Positions 1-64,000 of a DNA stretch of 64,000 bases are shown piece after piece; positions within the stretch are counted from its first letter, which is position 1, and each line of letters starts with the position of its first letter. The position numbers and the translations under genes are program-made. A model generated the notes under the pieces. That model worked only from the letters and a program-made list of their open reading frames with translations. It did not search any database and had not been told where the DNA came from. The DNA comes from Lingula anatina (lineage: Eukaryota; Animalia; Brachiopoda), in the NCBI GenBank assembly GCA_051362555.1, contig CM120640.1, positions 15,500,001 through 15,564,000 on the forward strand. The letters are read 5' to 3'.

Positions 1-62
1 ACGAATGTTCTTACTCCAGCTGGTGGTACAATACCAGGAGGCGGTATCGCCTCTCTGTTCTG
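1..62. repeat. Dispersed repeat fragment, inverted copy at about 61788-61850
   Basis: CTTACTCCAGCTGGTGGTACAATA..AGGCGGTATCGCCTCTCTG matches the reverse complement of 61790-61848. Confidence 0.6.
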
Positions 63-1595
63 TCAGTCTTGGTGTTTAAAGGTATACTGAGGTCAAACAA
101 CACTTTAAATTATCATTTATATGCCCAAATTTCATTATTGACCATTTTCTCAAAAAAAAAAAGAAAAAAAATTATTACATTTTATAAGCTTATACACAGA
201 TACAGGTGTGAATCTAGTTTAAGATATGCCCACAATGCACCATAGTCAAATAGTACTCTTAGTTTCCCTGGCTTTTTATCAGAAATGACTGGATGATGCA
301 GTAAGTTCTATCTGTCAATATCTCATCTTCAGGGATCTTCTCAGCATAACCCTTCTTCAAAAACTTTGCACTTGCCCATCCCCAGACTCGTTTTTGTCTG
401 TAAACTACCATTTGTCCACTTGATTTGTGAGATGGCTGACAAAATCTTCTGTTGACTTACTAGTAGAATAAAGGATGCTCCCTCATCCTGGACATTAGAA
501 TTAGCCATTGTAGTAGAATAGTGTTGGATCGTAAAAAATTCTGAAAGGTATTGTTGAATTCAGCTGACATGAGACTCCATGTATAACCACTATAGTTCTT
601 GGTTAATAAATCACAGAGAGTGGTTAAAATATACAATTGTGTTTAATTGTGTTCAGTGCATCAAACTTTGAATTAAGCTGGCTTCTGTCATAGCTGTAGC
701 CATCACTGCTGGTTTAAGGCTCACTTCTACCAAGGCTGCTGGGTGAAGCTCGGCCATTGTCTGAACCTGTGTTTGTATTATAAAGGGCCGGATTTCGGCC
801 CCGAGTCCATTCATGCATGCAGAAATCAAGCTATATTGATGTCCAGAGTAGTGTTCCTACCTAGTGTCCTCATTCTTGTGAGAAAATCCACTGCATTTTA
901 TGTGTCTCCGTCTTTCAGATGAAATAGTTTGTTTTTTTTTTGTAATTTCATCTGCTGTGTTCGTTTGAAGGGCTTAAACAAGTCAGTCTTTCCTTAACCT
1001 TTCTGGCAGAGTTTGAAACCACATTTATGCACTTTTCTTCAAAAGAAAAGGCAGATATTGTGTTTTGTCTAGTTGATTTGCTGCAAAGGCTTTGAACTTC
1101 ATCAGCAAGACTGACTAAAAACTACAATGCAACCACAGAGGTGAGGCGTGGTCTCTCTCACTCTCATTGATCACTTTTAAGTTATAAAGTATGTAATTAA
1201 AAATAATGCACGAGTTGTGTATATGTGGCAAGATAATTATAGGCTCATTGTTTGAGGATGCCAGCACATTGTTTGCTAATGACATCACCTGACACAATCT
1301 CTTAAATTTAACTTTTGTGGTAGAAAACTTGGTATAATTTACTGATTGCATCTTAAGATGTAGTCACAAAAGGTCTGTTATCTGAAATAATTAAATAATG
1401 ACTTAACTTCATATCTGTAATTCAACAACGTGGTTTTTTTTTTGTTGTTGTTTTATAAATCTAAAATCATCTCTATCATACATGGGTTTGCACTCCAATG
1501 ATTTCATGCCCCATACTGCAGTGGAATTGGATCGTGGGGATGTGGAAAACAGAGAACACTTTATTTGGTAATGGACACCTTATCTCCCTGTCTAA

Positions 1596-1813
1596 GACCC
1601 CATTCCAATAGATTTTAGATCGATCTATCCCTGTGGGAGTCTCACTAGATTACTGTCAGCTTAGCCGGCTTAAGCGTCTGTCCCGCCTTCTAAAAGCAGT
1701 AAGGGGGTAATTAACTATGGTGCGCGCTCGGCTGACTGCAATTTTGCGTGAACCCCCAGGGAGTTGGGTCGATCTAAATCTCTGGATTGATCTAAATCTC
1801 TGGGAATGCTCCC
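1596..1813. mobile_element. Non-autonomous Harbinger/Tourist-like MITE (GATCGATCTA-rich family)
   Basis: TAA on both sides (1593-1595, 1814-1816), imperfect TIRs, and a near-identical reverse-complement copy at 18719-18944. No transposase ORF. Confidence 0.7.
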
Positions 1814-3340
1814 TAAGTAAGAACCCATGTTCTATGGCAAATAGCAGCCCTCTTAGGTTTCTCAATATACCCAAGTTTACACACTGCCATGCACTCTTTA
1901 CCCTCCAATTATATATCATAGGCAGAAATGCTGATAAACAACTTTTTTTGATGACAAATATATCCAAATGGCATTATGTAATTGAAACCTTTAATTTTAT
2001 TCTCAAAATGGGAGAAGATATATGTACCTACCAGATTTATATATTATAGTGGTATTGAAGGTATTAAAATGGTAAACACAAACAAACATAATTTGATAAT
2101 TGGCATTATATATCAATCTTTGTAACTGATAACCATATATAACTTTGGTATTGGCAGCCATCTTAGATTTTCTCAAAATGGTTAAACATACATGCTTGTT
2201 ACATGCCAGATATGTATTATAAGGGTTATAAAGATGTGGAAACCACAGAAGAAAAACCTTTTTCTGGGATTTTGTACTTAACCTTAAAACCAAGGGTTGA
2301 CAACCTGACTATAAGGAGCTGGAGTGGATTTACACAAATGATGTCCCTAAAAACTGGCCAATCAAAATGTTCTCATTGAAGCCCCCCCCCCCTCCTTTCT
2401 CACTATAAAGTTAGTTTAAAAATTGTGATTCATTAATTTATAGTATGAATATTGTAAAAAAAAATCGGTCATCATTTTATTTTTTTTGATCTTAGTATAA
2501 CTTTTAAATTGTAAGTTGTCTGTACCTTTGTCTGGTTTAGATGACTTGTTAAATATTCAAACCGTGATTATCATTTGTGATAAATTATGCACACAAGTGC
2601 TGTTTTGCATAGGCAGTATAAACAAAGCTGTATATCAACTTGAAGAATTATGAACAAGAGTAATAATTTTTTTCAATGTATTACCTGTTATATGAACATT
2701 AGTCTCCTGGTAGTGACAAGAATTTAATACTATAATCAGTGTTTTACAAATATTATCATAACTGTGAAATTGTGAGTTTATTCAACAGAGAAACAAAAAC
2801 AATAGACATTTTACATGGTGCCTATTTGAATTACTAACTCTGGCACATTGCCAGTTTAGCAGCAAAAGTGAAAAACGCACACACACACACACACAACCTG
2901 TGGCCTTTTTGAAATTGTTTTTTTTTTTAGATTAAATAAAATTAAACATTTTTATTTCATTATTATTTCATTTTGTGAAAGGCTCCTCATACTAAAGCCT
3001 GACATATTTTGTCCTGGGACTTCTAAGTTTAACAAAAGAGTCGAATGTTTAACAATTAAAATCCTGTTCAGGCATTTATCTTCTGCATGCTGCCTATATT
3101 TTAATGAAGATAACAGTTCCGCATCAAAATAAGAATTTCATAACATAATGATCTAATCCCCTGAATCATGGCAACTTGCATTTTCAGTAGGCTCTGCTAC
3201 CAATTGAATGAAGTAAAATTTGGAGATGCTGTAATGCTCATGCTCGTCACCTCGAATTAAAATGCCTGCTGCCTGTCTGCTAGCAAAAAATTCCTAATTT
3301 CTTTTCCAGTGCATACACAGTAAACTAATAATTCCTACAG

Positions 3341-3580
3341 TTAATCTGCTTTCTGTCTTCCCCTGGCCTTGGCTATATTTGCTTTCCTTTTTGCACTCCT
3401 TTTCTTCTCTTTTTCTTTAGCTTCAATTTGCTTTGCTAACTGCCATGCAAGCATAGCACTGATGAAGAAAAATGGAGATAAGATAAGTAAAAAGTAGTAT
3501 ATAAAGGACCATGGATTCTTGGCTGCGTACAGCACAAAGTCTTCAAACATTTGATGGTAGTCCCAGTCATCCCAAAACAT
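3341..3580 (-). CDS. SMIM15: Small integral membrane protein 15 (79 aa, single coding exon)
   Basis: Sequence FEDFVLYAAKNPWSFIYYFLLILSPFFFISAMLAWQLAKQIEAKEKEKKRSAKRKANIAKAR matches the SMIM15 pattern of one TM segment plus a basic coiled tail. A likely 5'UTR intron has its acceptor near 3650 and its donor near 4240. Confidence 0.9.
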   Translation of the reverse strand: MFWDDWDYHQMFEDFVLYAAKNPWSFIYYFLLILSPFFFISAMLAWQLAKQIEAKEKEKKRSAKRKANIAKARGRQKAD

Positions 3581-4706
3581 TGTTGCTTATCCTTAAAGGG
3601 AATGGTTTTGCAGTGCTTTTCTTGGATATGTGTGGATGCCGCATGTGATCTAAAAATATAAAAGTATTACTGTTAAGTACTACTGCTGCTGTAGTATGTT
3701 GTAGCACTGTGCTAGTGGAACCCTTACCCCAATATCTATTCACCCCAATAACTAAAATGTACTAGTATCAGGAGTAAATTAATTCTAATATGTTTTAAAT
3801 TTTTATATGCGCAATCGAAGAAAACTAAGTCATAAGGGAGAAAATTTTAAGAACATACTAACGACGAAGACATCGTATAAATTTTGAGTCTACGCCTTTA
3901 ATTGAAATAAATATATTTGAATAAAAGAAAAGAGGAGCATATCCCAAACATGTGGGTAGTTTGTAGACTAGCATTTCTGAAACAGAATCATTTTAATACC
4001 TTATCCAAATGTATAACAATGAGAGAACAAGTAGATAAAAACAATGCATTAAATTAATGTACTAGTAATGGAACTCTTGGACTGGGAGTGACGTCCCCGA
4101 GTCGGAGGGGAGTAACACCTATACATTTATTTTCAATCAAGTCGTACATTGGCACGTATGTTATTATGTTACTCTTGTCCACAAAGTACACATCACAGCT
4201 TAAGTTTGTTTTGTTTTCCTTAGCTAAGGTTGAATCTTACCTCCGCCGGTTGTACTTCAGCTGACTTAGCTGTTTGCTGGTACGCTATCTCTAAACGAGT
4301 GTTGCAGTTCATTTATAGATGGCACAAAACAAGATAAGCTTCCCCCAAAAAATTTACACATTGGCGTAAATTATAAATGTTAACTTTATTGTCATTAGAC
4401 TGGGTCTTATGAAATTTTGATAATTCATAAAGGAGACACGAAGTTCGATTTACTTTTTAATGACAATAAGCAGTGTTATTTTTTCTTTTTAAAAAAGTCT
4501 CAAGACCGCTAATATCCACAAATAAGCCTCAATTTCGGGCACGTTTTAAAACATGAAATGACAATTGAAAACGAGACACCAGGAAAATACTATATTGCAA
4601 ATGATGTTGCAACAGGACGTACAATGATCATGCTAAATAGTCAGTATAGTCGGACTGTGTTGTATTATTGAACTAAGTGTGGTCAAGCTTTACATCAAGA
4701 ACAGTG

Positions 4707-6104
4707 ATGGCGACTAGTGTTCAAGAAAGATTTACTTTTTTCTGGAGAAAGCAGTCTCCGTTCAGCCAATGGCATTCTTCAGAATTTGAAGTCGATGGAG
4801 TTTCATTTAACTGTGCTGAGCAGTACATGATGTACAGGAAAGCAGGTATACTAGTTAGAACTCTTATGGAGACGATTGTCATTAAGTTATCTTTGCATGA
4901 AGGGTGTTTTGAAAAGAATAATGCAACGACCAGTGAATGAAAACAAATCGATTAAAAGGTAACTGTTGAATATACTCAGTAAATATAATTGAAAATCTTG
5001 TTGAAACGAAAATAGATGTAACTTATTTATGATCTGCATTAGTATCAGAGGTCAAATGCAAAGTCAAAGTATAAATACATACTATATATTAGTCTGTTAG
5101 TCTAATTCTTGGTTTTTCACTTGAGGGTAAAATTCTTGTAATTATATTGTCAGTTGCTGTTAAAGCAATATTCAAAGTCATGTTCCTGGCATTAAAGCAC
5201 ACTCCACATAAGTGCTTCTGTTTTTAATTAATGTTGTCATTGCGTTTCTTTCAGTTTTGTTTGGCGATGAAACTACTGCAAAGAAAATCCTTGATACAGT
5301 GGATCCTGCAAAACAAAAGGCTTTGGGGAGGAAAGTACACAACTTTAATGATAAAGTGTGGAAAGCAAACTGCTGGGATATTGTAAAGACAGGAAATTTA
5401 GCAAAGGTGAAAATGTTAAAAAAGTTTTGTCTTATTATTTATCCACGTATATGCCTCATGTCTTACTATCTTATCATTATACCCCAGTATGTTAAAAAAA
5501 GTGTTCATTTCCATTTTCATTGTGAGTTATGCTTTATCATATTACTTTGTTCACTTAGTCTGAAAAACAATACAAAGTAAAAGTCAGTGATTGTCTCATC
5601 GTATGATTTTAAAAACTAAATGTCAATAGCTTTAAGATAGATTTTGAAGTTGCAGCAGTGCTGTCATCTGACGTTTTTGCCTGATGCCCTATGTCCTTTT
5701 CCCTGAGTAGAGTAAAAACACCGATCACATCAGTCAATATTATGTTTGGTCAGGTCATATTCTTTTTTGTATGTTCATATTCAATGTTTAATATACAATT
5801 TAAGGTGTATTAATGTTGCTGTCATTTATGTCTGTATGGCATTTCTTTACAGTTCAGTAACCCCAAACTAAGAGAGGTACTTCTGGCAACTAGGGGGACA
5901 ATCTTAGTAGAAGCCAGTCCTGTGGATACAATATGGGGGATTGGTTTGGCAGCTGATTCTGAGAGAGCAAATAATAGATCAACATGGAGAGGCAAGAACT
6001 TGTTAGGGTACATATTGACAGAAGTCAGGGCAGAGCTACTAAAAGAAGACGGGCAAGAAGACGAGGTCTGGGACCAAATAAAAGACACAATCAAGAGACA
6101 TTAA
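4707..6104 (+). CDS. NADAR / YbiA (DUF1768) family N-glycosidase or ADP-ribosylhydrolase, about 180 aa; exons 4707-4845, 5255-5406, 5853-6104
   Basis: GT-AG introns with matching phases. Family motifs FSQWH..F.VDGV.FNCAEQYMMYRKA, QKALGRKV.NF....W, LVEASPVDTIWGIG and WRGKNLLGYILTEVR. Confidence 0.9.
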
Positions 6105-7009
6105 ATACCAGTGCCTCAAGAGTAACAGTACCATATGACATTCCATTCTGCTGTGATTAGAGCATTAGTATTGTGCAATAGTTGTAGAGGAGATCATTCT
6201 TACACCAACTCTGTTCAGGAGTGTTTTTATATATTTGTTTTTCGATAGTTTCTGTTTGTATGCATGGTAAAAGGTTAGGAGACCATCTTAGTTTCAGCAT
6301 AGGAAATTATTATAAAAGAAATATATAAATGTAAAAGAATGTTAACATCCAAAGAAAAAACCTACTGCTACTCTTTCTTAAAGCTTTACATTTTTATGCA
6401 GACCTTGTACATGTCAGTTATTAAAATATGCTGATCACTGTGTCTGTCCTTACTGATTCGTAAAAAGGCATTATCCTTTGAATTTCACATGGTCTTTTAA
6501 TTTTAACAAAGTATCTTTTTATAATTTATTTCATTAATTCTCTTTTGTAAATTTTGTTGCAATGTCCCCCCTCCTTTGGTGTCTGTATATGTGCATATGT
6601 AAATATGTATGTGTGTATATGTAAATTTTAAAATATGAAACTTACAGTAGCAGTACATTTTACAACTGTAATCTTTATACAAAGTTTATTTTTATTAATC
6701 TTCATGAGTAAAATGGAAATAATGTTATACAAACACTTCCCTCTGTATAGTACATCAGAAATTGTCTTATCCTAATAACAATTTATACATTCTCCTATGG
6801 TATATTCCACTTAAATCTCAATTATAAGCGAAAATCAAGCACTGTTTCAATAGACCTTAAAAATTAGAAGCTAGAATTATTTAACATATTTTTTTACAAT
6901 AATAAATCTAATTATCACAGCACTCTTTTAACTTGAAGTTCTTGTAAAAACTATTTCCTCTGAGGCTGGTGCATATATTTTAAGTCACAACTCACACATG
7001 TCGCCCAAG

Positions 7010-10000
7010 TTATAATTTAGATTTAGGCATTTGTCCCATCAGCTTCTCAAGCTTCATTGCTAAGGCCATATTGCCTGACAGTTTCAGTTTTCCTGTCATA
7101 AATGCTGCTGTGGGTTTCATGCTTCCTTCAAACATCTTCACAAAATCCCCGCTGTCCATGGTCATAGTGACATCTGCCGCCTCTGGTTCCCCTTGACCAA
7201 CTGCCCCTGCACCATTTTTCATGTCTAAGTACCAAGTTCCAGAATCTGCACCTGCAGATTGAAATTAATATTCAAACATAACACTTGTAGCTTTAAGTGT
7301 AGGGGGCAAATTTCTAGCAGAAAGCATAGATACAGCTTCAGCAGTCTTGTTTCAACCAAATAGTATTCTACAGCCCCCGTGTGTGATTTCAAATTTGGGT
7401 AATATTATTACAAGTGCCACTTTTCAAATGTTCTAGTATGTCATATTTTAGTCGTATCACTTCAATCTTTCTTATTTATGCTCCCCATTTAAGATCATTT
7501 TTGCATTTTATATAAGCGTAACATACAGACATGTTTCACATAAAAATGAATATCTTTATAATTTAAAATTAAGAAATATTGTTCCATTGTGCTAGTAGGC
7601 TAAAGACTCTCCCTTCATAGTTGTAAGGACCACTTACCTTGTAAGTTGAACTGAAACACTCCATTCACAGACTTCACCAATTCTTCATTCAACATTTTCT
7701 CAAGAGTTTGGAATAGTTTCTGTGGTCCCCCAGTTCCTGCAGCAGGTGCCTGCTGGGTGGCCTCTGCTGCTCCACCACTTTTCTGGCTCTTCTGCATCTG
7801 TACCATCAGTTTCTCAAGTTTCATTGCAAAACCAAGATTGCCAGATATTTTCACTTTCCCTGTCATAAATGCTGCTGTTGGCTTCAGGTTTCCTTCAAAC
7901 ATCTTCACAAAATCCCCGCTGTCCATGGTCATAGTGACATCTGCTGCCTCTGGCTCCCCTTGACCAACTGCACCTGTACCATTTTTCATGTCCAAGTACC
8001 AAGTTCCAGCATCTGCACCTAAACAAAATATCATGAACTGTTTAAAAACTGTGGAATAGAAAAGATCATTTTCTCTTACTTGTACTAGATTTTTCCTCTG
8101 TTTTTATGTATGAGTAATATATCACATTGACTCCTGTAAACCTCACCTAGGACCTGTATTTGATGCAAGTTCTGTGGGAGGCAAACCTTATTAAGTTTTA
8201 CCTTGTAAATTGAACTGGAACACTCCTCCCACTGACTTCACCATTTCTTCATCTAACATTTTCTCAATGGCTTGGAATATTTTCTGCGGTCCACTGGCAG
8301 ATGGTTTACCATCATCTAACTGATCCTGAAGCTGCTTGGGATCAACATCTAAGAAGAAGTCTGGCAGAAGTACATTACCTGTAAATGCAAGGTGACATGT
8401 AGGACCATGAAACAACACAATCTAGTGTCCAGGCAAAACATGGATTAGAGGTGGGGCAGTTGGTGAAGGCTGTACTTCAAATTTGCAACATGTGGTTAAT
8501 AGTTCTTGACAGTCTATTGTTTTATTGATAACATTGTTAGTTCTATTTTATATGTTTTCTATTAAATATATGTAGTGGAGAGCTACTGGTTTCTGGATTC
8601 TTTATTTTATACAAATTCGAAAAAATATCAATACTTCAAATACTTTTTGCAACACTGGGCAAGGGCTGATTTAGGCCGTCTTCTGGGTCTTCCAGAAGAC
8701 GGTCAGATTTTCAAGTTTACATTGACAGGTATCTAATGTTTTCTGTCGGAAGACGGTCAAAAATGTAGGATGGATCAACAAAGATAATTTGGAAGACTGT
8801 CAGAAAATATCTCTGGATCCGCCCCTGACTGGGTGTCTTCCATCACATCATTTCTCACATTTTAAAATTGAATTTGGTTGTTATAACAAAAGTCCCTAGC
8901 ACTACCCAAAGAATCATTACTTGCTGAACTATTATTCCAAAAGAATATATACTTAAAGTTCTTACTTTATTTGCACTTCTAAGATTTAGACCAAATGCAA
9001 GAAATGATAAAATAATATTGTCTATTTATCAATTACCTGGTACACAGTCATATTGTCCTAAATCTGTGACACCTGATTCTGTAAGGACTTCATCATCAAT
9101 GGCAAAGTGACCGCTGTAGCTCTTGCTATCTTTGGTAAGAATCTGATATGCAGCATCAGCCATGATTTCTGGTTTACGACATTGCTTGGCAACGTCATCT
9201 CCTCCCCCCAACATTTTCATAGCAGCTGTGTAGATGGCTATAAACAAAACAGACAGATATCCTACAAATATATATCTGCAATAACTGGTTATAAAAACAA
9301 ACTTAAATGCCACTGCTGCTAACTGTGGCCATTTATTGGAACACAGGCTTCAGATCCAGGCATATCCCTAAATCTGATAATGCATTGAACCCTGAAATCA
9401 ATACAATATATTGAACTCTGGGTTCAACATATTATTAATATTACAATGCATCAAAATTAACACTGCATTACCCTAATAAACTGATATATCAATTTCTAAA
9501 AGAGATTTTGTTGTATTTAAATCATTTTGACTGGGGAGACGGGAGAGCCAAAAAGATTTTTTTTTCTGAGACATGCTGTATCATTTGCCACTTGTATCTC
9601 ACCTGTTCTTGGCCACAAAGCATTTACAGCTATGCCATAACTCTTAAATTCTTCAGACATCCCCAGAACACACATTGACATCCCATACTTGGCCATTGTG
9701 TATGCTGCAAAAGATTTGTTTATATGTCATCGCTGAGTTCTGCAAAGATTTACATATAAATCAGTAAATCTACAAATCTAGACCGTCAATTATTAAAAAC
9801 TTAAAGCTGATGTGACTAGTATTATATCTGAGCAAACACGTCTTACCTACATGATCCTTGAACCATACTTGATTCATGTTCAATGGAGGACTAATGTTGA
9901 GAATATGTGGATTTTTGCCCTTCTTCAAATATGGCAAACAAACCTTTGAGCTGAAAATAACAAAAAAATATCTTAAAAGCAGATTTACAACAAAAAAAGT

Positions 10001-10698
10001 TTTTGAAAAGTGATTATGTGCTACAATAAAATACCATTATTATCAAAAATGCAATAAAAAGGTTCATTGAAATAACTTTACCAAAGATATGTCCCTCTTG
10101 TGTTGATTCCCATCATCAAATCATATGTTTTCATAGGTGTGACATCTGTTCCTGTCAGGCTAATGGCACTAGCATTATTGATGAGAATATCAATTCCACC
10201 AAACTGCTTTGCTGCCTCACCAACAGCCTTTTCTATCTGATCTTCAAAGCGGACATCAACCACACAGGGAAGGCATTTTCCACCAGCTTCTTCAACTAAA
10301 AGAATATACATTTATTACAAACACATTTAGGCTATATAAAATATCAGCAAAAACTTTTTGTCCTGCAATGCTTATAAACCATATGAGGCCTTAAGGAGTT
10401 CAACAACTTTTTTTACTGAAACTACATCTGTTTTATATGTATGACCTCCAAAGAACAACTTGAATAATTTTCTTGTTTGCATAAATAAAGCAAACTGTAA
10501 ACAAAGCCTTGCAGGTTTTAATAAGCATAAATCACCTTCTTTAGCAGCAGTAAATATAGTCCCAGGCAGTTTTGGGTGTGGATCTGCTGTCTTGGCAGCT
10601 ATGACTACATTAGCCCCATCCCTGGCAACTCTGAGAGCTATGGCCTTTCCAATGCCACGGCTGGCACCAGTGATAAACACAGTTCGCCCAGCAAGCAT
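7010..10698 (-). CDS. HSDL2: Hydroxysteroid dehydrogenase-like 2 (SDR domain plus two SCP2 domains, PTS1 -SKL); exons 10698-10536, 10295-10082, 9950-9847, 9704-9603, 9237-9037, 8378-8202, 8018-7638, 7251-7010
   Basis: TGASRGIG Rossmann motif, HPKLPGTI, NNASAI, catalytic AYTMAKY (YxxxK), PDFFLD linker, and two WYLDMKNG...PTAAFMTGK SCP2 repeats ending PKSKL*. A short upstream first coding exon may exist but was not located. Confidence 0.92.
8659..8827. mobile_element. Short MITE-like element in an HSDL2 intron
   Basis: Diverged termini CAAGGGCTGATTTAG / CTGGATCCGCCCCTG flanked by ACTGGG on both sides. A related inverted fragment lies at about 48610-48657. Confidence 0.45.
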
Positions 10699-11736
10699 CC
10701 TAAATTAATAATAATAATAACTGTTAACAGTACATGGATGGTGTCGAAGGGTTGTAATTCTAATCTCTGCACTTCCTCGTTCCGTAAAGAGTAGCTCACC
10801 CTCAGGGACCTGGTTCCTTGGAAATCTATGACAATGCCCAGGCCCAATGCATAATTATTGCAAAATAATCTACACAACAACAGCATAAAAAGGAAAAGAT
10901 GAAAAAATACTAATGGCAAAAGAGAAGATTCCCCCACCCACAACAGCCAAATCCCAACGGGCACATAATTATGACTGGTCCATCCATATTCCTGACGAAC
11001 TTTTAACTTTCTCAGTTGCTTAGGAGATAGCGGAATTACAATATGAAAAAAATCAGAATCATCAGCCATCCAGGGACAGCCCAACCCTGAAGTGCCCCTG
11101 TACATCTGTGATGAAAAGGCTGTTAATACTCAAAGCTTGAACTTATTCACTCTAATGGCCTTGGAGGAGTAAGGTAAATTAGATTAGAAAAGGAAAGCAA
11201 CCCCACGCGAACCGTGGTTAGTTAACTCACTTTGTCTTTTTGACAGGCAGCTGAGTTTGCCGACCAAGTCCACGCTCCATTACTATGCATTAGCCCTGAG
11301 CGATTCGTATATAATAAGATGTATCCAATTCATGGACCCTCTTATCACTTTGAACCATTCGATCAAGACAAATCACCTGATCGAGTTTACTTACCCTAAC
11401 GGTCGGAGAGATCTCTACACCGTGCTGTTAGTTCTAGTATGCAGTGGTCAGAGTTCAGCAAATTTGGACTTTAACCCCACCGGCTGCTAGTGTAGGCACG
11501 CAGTAAATATTTTTGCTGTTATTCAACATCATTTGTAAAACCTTAATGTGTCTTTTACCTATTATTATTGTTGTCCTTAATTTTTAAAAAAAAATTTTGT
11601 ACAGAAAAATCTCATTTACTTTTATACAAAATATCATTCTTGTAACTTTGTGCCATATCAGACTCAAAAGAGTACGAGACCATTTAGTATGTAAACAGAC
11701 AGATGTTTTCCCTACCTAATCAGTATTTGCCAAAAG

Positions 11737-14700
11737 ATGTCACGCCAGGGGAAGACCTTTGTCATTGGAGTTGGGATGACAAAGTTTGAAAGGCCTATGA
11801 GCAAACAATGGGATTATCCAGATATGGGAAGAGAAGCAGGTAATGCCACTGCCAGTAAAAAAAAAATGGACACTGGACTTTGTCCCTGTAATTTCAGTGC
11901 GGACATTTCAGTGTAGGTTATATCTTACTCATGATCAGTTGATGTTATAATGAGAAAAGGTGGGCTTCTTAATATACCCCCTCCCCAACCCAAACACACA
12001 AACGTATTTAACTTTAAGTGTCTGTATATATTATGATAGGTGTGTCTGACTGTGTCATCACTGTCACTGTTGCTGCCATGCACATGACGTTCGCCCCCAT
12101 AACTGCCAAACCGTATTTTCGTTTTAAATTTACTGAGTGGGTTTGTTCCCTGCAAAGGATTTTGCAGAGTAAGGGTAAGTGCTTGTTCACTGTAATTTTC
12201 ACCAGGCAGACAGTATATGGTTGTGCGGGTAGGCTGGCCCGTTATATGGCTTGTGTGCCCGTAACATGCATGGTTAAAACGGAAGAGGCTGTTGAACGGC
12301 AGCCATTACCTGGCCCCTCAAACACGCAAATTCGACGTGTTTGACGTGAAAATCATTTTTTGAGACGAGGTAGGTGTTATAAGGGGGTGTAGTGCCAGGG
12401 GCAGGTAGAACCGGCCGGGTAGCTCAGTAGGTAAGAGCACTCGTTCTGTTAGCGAGGGGTCCCGGGTTCGATTCCTGGTCTGGTTGGTGATTTTTCTGCA
12501 CTCACCCCAAATCGCTACAATGGTGGCAGCGGTGTTGCGAGATAGGGCTCGCGTCTTTCGGCATTTGGGGGGGAGGAGTGTAGTGCCAGGGACAGGTAGA
12601 ACTGGCCGGAAAGCTCAGGTGGTAGATCACTCGCCCTGTTAGCGAGAGGTCCCGGGTTCAATTCCTGGTCTGGTCGGTGATTTTTCTGCACTCACCCCAA
12701 ATTGCTACAATGGTGGCAGCGGTGTTGCGAGATAGGGCTTGCGTCTTTTGGCATTTGGGGGGGAGGAGTGTAGTGCCAGGGGCAAGTAGAACCGGCCGGG
12801 TAGCTCAGTAGGTAAGAGCGCTCGCTCTGTTAGCGAGGGGTCCCGGGTTCGATTCCTGGTCTGGTCGGTGATTTTTCTGCACTCACCCCAATTCGCTACA
12901 GGGGTAAATGTATATGTCATCCGGTTGCTTTGTTTAGGCCATTGGGATGTTCAATTTATAGAAATAAGTGTTAAAGTGCGGCTGGAAAAGGAGGGTTTAT
13001 ACATATTTCAATGTCAATGAGACATGTGTGGTGCGAACAAAGAATAACTTCTAAACTGTATTTTTGTTTTACTTAAAATTTATTGAGTGACTTCATTTTG
13101 TAAAGAGGCAGATTACTTACAATCGATATTGGCATAATCAGTTTACATTTACGGTCATTTTTCTGGAGACATTTGCCCCTTAAAGGGATAATAACTCTTC
13201 GTATGAGATCTATATTTCACAATAAAAACCTTGTGAATAACTCATAGAAATATAATATATTCTGTTTTACCACAAAAACAGCAGTTATAGCTATTATTCT
13301 GATATCTGAGCTTGTCTTTAGACCACGTGACCTCCATTGATGTCTATACTCTGTTAAAATCTCTTAAGAGATTTTAACAAAAAACCAAACTTTTTAGAAA
13401 AAAACCAGGGACTAACTTTGAATGTAAAAATGGATTCATTAACCATTGGTAAGTATGGGAAAATTGTTGTTTACTCCAGGAAAATTCATTTTTTGGCCGA
13501 AACGAAGAGTTATTATTGCTTTAACTGCCAAACCACATTTTTTTTTCCTTTAATTTTACTGAGTGGCATTTTTTGGTCAAGGAAACAGGTTGCTTTTGAA
13601 AATTGGCAGGATTGGTTTACATATATACAGTAATATTCTGTTTTTTTGCACAATTTTCATGATGTTAGCCCCATACCTTCCAAACCATAGTTTTGTTTTA
13701 CTTAACATTTACTGAGTTACTTTGTTTGGTAAAGAGGCAGGTTGTTTTCAAAAATTGGCTTAATCAGTTAACATTTAAGGTAATTATTCTGTTTTTTTTC
13801 TTTTTTTGTGTGTGTGTGTTTGAATTTTTTCACACATTTGCATTTTAAGTGGCTTTTATGTCCTGTGGAACTGAATCACTTGCTAGTTTTTCAATGTCCA
13901 TTTTACTTGTAGTACATTATGTAGTAGGGTAAGAGTGATTATGCTGTTTTAAAGCATTATCCTTATGTAACAGTGCATTAAATATGTCCGAAACATTATT
14001 TTGTGCACTTTCTTCTGGGTAATGCATAAACATTTTACAGCTTAGCTGCCTTGTTTCCTGTATGGTGTCTGAATAGTTGCTAGCTTTGCTGTCTAGTTTA
14101 AATTAAGTGGTGACCTAAAGCAATACCTTGTCTGTTCAAATAAATAAGTCTTTCTATTTACTTTTCAAGTATTATTAAATATTAGTTCGACAAGTTGCTC
14201 ATTAAATTTCAACATTTTCACAAGCAACTTCAAGCCTATTCAAATATCTAAAAGGGCTGAAGCTAACTCAGGGGGCAGAACAATATATTATGCCCCACCC
14301 CCCTCTCCCCATTTTATCAACCTTTGTATTCCTTTTAACATTTGATTCTTTCCATAGATAAACATAATATTTCCTGAACATTTCAGGTTCTACTGCATTG
14401 GCTGATGCTGGCATTTCATACAATTCCGTCCAAACTGTGGTAGCCAGTTACTGCTATGGTGAACCTACATGTGGTCAGAGGGCAGTGTATGAATTGGGTT
14501 TGACTGGCATCCCAGTATACAATGTTAATAATAACTGTTCTTCGGGATCCAGTGCTCTTTTGCTTGCCAGGCAACTAGTTCTCAGTGGTATGGACTGCAC
14601 TATGGCACTGGGTTTGTATATTTTTAAGTTATGTTTGTGTGATTATATCATACCAAAAATACTTAGATAGTAACTCCCTATTTTCTGAAAATCTAACAAT

Positions 14701-16882
14701 CTTTTGGCAGTATCTTGTGATCACGGTCTGTGCCCTGAATACCCCACGGCATAATTACTGGCAGCATGAGCCAGTTACTTCCAAAGCTGTAATTAATTCT
14801 TGGCTGTGCTCAGAGGAGTTTCTGACATCTTGACACATGCAGTAGTATCTCTAAGCTGTGGAGTTCATCAGTTTAGTTGTGACGACTCAAGCATATAGAC
14901 ACGTAATATGGCTAGTGGTAGTGCTTCTTGCACAAAATTGACAAACACATTTTTCAAAGCAACTGCGACCGCCATTTACTTTCTAATTTCCTACTGCGCA
15001 TGCGTCAAGGTATGAGAATTTCCTCCGAGCGCAGCCGAGAATTAATTAATTACAGCTTTGGAAGTAATTTGCTTGCGCTGCCAGTAATTATGCCGCAGGG
15101 TATTCAGGGCACAGACCGTGATCACAAGATACCGCCAATAGATTTTTTGATTTTTAGAAAATAGATCTTTCATGTGAACGAATCCTCATTCTGTCCAGCT
15201 GATAGCAGTGAATGTGAATAAGAAACCCTAAACTGTAATAACATGTTTGGACCTGTTAAACTGAACCTGACTGGGCCAGTTCTGTTTACTGCTTGATGTG
15301 AGATGGGCCTAGGAATATTTAGGCTTCTCCTGTTTATTTATGATTGAATATTCACATACAGTATTTGATCTTATGTGAACAGATTTACCAAAGATTATAA
15401 TTTTTACTTCTCAGGTTTTGAAAAAATGGAAAGAGGACTATCCCAGAAGTATGAAGACAAGATATCCCCAGTGAAGAGGCACATGGATCACATGGTGTCC
15501 TTAGGGGCAGATCCTGGGTTGATCAGACCAGACCTTAATGCTATGACCTCAGATGTTGTGAAATTGTTTGCTTACGCTGCTCAAGAATACATGAAGAAGT
15601 ACCCTGCACTGACTTTCAATGATCTTGCTCGAGTTGCACTGAAGAATAGAGTTCATGGATCACAGAATGAACGGGCCAGTCTTCAGAGACCTACCAATCT
15701 TCAGAATATAAAGAGCAGAATGCTATGTTATCCCATTGCCTTAGGGATGTCTGCCCCAACTGGTGATGGCGGTGCTGCGGCTATTGTGTGCAGTGAAAAG
15801 TTTGTGAAAGAACACAATCTTCAAGACAAGGCTGTAGAAATTCTAGCCCAGAACATGGTCACCGATCTTCCATCATCATTTGGCAAAAGTTACATGGACT
15901 TGTCAGGTTTTGCCATGGCCCAGCGAGCAGCAGACATGTGTTACAGGGACTCTGGCTTAACGGCAAAGGATATTGATGTGTTAGAAGTTCATGACTGCTT
16001 CTCATGTAATGAGTTATTTATGTATGAGGCCCTGAGGCTGGTCCCAGAGGGAAAAGCCCTGGAACTGTTTAATACAGGGAAATGGGTGCCCACCACAGAA
16101 GGTGGTCAGGTATATAAGATGGGGGACAGGTGGGTGGTTAATGCTTCAGGTGGACTGGAATCTAAGGGACATCCCATTGGAGCCACAGGTTAGTTTACAT
16201 TCCTAGCTTGTTATCAACTACAGTGATAGTACTTCAGTAATGTACCAACTAGATAAACTGCATCTTGTTGCAACATTCATCATCATGTATAACCATGATT
16301 TTACTTAATTGGAGAGGCCTCCAGAGAGTAAATGGTATTGTAAAAGATTATAACAAAATATGACAAAATAATGAGTACATCATTTTGCAAATGATCAAGT
16401 CAAGAGTTGTCTTATATCTTCTTCATTTACAAATTCATATATCTTTCTCTACTAATCACAAGGTAGAATGTTTTTATTTGTTAAAAGTAAATCTAAAGAC
16501 TAAAGATGTTTTCTTCCTATGAGAAATGACCTTTTTTGCATTGGCGAGACAAATCAGTTGTGTCTTAGAGACCCTATGATGATGAATCAGAACATCATGT
16601 CTCATGTGTAGAAAAAGCATTTATCTCTTCAGAACATTTAACTTTTTTATCTCATTATGCAAGAGACAAAGAAAAATCTCATCGAATAAGTATTTTCAAT
16701 TATTTTCATCCTCAGGTCTTGGCCAGTGTGCTGAGCTGGTGTGGCAACTGAGAGGAGAGGCTGGGAAAAGACAAGTAGCTGGAGCAAAGACAGCATTACA
16801 GCATAATTATGGCATTGGAGGGGCAGCAGTTGTTACCATGTATCAGAAACATAAACCAGGAATACCAAATGCCAGACTTTGA
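11737..16882 (+). CDS. SCPx/SCP2-type peroxisomal thiolase without the C-terminal SCP2 domain (P-44/DAF-22-like architecture), PTS1 -ARL; exons 11737-11839, 14387-14611, 15415-16188, 16716-16882
   Basis: [18 protein letters not shown] start, [13 protein letters not shown] catalytic Cys, [34 protein letters not shown], then KPGIPNARL*. All three introns are phase-1 GT-AG. Confidence 0.9.
12388..12900 (+). mobile_element. Tandem-array TRIM (mini LTR retrotransposon) with tRNA-like sequence in each LTR; LTRs at 12388-12519, 12579-12709, 12769-12900
   Basis: Each ~132-bp repeat runs TGTAG...CTACA. Each 59-bp spacer starts with PBS TGGTGGCAGCGGTG and ends with PPT GGGGGGGAGGAG. GGGG flanks both ends (12384-12387, 12901-12904). 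Confidence 0.85.
12413..12485 (+). pseudogene. tRNA-like Pol III cassette inside LTR1 (repeated in LTR2 and LTR3)
   Basis: A box TAGCTCAGTAGG and B box GGTTCGATTCC. In LTR3 the anticodon arm is CTCGC-TCTGTTA-GCGAG, the acceptor stem GGCCGGG/TCTGGTC pairs with G-U wobble, and a T-run follows. The anticodon loop is non-canonical. Confidence 0.65.
13184..13520. mobile_element. Kolobok-like non-autonomous DNA element
   Basis: TTAA on both sides and TIRs AG..ATAATAACTCTTCG / CGAAGAGTTATTATTGCT. Related copies lie at 51207-51832 (inverted) and about 21166-21360 (partial). Confidence 0.6.
14678..15186. mobile_element. Harbinger-like MITE, same family as 18459-18715, left end eroded
   Basis: Long inverted arms TATCTTGTGATCACGGTCTGTGCCCTGAATACC... 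/ ...GGTATTCAGGGCACAGACCGTGATCACAAGATA. The right terminus CATGTGAACGAATCC matches the 18715 terminus. Confidence 0.7.
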
Positions 16883-18458
16883 TCATCTCATGGGTCCTGT
16901 AAATGGAAGAAGAAAATGAGGAGGCATTTGTTTGAGAATGATCACTTGTTCTCTGCATTCGACAACTTTCTACAGGAAAAAGTTGCCAAAAAAATAAAGA
17001 AATCAGGTCTATGTTTTGTATCTAGATGACAAGCAAGGTGTGATAATCCAAACTGCTTTTATCTAGAATTTTCGCACAATGAAATGTATAATACTGTAAA
17101 ATTCACTGCATGGTTGACAGAGCTTCAAAACTAAAATTATAGTTAATTAACTTTGGTAATTTGTACAGTGCATCAATTGTAATAATTGATTTCAGTTCTG
17201 TGCCAAAGCATACATTAGTTCACTGACCATATATACTGGACCAAAATATAAATGCTCGTGAAAAAGGATTGATGTTTATGTTTTAATTATTAAACAATAT
17301 TAACTGCTATTGCTGGCTATGCATTGTAGATAATTACATAAAAAATAAATCATATTTTCATTATGCATATATTTTGGTTCAGTATATACATGTATCCAGA
17401 ACAAGAAGAGTAGTTAGTTATTTCAGGACTTAGGTAATATGTGTAGACTGGAGTTTAATAGTTTGTTTATGGTATTGCAAAGTTTCAAAAAGTACATTCC
17501 AGGGTCAGTCATTAAAATCTCTGAAAATACCAACTTCATATTTCAGATCTTTGACTCACTAGTTCTGTATCATCAGTGTGAAGTGTAGACTAAGGATACT
17601 TTATCATTCAAATATCGAAAATGAGTTATTTCCTGGATGTAATTATTCAATAATGCATCTACCTTTGTGTTGAATTAAAACAATAAAAATCTCCTTGAAA
17701 TATATATAATATAGGGCCTAAATTTCTCTTGCTATGTAGGTCACTCAAACCATTTATTGTATATTTAACACATTTCTATTTTGAGGTGAGACAGCAATTG
17801 CTAAGGGGCATAACTTCATCCTTGAACAAGATTTTATCATAAAAATTGGCATAGTTAACCAGAAGTGCATGGCCGCCATGAGCTTCAAACAGTGTCATTA
17901 AATTGGCATTAAAATGATGTTCATGGGTGCTCAGGTAAAGGAGAAATTTGAAAAGCCGTTTTTTTTTCCATTTCTCCCAAAATCGCAACTATGATGTCTG
18001 CTGTATGATGAAGTTTATGGCAAACGTTTACAATATCCTTACCATCAGGGCATTGCCATAAAACTTCGTCTCACCCAATATGTACACGCTCACAAAAATT
18101 AGGGTGAAGTAGAGTCTAAGAGAGTACAAAGGCTTTTGCTAACTCAAACATTCCTCGACAGTGTAGTTTCAAGACATTAAATGGCTTCTGCCAGCTAAAT
18201 TGTTGGTGCCCATAGGCAGTGTTAATTACGTCAAAATCATTTGCTTATCCCCCTCTCCCGACTATCTTAAATGTCAGACTTGTTCATGGCAATGCTAAAT
18301 TGAGTTTGTTGTTGCTGGCATGGCCATCTCCATTGCCACTGTCATTGCTGTGCACTTTCAGCAATAACACTATAATCGGAAAGCTGTTTAAGCTTGAAGA
18401 AAACCCTATTTTGGCCACTGCCTCCATAGTGACTATTAAAGGAAAACCATGTCACTTA

Positions 18459-18715
18459 GGCTTCGTTCACATGCAATGTCTATTTTCTAAATTCTATTTT
18501 CTATTTGCGGTATGTCTTATGATCATGGTCTGTGCCCTGAATATCCCGCGGCGTTATTACTGGCAGCGCGAGCCAGTTACTATAAGTTACTATAAGTAAC
18601 TGGCTCGCGCTGCCAGTAATTACGCGGCGGGATATTCAGGGCACAGATCGTGATCATAAGATAGCGCGAATAGAAAATAGAATTAAGAAAATAGACATTG
18701 CATGTGAACGAAGCC
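18459..18715. mobile_element. Fully palindromic Harbinger/Tourist-like MITE (257 bp)
   Basis: GGCTTCGTTCACATG...CATGTGAACGAAGCC with arms of about 120 bp and TTA on both sides. Confidence 0.8.
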
Positions 18716-18718
18716 TTA

Positions 18719-18944
18719 GGGTGCTTTCCCAGAGATTTAGATCGATCTAAAGATTAAGTTTTGGATCGACCTAACTCCCTGGGGGTTCAGGCTAAATTGC
18801 AGTCAGCCGAGCGGACACCATAGTTAATTACCCCCTTACAGCTTTTAGTAGGCGGGACAGACGCTTAAACTGGCCAAGCTGACAGTAATCTAGTGAGACT
18901 CCCCACAGGGATAGATCGATCTAAAAATCTATGGAAATGGGGTG
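18719..18944. mobile_element. Second MITE, inverted copy of 1596-1813
   Basis: Flanked by TTA at 18716-18718 and 18945-18947. Sequence identity to the reverse complement of 1596-1813 is visible directly. Confidence 0.7.
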
Positions 18945-19749
18945 TTACTCTTCTCAAACTTACAGAAAGGTAACATGGGACTAAAATACAGCTTCAATTG
19001 GAAAACCCGTCTTATCGATCAATTTTTCTGGATATTATGTAGTTTTTTGTTAGAATTAAAATTTTCACATATCGACATTTTCAAGGTGTGACTTTGAATT
19101 TCCATGGGCTTGAAGACCTTTGCTAGTCACATTTTCTGAATATCCATGATACTTTTATTTTATTATTAAAAATTGATGGTCATTATTATCATGTGTTATA
19201 TTGCATAGAAGTTGAAGAAAACCCTATTTTGGACACTGCTGCCAGGATAACCATTAAGGGAAAACCATGTTACTTATGATTCTCAAATTTACTGAAAAGA
19301 TTCATAGGACTGAAGTGCAGCTTGTTTTGGAAAATCGTGGTTGTTTTCTGTTTTGGAATCAGTGCAGTTCTTTATGAAATGTTCATTTTTCACAGAGTGC
19401 TGTATGGATGGTGGTCAGTATGTTATTGTCCCTTGGGTAATCACTAGCTAAATTCAGAGCTATTAAGTCACTTGCCAAATTAAACTTCAAGTGGCCATTA
19501 AATGAGATTACGTAAAACACACATGCTGAGATTTCCCTGTAAACTCCCATAGGTTTAGCTCTCTGCCAGATACAGTTTGTAAAAGTCTTCAATAGTGACA
19601 CATAATTAGGAATCAGTGATAATTATGCAGGTAAATGTTGTTTAATATTACAAATAAGTTTATAGAAGAAAAAATTATTTTGTGTTATGCCAACATTAAT
19701 GATATAGATGAATAACAGTGCCTTGTTATCCTCATACTCAATGGGGTTA

Positions 19750-20202
19750 TTCATATCATGTTAATACAGCTAGATGAAAAGTTTCAATAGCAGCTTTTTG
19801 GAATATTTTTTATGTTTTCTTTTTTTTTTCAAACACTGGCATCTTCAAGTTGTGACTTTAAACTCCCATCCACCTGAGGCTCTGTACATTTTCTGTATCT
19901 CCAGATAAGCAGTAGTAGTGGTATTTGTCTTTAAACATTATGTAATATTATTTTATGCACTGTCATCATTTTTCACATAGAAAGATTTTCATTATGTGAA
20001 TTTGAACTCTCATGGTCCTGAAACTGTAATCTTATTGACCATGTTGCCTGTTGTGCATGATTAAAATTTAGTGTTGATTGGCTGTGCTGTTATAACTTAT
20101 AAGCATTATTTATTATTGCATCAATATTGACAAAATGACCTATTTTCTGCATCTTTATTTTCTGCTTTTTGTTTGTACATTTGACAGCTTTGCTGCCTTG
20201 TT
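19750..20202. repeat. Dispersed ~450-bp repeat family, unclassified; inverted copies at about 48326-48800 and 60732-61200
   Basis: Shared blocks such as GCATTATTTATTATTGCATCAA..TTGACAAAATGACC and TTTGTACATTTGACAGCTT appear reverse-complemented at the other two loci. Confidence 0.7.
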
Positions 20203-21976
20203 TTTCAAAGTTAAGGGTGAGGGGTTGAGGTTGACGATTGGGTTGATGCTAAAAATTCTGACCTTCGCACAAGGTAGGTTCGATCGCTACTTTCAACAGA
20301 CTGAGCACTAGTTTTCGAGACAGTGCTACCCAGTACAATGTAGTACAAGCTACCTGTAGTGCATCCCTGAAAAAGAAAACTCACCTTTAAGAATTGTTCT
20401 TCAACTTTACTTGAATCTGGGTTTTCTTCAACTACTTAGAATTTTGCTTGTGATAAATGTGTATATGCTGCTGGTTGTGGAATTCAAGATACGTCTTTGC
20501 GCCTAGGCGGTCCAGAAAGGAATGACGGTTGGGGACTTGAATTGCGAAATTCAGAAATGGGTAATGATTTCATTGGACAGTTTAACCTAGATTGTCTTCA
20601 TTGCATTTTAATTATACAACCTGTTATCGTTCATCTCATCTAGGCTACAGAACTGGTGGTGGGGGGCATAATAAAGGTTATGCAATCACTACCTCTTCAC
20701 TCTCCCTTTTTGCATCTGAATAATAAACAATGGACAAGTAGTAGTCCACTTGACTGACCGACAACGGCTACCAGTTGTACAGGAGATGGTCACCAAGTAA
20801 ACAATAACTTTCGTGAAAAATATCCGATCGTACCGAATTTTAGCCATACAAAGCAATTTGAATTAAAACAATGAAAAGAACCATACACATGCGGCTTTTC
20901 AATTATGGGGCGAACAATGTCAAAATGCATGAGAAAAATGGGAAATTTAATTATTTATCAAGTTAATTAAGTTGCTTATACGTAATCCGACAATGCTGAT
21001 TTTGAAAGAAATCTGACTTTCTACCAAATAAGTCCGCCAGTAAATTTGAAATAAAGAATGGTCTGGCACTTACGGGCAAACGCTACCAGAATGTACGCGA
21101 TGAATGGGTAACCATCGTAATTTGCCGCAGTTTGCAACATTCAAGAATACATCCAAATACCTTTGAAGAGATAACAATTAACTCTTCATATAAGATTCAA
21201 AATTCCACCATAAATACATTGTAAACAACAAATAGAAATATAATAAATTCCGTTTTACCACCAAAACGGCAGTTATCGCGATTATTGTGAAATCTGGCCC
21301 TTCCAACAGACCACGTGGACCTTCACACTTGGCTATCCTCCGTTATCTTAAGAGATTATATTTGAAAAAGCACACTTAAAATTTTTCTTTTTCCAATTTT
21401 CTCCTACTATATTTTCTTGGGTGTGTATTTATAACCCTTTATCATGTATTGTAAAACGTCTTCTTATGAGTAGCTATTTTTAAAAAATGATTAATTATTA
21501 CTTATATATAATATTAGGATCATTAACGGGAAATGTTCCCGCTAGAGGGCAGCTAAGACTGGCGACAACGCACTCACCAGGGCCTGATAAATAAAATATT
21601 TGTGGGAATTTGACATGGATCGAAAATATAAAGTCATGAGAACTCCCTCCCCCCCCCCCCCCAAAAAAAAAAAAGGTAAATAAAAAATCGACAAACGTCC
21701 CTGTGGCCCATATAAAGTGTTTTAAAATACCACGTCCTAGCACATCCTGACACATTCATCCTCGTTATCGTAACACACATGACGTCATAAAATGAGCAGA
21801 TGAATCAACGGGAAAAGGTATGGCCGAAGTCAACTCACTTTTCTCCGTTCGATTTTAGTTTTACTGCGAGACGAAATACGTTTAAAGACTGTGATAAGAC
21901 TTTTTGTACTCTTATATACATGTGGATCACATAGAACAACTAACTTAAAGAAGAATCCGAGGTTATATACAGTGAA

Positions 21977-24900
21977 ATGAAGACCGCAACCCAGATAAGC
22001 GCCAGAGCCAGCTGTTTGTTGACAATGACATACGTCACTTTGGTGCTAAGTGTGCGAGCGGGTAAGTTTGAATTTCATTTCAGCGATAGCTAGATCTAAT
22101 GTCAGTAATAGTTCTGAGGGCCGGCCCAGCCAAATCTTCCAGAAGTATACTCGCCTCAAATGATAACTTCCCGACCAGTCTCAGGGGGTAATAAGTGTCA
22201 TTACTGGAAGTTTTACTTCAAATTCAATATAACACATGTTAAAATTTATGAGTATGACCAATAATATTACCATTTGACTCTAACATTGTATTGTAATAGT
22301 TAAATTGATAGTGACTTTGAAATATCCCAGTTCTTCCTTTTAAAAATCATTTGAGATGAATGGACGAACTGAAGCCCTATGTGTGTTTTCATAATAACTT
22401 TTAATTTATTAATAACTATAAATAGGGTTTAACCATCTAGGTTAGCAGACATGCTGAAAACTTTTCAGAGTGGCCGGACATTTGGACTGGCAGTAGCGAA
22501 AAATTTGCCAGACCAATGGCAAATGGATTTTTGTCGGACCGAAAATTACCCTATGCGTTTGAGACAGATACTACCAGTACAATTAGGTAGCTTACTTTGT
22601 TTGTGAATGTGATAGGTTTGAAATGGAAGGGAAAAAATGCTTTGTGTTTTATATAATTATTAGGGAGGTATGTCAAATGATGAGTCGTAATTTAAAAGTG
22701 TGGCTCTTAAAACTCTTGTCGGTCCTTTGGACCGACCACGTCCAATTTTTTACCGGTCCAGACAAATTTTCTCGGTCATGATCGATCAGACCGACAGTTT
22801 CAGCATGTCTGGGTTAGTTGAAAAAAGTCAGAGTAAACATACATAGGCTGGGTTCACTTTAAAAGTTATCAGGCCAACATGATCGATCTATCTCAGTGGG
22901 GATTCTCACATAATTACTAGTAAATGTACTTAATGGAAACAGCTCAATTGCCTGGCCTGCCCCTCTAGAAGCTATGAGAGCATTCACATCGAGAAGAACC
23001 GAGGTCTAGTAATGCCACGACCTAAATATGGTGGGCCTACATGAAAGGAAGACCTCTCATCCTGTTAATCCTCACAATGTGTCATTCCTTCAGGAGCACA
23101 GTAATTAATCTCAGCTCAATTCAACCAGTCAAGGGAAAATTCCAGGGGGGGGGGGGGGGGGGGGCGTGTGAGAAGCGGATAGACCATTAAAAGATTAGTG
23201 GTCTTCCTTTTATGTAGGTCCGCCATATTTAGGTCACAGCCTTACTAGACCTCGGCTCTTCTCGATGTGGATGCTCCCTATAATAGATTTGCGATTGGTT
23301 CCAGTGTTCTTACAAAACATCAATAGCAAATGTTTTTCATCTTTTTTCTTTTTAAATGATATATTTATACATTTTTCAATTATTAATTGTCACTATTATT
23401 TATCATTATTTGATTTTAGGGGTTGGTATGCCAACAACAATTCCCCAATTAGTGAACAACCAAGTAGAACACACACTGTTGGGTATGAGTACTTCCACTG
23501 TAAGCTACGACCTATTACCACCAATACAAGACACAGGAACATCTGCTGAAGCTCTTACACTTCAAACAGAGCCCAGTTCTTATAATTATCAAGCTGAATT
23601 CCACAAACTGGTAGGAGCAATCAATTCCTTGGTTAGAAATGCTACTGACTGGATTAAATCTGCCTCACAGCAGCTATACCAGTGGGGCGTTAGTAGTGAA
23701 AAGAAAGTGGCTTGGAAATATGTGTTACCAGTGGACACACCAACTACAGCAGAACAAGTATTGCCCATCAGTATTTCCAGAAAAACATTTAAACTCGTAA
23801 GGAATGAGTCAGAGCCTTTACCACTGAAATTTAGAGGTAAGATTTCTGTTGATCCTCTATCAGTAGTCTGTAATGAAATCTGTTTTACAAAGTAGGAAAA
23901 CTATGTGCAGTGTTGGGCATTAACTTTTATGAGCACTTGTCCTCACTGGTATTTTGGCTTTTCTTAACTCTCAGTCATGTTAAATGCGTTGGTATACGGA
24001 ATAAAAACCCTATCTAAAATGTGTACAGCTGTCATGTGATCATTTGTAATCAAAAGCATAAGACTTGTTGAAGGACAACCTTCTTGACCATGAGCATATG
24101 TTACAAATAATATTTAATGCAGTGCTACTCTCTTTATTATTTCCCAACATGAAATTAAGTCAGAATATTCATATAATTTATCATATTCTTTATTAATATT
24201 TTATTTATTCATTCATTTATTTGTTATTATTATTTTAAATTTTTCGTTTGTTTGTTGCATATTATTATATGATACTGACATGACTATGATATATTTACTT
24301 AAGGCTTCTCTCCAAATATTTGTACCTCTATGAAATAATTTAAATACTAACATGGCTGAGGTATGTTTATTTATGGCTTTTCTTGAAATAACTTGTATTA
24401 TAGACAAATGTTTAATTGCTTATGAAACGTTTCAGGATTTGGTTTGCTCACAGAAACTAATAACAGCCCAGACAACCAGATAGTGAGCACCAGACTTGGT
24501 GTGGGCACTTCCACAATGAATTATGACTTTGCATCTGAAAGTGCCCATGGGGATGATATGTCTCTTGATGAGATAGTTGGTGCGTTTAAAGAAGAGATCC
24601 AAAAACTGGTAGGAGACATTGATTCTTATGTAAAAAATTTCACAATCTGGATAAAAACAGGTGCACAGAACTTTTCTTATTGGGCTTCACAGGAGAGTGC
24701 TAAACCACTCAATGGCACAGTAAGGAAAAGAGTGAAAAAACGTGCTTTGGCATTACCTAAATCAACTACACCTCCTGTCTGGAAGAGGGTAAGGCTTCCC
24801 AGGTTGACTGAAACATCTGTAGTTGAGGAGATCAAAATGCCACCAGTAGCACCTAGAGGTAGGCTTTGAATTTAGTTGTCACTATACATTGAATGCTAGT

Positions 24901-25014
24901 TTTTCAAACATGCTTTTACTTTTCTTTTAGTCTTTATTAATGTTTCATGTTTTTATGTGCTAACTCTGTACTGGGCTCAGAATGCATAAATATCTTGTTT
25001 TTTATCAACCAGTT

Positions 25015-25046
<32 letters not shown>

Positions 25047-28000
25047 TTTGTTTCTTGTTTATTTTAGTTTTGATGCCTCCAAAGCTTGGGATGGCAGTGG
25101 ATAGCCGACTGCTTGGTTCTGCTCATCTTTTTGTTCCACCTCCATCCTTTGTATCATATAGTTACAAGATCCATTTAATACTGGGTGTTGTTGTGGTGTT
25201 TTTTATCTCCTGTTTTGCAGCTCTTTTTGTTGGGAGGAAGGGAAAAGTATTCATTTTATCTTATATTTTTATTCGTTACTCGTTCGTTATTCGTTATTCG
25301 TTCTTATGATCTGTTAGTAAATTCAGGTGACCTTCAAATATGCTTTTTGAGTCAATATTATAATTGCAGTGCTTGAAAAATATCCCTTTTTTTGTAGAGA
25401 ATCTTGCATTTACATGTAGTTTAAAGGGATATTTAGTCAGCAATAGAATTTGGTTTATCAGTGAACATAGACTTTCATGGTGATGACCAAAGTCTTATCT
25501 TTTAACTGATGATGACTATGTACATATTTTCAGTCCAAGATCATCCCTGGCCCATATGTACTGGATGGCTTTTATGCATACATTATAACATTGAGGACAA
25601 GTTTTAAAAGACGTATGTGTATATTAATTAATGCCAAAATTCATTATACTTTAAATATTGATTGAAAGATAATTTAACATTTTGTTTGTATATTTAAGAA
25701 AGGAATACGTTAAACAGCAGATGGCTCTGATGAGAATTTATGAAGTTAATTTCTGGTTAAATTTAGTTATAATAGTTATTTCTTCCATTAACTAGATGCT
25801 GGGACTAATGGTAAAATTAAGATACAACTGTTTTCTAACAGTTCATCATCACCAGAATATGTATTGCGAAGGAGCAAAAAGAAGGTTCTTTCTCGTGGAA
25901 AGGAGGCTATGCTCCTTGTTTACACCAAAGGTTTGATTAAAATACAGATTGTTAAACAGCTTATAGAATACCAATATATTAGACTTCACTTTATTTATGC
26001 ATTCAATATACCATTTCAAATTTAATTTTCTGATTAAAAATAAAAATTCTTTAGCATTTGAAGTTTTCCATAAAGGCATATTTAATTGGTATATTTCTTA
26101 ATTTTGCCCTTGTGAGCCTGCCTGTTGTATGTTGTATTTTTTTTTTTTTTTTGTTTGATTTAGCAATATGCAAACCAACATAATATAACTGATATGTTAT
26201 TCTTTAACAGTCCACAGCGTGAAGCATTTTTCCTTTTTTTCCAGCTCCCCTTGGAGAACTTACACATGTCCTTGTAACTTTGAATGGATATGGTGTTAAG
26301 GCAAAATGGTAAATATCACAAAATACCATTTCTGTTTCATTTTTAGATGAGGTTAAAGTGTTAATGCTTCATAAATGAAAAGTTGAAATATAATCTGAAG
26401 GATACTATCAAACATTCATAATTAACAATTACTGTTTTTTAAGGCATTTGACTGATCTGACTGTGTCTGACCCTTGGGCTGACAGAGAGTGGTATTTTGC
26501 TAATGATAAGTGGCTAAAACCCAAACATAATGGTGCTGCTCAAACCCATACCCTTCCTTTAACTGATGTTAGCAATGCTTACAAGTGAGTAGCAAAGGAA
26601 CACGCTTAAAAATGTTTAATCCAATTTTTCCAGATATTTGTTTATAATTATTGTTTGAACTGGATGTGTCTTGAATATTAATTACCTTGGCAAACCATAT
26701 CAAATACATGCATGTATCTCATAATAACTGCCAGTCAAGTAGATCTGTGTTAATCATATTTTTACAGCTAATCTATATTTGTTTTAGCTTAATGTGGAGT
26801 AATCTGCATAGGATAGTCATGAGGTACCACACATGGATTTATCCTGTGTTTGGTGGTGGGCAAGAGCATGCTGAGGTGCTTTCCAGACCAGCCACTGTTT
26901 TGCTCCTCTTTTCAACTGTTGGAAACTTCCTTCTTGGAAATGTACTGATGGAGACAGCACTCAAGACAGTTGGCAGTCATCAAGTTGCCTTACATTTCTC
27001 AGCCAATACTCTCCTCATCACATTTGTTGTGAATGCTGCCATCTGTGTTGCCAATTGTGTCTGTGAAATATTCCTTGGAAATATAAAATCAAAGAAATTG
27101 TGCACTGACATTTGTGATAGAGTATCCGCATTTCAAGCGCATCAAGGTAAATATAAAAGTGTACATATATGTCACTGTGATTTGGAGAAGTTTTAAAATC
27201 CTGATTATAAATGTACATGAAACTTGTATGTACAAGTGCTTTGGTGATTTGCTGGCATGGATGACATTTTTTATTGTTTGAAATTACAAAAGGCAATATA
27301 TTATTGCTATTTATAGTCAAATGTGAAAAATTGTAAGTAAAATATGACTGTGATGATGACTTCGATGTGAGCACTTCTTTGATTCCAGAAAAACCACGAG
27401 CAACAGAAAAGAATCATTTGCAAGCCAAAGATAGCAGCATAGATCTTGCACACAGCAACTTTTATGATAATAAACTACTATTCTCTCAAGATAATGCTGG
27501 ATGCTATGTACTTCATGAGGATGAGGAAAATTTAGAGAGAATCCCAAGCACCAAATCCCTATGCAACATTGCAAGGTATCTTTAATTATACATATATGTA
27601 ATGTCAAGTCTTATATGTATTAAGAAACAGTCTGAAATGTTCCTTATAAATGCTAGTGTTGGTAGAATTAATAATGTGATCACGATAATGGCTTTTCAAA
27701 TCTCATTCCAGAGAGAGCACCCAAGCTAGCAGTGGGAAACGTCGTTACACCATGTTTGCAACTACACATGCTCTCAAGTTGTCCAAAACAGAAATGATAA
27801 GGAAGAAGCTCAACTTACAACGCTTGAGCCGAATTGATGTAGAAACATCTGATTTGCCATTGCAAAGGTACAGTTGCTGCAATTTCAAAATACTGTTTTT
27901 AAAGAAAGGATATCCACTGTAGTATTTCAGCTCTTTCAAGAGAATGGGTCAAAATTACAATTTTCACTTCATAACTTTTTGTGAAACGCTGTATTTTTTA

Positions 28001-31000
28001 AATATTCACAGTTAAACAAAGGCAACAATTATGCTAAGCTATGGCTTAATTGGGGGATTTTCAGTCAAGCTGCTGTTATTTTGATAATATCAGTTTAAAG
28101 CATATGCATGCCTTACTTATATTACAGATCCAAATCAGACACTGCTGTAAGGCGACATTGTCTCCTCTGCCAGAAGGTAATGGAAGATCCATATCCCATC
28201 CACTGGTATTGCAAATATCAGAAGGCTGTACAGCTAGGATGCGCATCAGCTCCTGCTAATGGCCCAGAAGCCACTGTTTACGACACAGCTGATGCTCTAT
28301 GTGATTACATGGGTGTACCAAGGTTGGCAAAGAAGAATAAAATTGAGCCCAATGATCATGTAGATGAGGACCACCAAGATGCTTACTTTCCTGATGTAAA
28401 ACTGACAGACCTACCTCAACAAGAACAACAAATTTGGATCAGCAAGCTCCTTCAGATCAATCCCTTGTGGGCAGCAAAAATCAGCTCATTGGAGGCAGGT
28501 AAAGGAGAGCCTGCAAGCATTAATACGACTACAGAGGAAATGCCGTGTGAGATGCAGTTGCCAGCAACAAATATGAAATCAGAGCTAGCAACAGCAATTT
28601 TATCTTTGACAATATTTAAGGCCCCAAGCACAGAAAGGGAAATTAACCCAGAAGACAACGTTAACGTGGAGATAAGCTTGACCTTGGGGAACACTGAGAA
28701 GAGAGCTGCTGAGTTCCTGAATGAGTTAATTGGTGACATGGTCAATATGCTAATAAAAGGCAAGACCTCTGCAGAAGACAGGGTTCTAGGGTGGCAAACA
28801 AAAGTATTTGAGTTCATGACAACTTACCAGAAGGTCCACCTTCAGAATAAGAGAAAATCTACAGAAGAGGGAGGTGAAGGCAAAGACATGCCCCAGAACG
28901 AAGAACCAGATAAGCATGCACCAAAGCTGTCTCTTACTGAGAAGCGGAACAGATCTGTGTTTGACACAAAGGGATTTGATACTGTTGTAAGAAGATTGAG
29001 TCAGGAAATGGCAATGAAGACCATTACAGAAGACCTATCTGATCATGAAAATGAATGGGAGGATGATTTGAGTGGCAGGCTGCAACTGAATATAACTGGA
29101 GAGTACATAAGACAGAAGGACATCAAGACACGTATAGAGGCAGTTGCGCAAACTGGTGAGTCACTTTTTGCCCTGGACTGGCAGCCTGTGGAGGAAAAGC
29201 TTGACAATGTCTGTGAGCCACAGAGTGTCATGCAACAGATTGGATTGCACACTGGAAAACTTGCTCCAGATCTCAAACCTCTGCAGAGGAAATCTGGCTA
29301 TGTGTGTGGCCGTAGTCTCACACACCTGTCTGCATCAGCGTCTGTGAACCACCTCAAAGAAGTTGTTCCAATGATGCAAGCAATGTCAAAGACAAGACAA
29401 AATGCATCTCTGGCAAACTTGACAGCATCAGAAGATACAACTCAGAGTAATGTTCAGAATATGGTTGCTGGCACCAGACCTCATTTATTGTTAGGTGAAT
29501 TGATGTCCAAAATAATAGCTAATGACCCAGATGTTGGTTTGAATGTTTTCAAGATGCTTCCAATCATACCAGTTGACATTACAGCTGAGTCATTGAAGGA
29601 TTTGGCCCAAGGTACCGCCCATGGTCTTTTAGCATCATTTGAAGATATGTGTGACATTGCCACTGAAGTCAGCCAGATGGCAATGGAAGAGTTTTCAAAT
29701 AAACTGGTTGAGAGTCTTCTGCAGGTGATCTCCACCAAGTTGGATGCTGACAAACAGTGTAGTCAGAGCCCTTCCACATGCCTGATGACAGTAAGTTTTG
29801 CCTTTCTTCAAAGATATTTTAAAACCAAATGCATGTCAAGTTAAGCAGACAGTCTCTGAGTGAGTGGATATATGAGCTCTGGCCATTTAAATTATTGTAA
29901 TTTTAGATCAGAATGGGAGATTCTTTATGTTGCTAATAAGGTTGAATCCTTTATCATTTCTAGAATGAAGAGACTGAGAGCCAACAACCAGGACAATGCT
30001 TTCACCATGACATTCCATCAACACATACAATCATTGGTCAGGTGCAGCAGCTAATGGAGAAAGAAATGATTGAGATCAGAAATGACGAGAATCAAATGAT
30101 AACAGAGGTAAAGTACACCAAGTCATCAAGAAAAAAAGGGAGTAGATCATTTATGAAGCCTCACATGAGGAGAAAAGACTAATACTCTATTTAGAATGCA
30201 GAATGAAGTTGAAGACAGAATAATATGTCAGCATCTTTTAATAACCATTTTGCTTTCATTGTGTGAACCTTTGTGTGTGTTTTGCTTTTTATATAAGCTT
30301 TTTTCAATTATTGCAGGCGTTTACCTACCATTACCTGGATGCACTGATTTTTAATGCCATCATTAGAGCTCAGTATGCCATTTTACACCAAAGCGATAGG
30401 GAAATTCAGGATCAAGAGTGCCAGGATAAAGAACAAGCTATTAAATTTGCCCAGGATCTTCTGCATAAGGATGTCGATGCATTTTATAATGACAAGTGAG
30501 CCTTTTGTTTTCTTTAAAAACGTCAATGTCATAATAAAAGTTCAATTATATATACAGTTATTTCTATTGCATATTTGAATACTAAATAACAACTGGATTT
30601 TTCAGCTGGGAAGCATGCAAGCAGACAGTCCAGCTAGGCCTCTTGGCTCTTAACAAACAGGGGGATGTGTTTGTAAAGGAACAAGAATTAAAGGAATCAA
30701 TCCTGGATAATGCTAAGACAATCGCCCAAAATGTTGCTGCTCTTGTGATGAAGGTAAAGACTATGTGCTTTTTGGTTAATATTGAACATGTGAATTTATT
30801 CAGACTATTTCTTTTAAATCTACTTGATGAAAACAAAAAAAGTTTGGTGATTTGACAGAGTCATAATACTCTAACATCACTACCTTCTAAAAATCTTTGA
30901 ATTGTATAAGTTCCAACATTACTTTTATGTTTGTTCAGCCCTGTAAACAAATTATTTAGTAAATATAAGATATTTTGCACCTCTTATAATACAGAAAGCC

Positions 31001-33396
31001 ATCCAGGAAGTCAAACTGAAGACAGCATCAGAAGCAATTCTCCAGGAAGTGCTATCAAATGCTGCCTTGGTGTTGGAGGTGCAGTTTAAAGATGGTTTTT
31101 CAGAAGGGGGGAGGACTCAAAGTACAGATGCAAAATATGACATCACTTGATTTTAGACTTTTTTTTGTAAATACATGACTTTTTGCCAGTTGACAAAATT
31201 TTAATTTTAATATTTATAATTGAAAGGGAAAAGATGTTATCACATATAACAGCATATGTAACAGTACTATATAGACATCTATTACTTCAGAATGCAAATG
31301 CAGCTTCCAGACAAGAACTTCCCAGAGTGGTGTCTGCAGATCTGGTGCAAATCAAAGATGGTAGGTACACTAGGGCAGGGCTTGGGCATAGAGAATTTCC
31401 ACTCAATAATCATTACAATTTGCACAGTAAATTGGTATATATTATGTCAAAGATTGATATACATTATAATTATGTAATGTGATTAATTCTTAATACAGTA
31501 CTGTTATTTATAAACTTCAGATAAAGAACAGGTTGTACAAATGCAAGAGTTACCTATCAAAGAACATGAGCCTCCGAATGAGGTAAGAATCATTGTCAAT
31601 TCTTTATACAATAAAAGTGATTTGAATAAAAAAAAACATAACTTATTTGAAAAATACTATTTGACCATTTTGAGAATTATGACTGTTTGCGGCAAAATAA
31701 AACTGTACAATATCGTACTGTAGTTGACTGGAATAATCAAGCAAAATTCACAGTTGTAACACAGGAATCACACTATGGCAAACAAAATTACTCCTTCAGA
31801 TATTGAAAAATGGTCAGTGAAATAGATAATTACTGCTTTGGTTCTTTTAATTTTTTCAGAATGTGACACCAGCCTCTTCAAATGAGTCAGTTGTTTCCTC
31901 CGTTGGATTGGGGGATATCATGACAGTTCGTGAAGGTAAGCAGCAACAGCATTGATTTCATGTAAAGCATTGCAAATTGAATACCACTGGGCTGTTTATT
32001 ATCATATTATCAGGAGATTAACGTATTACAACTATGGCTAAGCACTTATCTAATTCTCAAAAATGAAAGGTTTTTAAATGGGTGGGGAGGGCGCCACCCC
32101 CCTTCCCCGAATCTTTTTAAAAGACAAAAGGAGATACTGCATAAGATACAACAAAGACCCACAGATGCACTGCAGAATGACCCATATTATAATAGCAAAA
32201 TATTTCCCTTAAAAGATAAGATAATTACTCCTCATCCCCTAATTGTGGAAATTGTTATTCTGCCAGTTATATAAAAGACTATATGCATGGGCCATTTGAC
32301 TACAGCAAAAATTTGTCGGCTGGTAAGCCATGATATGTGTTTGTTTCAACTTTCAGAGCTCAAAGATTGCAGAAACTTGCTTAATGGTTTTAGAGATGTT
32401 GACCTCATGTCTTCAGAGAACAGAAGACTCCTTAATCTACCGAAGGCAAGCAGAAGCCTTGACTCTGTAGTCAGATCCCTGTCAGAGGCTAACAAGGCCA
32501 TGCCGTGCAAGAAATTAAACACATCTTTGCCACAGGTAGATCGCTTTGAGGAAATCCACAGAAACAAAGCTTTCTTATCTACCTGTGAAATTGCTCCTTC
32601 CTTGCCATCAGGATCCAAAGATGTGGTTATTGACATTAAGATGAAACAAGGTACTAGCTATTTTGCCATAATTTGGAAAAGAATGATAATTATTGCTAGT
32701 AGTAGTTTTGATATTTTTATGTAGTTTGTTGCTCCTCATAAAGTGAACAGATTTGAAGCACAAGCACTCAGTGGACATTTATTTAAGAGCAGGACTCTCT
32801 TTGTTTTTATACTTTAAAATTCCTCATTTCAGAAGACGTTGCACTCGATGTCATTATTGATGTAGAAGAAGGTAATACTCTTTTTATTAATATTATTCTG
32901 TTTTTTCAGTCATCTATTAGTCAAGAAAGATAATGCTATTTGTTGAAAAGGTGACATTCTGTTACTCAATCCCATGTATGCTTCATTTCCCAGAGAGATA
33001 GCATCGAGTCATTCAGACTTGTGACATAAGGTCAATTGTTTTTCAGATGATGGAAATCGGATTTCAGAACAGCCAACTGAAGAACAAAGACCTTTAAACG
33101 ATATGGAACTCCTACATGTAGAGATGATGGTAAAGGGAGAATTTAAGAAACTACTTCCACACTGGGTGAAATACATCATCTTTGCACTTTTGATTTGTTC
33201 CATTGCCGTGTCATTATTTTTCACTGACATTTATGCCATGTCATTTGAAGATGAAAATCTCAACCACTGGCTGCTTCTGGTTGGTTTGGCCATGCTGGAG
33301 GATTTCATCGTTTTCCAACCAGTCAAATGCTTGTTTATTCACTTTTACTTCATGGTGTTCCCACAGCACAGAAATGTGATCAACAACCCAGTCTAA
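21977..33396 (+). CDS. Divergent polycystin-1 (PKD1L)-family protein: signal peptide, duplicated extracellular module, TM1, PLAT, TM2-3, very long loop, TM4-5, no channel domain
   Basis: Exon 1 (21977-22061) encodes the signal peptide. Exons 23420-23836 and 24436-24858 are paralogous. Exon 25068-25246 has GSAHLFVPP plus a TM. PLAT exons 25534-25612 (YAYIITLRT), 25796-25930 (HAGTNGKIKIQL..LSRGKE), 26245-26308 (PLGELTHV..W) and 26444-26584 (WYFANDKWL). Exon 26788-27146 has HTWIYPVF..LSR plus TMs. Large exon about 28128-29790. Last exon 33047-33396 has LPHWVKYI..FF..Y.MSF..WL...FQPVK. Some middle exons are uncertain. Confidence 0.7.
22446..22811. mobile_element. MITE with CAG termini and 6-bp TSD
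   Basis: CAGACATGCTGAAA / TTTCAGCATGTCTG, with GGTTAG on both flanks. Confidence 0.65.
22976..23278. mobile_element. MITE with ~70-bp TIRs, 3-bp TSD (TAT) and a central poly-G run
   Basis: GAGAGCATTCACATCGAGAAGAACCGAGGTCTAGTAA / TTACTAGACCTCGGCTCTTCTCGATGTGGATGCTCCC. Confidence 0.65.
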
Positions 33397-35083
33397 CTGT
33401 ATAACCTTGATTGGATCAATTATGTATCTTAATGTGAAAAACAATACATACCGTACAAAGGAATATGACTGACTTTGATGCGACTTCCTTATTATTTGGA
33501 ACAATCAACCAAAAACAATAGAATATTTAAACTAAGATGTATGAAATGGGTTCCTTTAATTGCAAACTTTATCGAAAAAATTTTTCGATTTCTCACTATA
33601 GTTCAGTTTTTTAATTCAGCATCCCATGAACACTGCTGTTGATTTTGACTTTCAAAAAAAAGCTTTATATTTCATGTTTTGACTGCCATTATCAGGTTCT
33701 ATTCAGCAGAAAAAAACTTCATAATTATGCAAAACAATTCAAACCTTTCATTTGGCTATAATGTGTAATAATAAAGGCTTTAGCATTCTTTTTTTTTTTT
33801 CATCTTTTTTACTTTTCTTTCTATGCCATGTGTACCTTTCATTGAAAGACGATTGCCAAAACAATTCTGTCAAGAGTTTAGTGCCCTATTTTGGAAGTTA
33901 TATATAAAAGGTAATGATTAAAGCTTGGTATACATATACAAAGACAAGTTTTCTAAAAAATCTTACACAATGATTGTTGCCTTTACGGTTGAGCAAAAGT
34001 GAAACAAATATCTTTTATAGCAAAATTAGTCCTTGTTTTAGGTCAAAATTAAATATCAATTTCTTCAGTAATTGTCCTGTGGCTAAATGGGTTCCTGTGA
34101 CATTCACACTAGTCAAAATCCCTTCCATTCTGATGACTCACTCTTGCCACCTTATTAAAAAAATTGAACAAAGCCAAAATGTATCTTAAGTTTGTATTAC
34201 CTAAAGAGTAGTTGGGAAGCAGAGCTAGCTCTCCTAGAAAGAGCCTTGCCAGTGGCTGTTGCAGCCTTTTTGGAGCAACTGTAATAGGTGATGACCCCAC
34301 CTATAGCATGCCCTCTTAGACATGGCTTTAGCTGCTTTTTTGACCCTACAATTTGGACTGGCATTCCTTTAAGTTCTTCTTTAAGTATCAATGGTGATTT
34401 TGCACTTCTGTTAGGACCTTTTTGCTACCACGGTCAAGCCTGTTGATCAGCATGCTGTCATTCCACACTCCCAATTTGAGTCTCCGCAGCAAGTAAATGT
34501 GGCCATTCTCCCAGAGCCCGTTTTCTAATATACGTTACTTGTTCCCCTTCTGTTCATAATGTTTTAACATATTTGTTCCATCCGGTCCTCCACCAAAATT
34601 TACAATTGTTATCGAATGAAGTATGTATAAAATTCCAATGGGTAAATCTTTTGGGGACGCCCCATATTTATGAAAAGATGCATTTGTACAGCCAAATTCT
34701 CATGATTAAAAGCATTTGAATTGTTTTGTTCTTTTATTTTCATATCTGTAAAAAGTCGCAGACTATTCTGTTCATACATTCTACTTCAAAACTAATGAAA
34801 GTGCATTATACAGCCTTCTATCAGATCTAGGTATCCATGTTTTGTACTTTCATGTCAAAGTTGTAAGTTCCTGGGGTTTGATAAATGCTATTAATGTACC
34901 ATCTTAGGAGATGGTGATGCTAGTGTTTCCCTTAGTTATTGTTTACTCGTCATTGACAAACATTAAGTAGATAACTACAGAGTATTTATTGAAGGTAATA
35001 CCCCAAGACAGAAAACAAACCTTGTTGGGTATTGATTATGCCTAAAGTTACATAATGTTCCAAAACAAAGTTCTTTTCACAAA

Positions 35084-37526
35084 CACTAGTGGGCCTGATT
35101 TGATCTTAAAGTGCAATTTCAGTCTAACACTAGACTGAACCGGTCTTAAAAATTAAGGAGGGACTCTTAATTTAGTCTTAAGACTAAAAACAAACTTAAA
35201 CTGCAGTGAATAAGACTATAATTGGTCTAAATTCAACTGAAGTGGCAAAGCAATTATCTCCCCACACACATTCAGACCAAACTTGGACTTACTCTCCAGC
35301 CAGACAGGTGAAGATAACAATCAAGTAGAGGGCCATTGTGTGAGTAGCAAAGGGTGGTCTCTTGGCAAGTAAGTGCTAATTGCCTAATTGATAAGGGTGA
35401 TTCAGATACTGTCTCAGATAATTTCTAAAGCAAGGAAAGATTTGGTTGTGGAAGTACTAGTGCAGCATACTTTTAATGTTTTGACATAAGAGCTTATAGT
35501 TTTGAAAGCATTAACAAACAAGGTACATTTATTTTAAAATTAGACATGACCTTTTATTTGTCACAAACAATTGAAAAGTCACTTCAATCTAACATAAAAA
35601 TGCATGGGCGTAACTAGGCATACGCACGGATGCACTGTGCGTACAATTTTTTGGCCAACCATGAGATTATTTTATATAAATTTAGTGTATTTTTCACGGA
35701 ATATAAAAGAAAATCCTCTGCTTATTAAAGTCATCTGTATGTACAAATCCTCTGTATCAATTGTATAGGCACAATTGTTCTGACCCCCCCTCCCCGTCTT
35801 GCAATCTGAGGTTTACAATGCCTGTAACCTTAACAAGTCCTATCTTAATCGTCCATCTAACTGGAACTTCCTTTACCTTTATATTGGAGGGTTCAGTGGC
35901 CCTCAACTCTTCTGTACAATCTTTCTTGAGAATATCGAACGCATTCTCACTGGCAATATTTATCTCAGGTAAAAATCTGCCTGAGTGTTATTTTCAAAGA
36001 GCAGCTCGATCCCCTAACCCTGGGGGCACTAGATAAAATCTGGACACCAGGTTTAAGAGGGAGCTAGAGAAACAAATGAAGAATTTTTCCTGCAAAACTT
36101 CAAAGAATTTTGACAGGGACTTGACCCAGCTTACCCCTCCAAACTAACAGGGTGACATGGGCAATTTTTACAAACATATAATTAAACTTAGATGTATCAG
36201 AGCTCTGTCGTGTCGTTTTGGGGCGCCATGCATCCACATGTAAGGTGAATGAAACCGTATGTTACTTCAACTCAGAGGTGGATCCAGGATTTTTCGAAGG
36301 GGGTTCCACATATGCGAAGCTAGCCTCCTTTTAAATAAATATACCGTTCTTGGTAATAAGAATATTGAAGCCTTTTTAATTGCGAAAATATTTCTGACTA
36401 AATGATGATTTTATTATTAATGGAAATTAAGCTGCGGTGTGTGGTACATATGCTGTAATTACGCTGTCCTTCATCTCCTGCGTTAGTCTACATTTTGCTG
36501 GGAATTTTAAAAATCTGTGCGTACAATTTTTAAAGGTCTGGTTACGCCCCTGAAATGTACAGCTTTAATTTTATTTAAAACCACATTATACCACAGGAAT
36601 TTTATGTTAGAATTTGATATTCAAAACAATATATATGTATTTCTTGATTTTTGCCTTTGAAGGAAGTTTTTCTCTCTTTTTTCTTTCTTTGATTTTTCTG
36701 ATCAAAAAACATTTTATCAAACATTGATAAACCAAATAAAATCACCATCTATAGCTGTTACAAAGGGTTTGCTAATATCACTGAGTGGTACCATTTCGTT
36801 TCCCTGGAATTTATTTTTTGAAAAAAAGAAATCCAGTTCTTTCTGAGGTGGGGAAAAAATATCTAACAAGACCCACACTGTTTCACAATGTCTGTATAAG
36901 TCTGACAGCCTTCCAAAGTGAATTACTCCTCCTCTGCTGTAGCTATGTACAGTTGGAGTTCTTGTGTAAATACTAAATGTCAAAACCTTTTAATAAAGAA
37001 AAATTGTGAAAATGTATGCTACATTTCCCCTGCTTTAGAAATTATCTGAGATAGTATCTGATTCACCCTTTAGATATATATCAAAATCAAAGAAAGAGAA
37101 AAGAAAGAAAGGAAGACTTCCTTCAAAACAACATTAAAAGTATGCTGCACTAGTACTTCCACAACCAAGTCTTTCCTTGCTTTAGAAATTATCTGAGACA
37201 GTATCTGAATCACCCTTATCAATTAGGCAATTAGCACTTACTTGCCAAGAGACCACCCTTTGCTACTCACACAATGGCCCTCTACTTGATTGTTATCTTC
37301 ACCTGTCTGGCTGGAGAGTAAGTCCAAGTTTGGTCTGAATGTGTGTGGGGAGATAATTGCTTTGCCACTTCAGTTGAATTTAGACCAATTATAGTCTTAC
37401 TCACTGCAGTTTAAGTTTGTTTTTAGTCTTAAGACTAAATTAAGAGTCCCTCCTTAATTTTTAAGACCGGTTCAGTCTAGTGTTAGACTGAAATTGCACT
37501 TTAAGATCAAATCAGGCCCACTAGTG
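35084..37526. mobile_element. Foldback-type non-autonomous DNA transposon with CACTA termini and 397-bp inverted arms (35084-35480 / 37130-37526)
   Basis: Arms are almost identical (two mismatches seen). Ends are CACTAGTG, AAA flanks both sides, and there is no transposase ORF inside. Confidence 0.75.
35603..36552. mobile_element. TIR element nested inside the foldback
   Basis: CATGGGCGTAAC / GTTACGCCCCTG termini with AAATG on both flanks (5-bp TSD). Confidence 0.5.
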
Positions 37527-38043
37527 AAAATATTCAAAAATTAAAATAGCAATTGGAGTAATGTTATCATCTACAAACATAAGTATCTAAAATATCTCCA
37601 ATGTAAAAACTGAATCACATTACTATTTTGTTATACGAAAGTTAAATGTATAACACTTGAAAAAATACAACTCCACATCATAAAACTTTAGTCATTGTGG
37701 TACATTCATTACTTGGTTCTTTAAAAAATATGTACATATACCAACACCTGCAAAACCTTGCATCTATCTGTAAATTGTACCTTTGTATCCCCAGGTGATG
37801 AAATGTGTACATAATATGAATATCAACATTTTAAGTTGACAATTTCAAATGGTAAATATAACTACTCTGTCTTTTATCCTAACAATGATGAGCCCTTATT
37901 TGTTAAAATGTAAACAAAATGTTTTTTTTTTCTATTCACAGAAAATAAACATACATGCCATTCATTAAAATTAGACTGGAAAGACTAAGCAGTGTATGAA
38001 TGTCTGTATTCATTCTGATACATGTTAGCAAGTGTCCATGCAG

Positions 38044-41000
38044 TCAATTTCTTTTTTTCTTAGTAGCTGATGATGCAGTTTCTGTAATATTTCTCTTCCT
38101 GTTTTTCCCACCATCTGAGATCTCTGGTTTTATGGCAAATGTGAGACATAATTAAGGCAAAATGCTGATGACAAACTTCTAAATATATTTCCAGTATTTA
38201 AATAAATCAATTTGCACTTCATATCTTTTTAATCCACAATATTTGTTTACAGTATTCAATGAATTATCAAATGTTAAATTAACCTTACTGGTTTGTGTGG
38301 ACAGTTGCTGAGAAGAGAAGAATGTTCTAATAATTTACAGCAGAATCACTAAGAAATTCATCCAAAAGAAGCATTAAATACAATAAAAGGATATGAATCG
38401 ACGTCAATCTTCTGCTGTAGAAGGCCAGTCAGAAGAAACTCTGGGCTTACACAAGGGATTCCCATATCACTAACGGCTTTGAAGTTCTTTGTTTCTTCAT
38501 TCTCCCCAACTATGACAAAAATGTTATCCCCCACTTTCTTTGGCATTGTGGCCAAATACTGCCCTCCTGCACACTTGACTATCTCTGGAAAAGGAAAACT
38601 GCTAGGTTAATAATTTTACTTCAATTACCCTCTGATGAGATATTTACTTGATTGTTGTTTTTGACATGCAGTTACATGTCAAACAGATAGACAAGGTGTT
38701 CATACCATGCTGACCTATAATTACAATCATGAATGCTCCAAGCATAAACTTTTTTTTACATCACTTTAGCAACTGATCCTAGACTATAAATATCAGTAAA
38801 TAGTAAAATGTTACTTTTTGCCACCACTATTACAGGTGTTTTTGTTTTGTATTTGCATAATTAAACCTGTATTATCTGACAACATTGTAGCATTTACGAA
38901 CTTGCAAGTTCATACACAGTAGACGTAGAGAAGACCCAGACACTGTGGTAAAAGTCAGATACATCACTCCTCAGCAAGGTTCACATGACATCCTCTAGTT
39001 TTTAAACTGGTAACAATTACATGCATTTCACTGACTTGAGGTATCTCTATCACTTATTCTAAGATAAGAAACAAAATAGGATCATGTTTTTCTTCTTTAT
39101 CTCTGCATTCCATACCTTTGATATCAGCAGGTGGCGGTGCTGTCGACTTAGTTGCATGAATCTTACACCCAGTCAATAAAGGACGCATGGCAGCTTTCTG
39201 AATGGAATCCCTAAGGTTGAACTTAAACTTCTGTTCTGCTGCTCCATCCTTTACCAGAAAAGGGTGGGCATCTGAAAGACAGCATCAATGGGATTCAAAT
39301 AAAGGAAAATTTTATAGGGCAGCCATTTTCCAAACAAATTTCATGTTTAAATTTGTAATATTCAGATAAATGTCTACTGCTTACTTTCAACTGTCAGCTA
39401 ACTTTATTTAGCAGCTCTGCATAGTTCAGAATTATTCAGAACCTTATTGCCATGTCACCATTATAGAGTCCATTTACCAATAAATGTATGTGCATCTTTG
39501 CATCTGTCAATCCACTCAATGGACACAATGGGGATCCCTCTGCCCAAGGCACACAAGAATTTCAGTGTTCTTCTTACCTATCAATAATATTGTTTCTATA
39601 ATGGCATAAGAACATATTTGCCCCCCAAATTTCTTTAAATCTCAAGATACCCCCCTCCCCAATTATGACATATCATGACCAAAATGACTTCTCAAATTAC
39701 TGCATTTTTGGGCATTTAAAAAATTAAAATTTAACTGCTGGCAGTTTTTTTAGTAGGCTGCATGTCATAGAAAATTTAAATATGTATATCTGCAAGCATT
39801 TCTTGGAACTTGTTCTCCACCAACCATTTTCAAGACTGACCTACTGAATTTGTATGAAGTTAGTCACCACTCCTCAACTGTCACAGTTAACTGTAATCTT
39901 TTATAAAATCATGAATAAGCCACAACTTACTTTGTCTGTGACAAGGTGTGTGCAATCCTGAATGGAATGGACTAACTCCCCACCAAGGTTTTTGATAGTC
40001 TAAAATAGAAATCTTATCATATTGGACACAGGTTTTTTATTCCTTGTCGCTTAAATGTAGCAGTCTCTTCAAACTAGATGGCTCACATAATTTTTCTTAT
40101 CTTTATCAGAAAAACCACAGAATAAGAATAAAAGATTACTAAAAAAAAAGAAATAACAATACTGAACTCACCTTACTTCCATCTTCATCAAGCACTCCAG
40201 TAAACATAATCTTTGGCTTGGTAAATGTTCTATGTCTGAGACTGGGAGATTCAATGGTCTGGGAGGTATCATGCTCTCTAGCTGGCGTTCCAAGGGAAGT
40301 TCTTTTGTTTCTTTTAGAACCAGTATCTCGGGAATCATTCTTAGAAAGGCAAAATTTGAGTATACTGTAATTTTGTGAATCTAGTAAGTTGATTTAAAAA
40401 CAACCCCAAACAAAGTGTCAAAGCTGTGGATAATAAATACAGTGTTTAATACTGGACAATCTTATTTCTTAAAAATAATCAAATTCAATATATTAATGAG
40501 GCAAAGATCAGAAGAAGCCTCGCCTGTTTCACTAATATTCAAGATATTTAGTGGCCCACGTCATAAGTTTTTCACTTACACTTGACTGACTGTCAGAGGA
40601 CAGGTCTCTTTTCTTCCTGCCAACTCTCTCTGGTTCAATCAAAATTGATTCTTCTGATTTATTCCGGGCTGAGGCCCTTTGCCCCCTTGTAGTTTGCACT
40701 GGAATCTCTTCAGGTTTGACAAAGCCCTCTTTTTTCTGTTCTACCTTGGCAGACGCCTGCCTGCTACGGGCACTTCTAGTAGCTGCTGGGGTTTCATCAT
40801 TTACTGCAGGTTCAATAGTCATATTATCTCTACCTGCTGATTTTTGTTTTGTCCTACTTTTTCTCACCGTTTTTGATGTTTGATTTTCTGTAATATGGGT
40901 GTCCCTCTTGTTAGGAGAAGGCCCTTTCAACTGTTCATCTTTGTTCTCTTCTGAAACATTTATACTGGCTACACAGCTTTGTCTTTGTCTCTTGTTCCTG

Positions 41001-44000
41001 CCTCCTGTCCTTGTTGATGTCTCAGGTGCTGCAATACTAATAGATGTCAGTTTACTCTCACTTTCTTTTTGTTTTATATCTGCAGCCTTCTTTGGCCTCT
41101 CTGCTGAATCATTTTCTTGCTTCTCCTTGCTAGAATGACCCCTACTGGATCTTCTTACAGAAGATGATAGTTCATCAGACACCTCTGAAGCATTGTCTGT
41201 TCTATCTGAATCTTGTTCATCTGTATTTCTGTTTGTCCCCAAGCTTCTTGATCTTCTGGTACTTGACTGAGGCTTTTCCACATGGTCTGCTTTTTCCACC
41301 TTACTTTTCTGTTCTTTCTGTTTTACTGCTGTCCTGCTTTGGGCCCCTCTGGTTCTAGTTGGAAGCTCCGTTTCTGAATTTGTTCCACTACTTGCCACTA
41401 CTTCATCATTCTGTTGAGATCTTAAGGCCTTTGTTTTTGACTTAGAACTATGGAGATCTTCCAAATTCTTGTTTTCATTTTCAGTCTGAATTGGGGATGC
41501 TAAACTTCTTTTACCTCTATTTTTTCTCCCTTTAGATGTATTGCCGTCTTCTGCATTTCCTTTACTATTGTTCTCCTCTCCATTAGTCTCATCCTTGAAA
41601 GTTAAACTTTTCTTACCTCCTGTTTTCTTTTCTAATTGTTTAACATTTTGTTCTGAATTTAATGTTTTGTCCTCTTCTTCAACTATGGGCTGCTTCTTAA
41701 ATGTGAGACTTTTTCTAACTCTAGATTTCTTTCCATCTGTCAAATTAGCTTCTTCTGAATTTCTTTCCTTATTTGGTTGAATACCACTCCTTCTTGTTCT
41801 AGAACTTCTGACTTTGGACTCCGAAGCCTTTTCTTTAGAAACCTGTGTTACATACTCTGTTTTTGGACCACCTTTTTCCACTGCAATTTGGGCTAAGTCC
41901 TCATCCACATCAGTCTGTAAAGAACTTTCGTTTTTGTGTTCTTTTGAGTAATCACTTGATAAATTCGCATTTTGTTCAAAATCACTCTTTCCAACACTCT
42001 TTCTCCCAGGGTTAACCCTGCTTTTTCCTTGAATTTCTGTTTCTTCATTTGGTTGAACTGATTTCAAAGTTACCTTATCTTGCTTTCCTTTGACATTTAC
42101 TTGAGATGTACATATTTCCGTTCCAGCATCAGCCTCTTTTCTGTTACGAACACTTGATCTTTTTTCCCTTCCACTATTTTTTTGAGTAATTGAGACATCA
42201 TTACTATCAAATGGCTTTTTCTCAATCTTTTGTCTGGTACTTTTTCTTCTTCCTGGTTGTTCACTCCCCTCTGATGTACTTTCATCCTCTTCCAGTTTAT
42301 TTAATGGGGACTTAGACCTTCTTCCTTGACTTCTTCCTTCAACAGAAGCTGCTGAACACCTAACTGATTCCTGAACTGCAATAACTGGGGACATAAAATC
42401 AGACTCCTCTTTTGTCTCATCTAGATCATTTGATGAGGATTCTCCCTTTAATGGGGTTTGCATATCTTTCTCTGCAACTCCCTCAGGTTTTGAAACAGAC
42501 TCTGAAAACGAGGAGGCTATGTTTTAATCAGCATTAGAATGTCTGCCCGAGGGTCCGTTTGTCAGTGGGCAATAAATCTCAAAAAGTTTTTGCACAAATT
42601 TTGATGACATTTTCCAGACAGATAGTTACAAGCTCATGAAGGAAAAAGTGATAATAATTTCAACTGAATCTCATTCTCCTCATAGATTAATTTAACAATT
42701 TCTATTGCCTAGATGGAGCTTAACACTTGGGAGTGCTCTTTACATACCTATTTTGTTTTTTTCTCCATGCAGTGAATTGTTGGTGGGTATTGGGATAATA
42801 GAATGGAGGAGCGTCTCATCATCAGATTCATCACTTTCAGGAATCTTCTAAAAATGCAAAAAAGTGAAACAAAAGTTTTTGTTTAAGATAAATTTCCATT
42901 GAATGTTTTAGTTGGTTTATAAGTAGCAGCATGTAAATTACACTTGTAAGCAAAGAAATTATCTTAACTGTGACAACTATACAATTCTAATATATATTCA
43001 ATGCAACTGTGTAAATGATTGATGTTTTAACATAAAAATCTTCATATTAAACATGATTTGGTGTTCAGTAAACTATCATAAGACTGGAAAGAAAGCATGA
43101 AAGAGGCTCAGAATACTTTATGCCATGTAGCAGTCAATGTCCATGTTATGTAGCTTCACACAAAAATACACTAATTATGCTAAAGTGACTGCAGATAGGA
43201 AATACCTACTTCTTCTTGGAGTCCATATGCCTGAGTAGCTTCTAGCTCAACCCTCTTGATTTCATCTGACTTATCAGTCCCTTTTGCAAGATCATAACCC
43301 TGAATTTCTGCACAGCCATGATCCTGTGTTCCTTCTACTGTTATAGGTTGTGTAGAATCATCAGATTCGCTAGGATGTGAATCTTCTACTCCATAACTTT
43401 GTGTTGCCTCACTGGCGCCATACACTTGTGTGGGCTCTATATCTTCATAGGCAACAGTTTCTTCCAAAGAAGCATTGTCAGAAGTATTCCTGTCTGCACA
43501 TACCTCATTTTTTTCAGGGGTGCCACTTACAGGAGAGGTTTTACCATTGGAATTTGTGCAACTTGTGTGTGTTCCTGTGTCCTTTATTTCATCAGATTTA
43601 GGTTGTAAGGTGATCCCATAAGCTTGGGTAGGTTCCAAAGCTTCAGCATCATCAACCTCGTATGGCTGCGTGGCATCTGCATCATCTGTGTAGCCATTTC
43701 CACTCATGGCAGAACTACCATTTAGATTCTTTTTTCCAAGAGAAAACACCTCAATATTACCCTCACCAACAACCTGAGTAGGTGAACATGCACTGTACTC
43801 TTGGGTTGCGTCAACAAAATATGGCTGTGTCTCACCAGTAGCCTCAGCATCATCGACCGGTTTTGAAGCCATTTTGGAGTAGATTTCAGGACTGTTACTA
43901 TCTGCCAAAGTTGGTGCTGTCATGTCAGCAAATGCTCGAGTTTCTTGATTGCTGATTCCATCTTCGCCTGGACTCTGTGGTACTAGTCGGTTCAAAGCAG

Positions 44001-47000
44001 GCTTACCTGCAGCAGCACTGGAATGAACTGGACTTTTCTCAAAGCTGCTTGTTACTGCCAGGGTGCTAAAAGAGTTATCTGATTGGGCTGTTTCTTCTGA
44101 ATGGTTGGTTTCTTCGAGTCTCATATGATCTTTTCCAATATTTGCACCATCTTTGTTATGATCTTGTGGGTAAAGTCTTTTCAGGGTTGGAGCACCTCTG
44201 GCTAGGTGTACCTGATCAGGACTTTTAACCGGGCTAGCAGACACAGGCAGGGTGCTGGCATCTGATTCTGTGCCTTCTTCTGTTGTGTACATTTGTGTAG
44301 GCTGTTCATCAAAGGAAACACTAAGCTTTTTCCCTTTACCTCTGTGCACTGAAACACTTCTATCATCACTTGAATCAGAGGTAAAAGAAGACATTCTGGT
44401 AGATTCTGCCTTTGCCTGAATTCCTTCCACAAAAGTTTGTGTGTTATCTACATCATAAACCATAGTAGGTTCATCATGGATATCCCTTCTTTTTGACGAA
44501 CTTAAATCCTGACAAATGCTGTCTTTAACATCTTCCTCAAACAACTGAGTGGCACTGGGAGCTTTATGCACACTGACTAAGTCTTTCTTGTCCTCTCCAT
44601 CAGGGAAAGCTTGCGTTGCTGCCTCAAATACATATGACCTGTTGTCATCTGATTCCTCTGTCAAAGATAAACAATAGGAGAATACCTGCTTCAGTTTTTT
44701 GGGTGTGACAGATCATTTAATGTCTGGGGTTCTTCTACACATTTAGATTGTACACGATTACATTGCATTACTTTACTCATACCTTAATTTGTCTCACACA
44801 ATTAGACAAACTTGTTGAAGTAGTAGCTGGCCTAATACTATTTTTAACTCTTAATATTAAATTATTTAAGGCTAGATTCAAATAAACCATTCAGAAAGCA
44901 CTGTACATGTTAACAAAAAACAAAATTTTGTTCTGTATTTTGCAAAGCTTGTTATATTTGCAAAAGTATCAGAAAAGCTGACATGACTATGACTGATGTC
45001 AGTTCAATAAAATTCTTTAAATATTGGGAAATAATGTAATCTAAAAAGGGTCTCACCATCTACATCACTCTCTTCTACAAATTCTGCACCAAACACTCCT
45101 GGTTGAGAGGCAGACTTCGAAATTTCCAACTCGGATTCTCCAACATCTGTAAACATTTCTTTAAAATCATAACAACTAAAACTTCTTGAATCAGAAAGAT
45201 ACATTACAAAGTATGATAGCCTATGCTTTCTTACTTCTACCACTGAAAGATGCCATTGATAGCATGTGACTGAAAAAGATCAATAATCTTAAATACTTAC
45301 ATTCTTCATAGAGGAGCGTTTGCTGGATTTCCAAAGGTTTGTTTACCATGTTATCTTGAAAATATAAATGAAAACATTCCTTAAAATAAAAGGCATAATA
45401 CAGTTTAGCAGTGCATAATTTCATCAAGCTCTATTAGGACTAGTGGTACACTATAAAGGGTGTTGTGAGGAATTATTAAAAAGATGTTTACCACAATTTA
45501 ATTCTTTCCCATATCTTTATATCCAAAAAGACTGAGAAATATTTTCTCTTCATACCTGGTTTACTGGCAAAAGGAGTTTCTGCAACTGCATTGTTGTTTC
45601 CTTGCAAAATTTTCATTTGATCTAAAAGTAAACAATAATGAATTATTCCACTAACTTGGTATATCAACTTGTCACAATTGATGCACTTCTGCTGTCACTC
45701 ATATAAGAGTTGTTTATTTTGAATACATTTGTGCGTGTGTGTCACATAAGACATTTACTGACTCATTAATTCTGATAACTAACCTTTGCCATCCTCAGCA
45801 TCACTTTGGTCTGACTCTGCAACTAAAACTTTCTCTTCTTCTTGTACCTGATTCAAAGGGAATAAAATATACCAATCTATGTGTCTAATTTAGGTTGACC
45901 TGGTAGCAGTGTATAAAATAACTACTTAACCCCTTAAAGTAATGCAAATGTAGCTTGATGAAAACACATGTAACATTAAACCTTGTGCAGCAAACTTAAT
46001 ATTACATTAATATTAGAGACTATTCCCAGAGACTATTGTACTAACTTTGGATTGAGGGGGTTCTCGCTTAATTGCAATTAACTTGGGCGGCTTAGATGTC
46101 TGTCACACCTACTGAGGCTGTTAGGGGTATTTAAGTATCGTTTAGCAGCTTTAGTGGGCGTCCCAGACGTCTAAGCAGCTTGGGCTGAAAGCAATTTAGC
46201 GAGGGACCCCGTGGAGATGGAGCGATCCTGTTAGATCGATCTACACATACATAACTTATATCCCTATGCAGAAAAATTAGATACAAGTTAAACCACCTAT
46301 TACCCAACTAGCCACTATCACTGTGTAGTTAGAAACATAAACCAGATGATACAATAACATTCAAACCTGCTTATCGAAAAAACCAATCCTCTGGCAAAGA
46401 TTACAGCGGACTCAAACTGAGATGCATCTGCATAATCAGATACATAGGTAAACAAATAATAACATGCATAATATGCCTGAAGAAAAGCAAACCTTTACCC
46501 ATGCATCGTATCATTTTACTTACCTGTGTTGGTGGAAGTACGTCACTGCTATTATCATCTTCATCAGTCTCCAGCGTCAGTGGTTTCTGTAGATTTCCTC
46601 TGCTCCAGTCTCCACCTCCAGCCTCTTTCAGTGTAAACATAGATTCTGAGCCAGTTTCCGATCCTGACTCATCTCCAGCTTTAGCCTCCATTGATATAAA
46701 ATGACTTGAGATCTAAAATGAACACATATTTAAAGACAAACTTCTATACAATCATATTGACATGGCACGAATTGGCAAACAGCCAGATCTGCAGTTGGTG
46801 TAATTAAAGCAAATTTGGTGTTATCAAATGTCTTCGAAAAAAATTCAAATATTTTAACTAGTTATAAATGATGACATAATTAATAAAAAAAACTTTTCAC
46901 CAACATTTTTGTTATATATCCATAAAACAATAGCATGAGAGAATATAGTTTTGAAATTTAAGAGGAGGTTAACTTTTACAGTACAAAAGATTTTTATTTG

Positions 47001-50000
47001 GAAATAAGTGTTTGAATGACAAGAAACCTCTTTGGCTTACTTCAGCTTTCTTCAGCTCTTCTGCAATGTAGTACACACAGTCTACATCAGCTAAAGTTAA
47101 TTTATCTTCATGCCCAATGTCATATCGTACCTCTGGACAAAGTAGCCTCTAAAACAATCATCAAGAAGTCACTCTATCATAAAGGGCATACAAATGATAA
47201 AGCATTAAGTTAAACATACTTATAAGGCAATTGCAATTAAAAGAAATATTTTTGCTATACAATCAATTTCCTTCTTTGGCAACACAAACTGTTTTAATCA
47301 AATGTTTGCCCTCTTGACTTCACCTATTTTTATGGCATACAAGGCATGTTTAACCCTTTTTTTTAAATCCCAGAAATTGCATGTACATTATATTTCCCCT
47401 TTATTACCAAGGTACAACATATCCAAAACTGGATGCTCTATAAATCCAATTTCCAAGTTCCTAAGTTCTTATTCTTACCATTACAAGTGATATTTACAAC
47501 AAGGGTTTTTCCCAGGATTTGTTCCCAAAATTAACACCTGTAATTTCCTACAAAATTTCAGGGACCCCAAGTATGCCTAAAGCCATCATATTTCAAAAAA
47601 AATCCATAACCCATCCAGCTGATTTTGAAAATATAGGTTGTCCAGTGATGCTGGTGGCCATCCAAATGACGGCAGGACAGTTCCCTGGGAAAACTATTGT
47701 TTGCAACTCTAAATCTCTATTTTGGGAGTGCCTCACAAATTAGAAACTTGAAACTCAAAGATTTGTATATGGATTTCATTCTGCATATAGTTTAAGATAT
47801 GGTATATTTAAGTGAAAAAGGAGAGAGGCTCAGAGCGTCGACATTTTCAAAATTAAATTACTGTCTTATGTTCATTGTTTCACATCTCATACTCACAGAA
47901 CCCTTTCTAGTTTTATTCACGCTGCCTTTGTCATAGATCATGTGGGACAATCCTCTAACTTCAATACAGGCATGCTGCTTGGATAAAGCCTGAAAGACAT
48001 TTCATCAAGAAATTAAAATTAGTAGCCAATATAACTTTAATTATAATAACTCTCTTATAATTGCAATTGCTAATTACACCCAAGTGAGTTTTTTTCTGAA
48101 ATACAAACTTGAAATTTTCTTGCAACATGGTATAATATTTTAGGAGGCTGCAGGGGAGATTTCTATAAAGGATCGATGTGAAAGAATGAAAACATGCATG
48201 CAGTGCAAAAAAAAAAGAGACTAAAATCTTACCTTAATTGGTATGTGAATGTTACATTTGTCTGATTGTCTTCCAATCACATTATCCCCTAAAAAGAACA
48301 TATGCAAACATGTCACAGCACAAGTAAAACAAGGCAGCAAAGCTGTCAAATGTACAGACAAAAAACAGAAAATAAAGATGCAAAATAGGTCATTTTGTCA
48401 ATTTTGATGCAATAATAAATAATGCTTATAATAGCACTGTCAGTCAACACTGAATTCTAATCATGCACAACAGGTACCATGGTCAATAACAGGAGCGAAC
48501 CCAGAGATATTTTCTGATAGTATTCCAAAGTATCTATGTTGATTCATCCCCCATTTTTATGGTCTTCCAACAGAAAAAAAATAGATACCAGTCAATATAA
48601 ACTTAATAACCTGACCGTCTTCCGGAAGACCCAGAAGATGGTCTCAATCCACCTCTTCAATAAGATTACAGTTTCAGGATCATGAGAGTTCAAATTCACA
48701 TGATGAAAGTCTCAATTTTTGAAAAATGATGACAGTGCATAAAATAATATTACATAATGTTTAAAGACATAAAAAACAATACAACTGCTTACGTGGAAAT
48801 AAAGACAAGACAGCACGGTTCTGAAATGTTTTTTTCCCCATTTTTAACAATTTTTTAACATAAAACAAAATAAACAGTTTACTGCCATTTTTATATGATC
48901 AACTAAGAAAATTGATGAGATGGGAAAAATATCAATAGAACAGTCTTAAATGTCCAATTTCCTCCATTCTGAGATTCTGAACATAGTGAATGATTAAATC
49001 TGACAAACTGCAATGATATGAGTTTATTTCCATTTTTGACACTTTTTTACACAATACATGATAACAAGTTTACCATCATTTTTACTAAATCAACTAACAA
49101 TGTTGTAAAGATGCAGGAAATGTCAAACAAACGCTTTTACGTATCTTAGAGCGCATTCTCAACGAATTAAGCCAGGCTTTACAAAGCCGGTGACCTAAAA
49201 ATGGCGGACGTACATGAAAGAAAAACCGCCTAATCTTTTAATAGTCTCTCCGCCTCTCACACGCCTCCCCACACATCGTCCCTGCGGGGTACAGTAATTA
49301 AATCTCGGCTCCGAACATTAATATTTCCGTGAATATCTCTGGTGATATTTTCTCCGTAGATAGTCGATTCATTGCTGCTCTACGGGCCAAATTATTCCTT
49401 TTTCGTCTCTGTTTTCAAAGATAATAGAACAGAAGAGCTTTTTTCCTTCGATCGCCTTCAGCTGCCATGCTTTCTTCACCACGAGTTTAACTGATGAGCA
49501 TGCGCACTTAATATTTCTCAGGTAGCTTCCGCATGGCGAACGGAGACGCGATTTAATTACTGTTCCCCGCAGGGACGACGTGTGGGGAGGCATGTGAGAG
49601 GCGGAGAGACTATTAAAAGATTAGGCGGTTTTTCTTTCATGTACCTCCGCCATTTTTAGGTCACCGGCTTTGTAAAGCCTGGCTTAATTCGTTGAGAATG
49701 CGCTCTTATTAGTTTAATAATGAGACTGTTAACATGCCTAAGAAATGAATCTGAGGAAATGTGAAAAAACAGAATACCTTCAAAAATATTGGCACGATTA
49801 TGCTGGTTTACGAAATCAACATGCATTTTAGCAAAACTGACCACTCCTATGACTTTCATGACAATTGGCCCATCTGTTTTTCTTATATTGTGTTTACAGT
49901 GTTGCATATATGCTGAAAAGTGTAAAAAACAGCATAACTACTAAAATAAGAAGTTTACCATCATTTTTACATAATCAACTAACAATGTTGTAAAGATGCA

Positions 50001-52199
50001 GGAAATGTCAAACAAACACTTTTACGAATCTTATTAGTTAAATAATGAGACTGTTAACATGCCTAAGAATTGAATCTGAGGAAACGTGAAAAAACTGCAC
50101 AACTTATAAAATAATGGCCCGATTATGCTGATTTTCAAACTTGACCTGCGTTTTAGTAAGATTAATTACTCCTGTGAGTTTAAATGACAATTGGCCTATC
50201 TGTTTTTCTTATATTGTGTTTACAGTGTTGCATATATGCTAAAAAGTGAAAAAACAGCATAACTACTAAAATAGTAGCCCGATCGTGCCGATTTTCGAAC
50301 TTGACCTGCGTTTTAGTAAGATTGATTGCTCCTGTGAGTTTCATGACAACAGGCCTATCGGTTTTCCTTGAAATGTGTTAACAGTGTTGTATATATGCTG
50401 AAAAGTGAAAAAACAGCATAACTTCTACAATAATGGCTCGATCATGCTGATTTTCGAACTTGACCTGGGTTTTATGAATATTCATCAGCTCTGTAAATAT
50501 AAAGCCAAAAAGTAAAACTTTCTTCCACTTATCGTGTTAACGCTGAAAGTGCACGGCGCCGGCATCGGCGACGGCATCGGCGACGGCGACGACGGCGACG
50601 ACAGACGCAGGTGATGGCAATATGTACAGACACATCTGTGTCTGTACATAAAAATCTCTGAATAAATAAATAAGTCAAACAAACTTTTTTTGGTATATGT
50701 TAAAAGAATAAAACATAAGCTGTACTGAGCTTTTACGTGGATTTCAATGAAACAACTTAAAGAATAAAATTAAAATGTGATAAACAGTGTGACAAAACAA
50801 CCGTTTTGTCAGAAGGGCTAAACATAAACATGCCCACTATTTTGACTCTCTTTGGCTAACCAAATCTGACATTTTTAGAAAAAAAACAGTTTTAGATCAA
50901 AGACAACAGTATGACAGAATGAATCCTTCACCTTCATATACTGGAAAACTTGTTTCTGGAAACCCCTTTTGACAAAACACCTTCAAATATCCAACCTGTT
51001 AAAGCAGAAAAGATTGAATGCAATAAATGTATACCTAAAACGCAACATTCTTATACTTTAGAATAAAGGAAAGTAACCTGACTTCAGGAGACATGTTATC
51101 TGATTATTTAATTTCAACAATAAAGGTGATATTAAAACAATAAGTAAAAGCCAGGTGGAGGATTAATGGCTTTATCTTCAGATAATAATAAAGATTCTAT
51201 GGTTAAAGTCATAATAACTCTTCGTTTTGGCCAAAAATACGATTTTCCTGGAAAAAACGGCAATTTTCCCGTACTTACCAATGGTCAACGACCCCATTCC
51301 TGCATTCAAAGTTAATCCAGGGTTTTTTTCCTAAACGTACGGTTTTTTGTTAAAATCTCTTAAGAGATTTTAACTGACGGAGCCCTCTCGTATCGAGCAA
51401 TAGTTTCTAGTGACCTACTTAAAACCGCGGGAAAAGCAGACAACAACACTATATAACAATATTATAAGATTCATAAGATATATTCGTCTTTTTTGCTCAA
51501 AATGCATTTATATCTACAATGTGTGCAATTCTGGGCTTTTCGTTATCCGACGCACTGTAAAAAACTCGCAACTTACGTCTGAGGGTTTCCCGCCATGTTA
51601 TTTTGGTCTCGAATGAACGCGAGAATCCGCGTGACACCATTACGTCATTAGCAACGGATGCACTTGTCGACCGCGAATAAAGCATCGAAAGCCCAAGTGA
51701 CAAGCACAGATTTTAGTTTTACTACAATAACAGTCGTTTTAGTGGGAAAATGCAACAGAATATATTTCCAGGCGTTGTTTACAATGTATTTCTTGCGGAA
51801 TTTTGAATCTCAAAGGAAGAGTTATTATTGCTTTAACATATAAATAATAAACATGATAAAAAATTGAACTATATGACAAATCAACAACTGGGCAGCATTA
51901 AAATTTTAATCAGCTTTGGTTGCATTTATGCAGGGTTGGAGAAAAATTCTTAGTCTGCAGTTCAAAAAGCTTAATTTTACAGCTTATGGGCTCTTTTCCC
52001 ATACGTCAACTTCAAGTTAATACAGTTGGTGCAGAGAACCATCTTCATTTTCATAAATCAATAACAACATATTAATTATAAAAAGCAAGCAGAAACTTAC
52101 AACTTTCTGTTGGCCAAAACCATCTGCTTCATCATCCGTTTCATCAAATTCTTCATTTAATGGCAATACCTGTGTCTGATCAAAGTCCATCTTTTTCAT
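38044..52199 (-). CDS. MDC1: Mediator of DNA damage checkpoint protein 1: FHA domain, TQ-repeat and low-complexity region, tandem BRCT
   Basis: N-terminus MDFDQTQVL (52199-52101). FHA exons 50995-50932, 48288-48233 (NVIGRQ), 47989-47897 (LSKQHACI..DKGSVNKT) and 47148-47041. Large exons at about 44700-43208 (TQxF/Y) and 42501-40560. BRCT exons from about 40340 to 38395 ([50 protein letters not shown]). Last exon 38140-38044. Confidence 0.88.
38141..38394 (-). other. U12-type AT-AC intron (last intron of MDC1)
   Basis: 5'SS ATATCCTTTT, branch point CCTTAAT about 10 nt before a terminal AC. Splicing restores the frame DVDSFAIKPE...KKKRN*. Confidence 0.85.
49067..50655 (-). mobile_element. Putative Helentron-associated (HINE/DINE-like) element with ~160-bp tandem core repeats
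   Basis: Tandem units of period about 160 (50131, 50291, 50451), a GACGGC/GACA microsatellite at 50556-50607, and a perfect 14-bp hairpin TATGTACAGACACA-TC-TGTGTCTGTACATA at 50621-50650 next to an A-run. The far end is not defined. Confidence 0.45.
49149..49705. mobile_element. Harbinger-like MITE with ~150-bp TIRs
   Basis: GAGCGCATTCTCAACGAATTAAGCC... / ...GGCTTAATTCGTTGAGAATGCGCTC with TTA TSD. An empty paralogous site is visible at about 50025-50045. Confidence 0.8.
51207..51832. mobile_element. Kolobok-like non-autonomous element, longer relative of 13184-13520
   Basis: TTAA flanks and AGTCATAATAACTCTTC / GAAGAGTTATTATTGCT termini. About 165 bp are shared in inverted orientation with 13355-13520. 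Confidence 0.6.
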
Positions 52200-53890
52200 T
52201 CTACAAGCAATAAAACAAAAGCAGAAAATTTAACTCAAAAGTCTAACTTTAAATCAGCAATTTAAATAAAAATGCATGTTAAATTACATGTTAAAATTAC
52301 TGAGATTACTGAGATATGTATTTTCAAAACACCAAAATTATGTTAAATCACTCATTTCATGTATAATACTCTTTAACAAGGGTCATTTGTTAACACTTCC
52401 AACATAAGCATACAAGATTCAACAGAATATTTGTATCTGATGAAAATGGCATTTCAGAATACGAGACTCAGGTCTTCCATGTAGAAAATGCATGAAATGT
52501 GCTACTGCACATGCAAGAATGCTGCTTTGCATGCTTATTATGTCGACTTCATGGAAAGCTATTGTTGTAAGATACTAATATTATTTATTGCCTGAGCATA
52601 ATTCCAGATCTCTGTGACTTAATAGGCCTTTTGTATTACATTATATTCAATATTGGACAATGTATAAGAATCTGATCATAGATTGGGGTTCATTAAAAAA
52701 ACATAAATACTGCAGCAAGGCAATTGTTAGATTTTTTAAAGTCTCACTGCTGGCAAAAATCGGATTATCCTCACTTTTTCAGCATTGTGCTGCTTATTAA
52801 GTTGAAAGATTAATTAAGGTGCAGGGAAATTATGGCAGATGTCATTATTTTGTCCAGTCATTTATAACTACATGTACTAGTAAAGTATCTAATTAAAAAA
52901 GGAATAAAACATCAAACCCAAGTGTTGGGACGATTCATGCAACAATTTATGAGTAGGAAAAAATTGCTCTTTACCCCAGGAAAATTTATTTTTGGGGAAA
53001 AATCCCATGGAACTCTGGCATCTATCCATCCATCTGGAAGAGTTTCAAGCACTAATAGCTTTCACCTTGTGCTAATTGCTTTCTCTCAGATTCTAGCATG
53101 ATCAGTTAATGCAAAAATAGTGATTATGAGAGCCAGAAGCCAAAAACTAGGACTAGGTCTGGTTATATTGCCAAATTTATGACAAGCAAATTGGGTAAAG
53201 AAAGCAATGAAATTTAAAGGACAAAAACAACCCTCCATGTACCAAACTTATCCAACAATATCCAGAACGTGTATTTTACCTTGTATACCTTGGCCTGCTA
53301 CATTAAGGACGTATTCATAAAATCTTGCGTTAACCTTTTGAATGCAGTGTGAAACCTCAACTTGCTGAAGACTCACAAAAGGGTCAGCCCAATGAAAGGG
53401 TGGTCAAGAAACTACATTTACCCATTCTTCATGGTAATACGAATAGAAAGTCTCACAATAATTACAATAATACCGACTAACCAGTATGGAATGCAGTCAT
53501 CGGGTCGTTATACCATTGTAGATGTGTACCAGGACATTAGATATATGTACAAATGTATTAACCAGTTACCCGCAACCTTCCCAATTGAAATGAACAAGAA
53601 CGTTACTTTACATGCGGAACAAAATATTCAATATTCCGAGAAATTAGGATTAAAAAAACTCAAAAGTCTTCCCTAAAACACTAGCTTGATAAAATCTAGT
53701 TTTAGTATCATTCTGATATTATATAACTCCATCTGCTCATATTTGCTTCCGTACGACGGCGAGAGCACATACCACAATCTTTCATTTATGACTACCCTTT
53801 CTTTTGTCTGTCTGTGAGTCTGCTTGTTGCCGCAGAGTCGAATGCAGAGAGCCAAGGGTGTAAATATATTCCAATTTTAATCACTCAGAA

Positions 53891-56800
53891 ATGGGCGTGA
53901 CAAAGAAAATCATTAAGGATGGAGATGGTAACTATCTATGTATTTTTATTTATCGAGGCCTGGAATGAAAATGGTTACTTGCATGAAATGGTTGCATTTC
54001 ATTTCTTTGTTGAGAAAATAAAACGATTGGCGTGTGCCTTGGAACAAATTGGATTGAACCTGGTGCAGCTTACTGCACAGTTAAATGGAATCTAGTGCTG
54101 TAACGCTGGTAACAGTGTACCCAAGTCTTGTTTTTATTTGAAGTAAACGCTGCTTCACGACAATAACATGATGCATTGAATTTTAATATTTATAATTATT
54201 AATACTTTCGACACTTTGGCAGTTTTCCCCCTGGCCCAAAATTCATGCGTTAGCACTGTTAGCACTCCTATTGACGATTCTGATGTGTACTGGCTGTGCT
54301 TAATGCATAATAGCAAAGGCCTCAAAAAGTGTGAAATGAAGACCAGTGTGTGCACTTGCAGCGGTGTAGGAGCACCAAAATGTTTATCTTACCTCTCATT
54401 TTTCAACTTGCACACTCCTGTTAAGCCAACCAGTTTTCCTATCAACAATGCCATACATGTCATCTCTCCTGGATAATCCAGGATTGTCCCAGATACAGAA
54501 TGTATCTCCCAGTCTCCTGTACGGTAACCAAATCCAGTTAAAAGCGACTTTGAAAATTTGCACCACTGTCAGCTACCATCCTACCTCAAATACCCAAATC
54601 AAAACAATTTTACTGAGCAAAATCTTAGAATCTCCAGATTTTAGATGTCCAGAGGTTGGCATCTTTACAGTGCTGTGAGATTGGTAATATCCATCTGCTT
54701 GTCTACCAGTTAGGCCACTGTTAAGCTTTAATTTTAGATTAAGTTCAAATTGGCAGGTGTCATTATCTCAAACCATTGTCATGACTGGACCATGAAGAGA
54801 GAAAATTATTGTAGTTCAGAATACTCTAAGTGCCTTGTGGACATTTTTATAAGATATAAAGAAATGTGTTCAGTGTAATAGCAGATATGTCAGGATCATT
54901 ACCAAAACTCATCCATTGGTGCACATGCACATACATACTATAAACTGTTATACTAGCAAATGTTTATATCACATTGGTATTTTCCTAACAATTTTTTTGA
55001 AATATTTCAGGGACAACATACCCAAAGCCTGGGCAAACGGTTGCCGTACACTATATAGGTAAATACAAAATTACATTATACTTTTCAACATAAATGTTTA
55101 AATTGCCACCAAAATCATGCTTGAATGTCACCTTGATTGGTTCAACATTAAATAAAGGCTTTTTAAAACACCCTCTTCACAGTACATTTGAGAGGCTGGA
55201 CTGTCAGAGGCTCAAAGATGGTTAAATGCTATAATTCTTTGTCAAATTGATTTAGGTTGTCTGTGCACATGTCAGCTTTAGCTGACGTATTTTAATTTTG
55301 CATAAATTTTTACATTATACTGTAGAAAGTTTTGTGTAATGACTATTTATGCAAAAAAAGTATTTTCATGTTCAAAAAATCAACTTTCAGGAACATTGGA
55401 GAATGGAACAAAATTTGATTCATCGAGGGATCGTGGAAAAGTTTTCAAATTCAAGATTGGTGCAGGCCAAGTTATTAGAGGTATTTCCATAATGCTTCCT
55501 ATGTCATATTTCCTATGTCGTATTGCGTTTAAAGAAATTTAACCTACATGTGACCTACTTTTCTGCCCCATGTATATACAGTATAGACAGCTAACAGAAA
55601 AATCCATTCAAATATTATTTTTGGGGTAATATTAAACAGTCTTTTAGTAATTCTCTTAGTTGTACTATTTGAAACTATATGCTGGCATTTGGTTGTTTTT
55701 TTACGTGGCAGAAAATAGACTTTGTATGATCTTTAAAACGTATTTAAAGAATTCATTCAGTGTAGAGTTACCTCTGAGATAAAGTAAATTTAAGTAATTT
55801 ACAGTATTTGAATTCCTTTAAATTTTGATAAAAGAAGAGTATTGATCAGTTACCTTTTTCTTTTTTTAAGGTTGGGATGAAGGAGTTACAGAGGTAAATA
55901 CTTTTTACATTTGTGATGAAAATCTATTGATATTTGCATGTTTTGGTAAGTATTGCCTGGTTGTTTCAATTTTAAGCTCCCCATGCCAAAGTCAAGGGTA
56001 GTTATTGCCATGCCTTTGGTGTCACTATGCAGATAGATACACATATTTATCATGGGAAGGATTTTTTCTAGTGATGGTATTTCCAGTCTCATGCAAGTAA
56101 TAAAATTTGGTATGCATTTTATTTCTTTAACCTCAGCACTGTTTACCTGTGAAATGTACTTATCATGTTGTCTTTTACGTGTAGTAAGTTTTCATACCCC
56201 CGTCACACTAGAGGCGGAATGAGCAAGAATGCCGTCGGAAAGACAATTCTTTGTGCGCTCCTGGATATTCGAAGAGCATTCTAAAAATTCAGAGTGCATT
56301 CTAAATATTTTTACCCATTCTTGTGGCATTCCGAATGTTTTTGTCATGTCAAAAACTTTCGAAGTGCATTCCAAGTGGAAATTTATTGAATGGCATTTGA
56401 GCAGTATTCTAACTGCACTATGACTGCATTCTAAATATTCTCACGGCATTCCGACAGCATTCAAAACATTCTGATAACATAAGAGGAATATTCGAACTGA
56501 CAAGTTACTTAAAGCCCCTGTCAAACTTATTCGAAATCAGTAGGAATCAAGCCGGAATTACTTAATTTAAAAATTTGTGCAATATTGGAGAGGGAATTTA
56601 AAATTATCATAAAATATTACGGCTTTGTAAGAATGCCTCTGGAATACTAAGAATGCACATCGAACCCGCCTGGAATGATTCTTGCACATTCCAGGTATAT
56701 TACCTCTCAAATGCACCTCGAATGTAGTTGGAATACTGTAGGGATATTGCGATAAATTTCCTCTTGGAATGTACCTCGAAAGTTTTTGACATGACAAAAA

Positions 56801-58584
56801 CATTCGAGCCGACCACAAGAATGGGTAAAAATATTTGGAATGCACTCAGAATTTTTAGAATGTTTTTAGAATGCTATTCGAATATCCTGGAATGCACAAA
56901 GAATTGTATTTTCGACGCCATTCTTAATCATTCCGCCTCTAGTGTGACGGGGATTTTATACTCCGCCAGAATGTTTCGAATGTGCCTCGGATGAGCTGAA
57001 ATATTAATTTTGCCAGCAATCGAACTACACTAGTGCGCCGTTCAAAGTATATTCTAAATATTCTTACTGCCTTCTTACATCATTATAAATATTCCTAGTT
57101 TTCCAACTACATTCAAATTTCTTTTGAGAGCTACACAGTCGAAAATGCACTCGTCATTCCAGGCGAATTCAAGCGCATTCTGAGTATTCCAACGGTACTC
57201 TTACAATAATTAAGGTAAATTTGAAATTTTCCCCCCGAATGTGGTTCGAATTTAAAAAAAATTTTGTTCAGGCTCATTCTTCTTCATTCCTGCTGATTCC
57301 AAATAAGTGTGACGGGGGTATTACTCCAAATTCCTAATAAATCTTGATTTCAGGTACTTGAAAAGAGTTTAACTTTTCCTTTTGAAATGTCTCTGACAGC
57401 AAGGAGAGATTATTGTGGGGAGATAAGCATAACTTTGGTTCAGATATGTTGGCTCTGAAATTCTAGATTGTATTGCTGAAATGAAATTAAATACTGAATG
57501 GAAACCTTGTTCAGTCTGCATTGCTAACCACTGGAACCAAGCCTTGTAATGGGAAAATTGAAGCCATGCTAGTAAAAGTGTGTAAATTTGTAAAATTTCT
57601 GATCATTGTTTTTGTTGGGAGTCAGTAGGCTAAAAATGGACACAAACTGGAATTTCAGTCATTTTCTATTAAATATTAAGGTAAAATGTACAGTTATAAA
57701 TCTTTATATAAGAAAAAGGTTTAAATCACAGTAATCTTATGAATGTGCTACATAAAAGGGTGAATCCCTATTTAATAAATCTGCTTCTTCCCAATTTTAG
57801 GTACTAGTAGGTAATTCCTGGAGATGAAACTCAGTAGTCATCTGTCTTATTTACATGCTATTGAATATACATTTTTTTTTTGTGTGTGTCATTATATATG
57901 GGGATTTTGTAATTTTCTGTATAGTAATTTACCTGTTTTTCTGTTTACCACCTTGGGGTGTCCACCATTAAGTCACAGGGGGCATATATCGTTGCAAGTG
58001 CCAGCTGCCTTTGTTGTTTTTAAGTTTAATGGCTGCACATGTTTGCCTTTTTGGTTTGGAAATTTAAGTATTTTGTCTTTCCAGATGTCTTTAGGTGAGA
58101 AAGCAAAACTGACATGTAGTCCTGATTATGCCTATGGAGCAAAGGGATACCCTGGAGTATATCCTTTTTTCATTCATTCTGTATTTTCAGTATTCAGCAA
58201 ATACGATTAGATTTTTCACTTAGAAAGTTTGTATTTTAGAGAAGTGTTTGTGCATTTTAACTTTTGCAGCTGCACACAGTTATATAAAAATACTTGTTGG
58301 GCATGTTTTCACTTTATTGCTTTTCTTTATGTTACTGTTACATTTTTTTCAAAGATGTAACAATTTGAAAGCTTCAAGTGTTAAAATTGATCACTTTGTT
58401 CAAGATTTCAAACTGGATATGCTCATTTGTTACAAAAAAGTCATTTTGCTTAAGTGTGATTGACATTTTAAAGGTTTTTCTGTAGGATGAAATTGCATGT
58501 ACAATTTTATACGCCTTAACTATTTTCACTATCCCACCTAATGCAACTCTAATCTTTGAGGTGGAACTGTTGAGCTTGGAATAG
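53891..58584 (+). CDS. FKBP1A: FKBP12 peptidyl-prolyl isomerase (108 aa); exons 53891-53927, 55011-55058, 55391-55480, 55871-55893, 58085-58158, 58530-58584
   Basis: The spliced product [108 protein letters not shown] is exactly 108 aa. The symbol is family-level (FKBP1A/1B co-ortholog). Confidence 0.93.
56196..57319. mobile_element. GAATG/CATTC-rich TIR element containing an inverted copy of its own family (about 56513-56953)
   Basis: Outer ends ACCCCCGTCACACT / AGTGTGACGGGGGT and inner ends GCCCCTGTCAAACTTATT / CTAGTGTGACGGGAT. Confidence 0.65.
58159..58529 (+). other. U12-type AT-AC intron (last intron of FKBP12)
   Basis: 5'SS ATATCCTTTT, branch point CCTTAAC (58514-58520) and terminal AC at 58528-58529. 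Splicing gives the conserved YPGV-IPPNATL. Confidence 0.92.
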
Positions 58585-60470
58585 GTTAGCTGGCCAATAC
58601 ATCTGTCCAGATTTGAGGCAACATTTGTCTGATGGCAGCCAACCCGTGTTAGTTAGATTTGTGGTAACATGCAGAACTGTCAAAATATTTAACTGACTTT
58701 GTCCTGAAACTACTCAAACTAATTTTATTGTTTGTTGTAAGTGAAATCAGTCCGTTTATATCTATTATCAAAGATTGTCAATTTTTCATTATTGGGATCA
58801 AATTTTGTTTGTAGAGGCATCTTCTGTTGGTAAGTCTAACTATTACAGAATACTTCGTCAGGAAGTATACTTGTAACATATCGGTGGTAAAGAATGTTGG
58901 TGTGAACTAAAACCATGGGAAGGCATGAATTTAATTCATAATGTATGCAAGTTTTTTTTGTGAAAGACCAAGTCCAGGGTGCTTGTTTTCCTGGGTAATT
59001 AGACAATACAGTACAACACCGTACAAAAAAAGAATTCTTACTGATAGAATGTCTCACAAATATGATTGTGTTAGAGTTAACTAGTTTCATATTGCTACTG
59101 GCTTTGTAAGTATCTTCTTAAGCAACGATACAAGTTGATAAAATTGTGACTTTGATCTCATTTTGAAGGGTTTTACTTGAAAAGCAATCATGTGCAATAT
59201 ATTGATCTACTAGTCTACTTAATTTTAGAAGAACATTAGATAATCCAGTTCAGTGAAAATAATTTTTTATCACCACGACAGGACAGTAAGTGTATAAAAC
59301 ACACTGACAAATGCCTTTCATATTACTTGTAGCGATAGGTAATATGGACATACAAAGGAGAACAGTTTTTACATTTTCAATTATGAAGAGACTGATGGTT
59401 TTAGGAAGTGAGCATCTGTTTAAGTTTCTGGATCAAATTGTTGCAGAATGAATACAAATAAAGAACATAAAGATGGAGGATTGGATATTCATGTGAAAAT
59501 TATGCCATATAGCCTATTTCAGGACCAGGGTGATTGCTTTTCAACTTTTCTTTCAATAAAATAAATATAGATATAAATACATACATACTTTGTTTTTGTT
59601 AAACAATTATATCTGCACGTCCACAATACTGGGTAACAACATTGGGACGTGGGCAACATAGCACCAATCTTGTGAGCATGCTTTTTACTTGGAATGATTG
59701 TGCAACCCTTTTCTTCACCCATCAAAATTTGCAAGGAAGAGCAATTTTTGTTTTTCTCTAGTGTCTGTGCAGTATTGATCCCCGAGATGAAAAAAAAAAC
59801 ATGACAATACTTTTCTGAGAGCTTTCTTTTCCATAATGTACAGCTGCAAAACAGACTGGTATCTATGTGTCCCAGATTAAAGCGCTGTTTTAGCGTCATT
59901 TTCAACTAGGAATTAAAAAGTTTAAAATACAGCAATATTTGGAAACAAAATTGTCTGTTATAAATATATATATAATTTTTATTTTTGAATGTTCATTTTA
60001 AACATTGAGATTTTCAGTGAGTGAATGTGAAATCTCATGGGTCTGAAGCCCTATTATGCCATTTACACATTCTTAATGTTGGTGTTACCTATAGTGAAAT
60101 TTGGTGTTGCTTTTGCTGTTAAGCATCAAGTAAAATTGTGTCAAAATTGACATAATAATTTACTATGTATGTACATTAAAACAGTTTTGAAGCTTTTTTA
60201 ATCAAATATATTTCACACTCATAATCCTGTTGTTTTGGTTTATTTATTTACAATCAACAGTGTTTTATCTAGTTAAATTTTGTTTCTAAAAAAAAGTGCA
60301 ATCCAATGCAATGCATCAAGTGACAAAATGATAGAGGTTTTCACAAACATTTCAATTTACTTAACATTAATTGCAAACCGAAATTCACCTTTACATATTC
60401 TTCAATCAAAGTTTCTTTATGGTTGCTATTTAAAGTGGCAAATGTTGCAAAAGCATGTTTAATCCTATAG

Positions 60471-61218
60471 TTATTGCCATGATTTGGCACATTCTTCATC
60501 TCTTTTCCTTTCTTTTTCAATCCATTCTTGTCTATGCTTTTCTCGGGCTTCCTTGTCACTATAAAGCTCAGCTTTTCTTTGATTAATTTCCTTAAGCCTC
60601 GCTTTCTGAATAGAAAGATAAAACTCAACATCAAATAGTGAACAAACATGATAATCATCATACTCAAATACATTCTATAGTAAACAAACATTATAATCAT
60701 TATACTCAAATACATTCTACCTAGCTGATACAAACAAGGCAGTTAAGCTGTCAAATGTACAGACAAAATTTTAAAAAGGAGGTAATAAAGATGCAGACAA
60801 CTGGTCATTTTGTCAATTTTGATGCAATAATAAATAATGCTTATATTGGCACAGTCAATCAAAACTTAATTTTAATCATGCACAACAGGTAACCTGGACA
60901 CCAAGAATATATTTTCTGGACCATGTGAGTTCAAATTAACATAATGAAAATCTCAATATGTGAAAAATGATGACAGTGCATAAAATAATGTTACAAAATG
61001 CTTAATGGCATAAAAACCAATACTACTACTTATGTGGAAATACAAAAAATGTTACTTTTACAGAGCTGCAGGTGGATGGGAGTGAAAAGTTACATGTTGT
61101 AAATGACACGTGTTTGAAAATTTAAAAAAGAAAACAACAAAAATATTCTAATAAAGCTGCTATTCAAACTTTTAATCTAGCTGTATTAACAAAATATGAA
61201 CAAGAGTGCTTTATTTTT

Positions 61219-61250
<32 letters not shown>

Positions 61251-63882
61251 TTTTTTGTCAAAAAACTACAATTTATAACAAAATCATGGGGAAGAGTAAA
61301 AGGTTGAATCCAAATTTGTGAAGTGCAGTTCATGGCAAAAAGGTTAGGGGTCAAATTCAAGGCCACAGGAATACCAGTGTTCCTGAAAAAACGTCAGACA
61401 GCCGGACAAATCTGGTATAAATTGAAAATGTCTGATGTATAATGTCAACATGTCAGTCACAATGTCCATACTATTGTATGACAGAGCATTTAAAATAACA
61501 AGTCCTGGCCCAGTTGTCAGTGCTTTTTGCCACTGCATGACAAGCTCCAGCGCAAAAAAAGTTGGTCATGAATTGATACTTTTAAAATATCTTTTGCCCT
61601 AACTAGCATTTTCTAGCCTCCTTGCGAAATTCTGGGATTTCATACATTGTTTGTACAACTTTTTATTAATTTAAAGCAAACGCATAGTCTACTGGAACTT
61701 ACTTTATTGATTTGATCTGATATAGAATATCCACGCTTGGACTCTGAATTGGATTCTCCCAAACAACTCAAACGTATAGTAAAACTAGAGATCAGAGAGG
61801 CGATACTGCCTCTGGATATTGTACCACCAGCTGGAGTAAGGGCATTCGAATGGAACCCCCCCCCCCAAAAAAAAAAGGGACACCACCACCAGTCTTGTGC
61901 TTGACAAGCTCTATAAAATGCAATCAACAAAAGTTCCAAAAAATATGCAAAAAAAAGTATGACTAAAAATGGTACAATCAAGCAGATTTTGGAATTGACC
62001 TATATTTTCTTTTTGGTTTTCCTTGAAATGTGTTGTCAGGGTTGCATCAAGTTCAATAGTAACCATGGGTATTTCTTTGCCAATTTTGGAGATTTAAAGG
62101 CCAGACAACATGCAAAAAGCAGTTCATCATAAAAAGTAGGTCAAAGGTGAAATTCAAGGTCACAGTTAGATAGCCAGGGTATTCAAGTTCAACAGCAACT
62201 TTGGGTGTACCTCTGCAGGCTTTTGAGATATAAGGGATAGAAAATTTGCAAAAATCAGTTCATGGTGAAAATTAGGTCAAAGGTTAATTTCAGGGTCACA
62301 GTAAGATTGTCAGTATATGACTTCCTATTCATGTTCAATAGTAACTACTGGTGTATCTTTGCCAGTTTTTGAGATAAAAAGATCGGAAAATTTGCAAAGT
62401 GCAGTTTATGATGAAAAGTAGGTCAAAGGTAAATTTTAAGGTCACAGTTAGATTGCCAGTATATGATTTCCTATTTAGCTTTAAGAGTAACTATGGGCGT
62501 ATCTCTGCTGGTTTTTGGGATATAAGGGATAGAAAATTTGCAAAGATCAGTTCATGGTGAAAATAAGCTCAAAGGTTAATTTCAGGGCCACAGTAAGATT
62601 GCCAGTATATGACTTCCTATTCATGTTCAATAGTAACTACTGGTGTATCTTTGCCAGTTTTTGAGATATAAAGATCGGAAAATTTGCAAAGTGCAGTTTA
62701 TGCTGAAAAGTAGGTCAAAGGTCAATTTTAAGGTGACAATTAGATTGCCAGTATATAATATCCTATTTAACTTCAATAGTAGCTATGGACCTATCTCTGC
62801 CAGTTTTGGAGATAAAAAGGAATGAAAATTTTAAAGTTCAGTTCATGGTGAAAATAAGGTCAAAGGTCAATTTCAGGGTCACAGTTAGATTGCCAGTATA
62901 TGACTTCCTATTCAAGTTCCATAGTAACTAAGGTTGTATCTTTGCCAGTTTTTGAGATATAAAGATCGGAAAATTTGCAAAGTGCAGTTTATGGTGAAAA
63001 GTAGGTCAAAGGTCAATTTTAAGGTCACAGTGGAATTGACTTCCTATTCAACTTCAATAGTAACTATGGACCTATCTCTGCCAGTTTCCTACAAAAAAAT
63101 AATTAATTGAAATAAAGAAAAGGTCATTTTGGTTGAAATTCTTGAAATGGGAGGTGCTCAGAAGTTCCAGATGTTCAAATTTTATGAAATAATGTCATTT
63201 TTGACCAAAGTTGTCTGCCTCGCCAAGCCTTATGTTTTATTTTCCAGGAGTTCAAAATTTATTACACATTACCGTATTGCACATTTTGCTTTCACCACCA
63301 CAATGTACTTTTCAATACAGCATAACTCGAAAACCGTATGGAAATAAAAAAAACAGAGACCACCTTCAGTATTGGGCTTGACATGCTCTACAAAATCCAA
63401 AAATAATAGGTCTCTAGCACTAACGGTTCCCAAATTAGAGACAGTTTTCAGTTTCGGTATCTTATGGCTGCTACTCCTGTGAAAATGCACTGACTTGTAA
63501 CTGTGCTGCTATTTTGATTGACAGTTCTGCACAGGGCCCTAGCCTCGGGATCAGACCAGGATATGCCTGGGAAGATTATTTTTGCCATATTCAAGACTCA
63601 TGCTTATTGTATGACTTTCATTTCATGAAGTACGGTAAATGTTAGCACATATTACCTGCGTGTAGTGGTACGCACACTCCTTTAAATCCATTAAAAAATC
63701 TCTACATTCTTTTTCCCCACGGCTTAGACCAACATTATCCAAACATTCTAAGTAATCTGCTTCTAAGAACCTGCACCTATTCTGCATAGATTGCTTTTGC
63801 TGCACAAGGCCTCCAATTGGCAATAAGCGTTTGATGTTCAAACCAGGTGGTTTCATGATTAACTCATCTGTCCAAAGATCTT
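60471..63882 (-). CDS. NDUFS5: NADH dehydrogenase (ubiquinone) iron-sulfur protein 5, 5'-partial; exons 63882-63656 and 60605-60471
   Basis: Twin CX9C motif CRFLEADYLEC...CRDFLMDLKEC with a GLSRGEKEC linker. A phase-0 downstream exon KARLKEINQRKAEL...* follows. The first exon lies outside the window. Confidence 0.75.
62050..63088. repeat. 146-bp tandem satellite (~7 units) with alternating A/B variants, in the NDUFS5 intron
   Basis: The anchor GAAAATTT recurs at 62240, 62386, 62532, 62678, 62824 and 62969. A diverged partial unit lies at about 61310-61370. Confidence 0.85.
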
Positions 63883-64000
63883 CTGTAATACAAAAGAACA
63901 CAAATACCACTGTAACAGTTATACACAATAAGAAAAAACATTTTAAAGAAAGGCAGCTGTGAGTATGTTTTTTTATGTAGTCCGACAGAGTACTTTTTTA

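What the first reader, a model, noticed from the sequence alone, without database searches (positions are those of the whole stretch)
12384..12904. Tandem three-LTR mini-retrotransposon (TRIM) whose LTRs contain tRNA-like Pol III genes
Seen: what looks like a tRNA tandem repeat has full LTR-retroelement structure. Three 131-132-bp TG...CA LTRs are separated by 59-bp internal segments. Each segment holds a PBS (TGGTGGCAGCGGTG, complementary to a tRNA-Leu-type 3' end with CCA) and a PPT directly before the next LTR. A 4-bp GGGG TSD brackets the whole array. Each LTR holds an A box, B box, foldable cloverleaf and oligo-T. Known: Cassandra TRIMs carry 5S RNA in their LTRs, and tRNA-in-LTR TRIMs with 4-bp TSDs in animals have been described as Helenus (recalled from memory, to be verified). 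Inference: this is a Pol III-driven parasite of a Gypsy-like helper, here in LTR-int-LTR-int-LTR tandem form. LTR2 differs visibly more from LTR1 and LTR3 than they differ from each other, suggesting template switching or recombination between copies.
Basis: partly seen in the sequence, partly recalled or inferred. Interest (0 to 1): 0.8.

Follow-up and report, generated by a model that had tools for sequence, protein, structure and literature searches.

The report
Known Helenus mini-retrotransposon, fused double copy
This is a head-to-tail double copy of a tiny non-coding jumping element already catalogued in the brachiopod Lingula (Helenus-1_LAn). It carries a tRNA look-alike as a likely promoter, sits in an intron, is missing at this spot in other samples, and likely arose by fusing two slightly different family members, so it is largely ordinary.

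Summary
The anatomy is real. There are three TG..CA LTRs (132/131/132 bp), two 59-bp internal parts with a 14-nt tRNA-Leu primer site and a purine tract, and GGGG on both sides. It is a published family: internal part 1 is identical to Helenus-1_LAn, and the outer LTRs match its LTR at 128/132 and 127/132 (Kojima 2024, Data S1; compared by eye). Table S1 gives 132/59 bp and a 4-bp TSD. New here: contigs of 4 of 4 DNA runs hold the empty site, one of them colinear on both flanks with a single G-run, so the 4-bp duplication is shown directly. The middle LTR has Helenus-1 ends, a Helenus-3-like core and a sibling in another sample, so the array is likely a heterodimer integrated in one step. Three-LTR TRIMs, template-switch dimers and tandem Helenus arrays are all in print, and this scan noted three-LTR Helenus copies on other DNA. 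Pol III drive and a Gypsy helper remain untested. A T5 run ahead of each primer site argues against simple Pol III transcription, and sparse RNA reads show no start or end. Verdict: already known, low interest.

The parts
12384..12387 (.). left target-site duplication GGGG (last four of a G5 run 12383-12387)
   Evidence: empty-site contigs hold one G-run only
12388..12519 (+). LTR1, 132 bp, Helenus-1_LAn type
   Evidence: 128/132 to the published consensus by eye
12413..12486 (+). tRNA-like unit in LTR1; A box 12420-12431, B box 12465-12475; TGT at the anticodon position; 4 G-U pairs in the acceptor stem
12491..12495 (+). T5 run, Pol III terminator-like, upstream of the first PBS
12520..12578 (+). 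internal part 1, 59 bp; PBS 12521-12534 (tRNA-Leu-AAG type), polypurine tract 12567-12578
   Evidence: identical by eye to Helenus-1_LAn-I; primer match from Fig. S2
12579..12709 (+). LTR2, 131 bp, shared middle LTR; Helenus-1 ends with a Helenus-3-like core; tRNA-like unit 12604-12676, T5 12681-12685
   Evidence: sibling haplotype in run X3
12710..12768 (+). internal part 2, 59 bp; PBS 12711-12724, polypurine tract 12757-12768; two CpG-type changes against I1, one creating a T4 at 12746
12769..12900 (+). LTR3, 132 bp, Helenus-1_LAn type; tRNA-like unit 12794-12867, T5 12872-12876
   Evidence: 127/132 to the published consensus by eye
12901..12904 (.). right target-site duplication GGGG
11840..14386 (+). 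host context: predicted phase-1 GT..AG intron of an SCP2-type thiolase gene, element in sense orientation
   Evidence: downstream exon hits Pfam Thiolase_N and PDB 6hsj SCP2-thiolase, E 1.7e-21

Best explanation
This is a polymorphic insertion of the known non-coding TRIM Helenus-1_LAn in three-LTR form, likely made when reverse transcription joined two different family members into one cDNA that a borrowed, probably Gypsy-type, integrase inserted in one step with a 4-bp duplication. Shown: the anatomy, the family, the empty site and duplication, and that the middle LTR's haplotype exists apart from this array. Inferred: a host tRNA-Leu primes at the PBS, the purine tract primes the second strand, and a helper supplies RT, RNase H and integrase. 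Also inferred: the tRNA-like unit serves as an internal Pol III promoter rather than as a working tRNA. That would give an RNA of about 273 nt from the tRNA start to the T5 of the next LTR, which needs partial read-through of the first T5. The dimer cDNA would come from a second strand transfer onto a co-packaged RNA, or from a read-through RNA of an earlier mixed tandem. Either route makes the outer LTRs copies of one template and leaves the middle LTR different.
For: Family: I1 59/59, LTR1 128/132 and LTR3 127/132 to Data S1 (by eye); Table S1 lists 132/59/323 bp and TSD 4. Single integration: the joint 12388->12912 is in 4 of 4 DNA runs from 3 studies. X3 record 10 (553 bp, depth 4) is colinear over 12138-12388 with 3 differences and 12912-13179 with 9 differences and 2 gaps, and reads G5 then TAAATG. 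The filled site has G5 + element + G4. Internal junctions are clean, with no inner duplication. Outer LTRs are sisters: 127/132, and they alone share T at LTR position 58, where contigs read C (12445: 6716.7 of 6716.7 depth; 12826: 10059.8 of 10162.8). The middle LTR is foreign: 5 of its 12 differences from the Helenus-1 consensus (32A, 41G, gap 46, 63T, 70A) are Helenus-3_LAn letters (by eye; 63T is also in the outer LTRs). X3 record 14 (107 aligned letters, 5 differences, 0 gaps) keeps LTR2's 14A, 25T, 42T and the gap. Flanking TSD plus similar outer LTRs are the published marks of template-switch dimers (PMC1950507 section 4). Gypsy-57_CaAu and Gypsy-130_CGi share this PBS type (Fig. S2).
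Against: Only one derived letter (58T) is exclusive to both outer LTRs, and they differ at 5 places. Recombination of a foreign LTR-plus-internal circle or gene conversion after insertion gives the same picture. The flank is itself a repeat: X1 holds 7 letter variants of the empty site, so several empty sites are paralogous and orthology rests mainly on X3 record 10. The filled allele was not seen outside the window. No helper was looked for, because no genome is held. For human Pol III in vitro, T5 left no read-through product (PMC3141230 passage), which conflicts with Pol III reaching the PBS. RNA reads were few (8 in X16 and 38 in X13, about 6% of each run read). X13's reads lie on both strands, half or more run on into unlike sequence, and there is no start or end pile-up.
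Confidence: 0.6

Rival explanations
1. A normal two-LTR Helenus-1_LAn copy integrated first. A one-LTR circle or cDNA of the minor subfamily later recombined into one of its LTRs, or the middle LTR was gene-converted after a tandem duplication. Same family, DNA-level origin of the dimer.
For: It keeps the TSD and the likeness of the outer LTRs. 12 of the 13 columns where LTR2 differs from both outer LTRs or sides with only one of them lie at or before LTR position 83, so its 3' part is resident-like. Integrase-independent entry into existing elements and recombination are listed routes to tandems (PMC11899658 passages).
Against: It needs two rare events at one locus that is still empty in other samples. 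No two-LTR allele of this locus was seen, although contigs could not show one.
Confidence: 0.27
2. Unequal crossing-over between sister copies of one two-LTR insertion duplicated a unit, and LTR2 then simply decayed.
For: This is a published route to tandem TRIMs (PMC7215508 and PMC11899658 passages). Four of LTR2's changes are CpG-type transitions.
Against: LTR2 should then be a mosaic of LTR1 and LTR3. Instead it carries Helenus-3 letters and shares 14A, 25T, 42T and the gap with a separate contig in X3.
Confidence: 0.05
3. The element is mobilised from Pol II passenger transcripts (introns, UTRs). The Pol III cassette makes only a short tRNA-like RNA that ends at the first T5.
For: T5 stopped human Pol III completely in vitro. 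This copy lies sense in an intron, and half or more of the RNA reads run on into unlike sequence.
Against: It does not explain why the A and B boxes are kept across Helenus (PMC10886601 section 3.5). It also does not explain a T4 or longer run after the B box in 22 of 24 complete named animal LTRs in part 7 of 11 of the supplement (counted by eye). It concerns transcription only and is compatible with either origin of the dimer.
Confidence: 0.25
4. A functional tRNA-Thr(TGT) gene array, or an assembly artefact.
For: ARAGORN of 3 units, and Rfam scores pass the gathering threshold. The filled allele is seen only in the window.
Against: The array is absent at this site in contigs of 4 of 4 runs and has full LTR anatomy. 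The anticodon loops have C at the near-invariant U33 position and T at the purine-37 position, and the acceptor stems hold 2-4 G-U pairs (canonical positions from general knowledge). The three LTRs differ at 5-15 places, which argues against a copy-number slip in assembly.
Confidence: 0.03

Closest known systems
Helenus-1_LAn (Lingula anatina; Kojima 2024, PMC10886601, Data S1 and Table S1)
   Same: Internal part identical (I1 59/59, I2 57/59); LTR 132 bp at 96-97% for the outer copies; 4-bp TSD; tRNA-like unit with A and B boxes in each LTR.
   Different: The paper gives the two-LTR consensus (323 bp). This copy has three LTRs (513 bp), a divergent middle LTR (120/132) and is shown here to be a presence/absence polymorphism. 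The paper's main text has no word starting 'polymorphi'.
Helenus-3_LAn (same paper)
   Same: LTR2's core (about LTR positions 32-70) carries its letters.
   Different: LTR2's 5' end, B-box region and 3' end follow Helenus-1, and both internal parts are Helenus-1 type.
Tandemly arrayed TRIMs (L3I2) and Cassandra arrays (PMC4717578, PMC7215508); tandem LTR-11_DR Helenus (PMC10886601 section 3.8); tandem biv-TRIM (PMC6934838)
   Same: LTR-internal-LTR-internal-LTR with shared LTRs; L3I2 was 63 of 93 maize arrays, with TSDs shown for the figured examples.
   Different: Cassandra carries 5S rRNA, and its RNA is reported to end early in the 3' LTR's 5S part. The plant examples have 5-bp TSDs.
Template-switch complex LTR elements (Sabot and Schulman 2007, PMC1950507)
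   Same: An internal LTR, flanking TSD and similar outer LTRs.
   Different: Those are 10-17 kb cereal elements with coding cores; this is a 513-bp non-coding animal TRIM.

Membership tests
Helenus (TRIMp3) | Short non-coding element, LTRs with TG..CA ends, internal part with PBS and PPT | tested here: met
   monomer equivalent about 323 bp; PBS one base after the LTR; 12-nt purine tract abutting the next LTR.
Helenus (TRIMp3) | tRNA-derived sequence with A and B boxes inside each LTR | tested here: met
   Rfam RF00005 41-51 bits in 3 of 3 LTRs; boxes located; LTR2's A box has one change.
Helenus (animal) | 4-bp target-site duplication | tested here: met
   GGGG on both sides; empty-site contigs hold one G-run. 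One locus only.
Helenus (animal) | PBS complementary to a tRNA 3' end, unrelated to the LTR's own tRNA-like unit | tested here: met
   14-nt match by eye to tRNA-Leu-AAG as printed in Fig. S2 for Apis. The host's own tRNA-Leu was not available, and the LAn families are not listed in that figure.
Helenus-1_LAn | Sequence identity to the family consensus | tested here: met
   By eye against Data S1: I1 59/59, I2 57/59, LTR1 128/132, LTR3 127/132, LTR2 120/132. Contigs on LTR1 read the consensus letters at 12444, 12445 and 12450.
Helenus-1_LAn | Dispersed multi-copy family | tested here: met
   Summed contig depth in X1 is about 8,600-10,000 over LTR1 against about 100-170 on 11671-11954 (not a copy number). 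Loose ends at LTR termini lead into other flanks. No second copy lies in the 64-kb window.
TRIMp3 | Transcription by RNA polymerase III from the LTR | tested here: inconclusive
   8 and 38 reads in two standard RNA-seq runs, no start or end pile-up; such libraries lose short RNAs. Also unvalidated in the source paper.
Helenus (animal) | Mobilised by an autonomous Gypsy element with the same PBS | not testable with these tools
   No genome held. Only cross-species PBS likeness from Fig. S2.
Template-switch heterodimer | Flanking TSD, outer LTRs from one template, middle LTR different | tested here: met
   Later recombination at DNA level gives the same marks, so this does not prove the route.
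Functional tRNA-Thr gene array | Canonical tRNA residues and a fixed, conserved locus | tested here: not met
   C33/T37-type loop, 2-4 G-U acceptor pairs; locus empty in 4 of 4 runs. tRNAscan-SE was not available.

The most novel reading that the evidence does not exclude
Helenus runs on a deliberately leaky Pol III terminator. The T-run after the tRNA unit, present in 22 of 24 animal Helenus LTRs inspected, must be read through in the 5' LTR and obeyed in the 3' LTR. It thereby sets the RNA's 3' end and, when skipped twice, yields dimer RNAs (464 nt here) that transpose as three-LTR units. Co-packaging swaps promoter cores between sister families (Helenus-1 and -3), and this young polymorphic heterodimer is a captured product of both processes.
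Probability: 0.25. Interest if true: 0.5.

Novelty: already known. Interest (0 to 1): 0.17.

Why it matters
As it stands it matters little: one more copy of a catalogued family. It adds a directly shown empty site and 4-bp duplication for Helenus-1_LAn, so the family moved recently enough to segregate. It shows that a three-LTR copy can join two subfamilies. It warns that tRNA finders call these LTRs tRNA-Thr (2 of 3 here). If the leaky-terminator reading holds, it would explain how a tRNA-promoter LTR element gets its RNA past a Pol III stop and why such elements form tandems. The describing paper's main text does not raise this: 'terminat' occurs twice, both times about Cassandra.

Tried and rejected
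Whole-genome copy counts, TSD tallies and a helper search were not possible because no genome is held. No RNA holder was listed among indexed runs; this is not evidence either way. RNA laying gave too few reads for a verdict on Pol III. Other Rfam families near the array were chance-level (E 0.18 and 0.33). No further Helenus copy lies in the window, and no retroelement domain was found in the 11 of 26 long ORFs scanned with Pfam. A nested insertion is rejected because there is no inner duplication at the LTR junctions. A 5-bp TSD is rejected because the left 5-mer is GGGGG and the right is GGGGT. The idea that LTR2 is just an older, decayed copy was dropped after X3 record 14 showed that three of its apparent private changes are shared. 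A sequence look-up in earlier scan findings returned nothing. No date was estimated, since no substitution rate was at hand. Literature searches found no paper beyond Kojima 2024 that treats the Lingula families; subscription papers and Repbase entries are not covered.

Full report
Observation. The structure is as described. LTR1 is 12388-12519, LTR2 12579-12709 and LTR3 12769-12900, each TGTAG..CTACA. They are separated by two 59-bp internal parts (57/59 alike), each starting with a primer-binding site one base after the LTR and ending in a 12-nt purine tract. GGGG flanks both ends; a 4-mer match at this spacing occurs at 377 of 63,480 window positions. Each LTR holds a tRNA-like unit (Rfam 46.9, 41.4 and 51.2 bits) with A box, B box and a T5 run. 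ARAGORN calls two of three as tRNA-Thr(TGT). The units fold no better than shuffles, and they have a non-canonical anticodon loop and 2-4 G-U acceptor pairs, so they are unlikely to be working tRNAs.

Identity. A paper search found Kojima 2024 (PMC10886601). I read its abstract, parts 1-4 of 6 of the text, the legends and tables, and supplement parts 1, 7 and 10 of 11 plus two searches. Data S1 holds Helenus-1_LAn from Lingula anatina. Compared by eye, I1 is identical (59/59), I2 57/59, LTR1 128/132, LTR3 127/132 and LTR2 120/132. Table S1 lists LTR 132, internal 59, full length 323 and TSD 4. Fig. S2 prints the tRNA-Leu-AAG 3' end, which pairs with 14 nt of this PBS, and two Gypsy families of other animals with the same PBS type. 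The paper infers a Gypsy helper for animal Helenus, states that Pol III function is unvalidated, and notes tandem arrays of the zebrafish family. The host is therefore probably Lingula or a close relative; this is inferred from the family match.

Insertion site. The array lies in sense orientation in a predicted GT..AG intron (11840-14386) of an SCP2-type thiolase gene. Laying four DNA runs from three studies gave the joint 12388->12912 in 4 of 4. In X3 one 553-bp contig at depth 4 is colinear on both flanks (3 differences in 251 letters; 9 differences and 2 gaps on the right) and reads five G then TAAATG. The window has five G, the element, then four G, so exactly four bases were duplicated. 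That contig also carries 7 extra letters after 12911, an unrelated small indel. The flank is itself a moderately repeated sequence and X1 holds seven variants of the empty site, so some are paralogues; none has more than five G. The filled allele was not seen outside the window, which collapsed contigs cannot be expected to show.

The middle LTR. Five of LTR2's twelve differences from the Helenus-1 consensus are letters of the sister consensus Helenus-3_LAn (positions 32, 41, gap 46, 63, 70; 63 is also in the outer LTRs), while its ends are Helenus-1 type (by eye). In X3, a low-depth contig (record 14, 12567-12673, 5 differences, no gap) keeps LTR2's 14A, 25T, 42T and the gap and differs at 12608, 12611, 12627, 12660 and one unlisted place. 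A few X13 RNA reads from two start points show a similar pattern. LTR2 therefore belongs to a minor lineage that exists apart from this array. LTR1 and LTR3 alone share T at position 58, where nearly all contig depth reads C. TSD plus sister outer LTRs plus a foreign middle LTR are the marks that Sabot and Schulman give for template-switch dimers (PMC1950507, abstract and section 4 read). Recombination or conversion after insertion cannot be excluded, and the rice study leaves the same question open (PMC11899658, passages).

How it likely works. A helper's reverse transcriptase would be primed by host tRNA-Leu at the PBS and by the purine tract, and its integrase would leave the 4-bp duplication (established LTR biology; helper not found here). 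The tRNA-like unit would act as an internal Pol III promoter. The difficulty is the T5 upstream of each PBS. Human Pol III showed no read-through at T5 in vitro, although read-through at canonical signals is reported for some templates (PMC3141230, passages). A T4 or longer run follows the B box in 22 of 24 complete named animal LTRs in supplement part 7 (by eye; one LTR cut at the top and one at the bottom of that part were left out, and the other parts were not counted), so the run looks maintained. Partial read-through would give a 273-nt monomer RNA and a 464-nt dimer RNA. Two standard RNA runs gave 8 and 38 reads with no start or end pile-up, half or more running on into other sequence; this neither supports nor excludes Pol III transcripts.

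Comparison and novelty. Three-LTR TRIMs are the commonest tandem form in maize (63 of 93; PMC4717578, passages), and tandems are reported for Cassandra (PMC7215508, passages) and bivalve TRIMs (PMC6934838, passages). A 2026 meeting report only cites Helenus (PMC12859917, passages). Searches found no further study of the Lingula families in the held library. Earlier notes of this scan describe three-LTR Helenus copies in other genomes (unchecked). The element is a member of a known family in a known arrangement. Interest 0.17.

Noticed in passing
window 13180-13520: A 341-bp very high-copy element with 31-nt inverted arms (MITE-like). Contig depth is about 10^6 in X1. It is skipped by contigs in X3 and X9, so it is a second presence/absence polymorphism in the same intron. 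Partial copies lie at 21160-21360 and 51202-51836.
   Followed up: partly
window about 11950-12387 and 12905-12950: The Helenus copy landed inside an older, moderately repeated sequence (contig depth up to about 3,300 against about 100 in X1; seven empty-site variants). The repeat was not identified.
   Followed up: partly
window 11737-16193 (+): Exons of an SCP2-type thiolase gene (Pfam Thiolase_N and Thiolase_C; PDB 6hsj hit).
   Followed up: partly
window 7615-8103 (-): SCP-2 sterol-transfer domain on the opposite strand (Pfam E 1.5e-24), belonging to a divergently oriented gene. A 227-bp 89% direct repeat at 7027-7253/7794-8020 suggests duplicated SCP2 exons.
   Followed up: no
window 35084-35480 and 37130-37526: 397-bp inverted repeat pair at 99.5% identity, 2.4 kb overall, probably a young DNA transposon.
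   Followed up: no
window 18455-18719; 62047-63087; 50081-50474: A 265-bp palindromic element, a 146-bp satellite-like array (6.3 copies) and a 159-bp tandem repeat.
   Followed up: no
window 28099-29844 (+), 40532-42523 (-), 43180-44712 (-): Long open frames (510-663 aa) with no Pfam match; the two minus-strand ones are low-complexity, probably large exons.
   Followed up: no
runs X1, X3, X13 laid on 12350-12950: Loose ends with Helenus-3_LAn-type letters show the sister family in the same samples.
   Followed up: no
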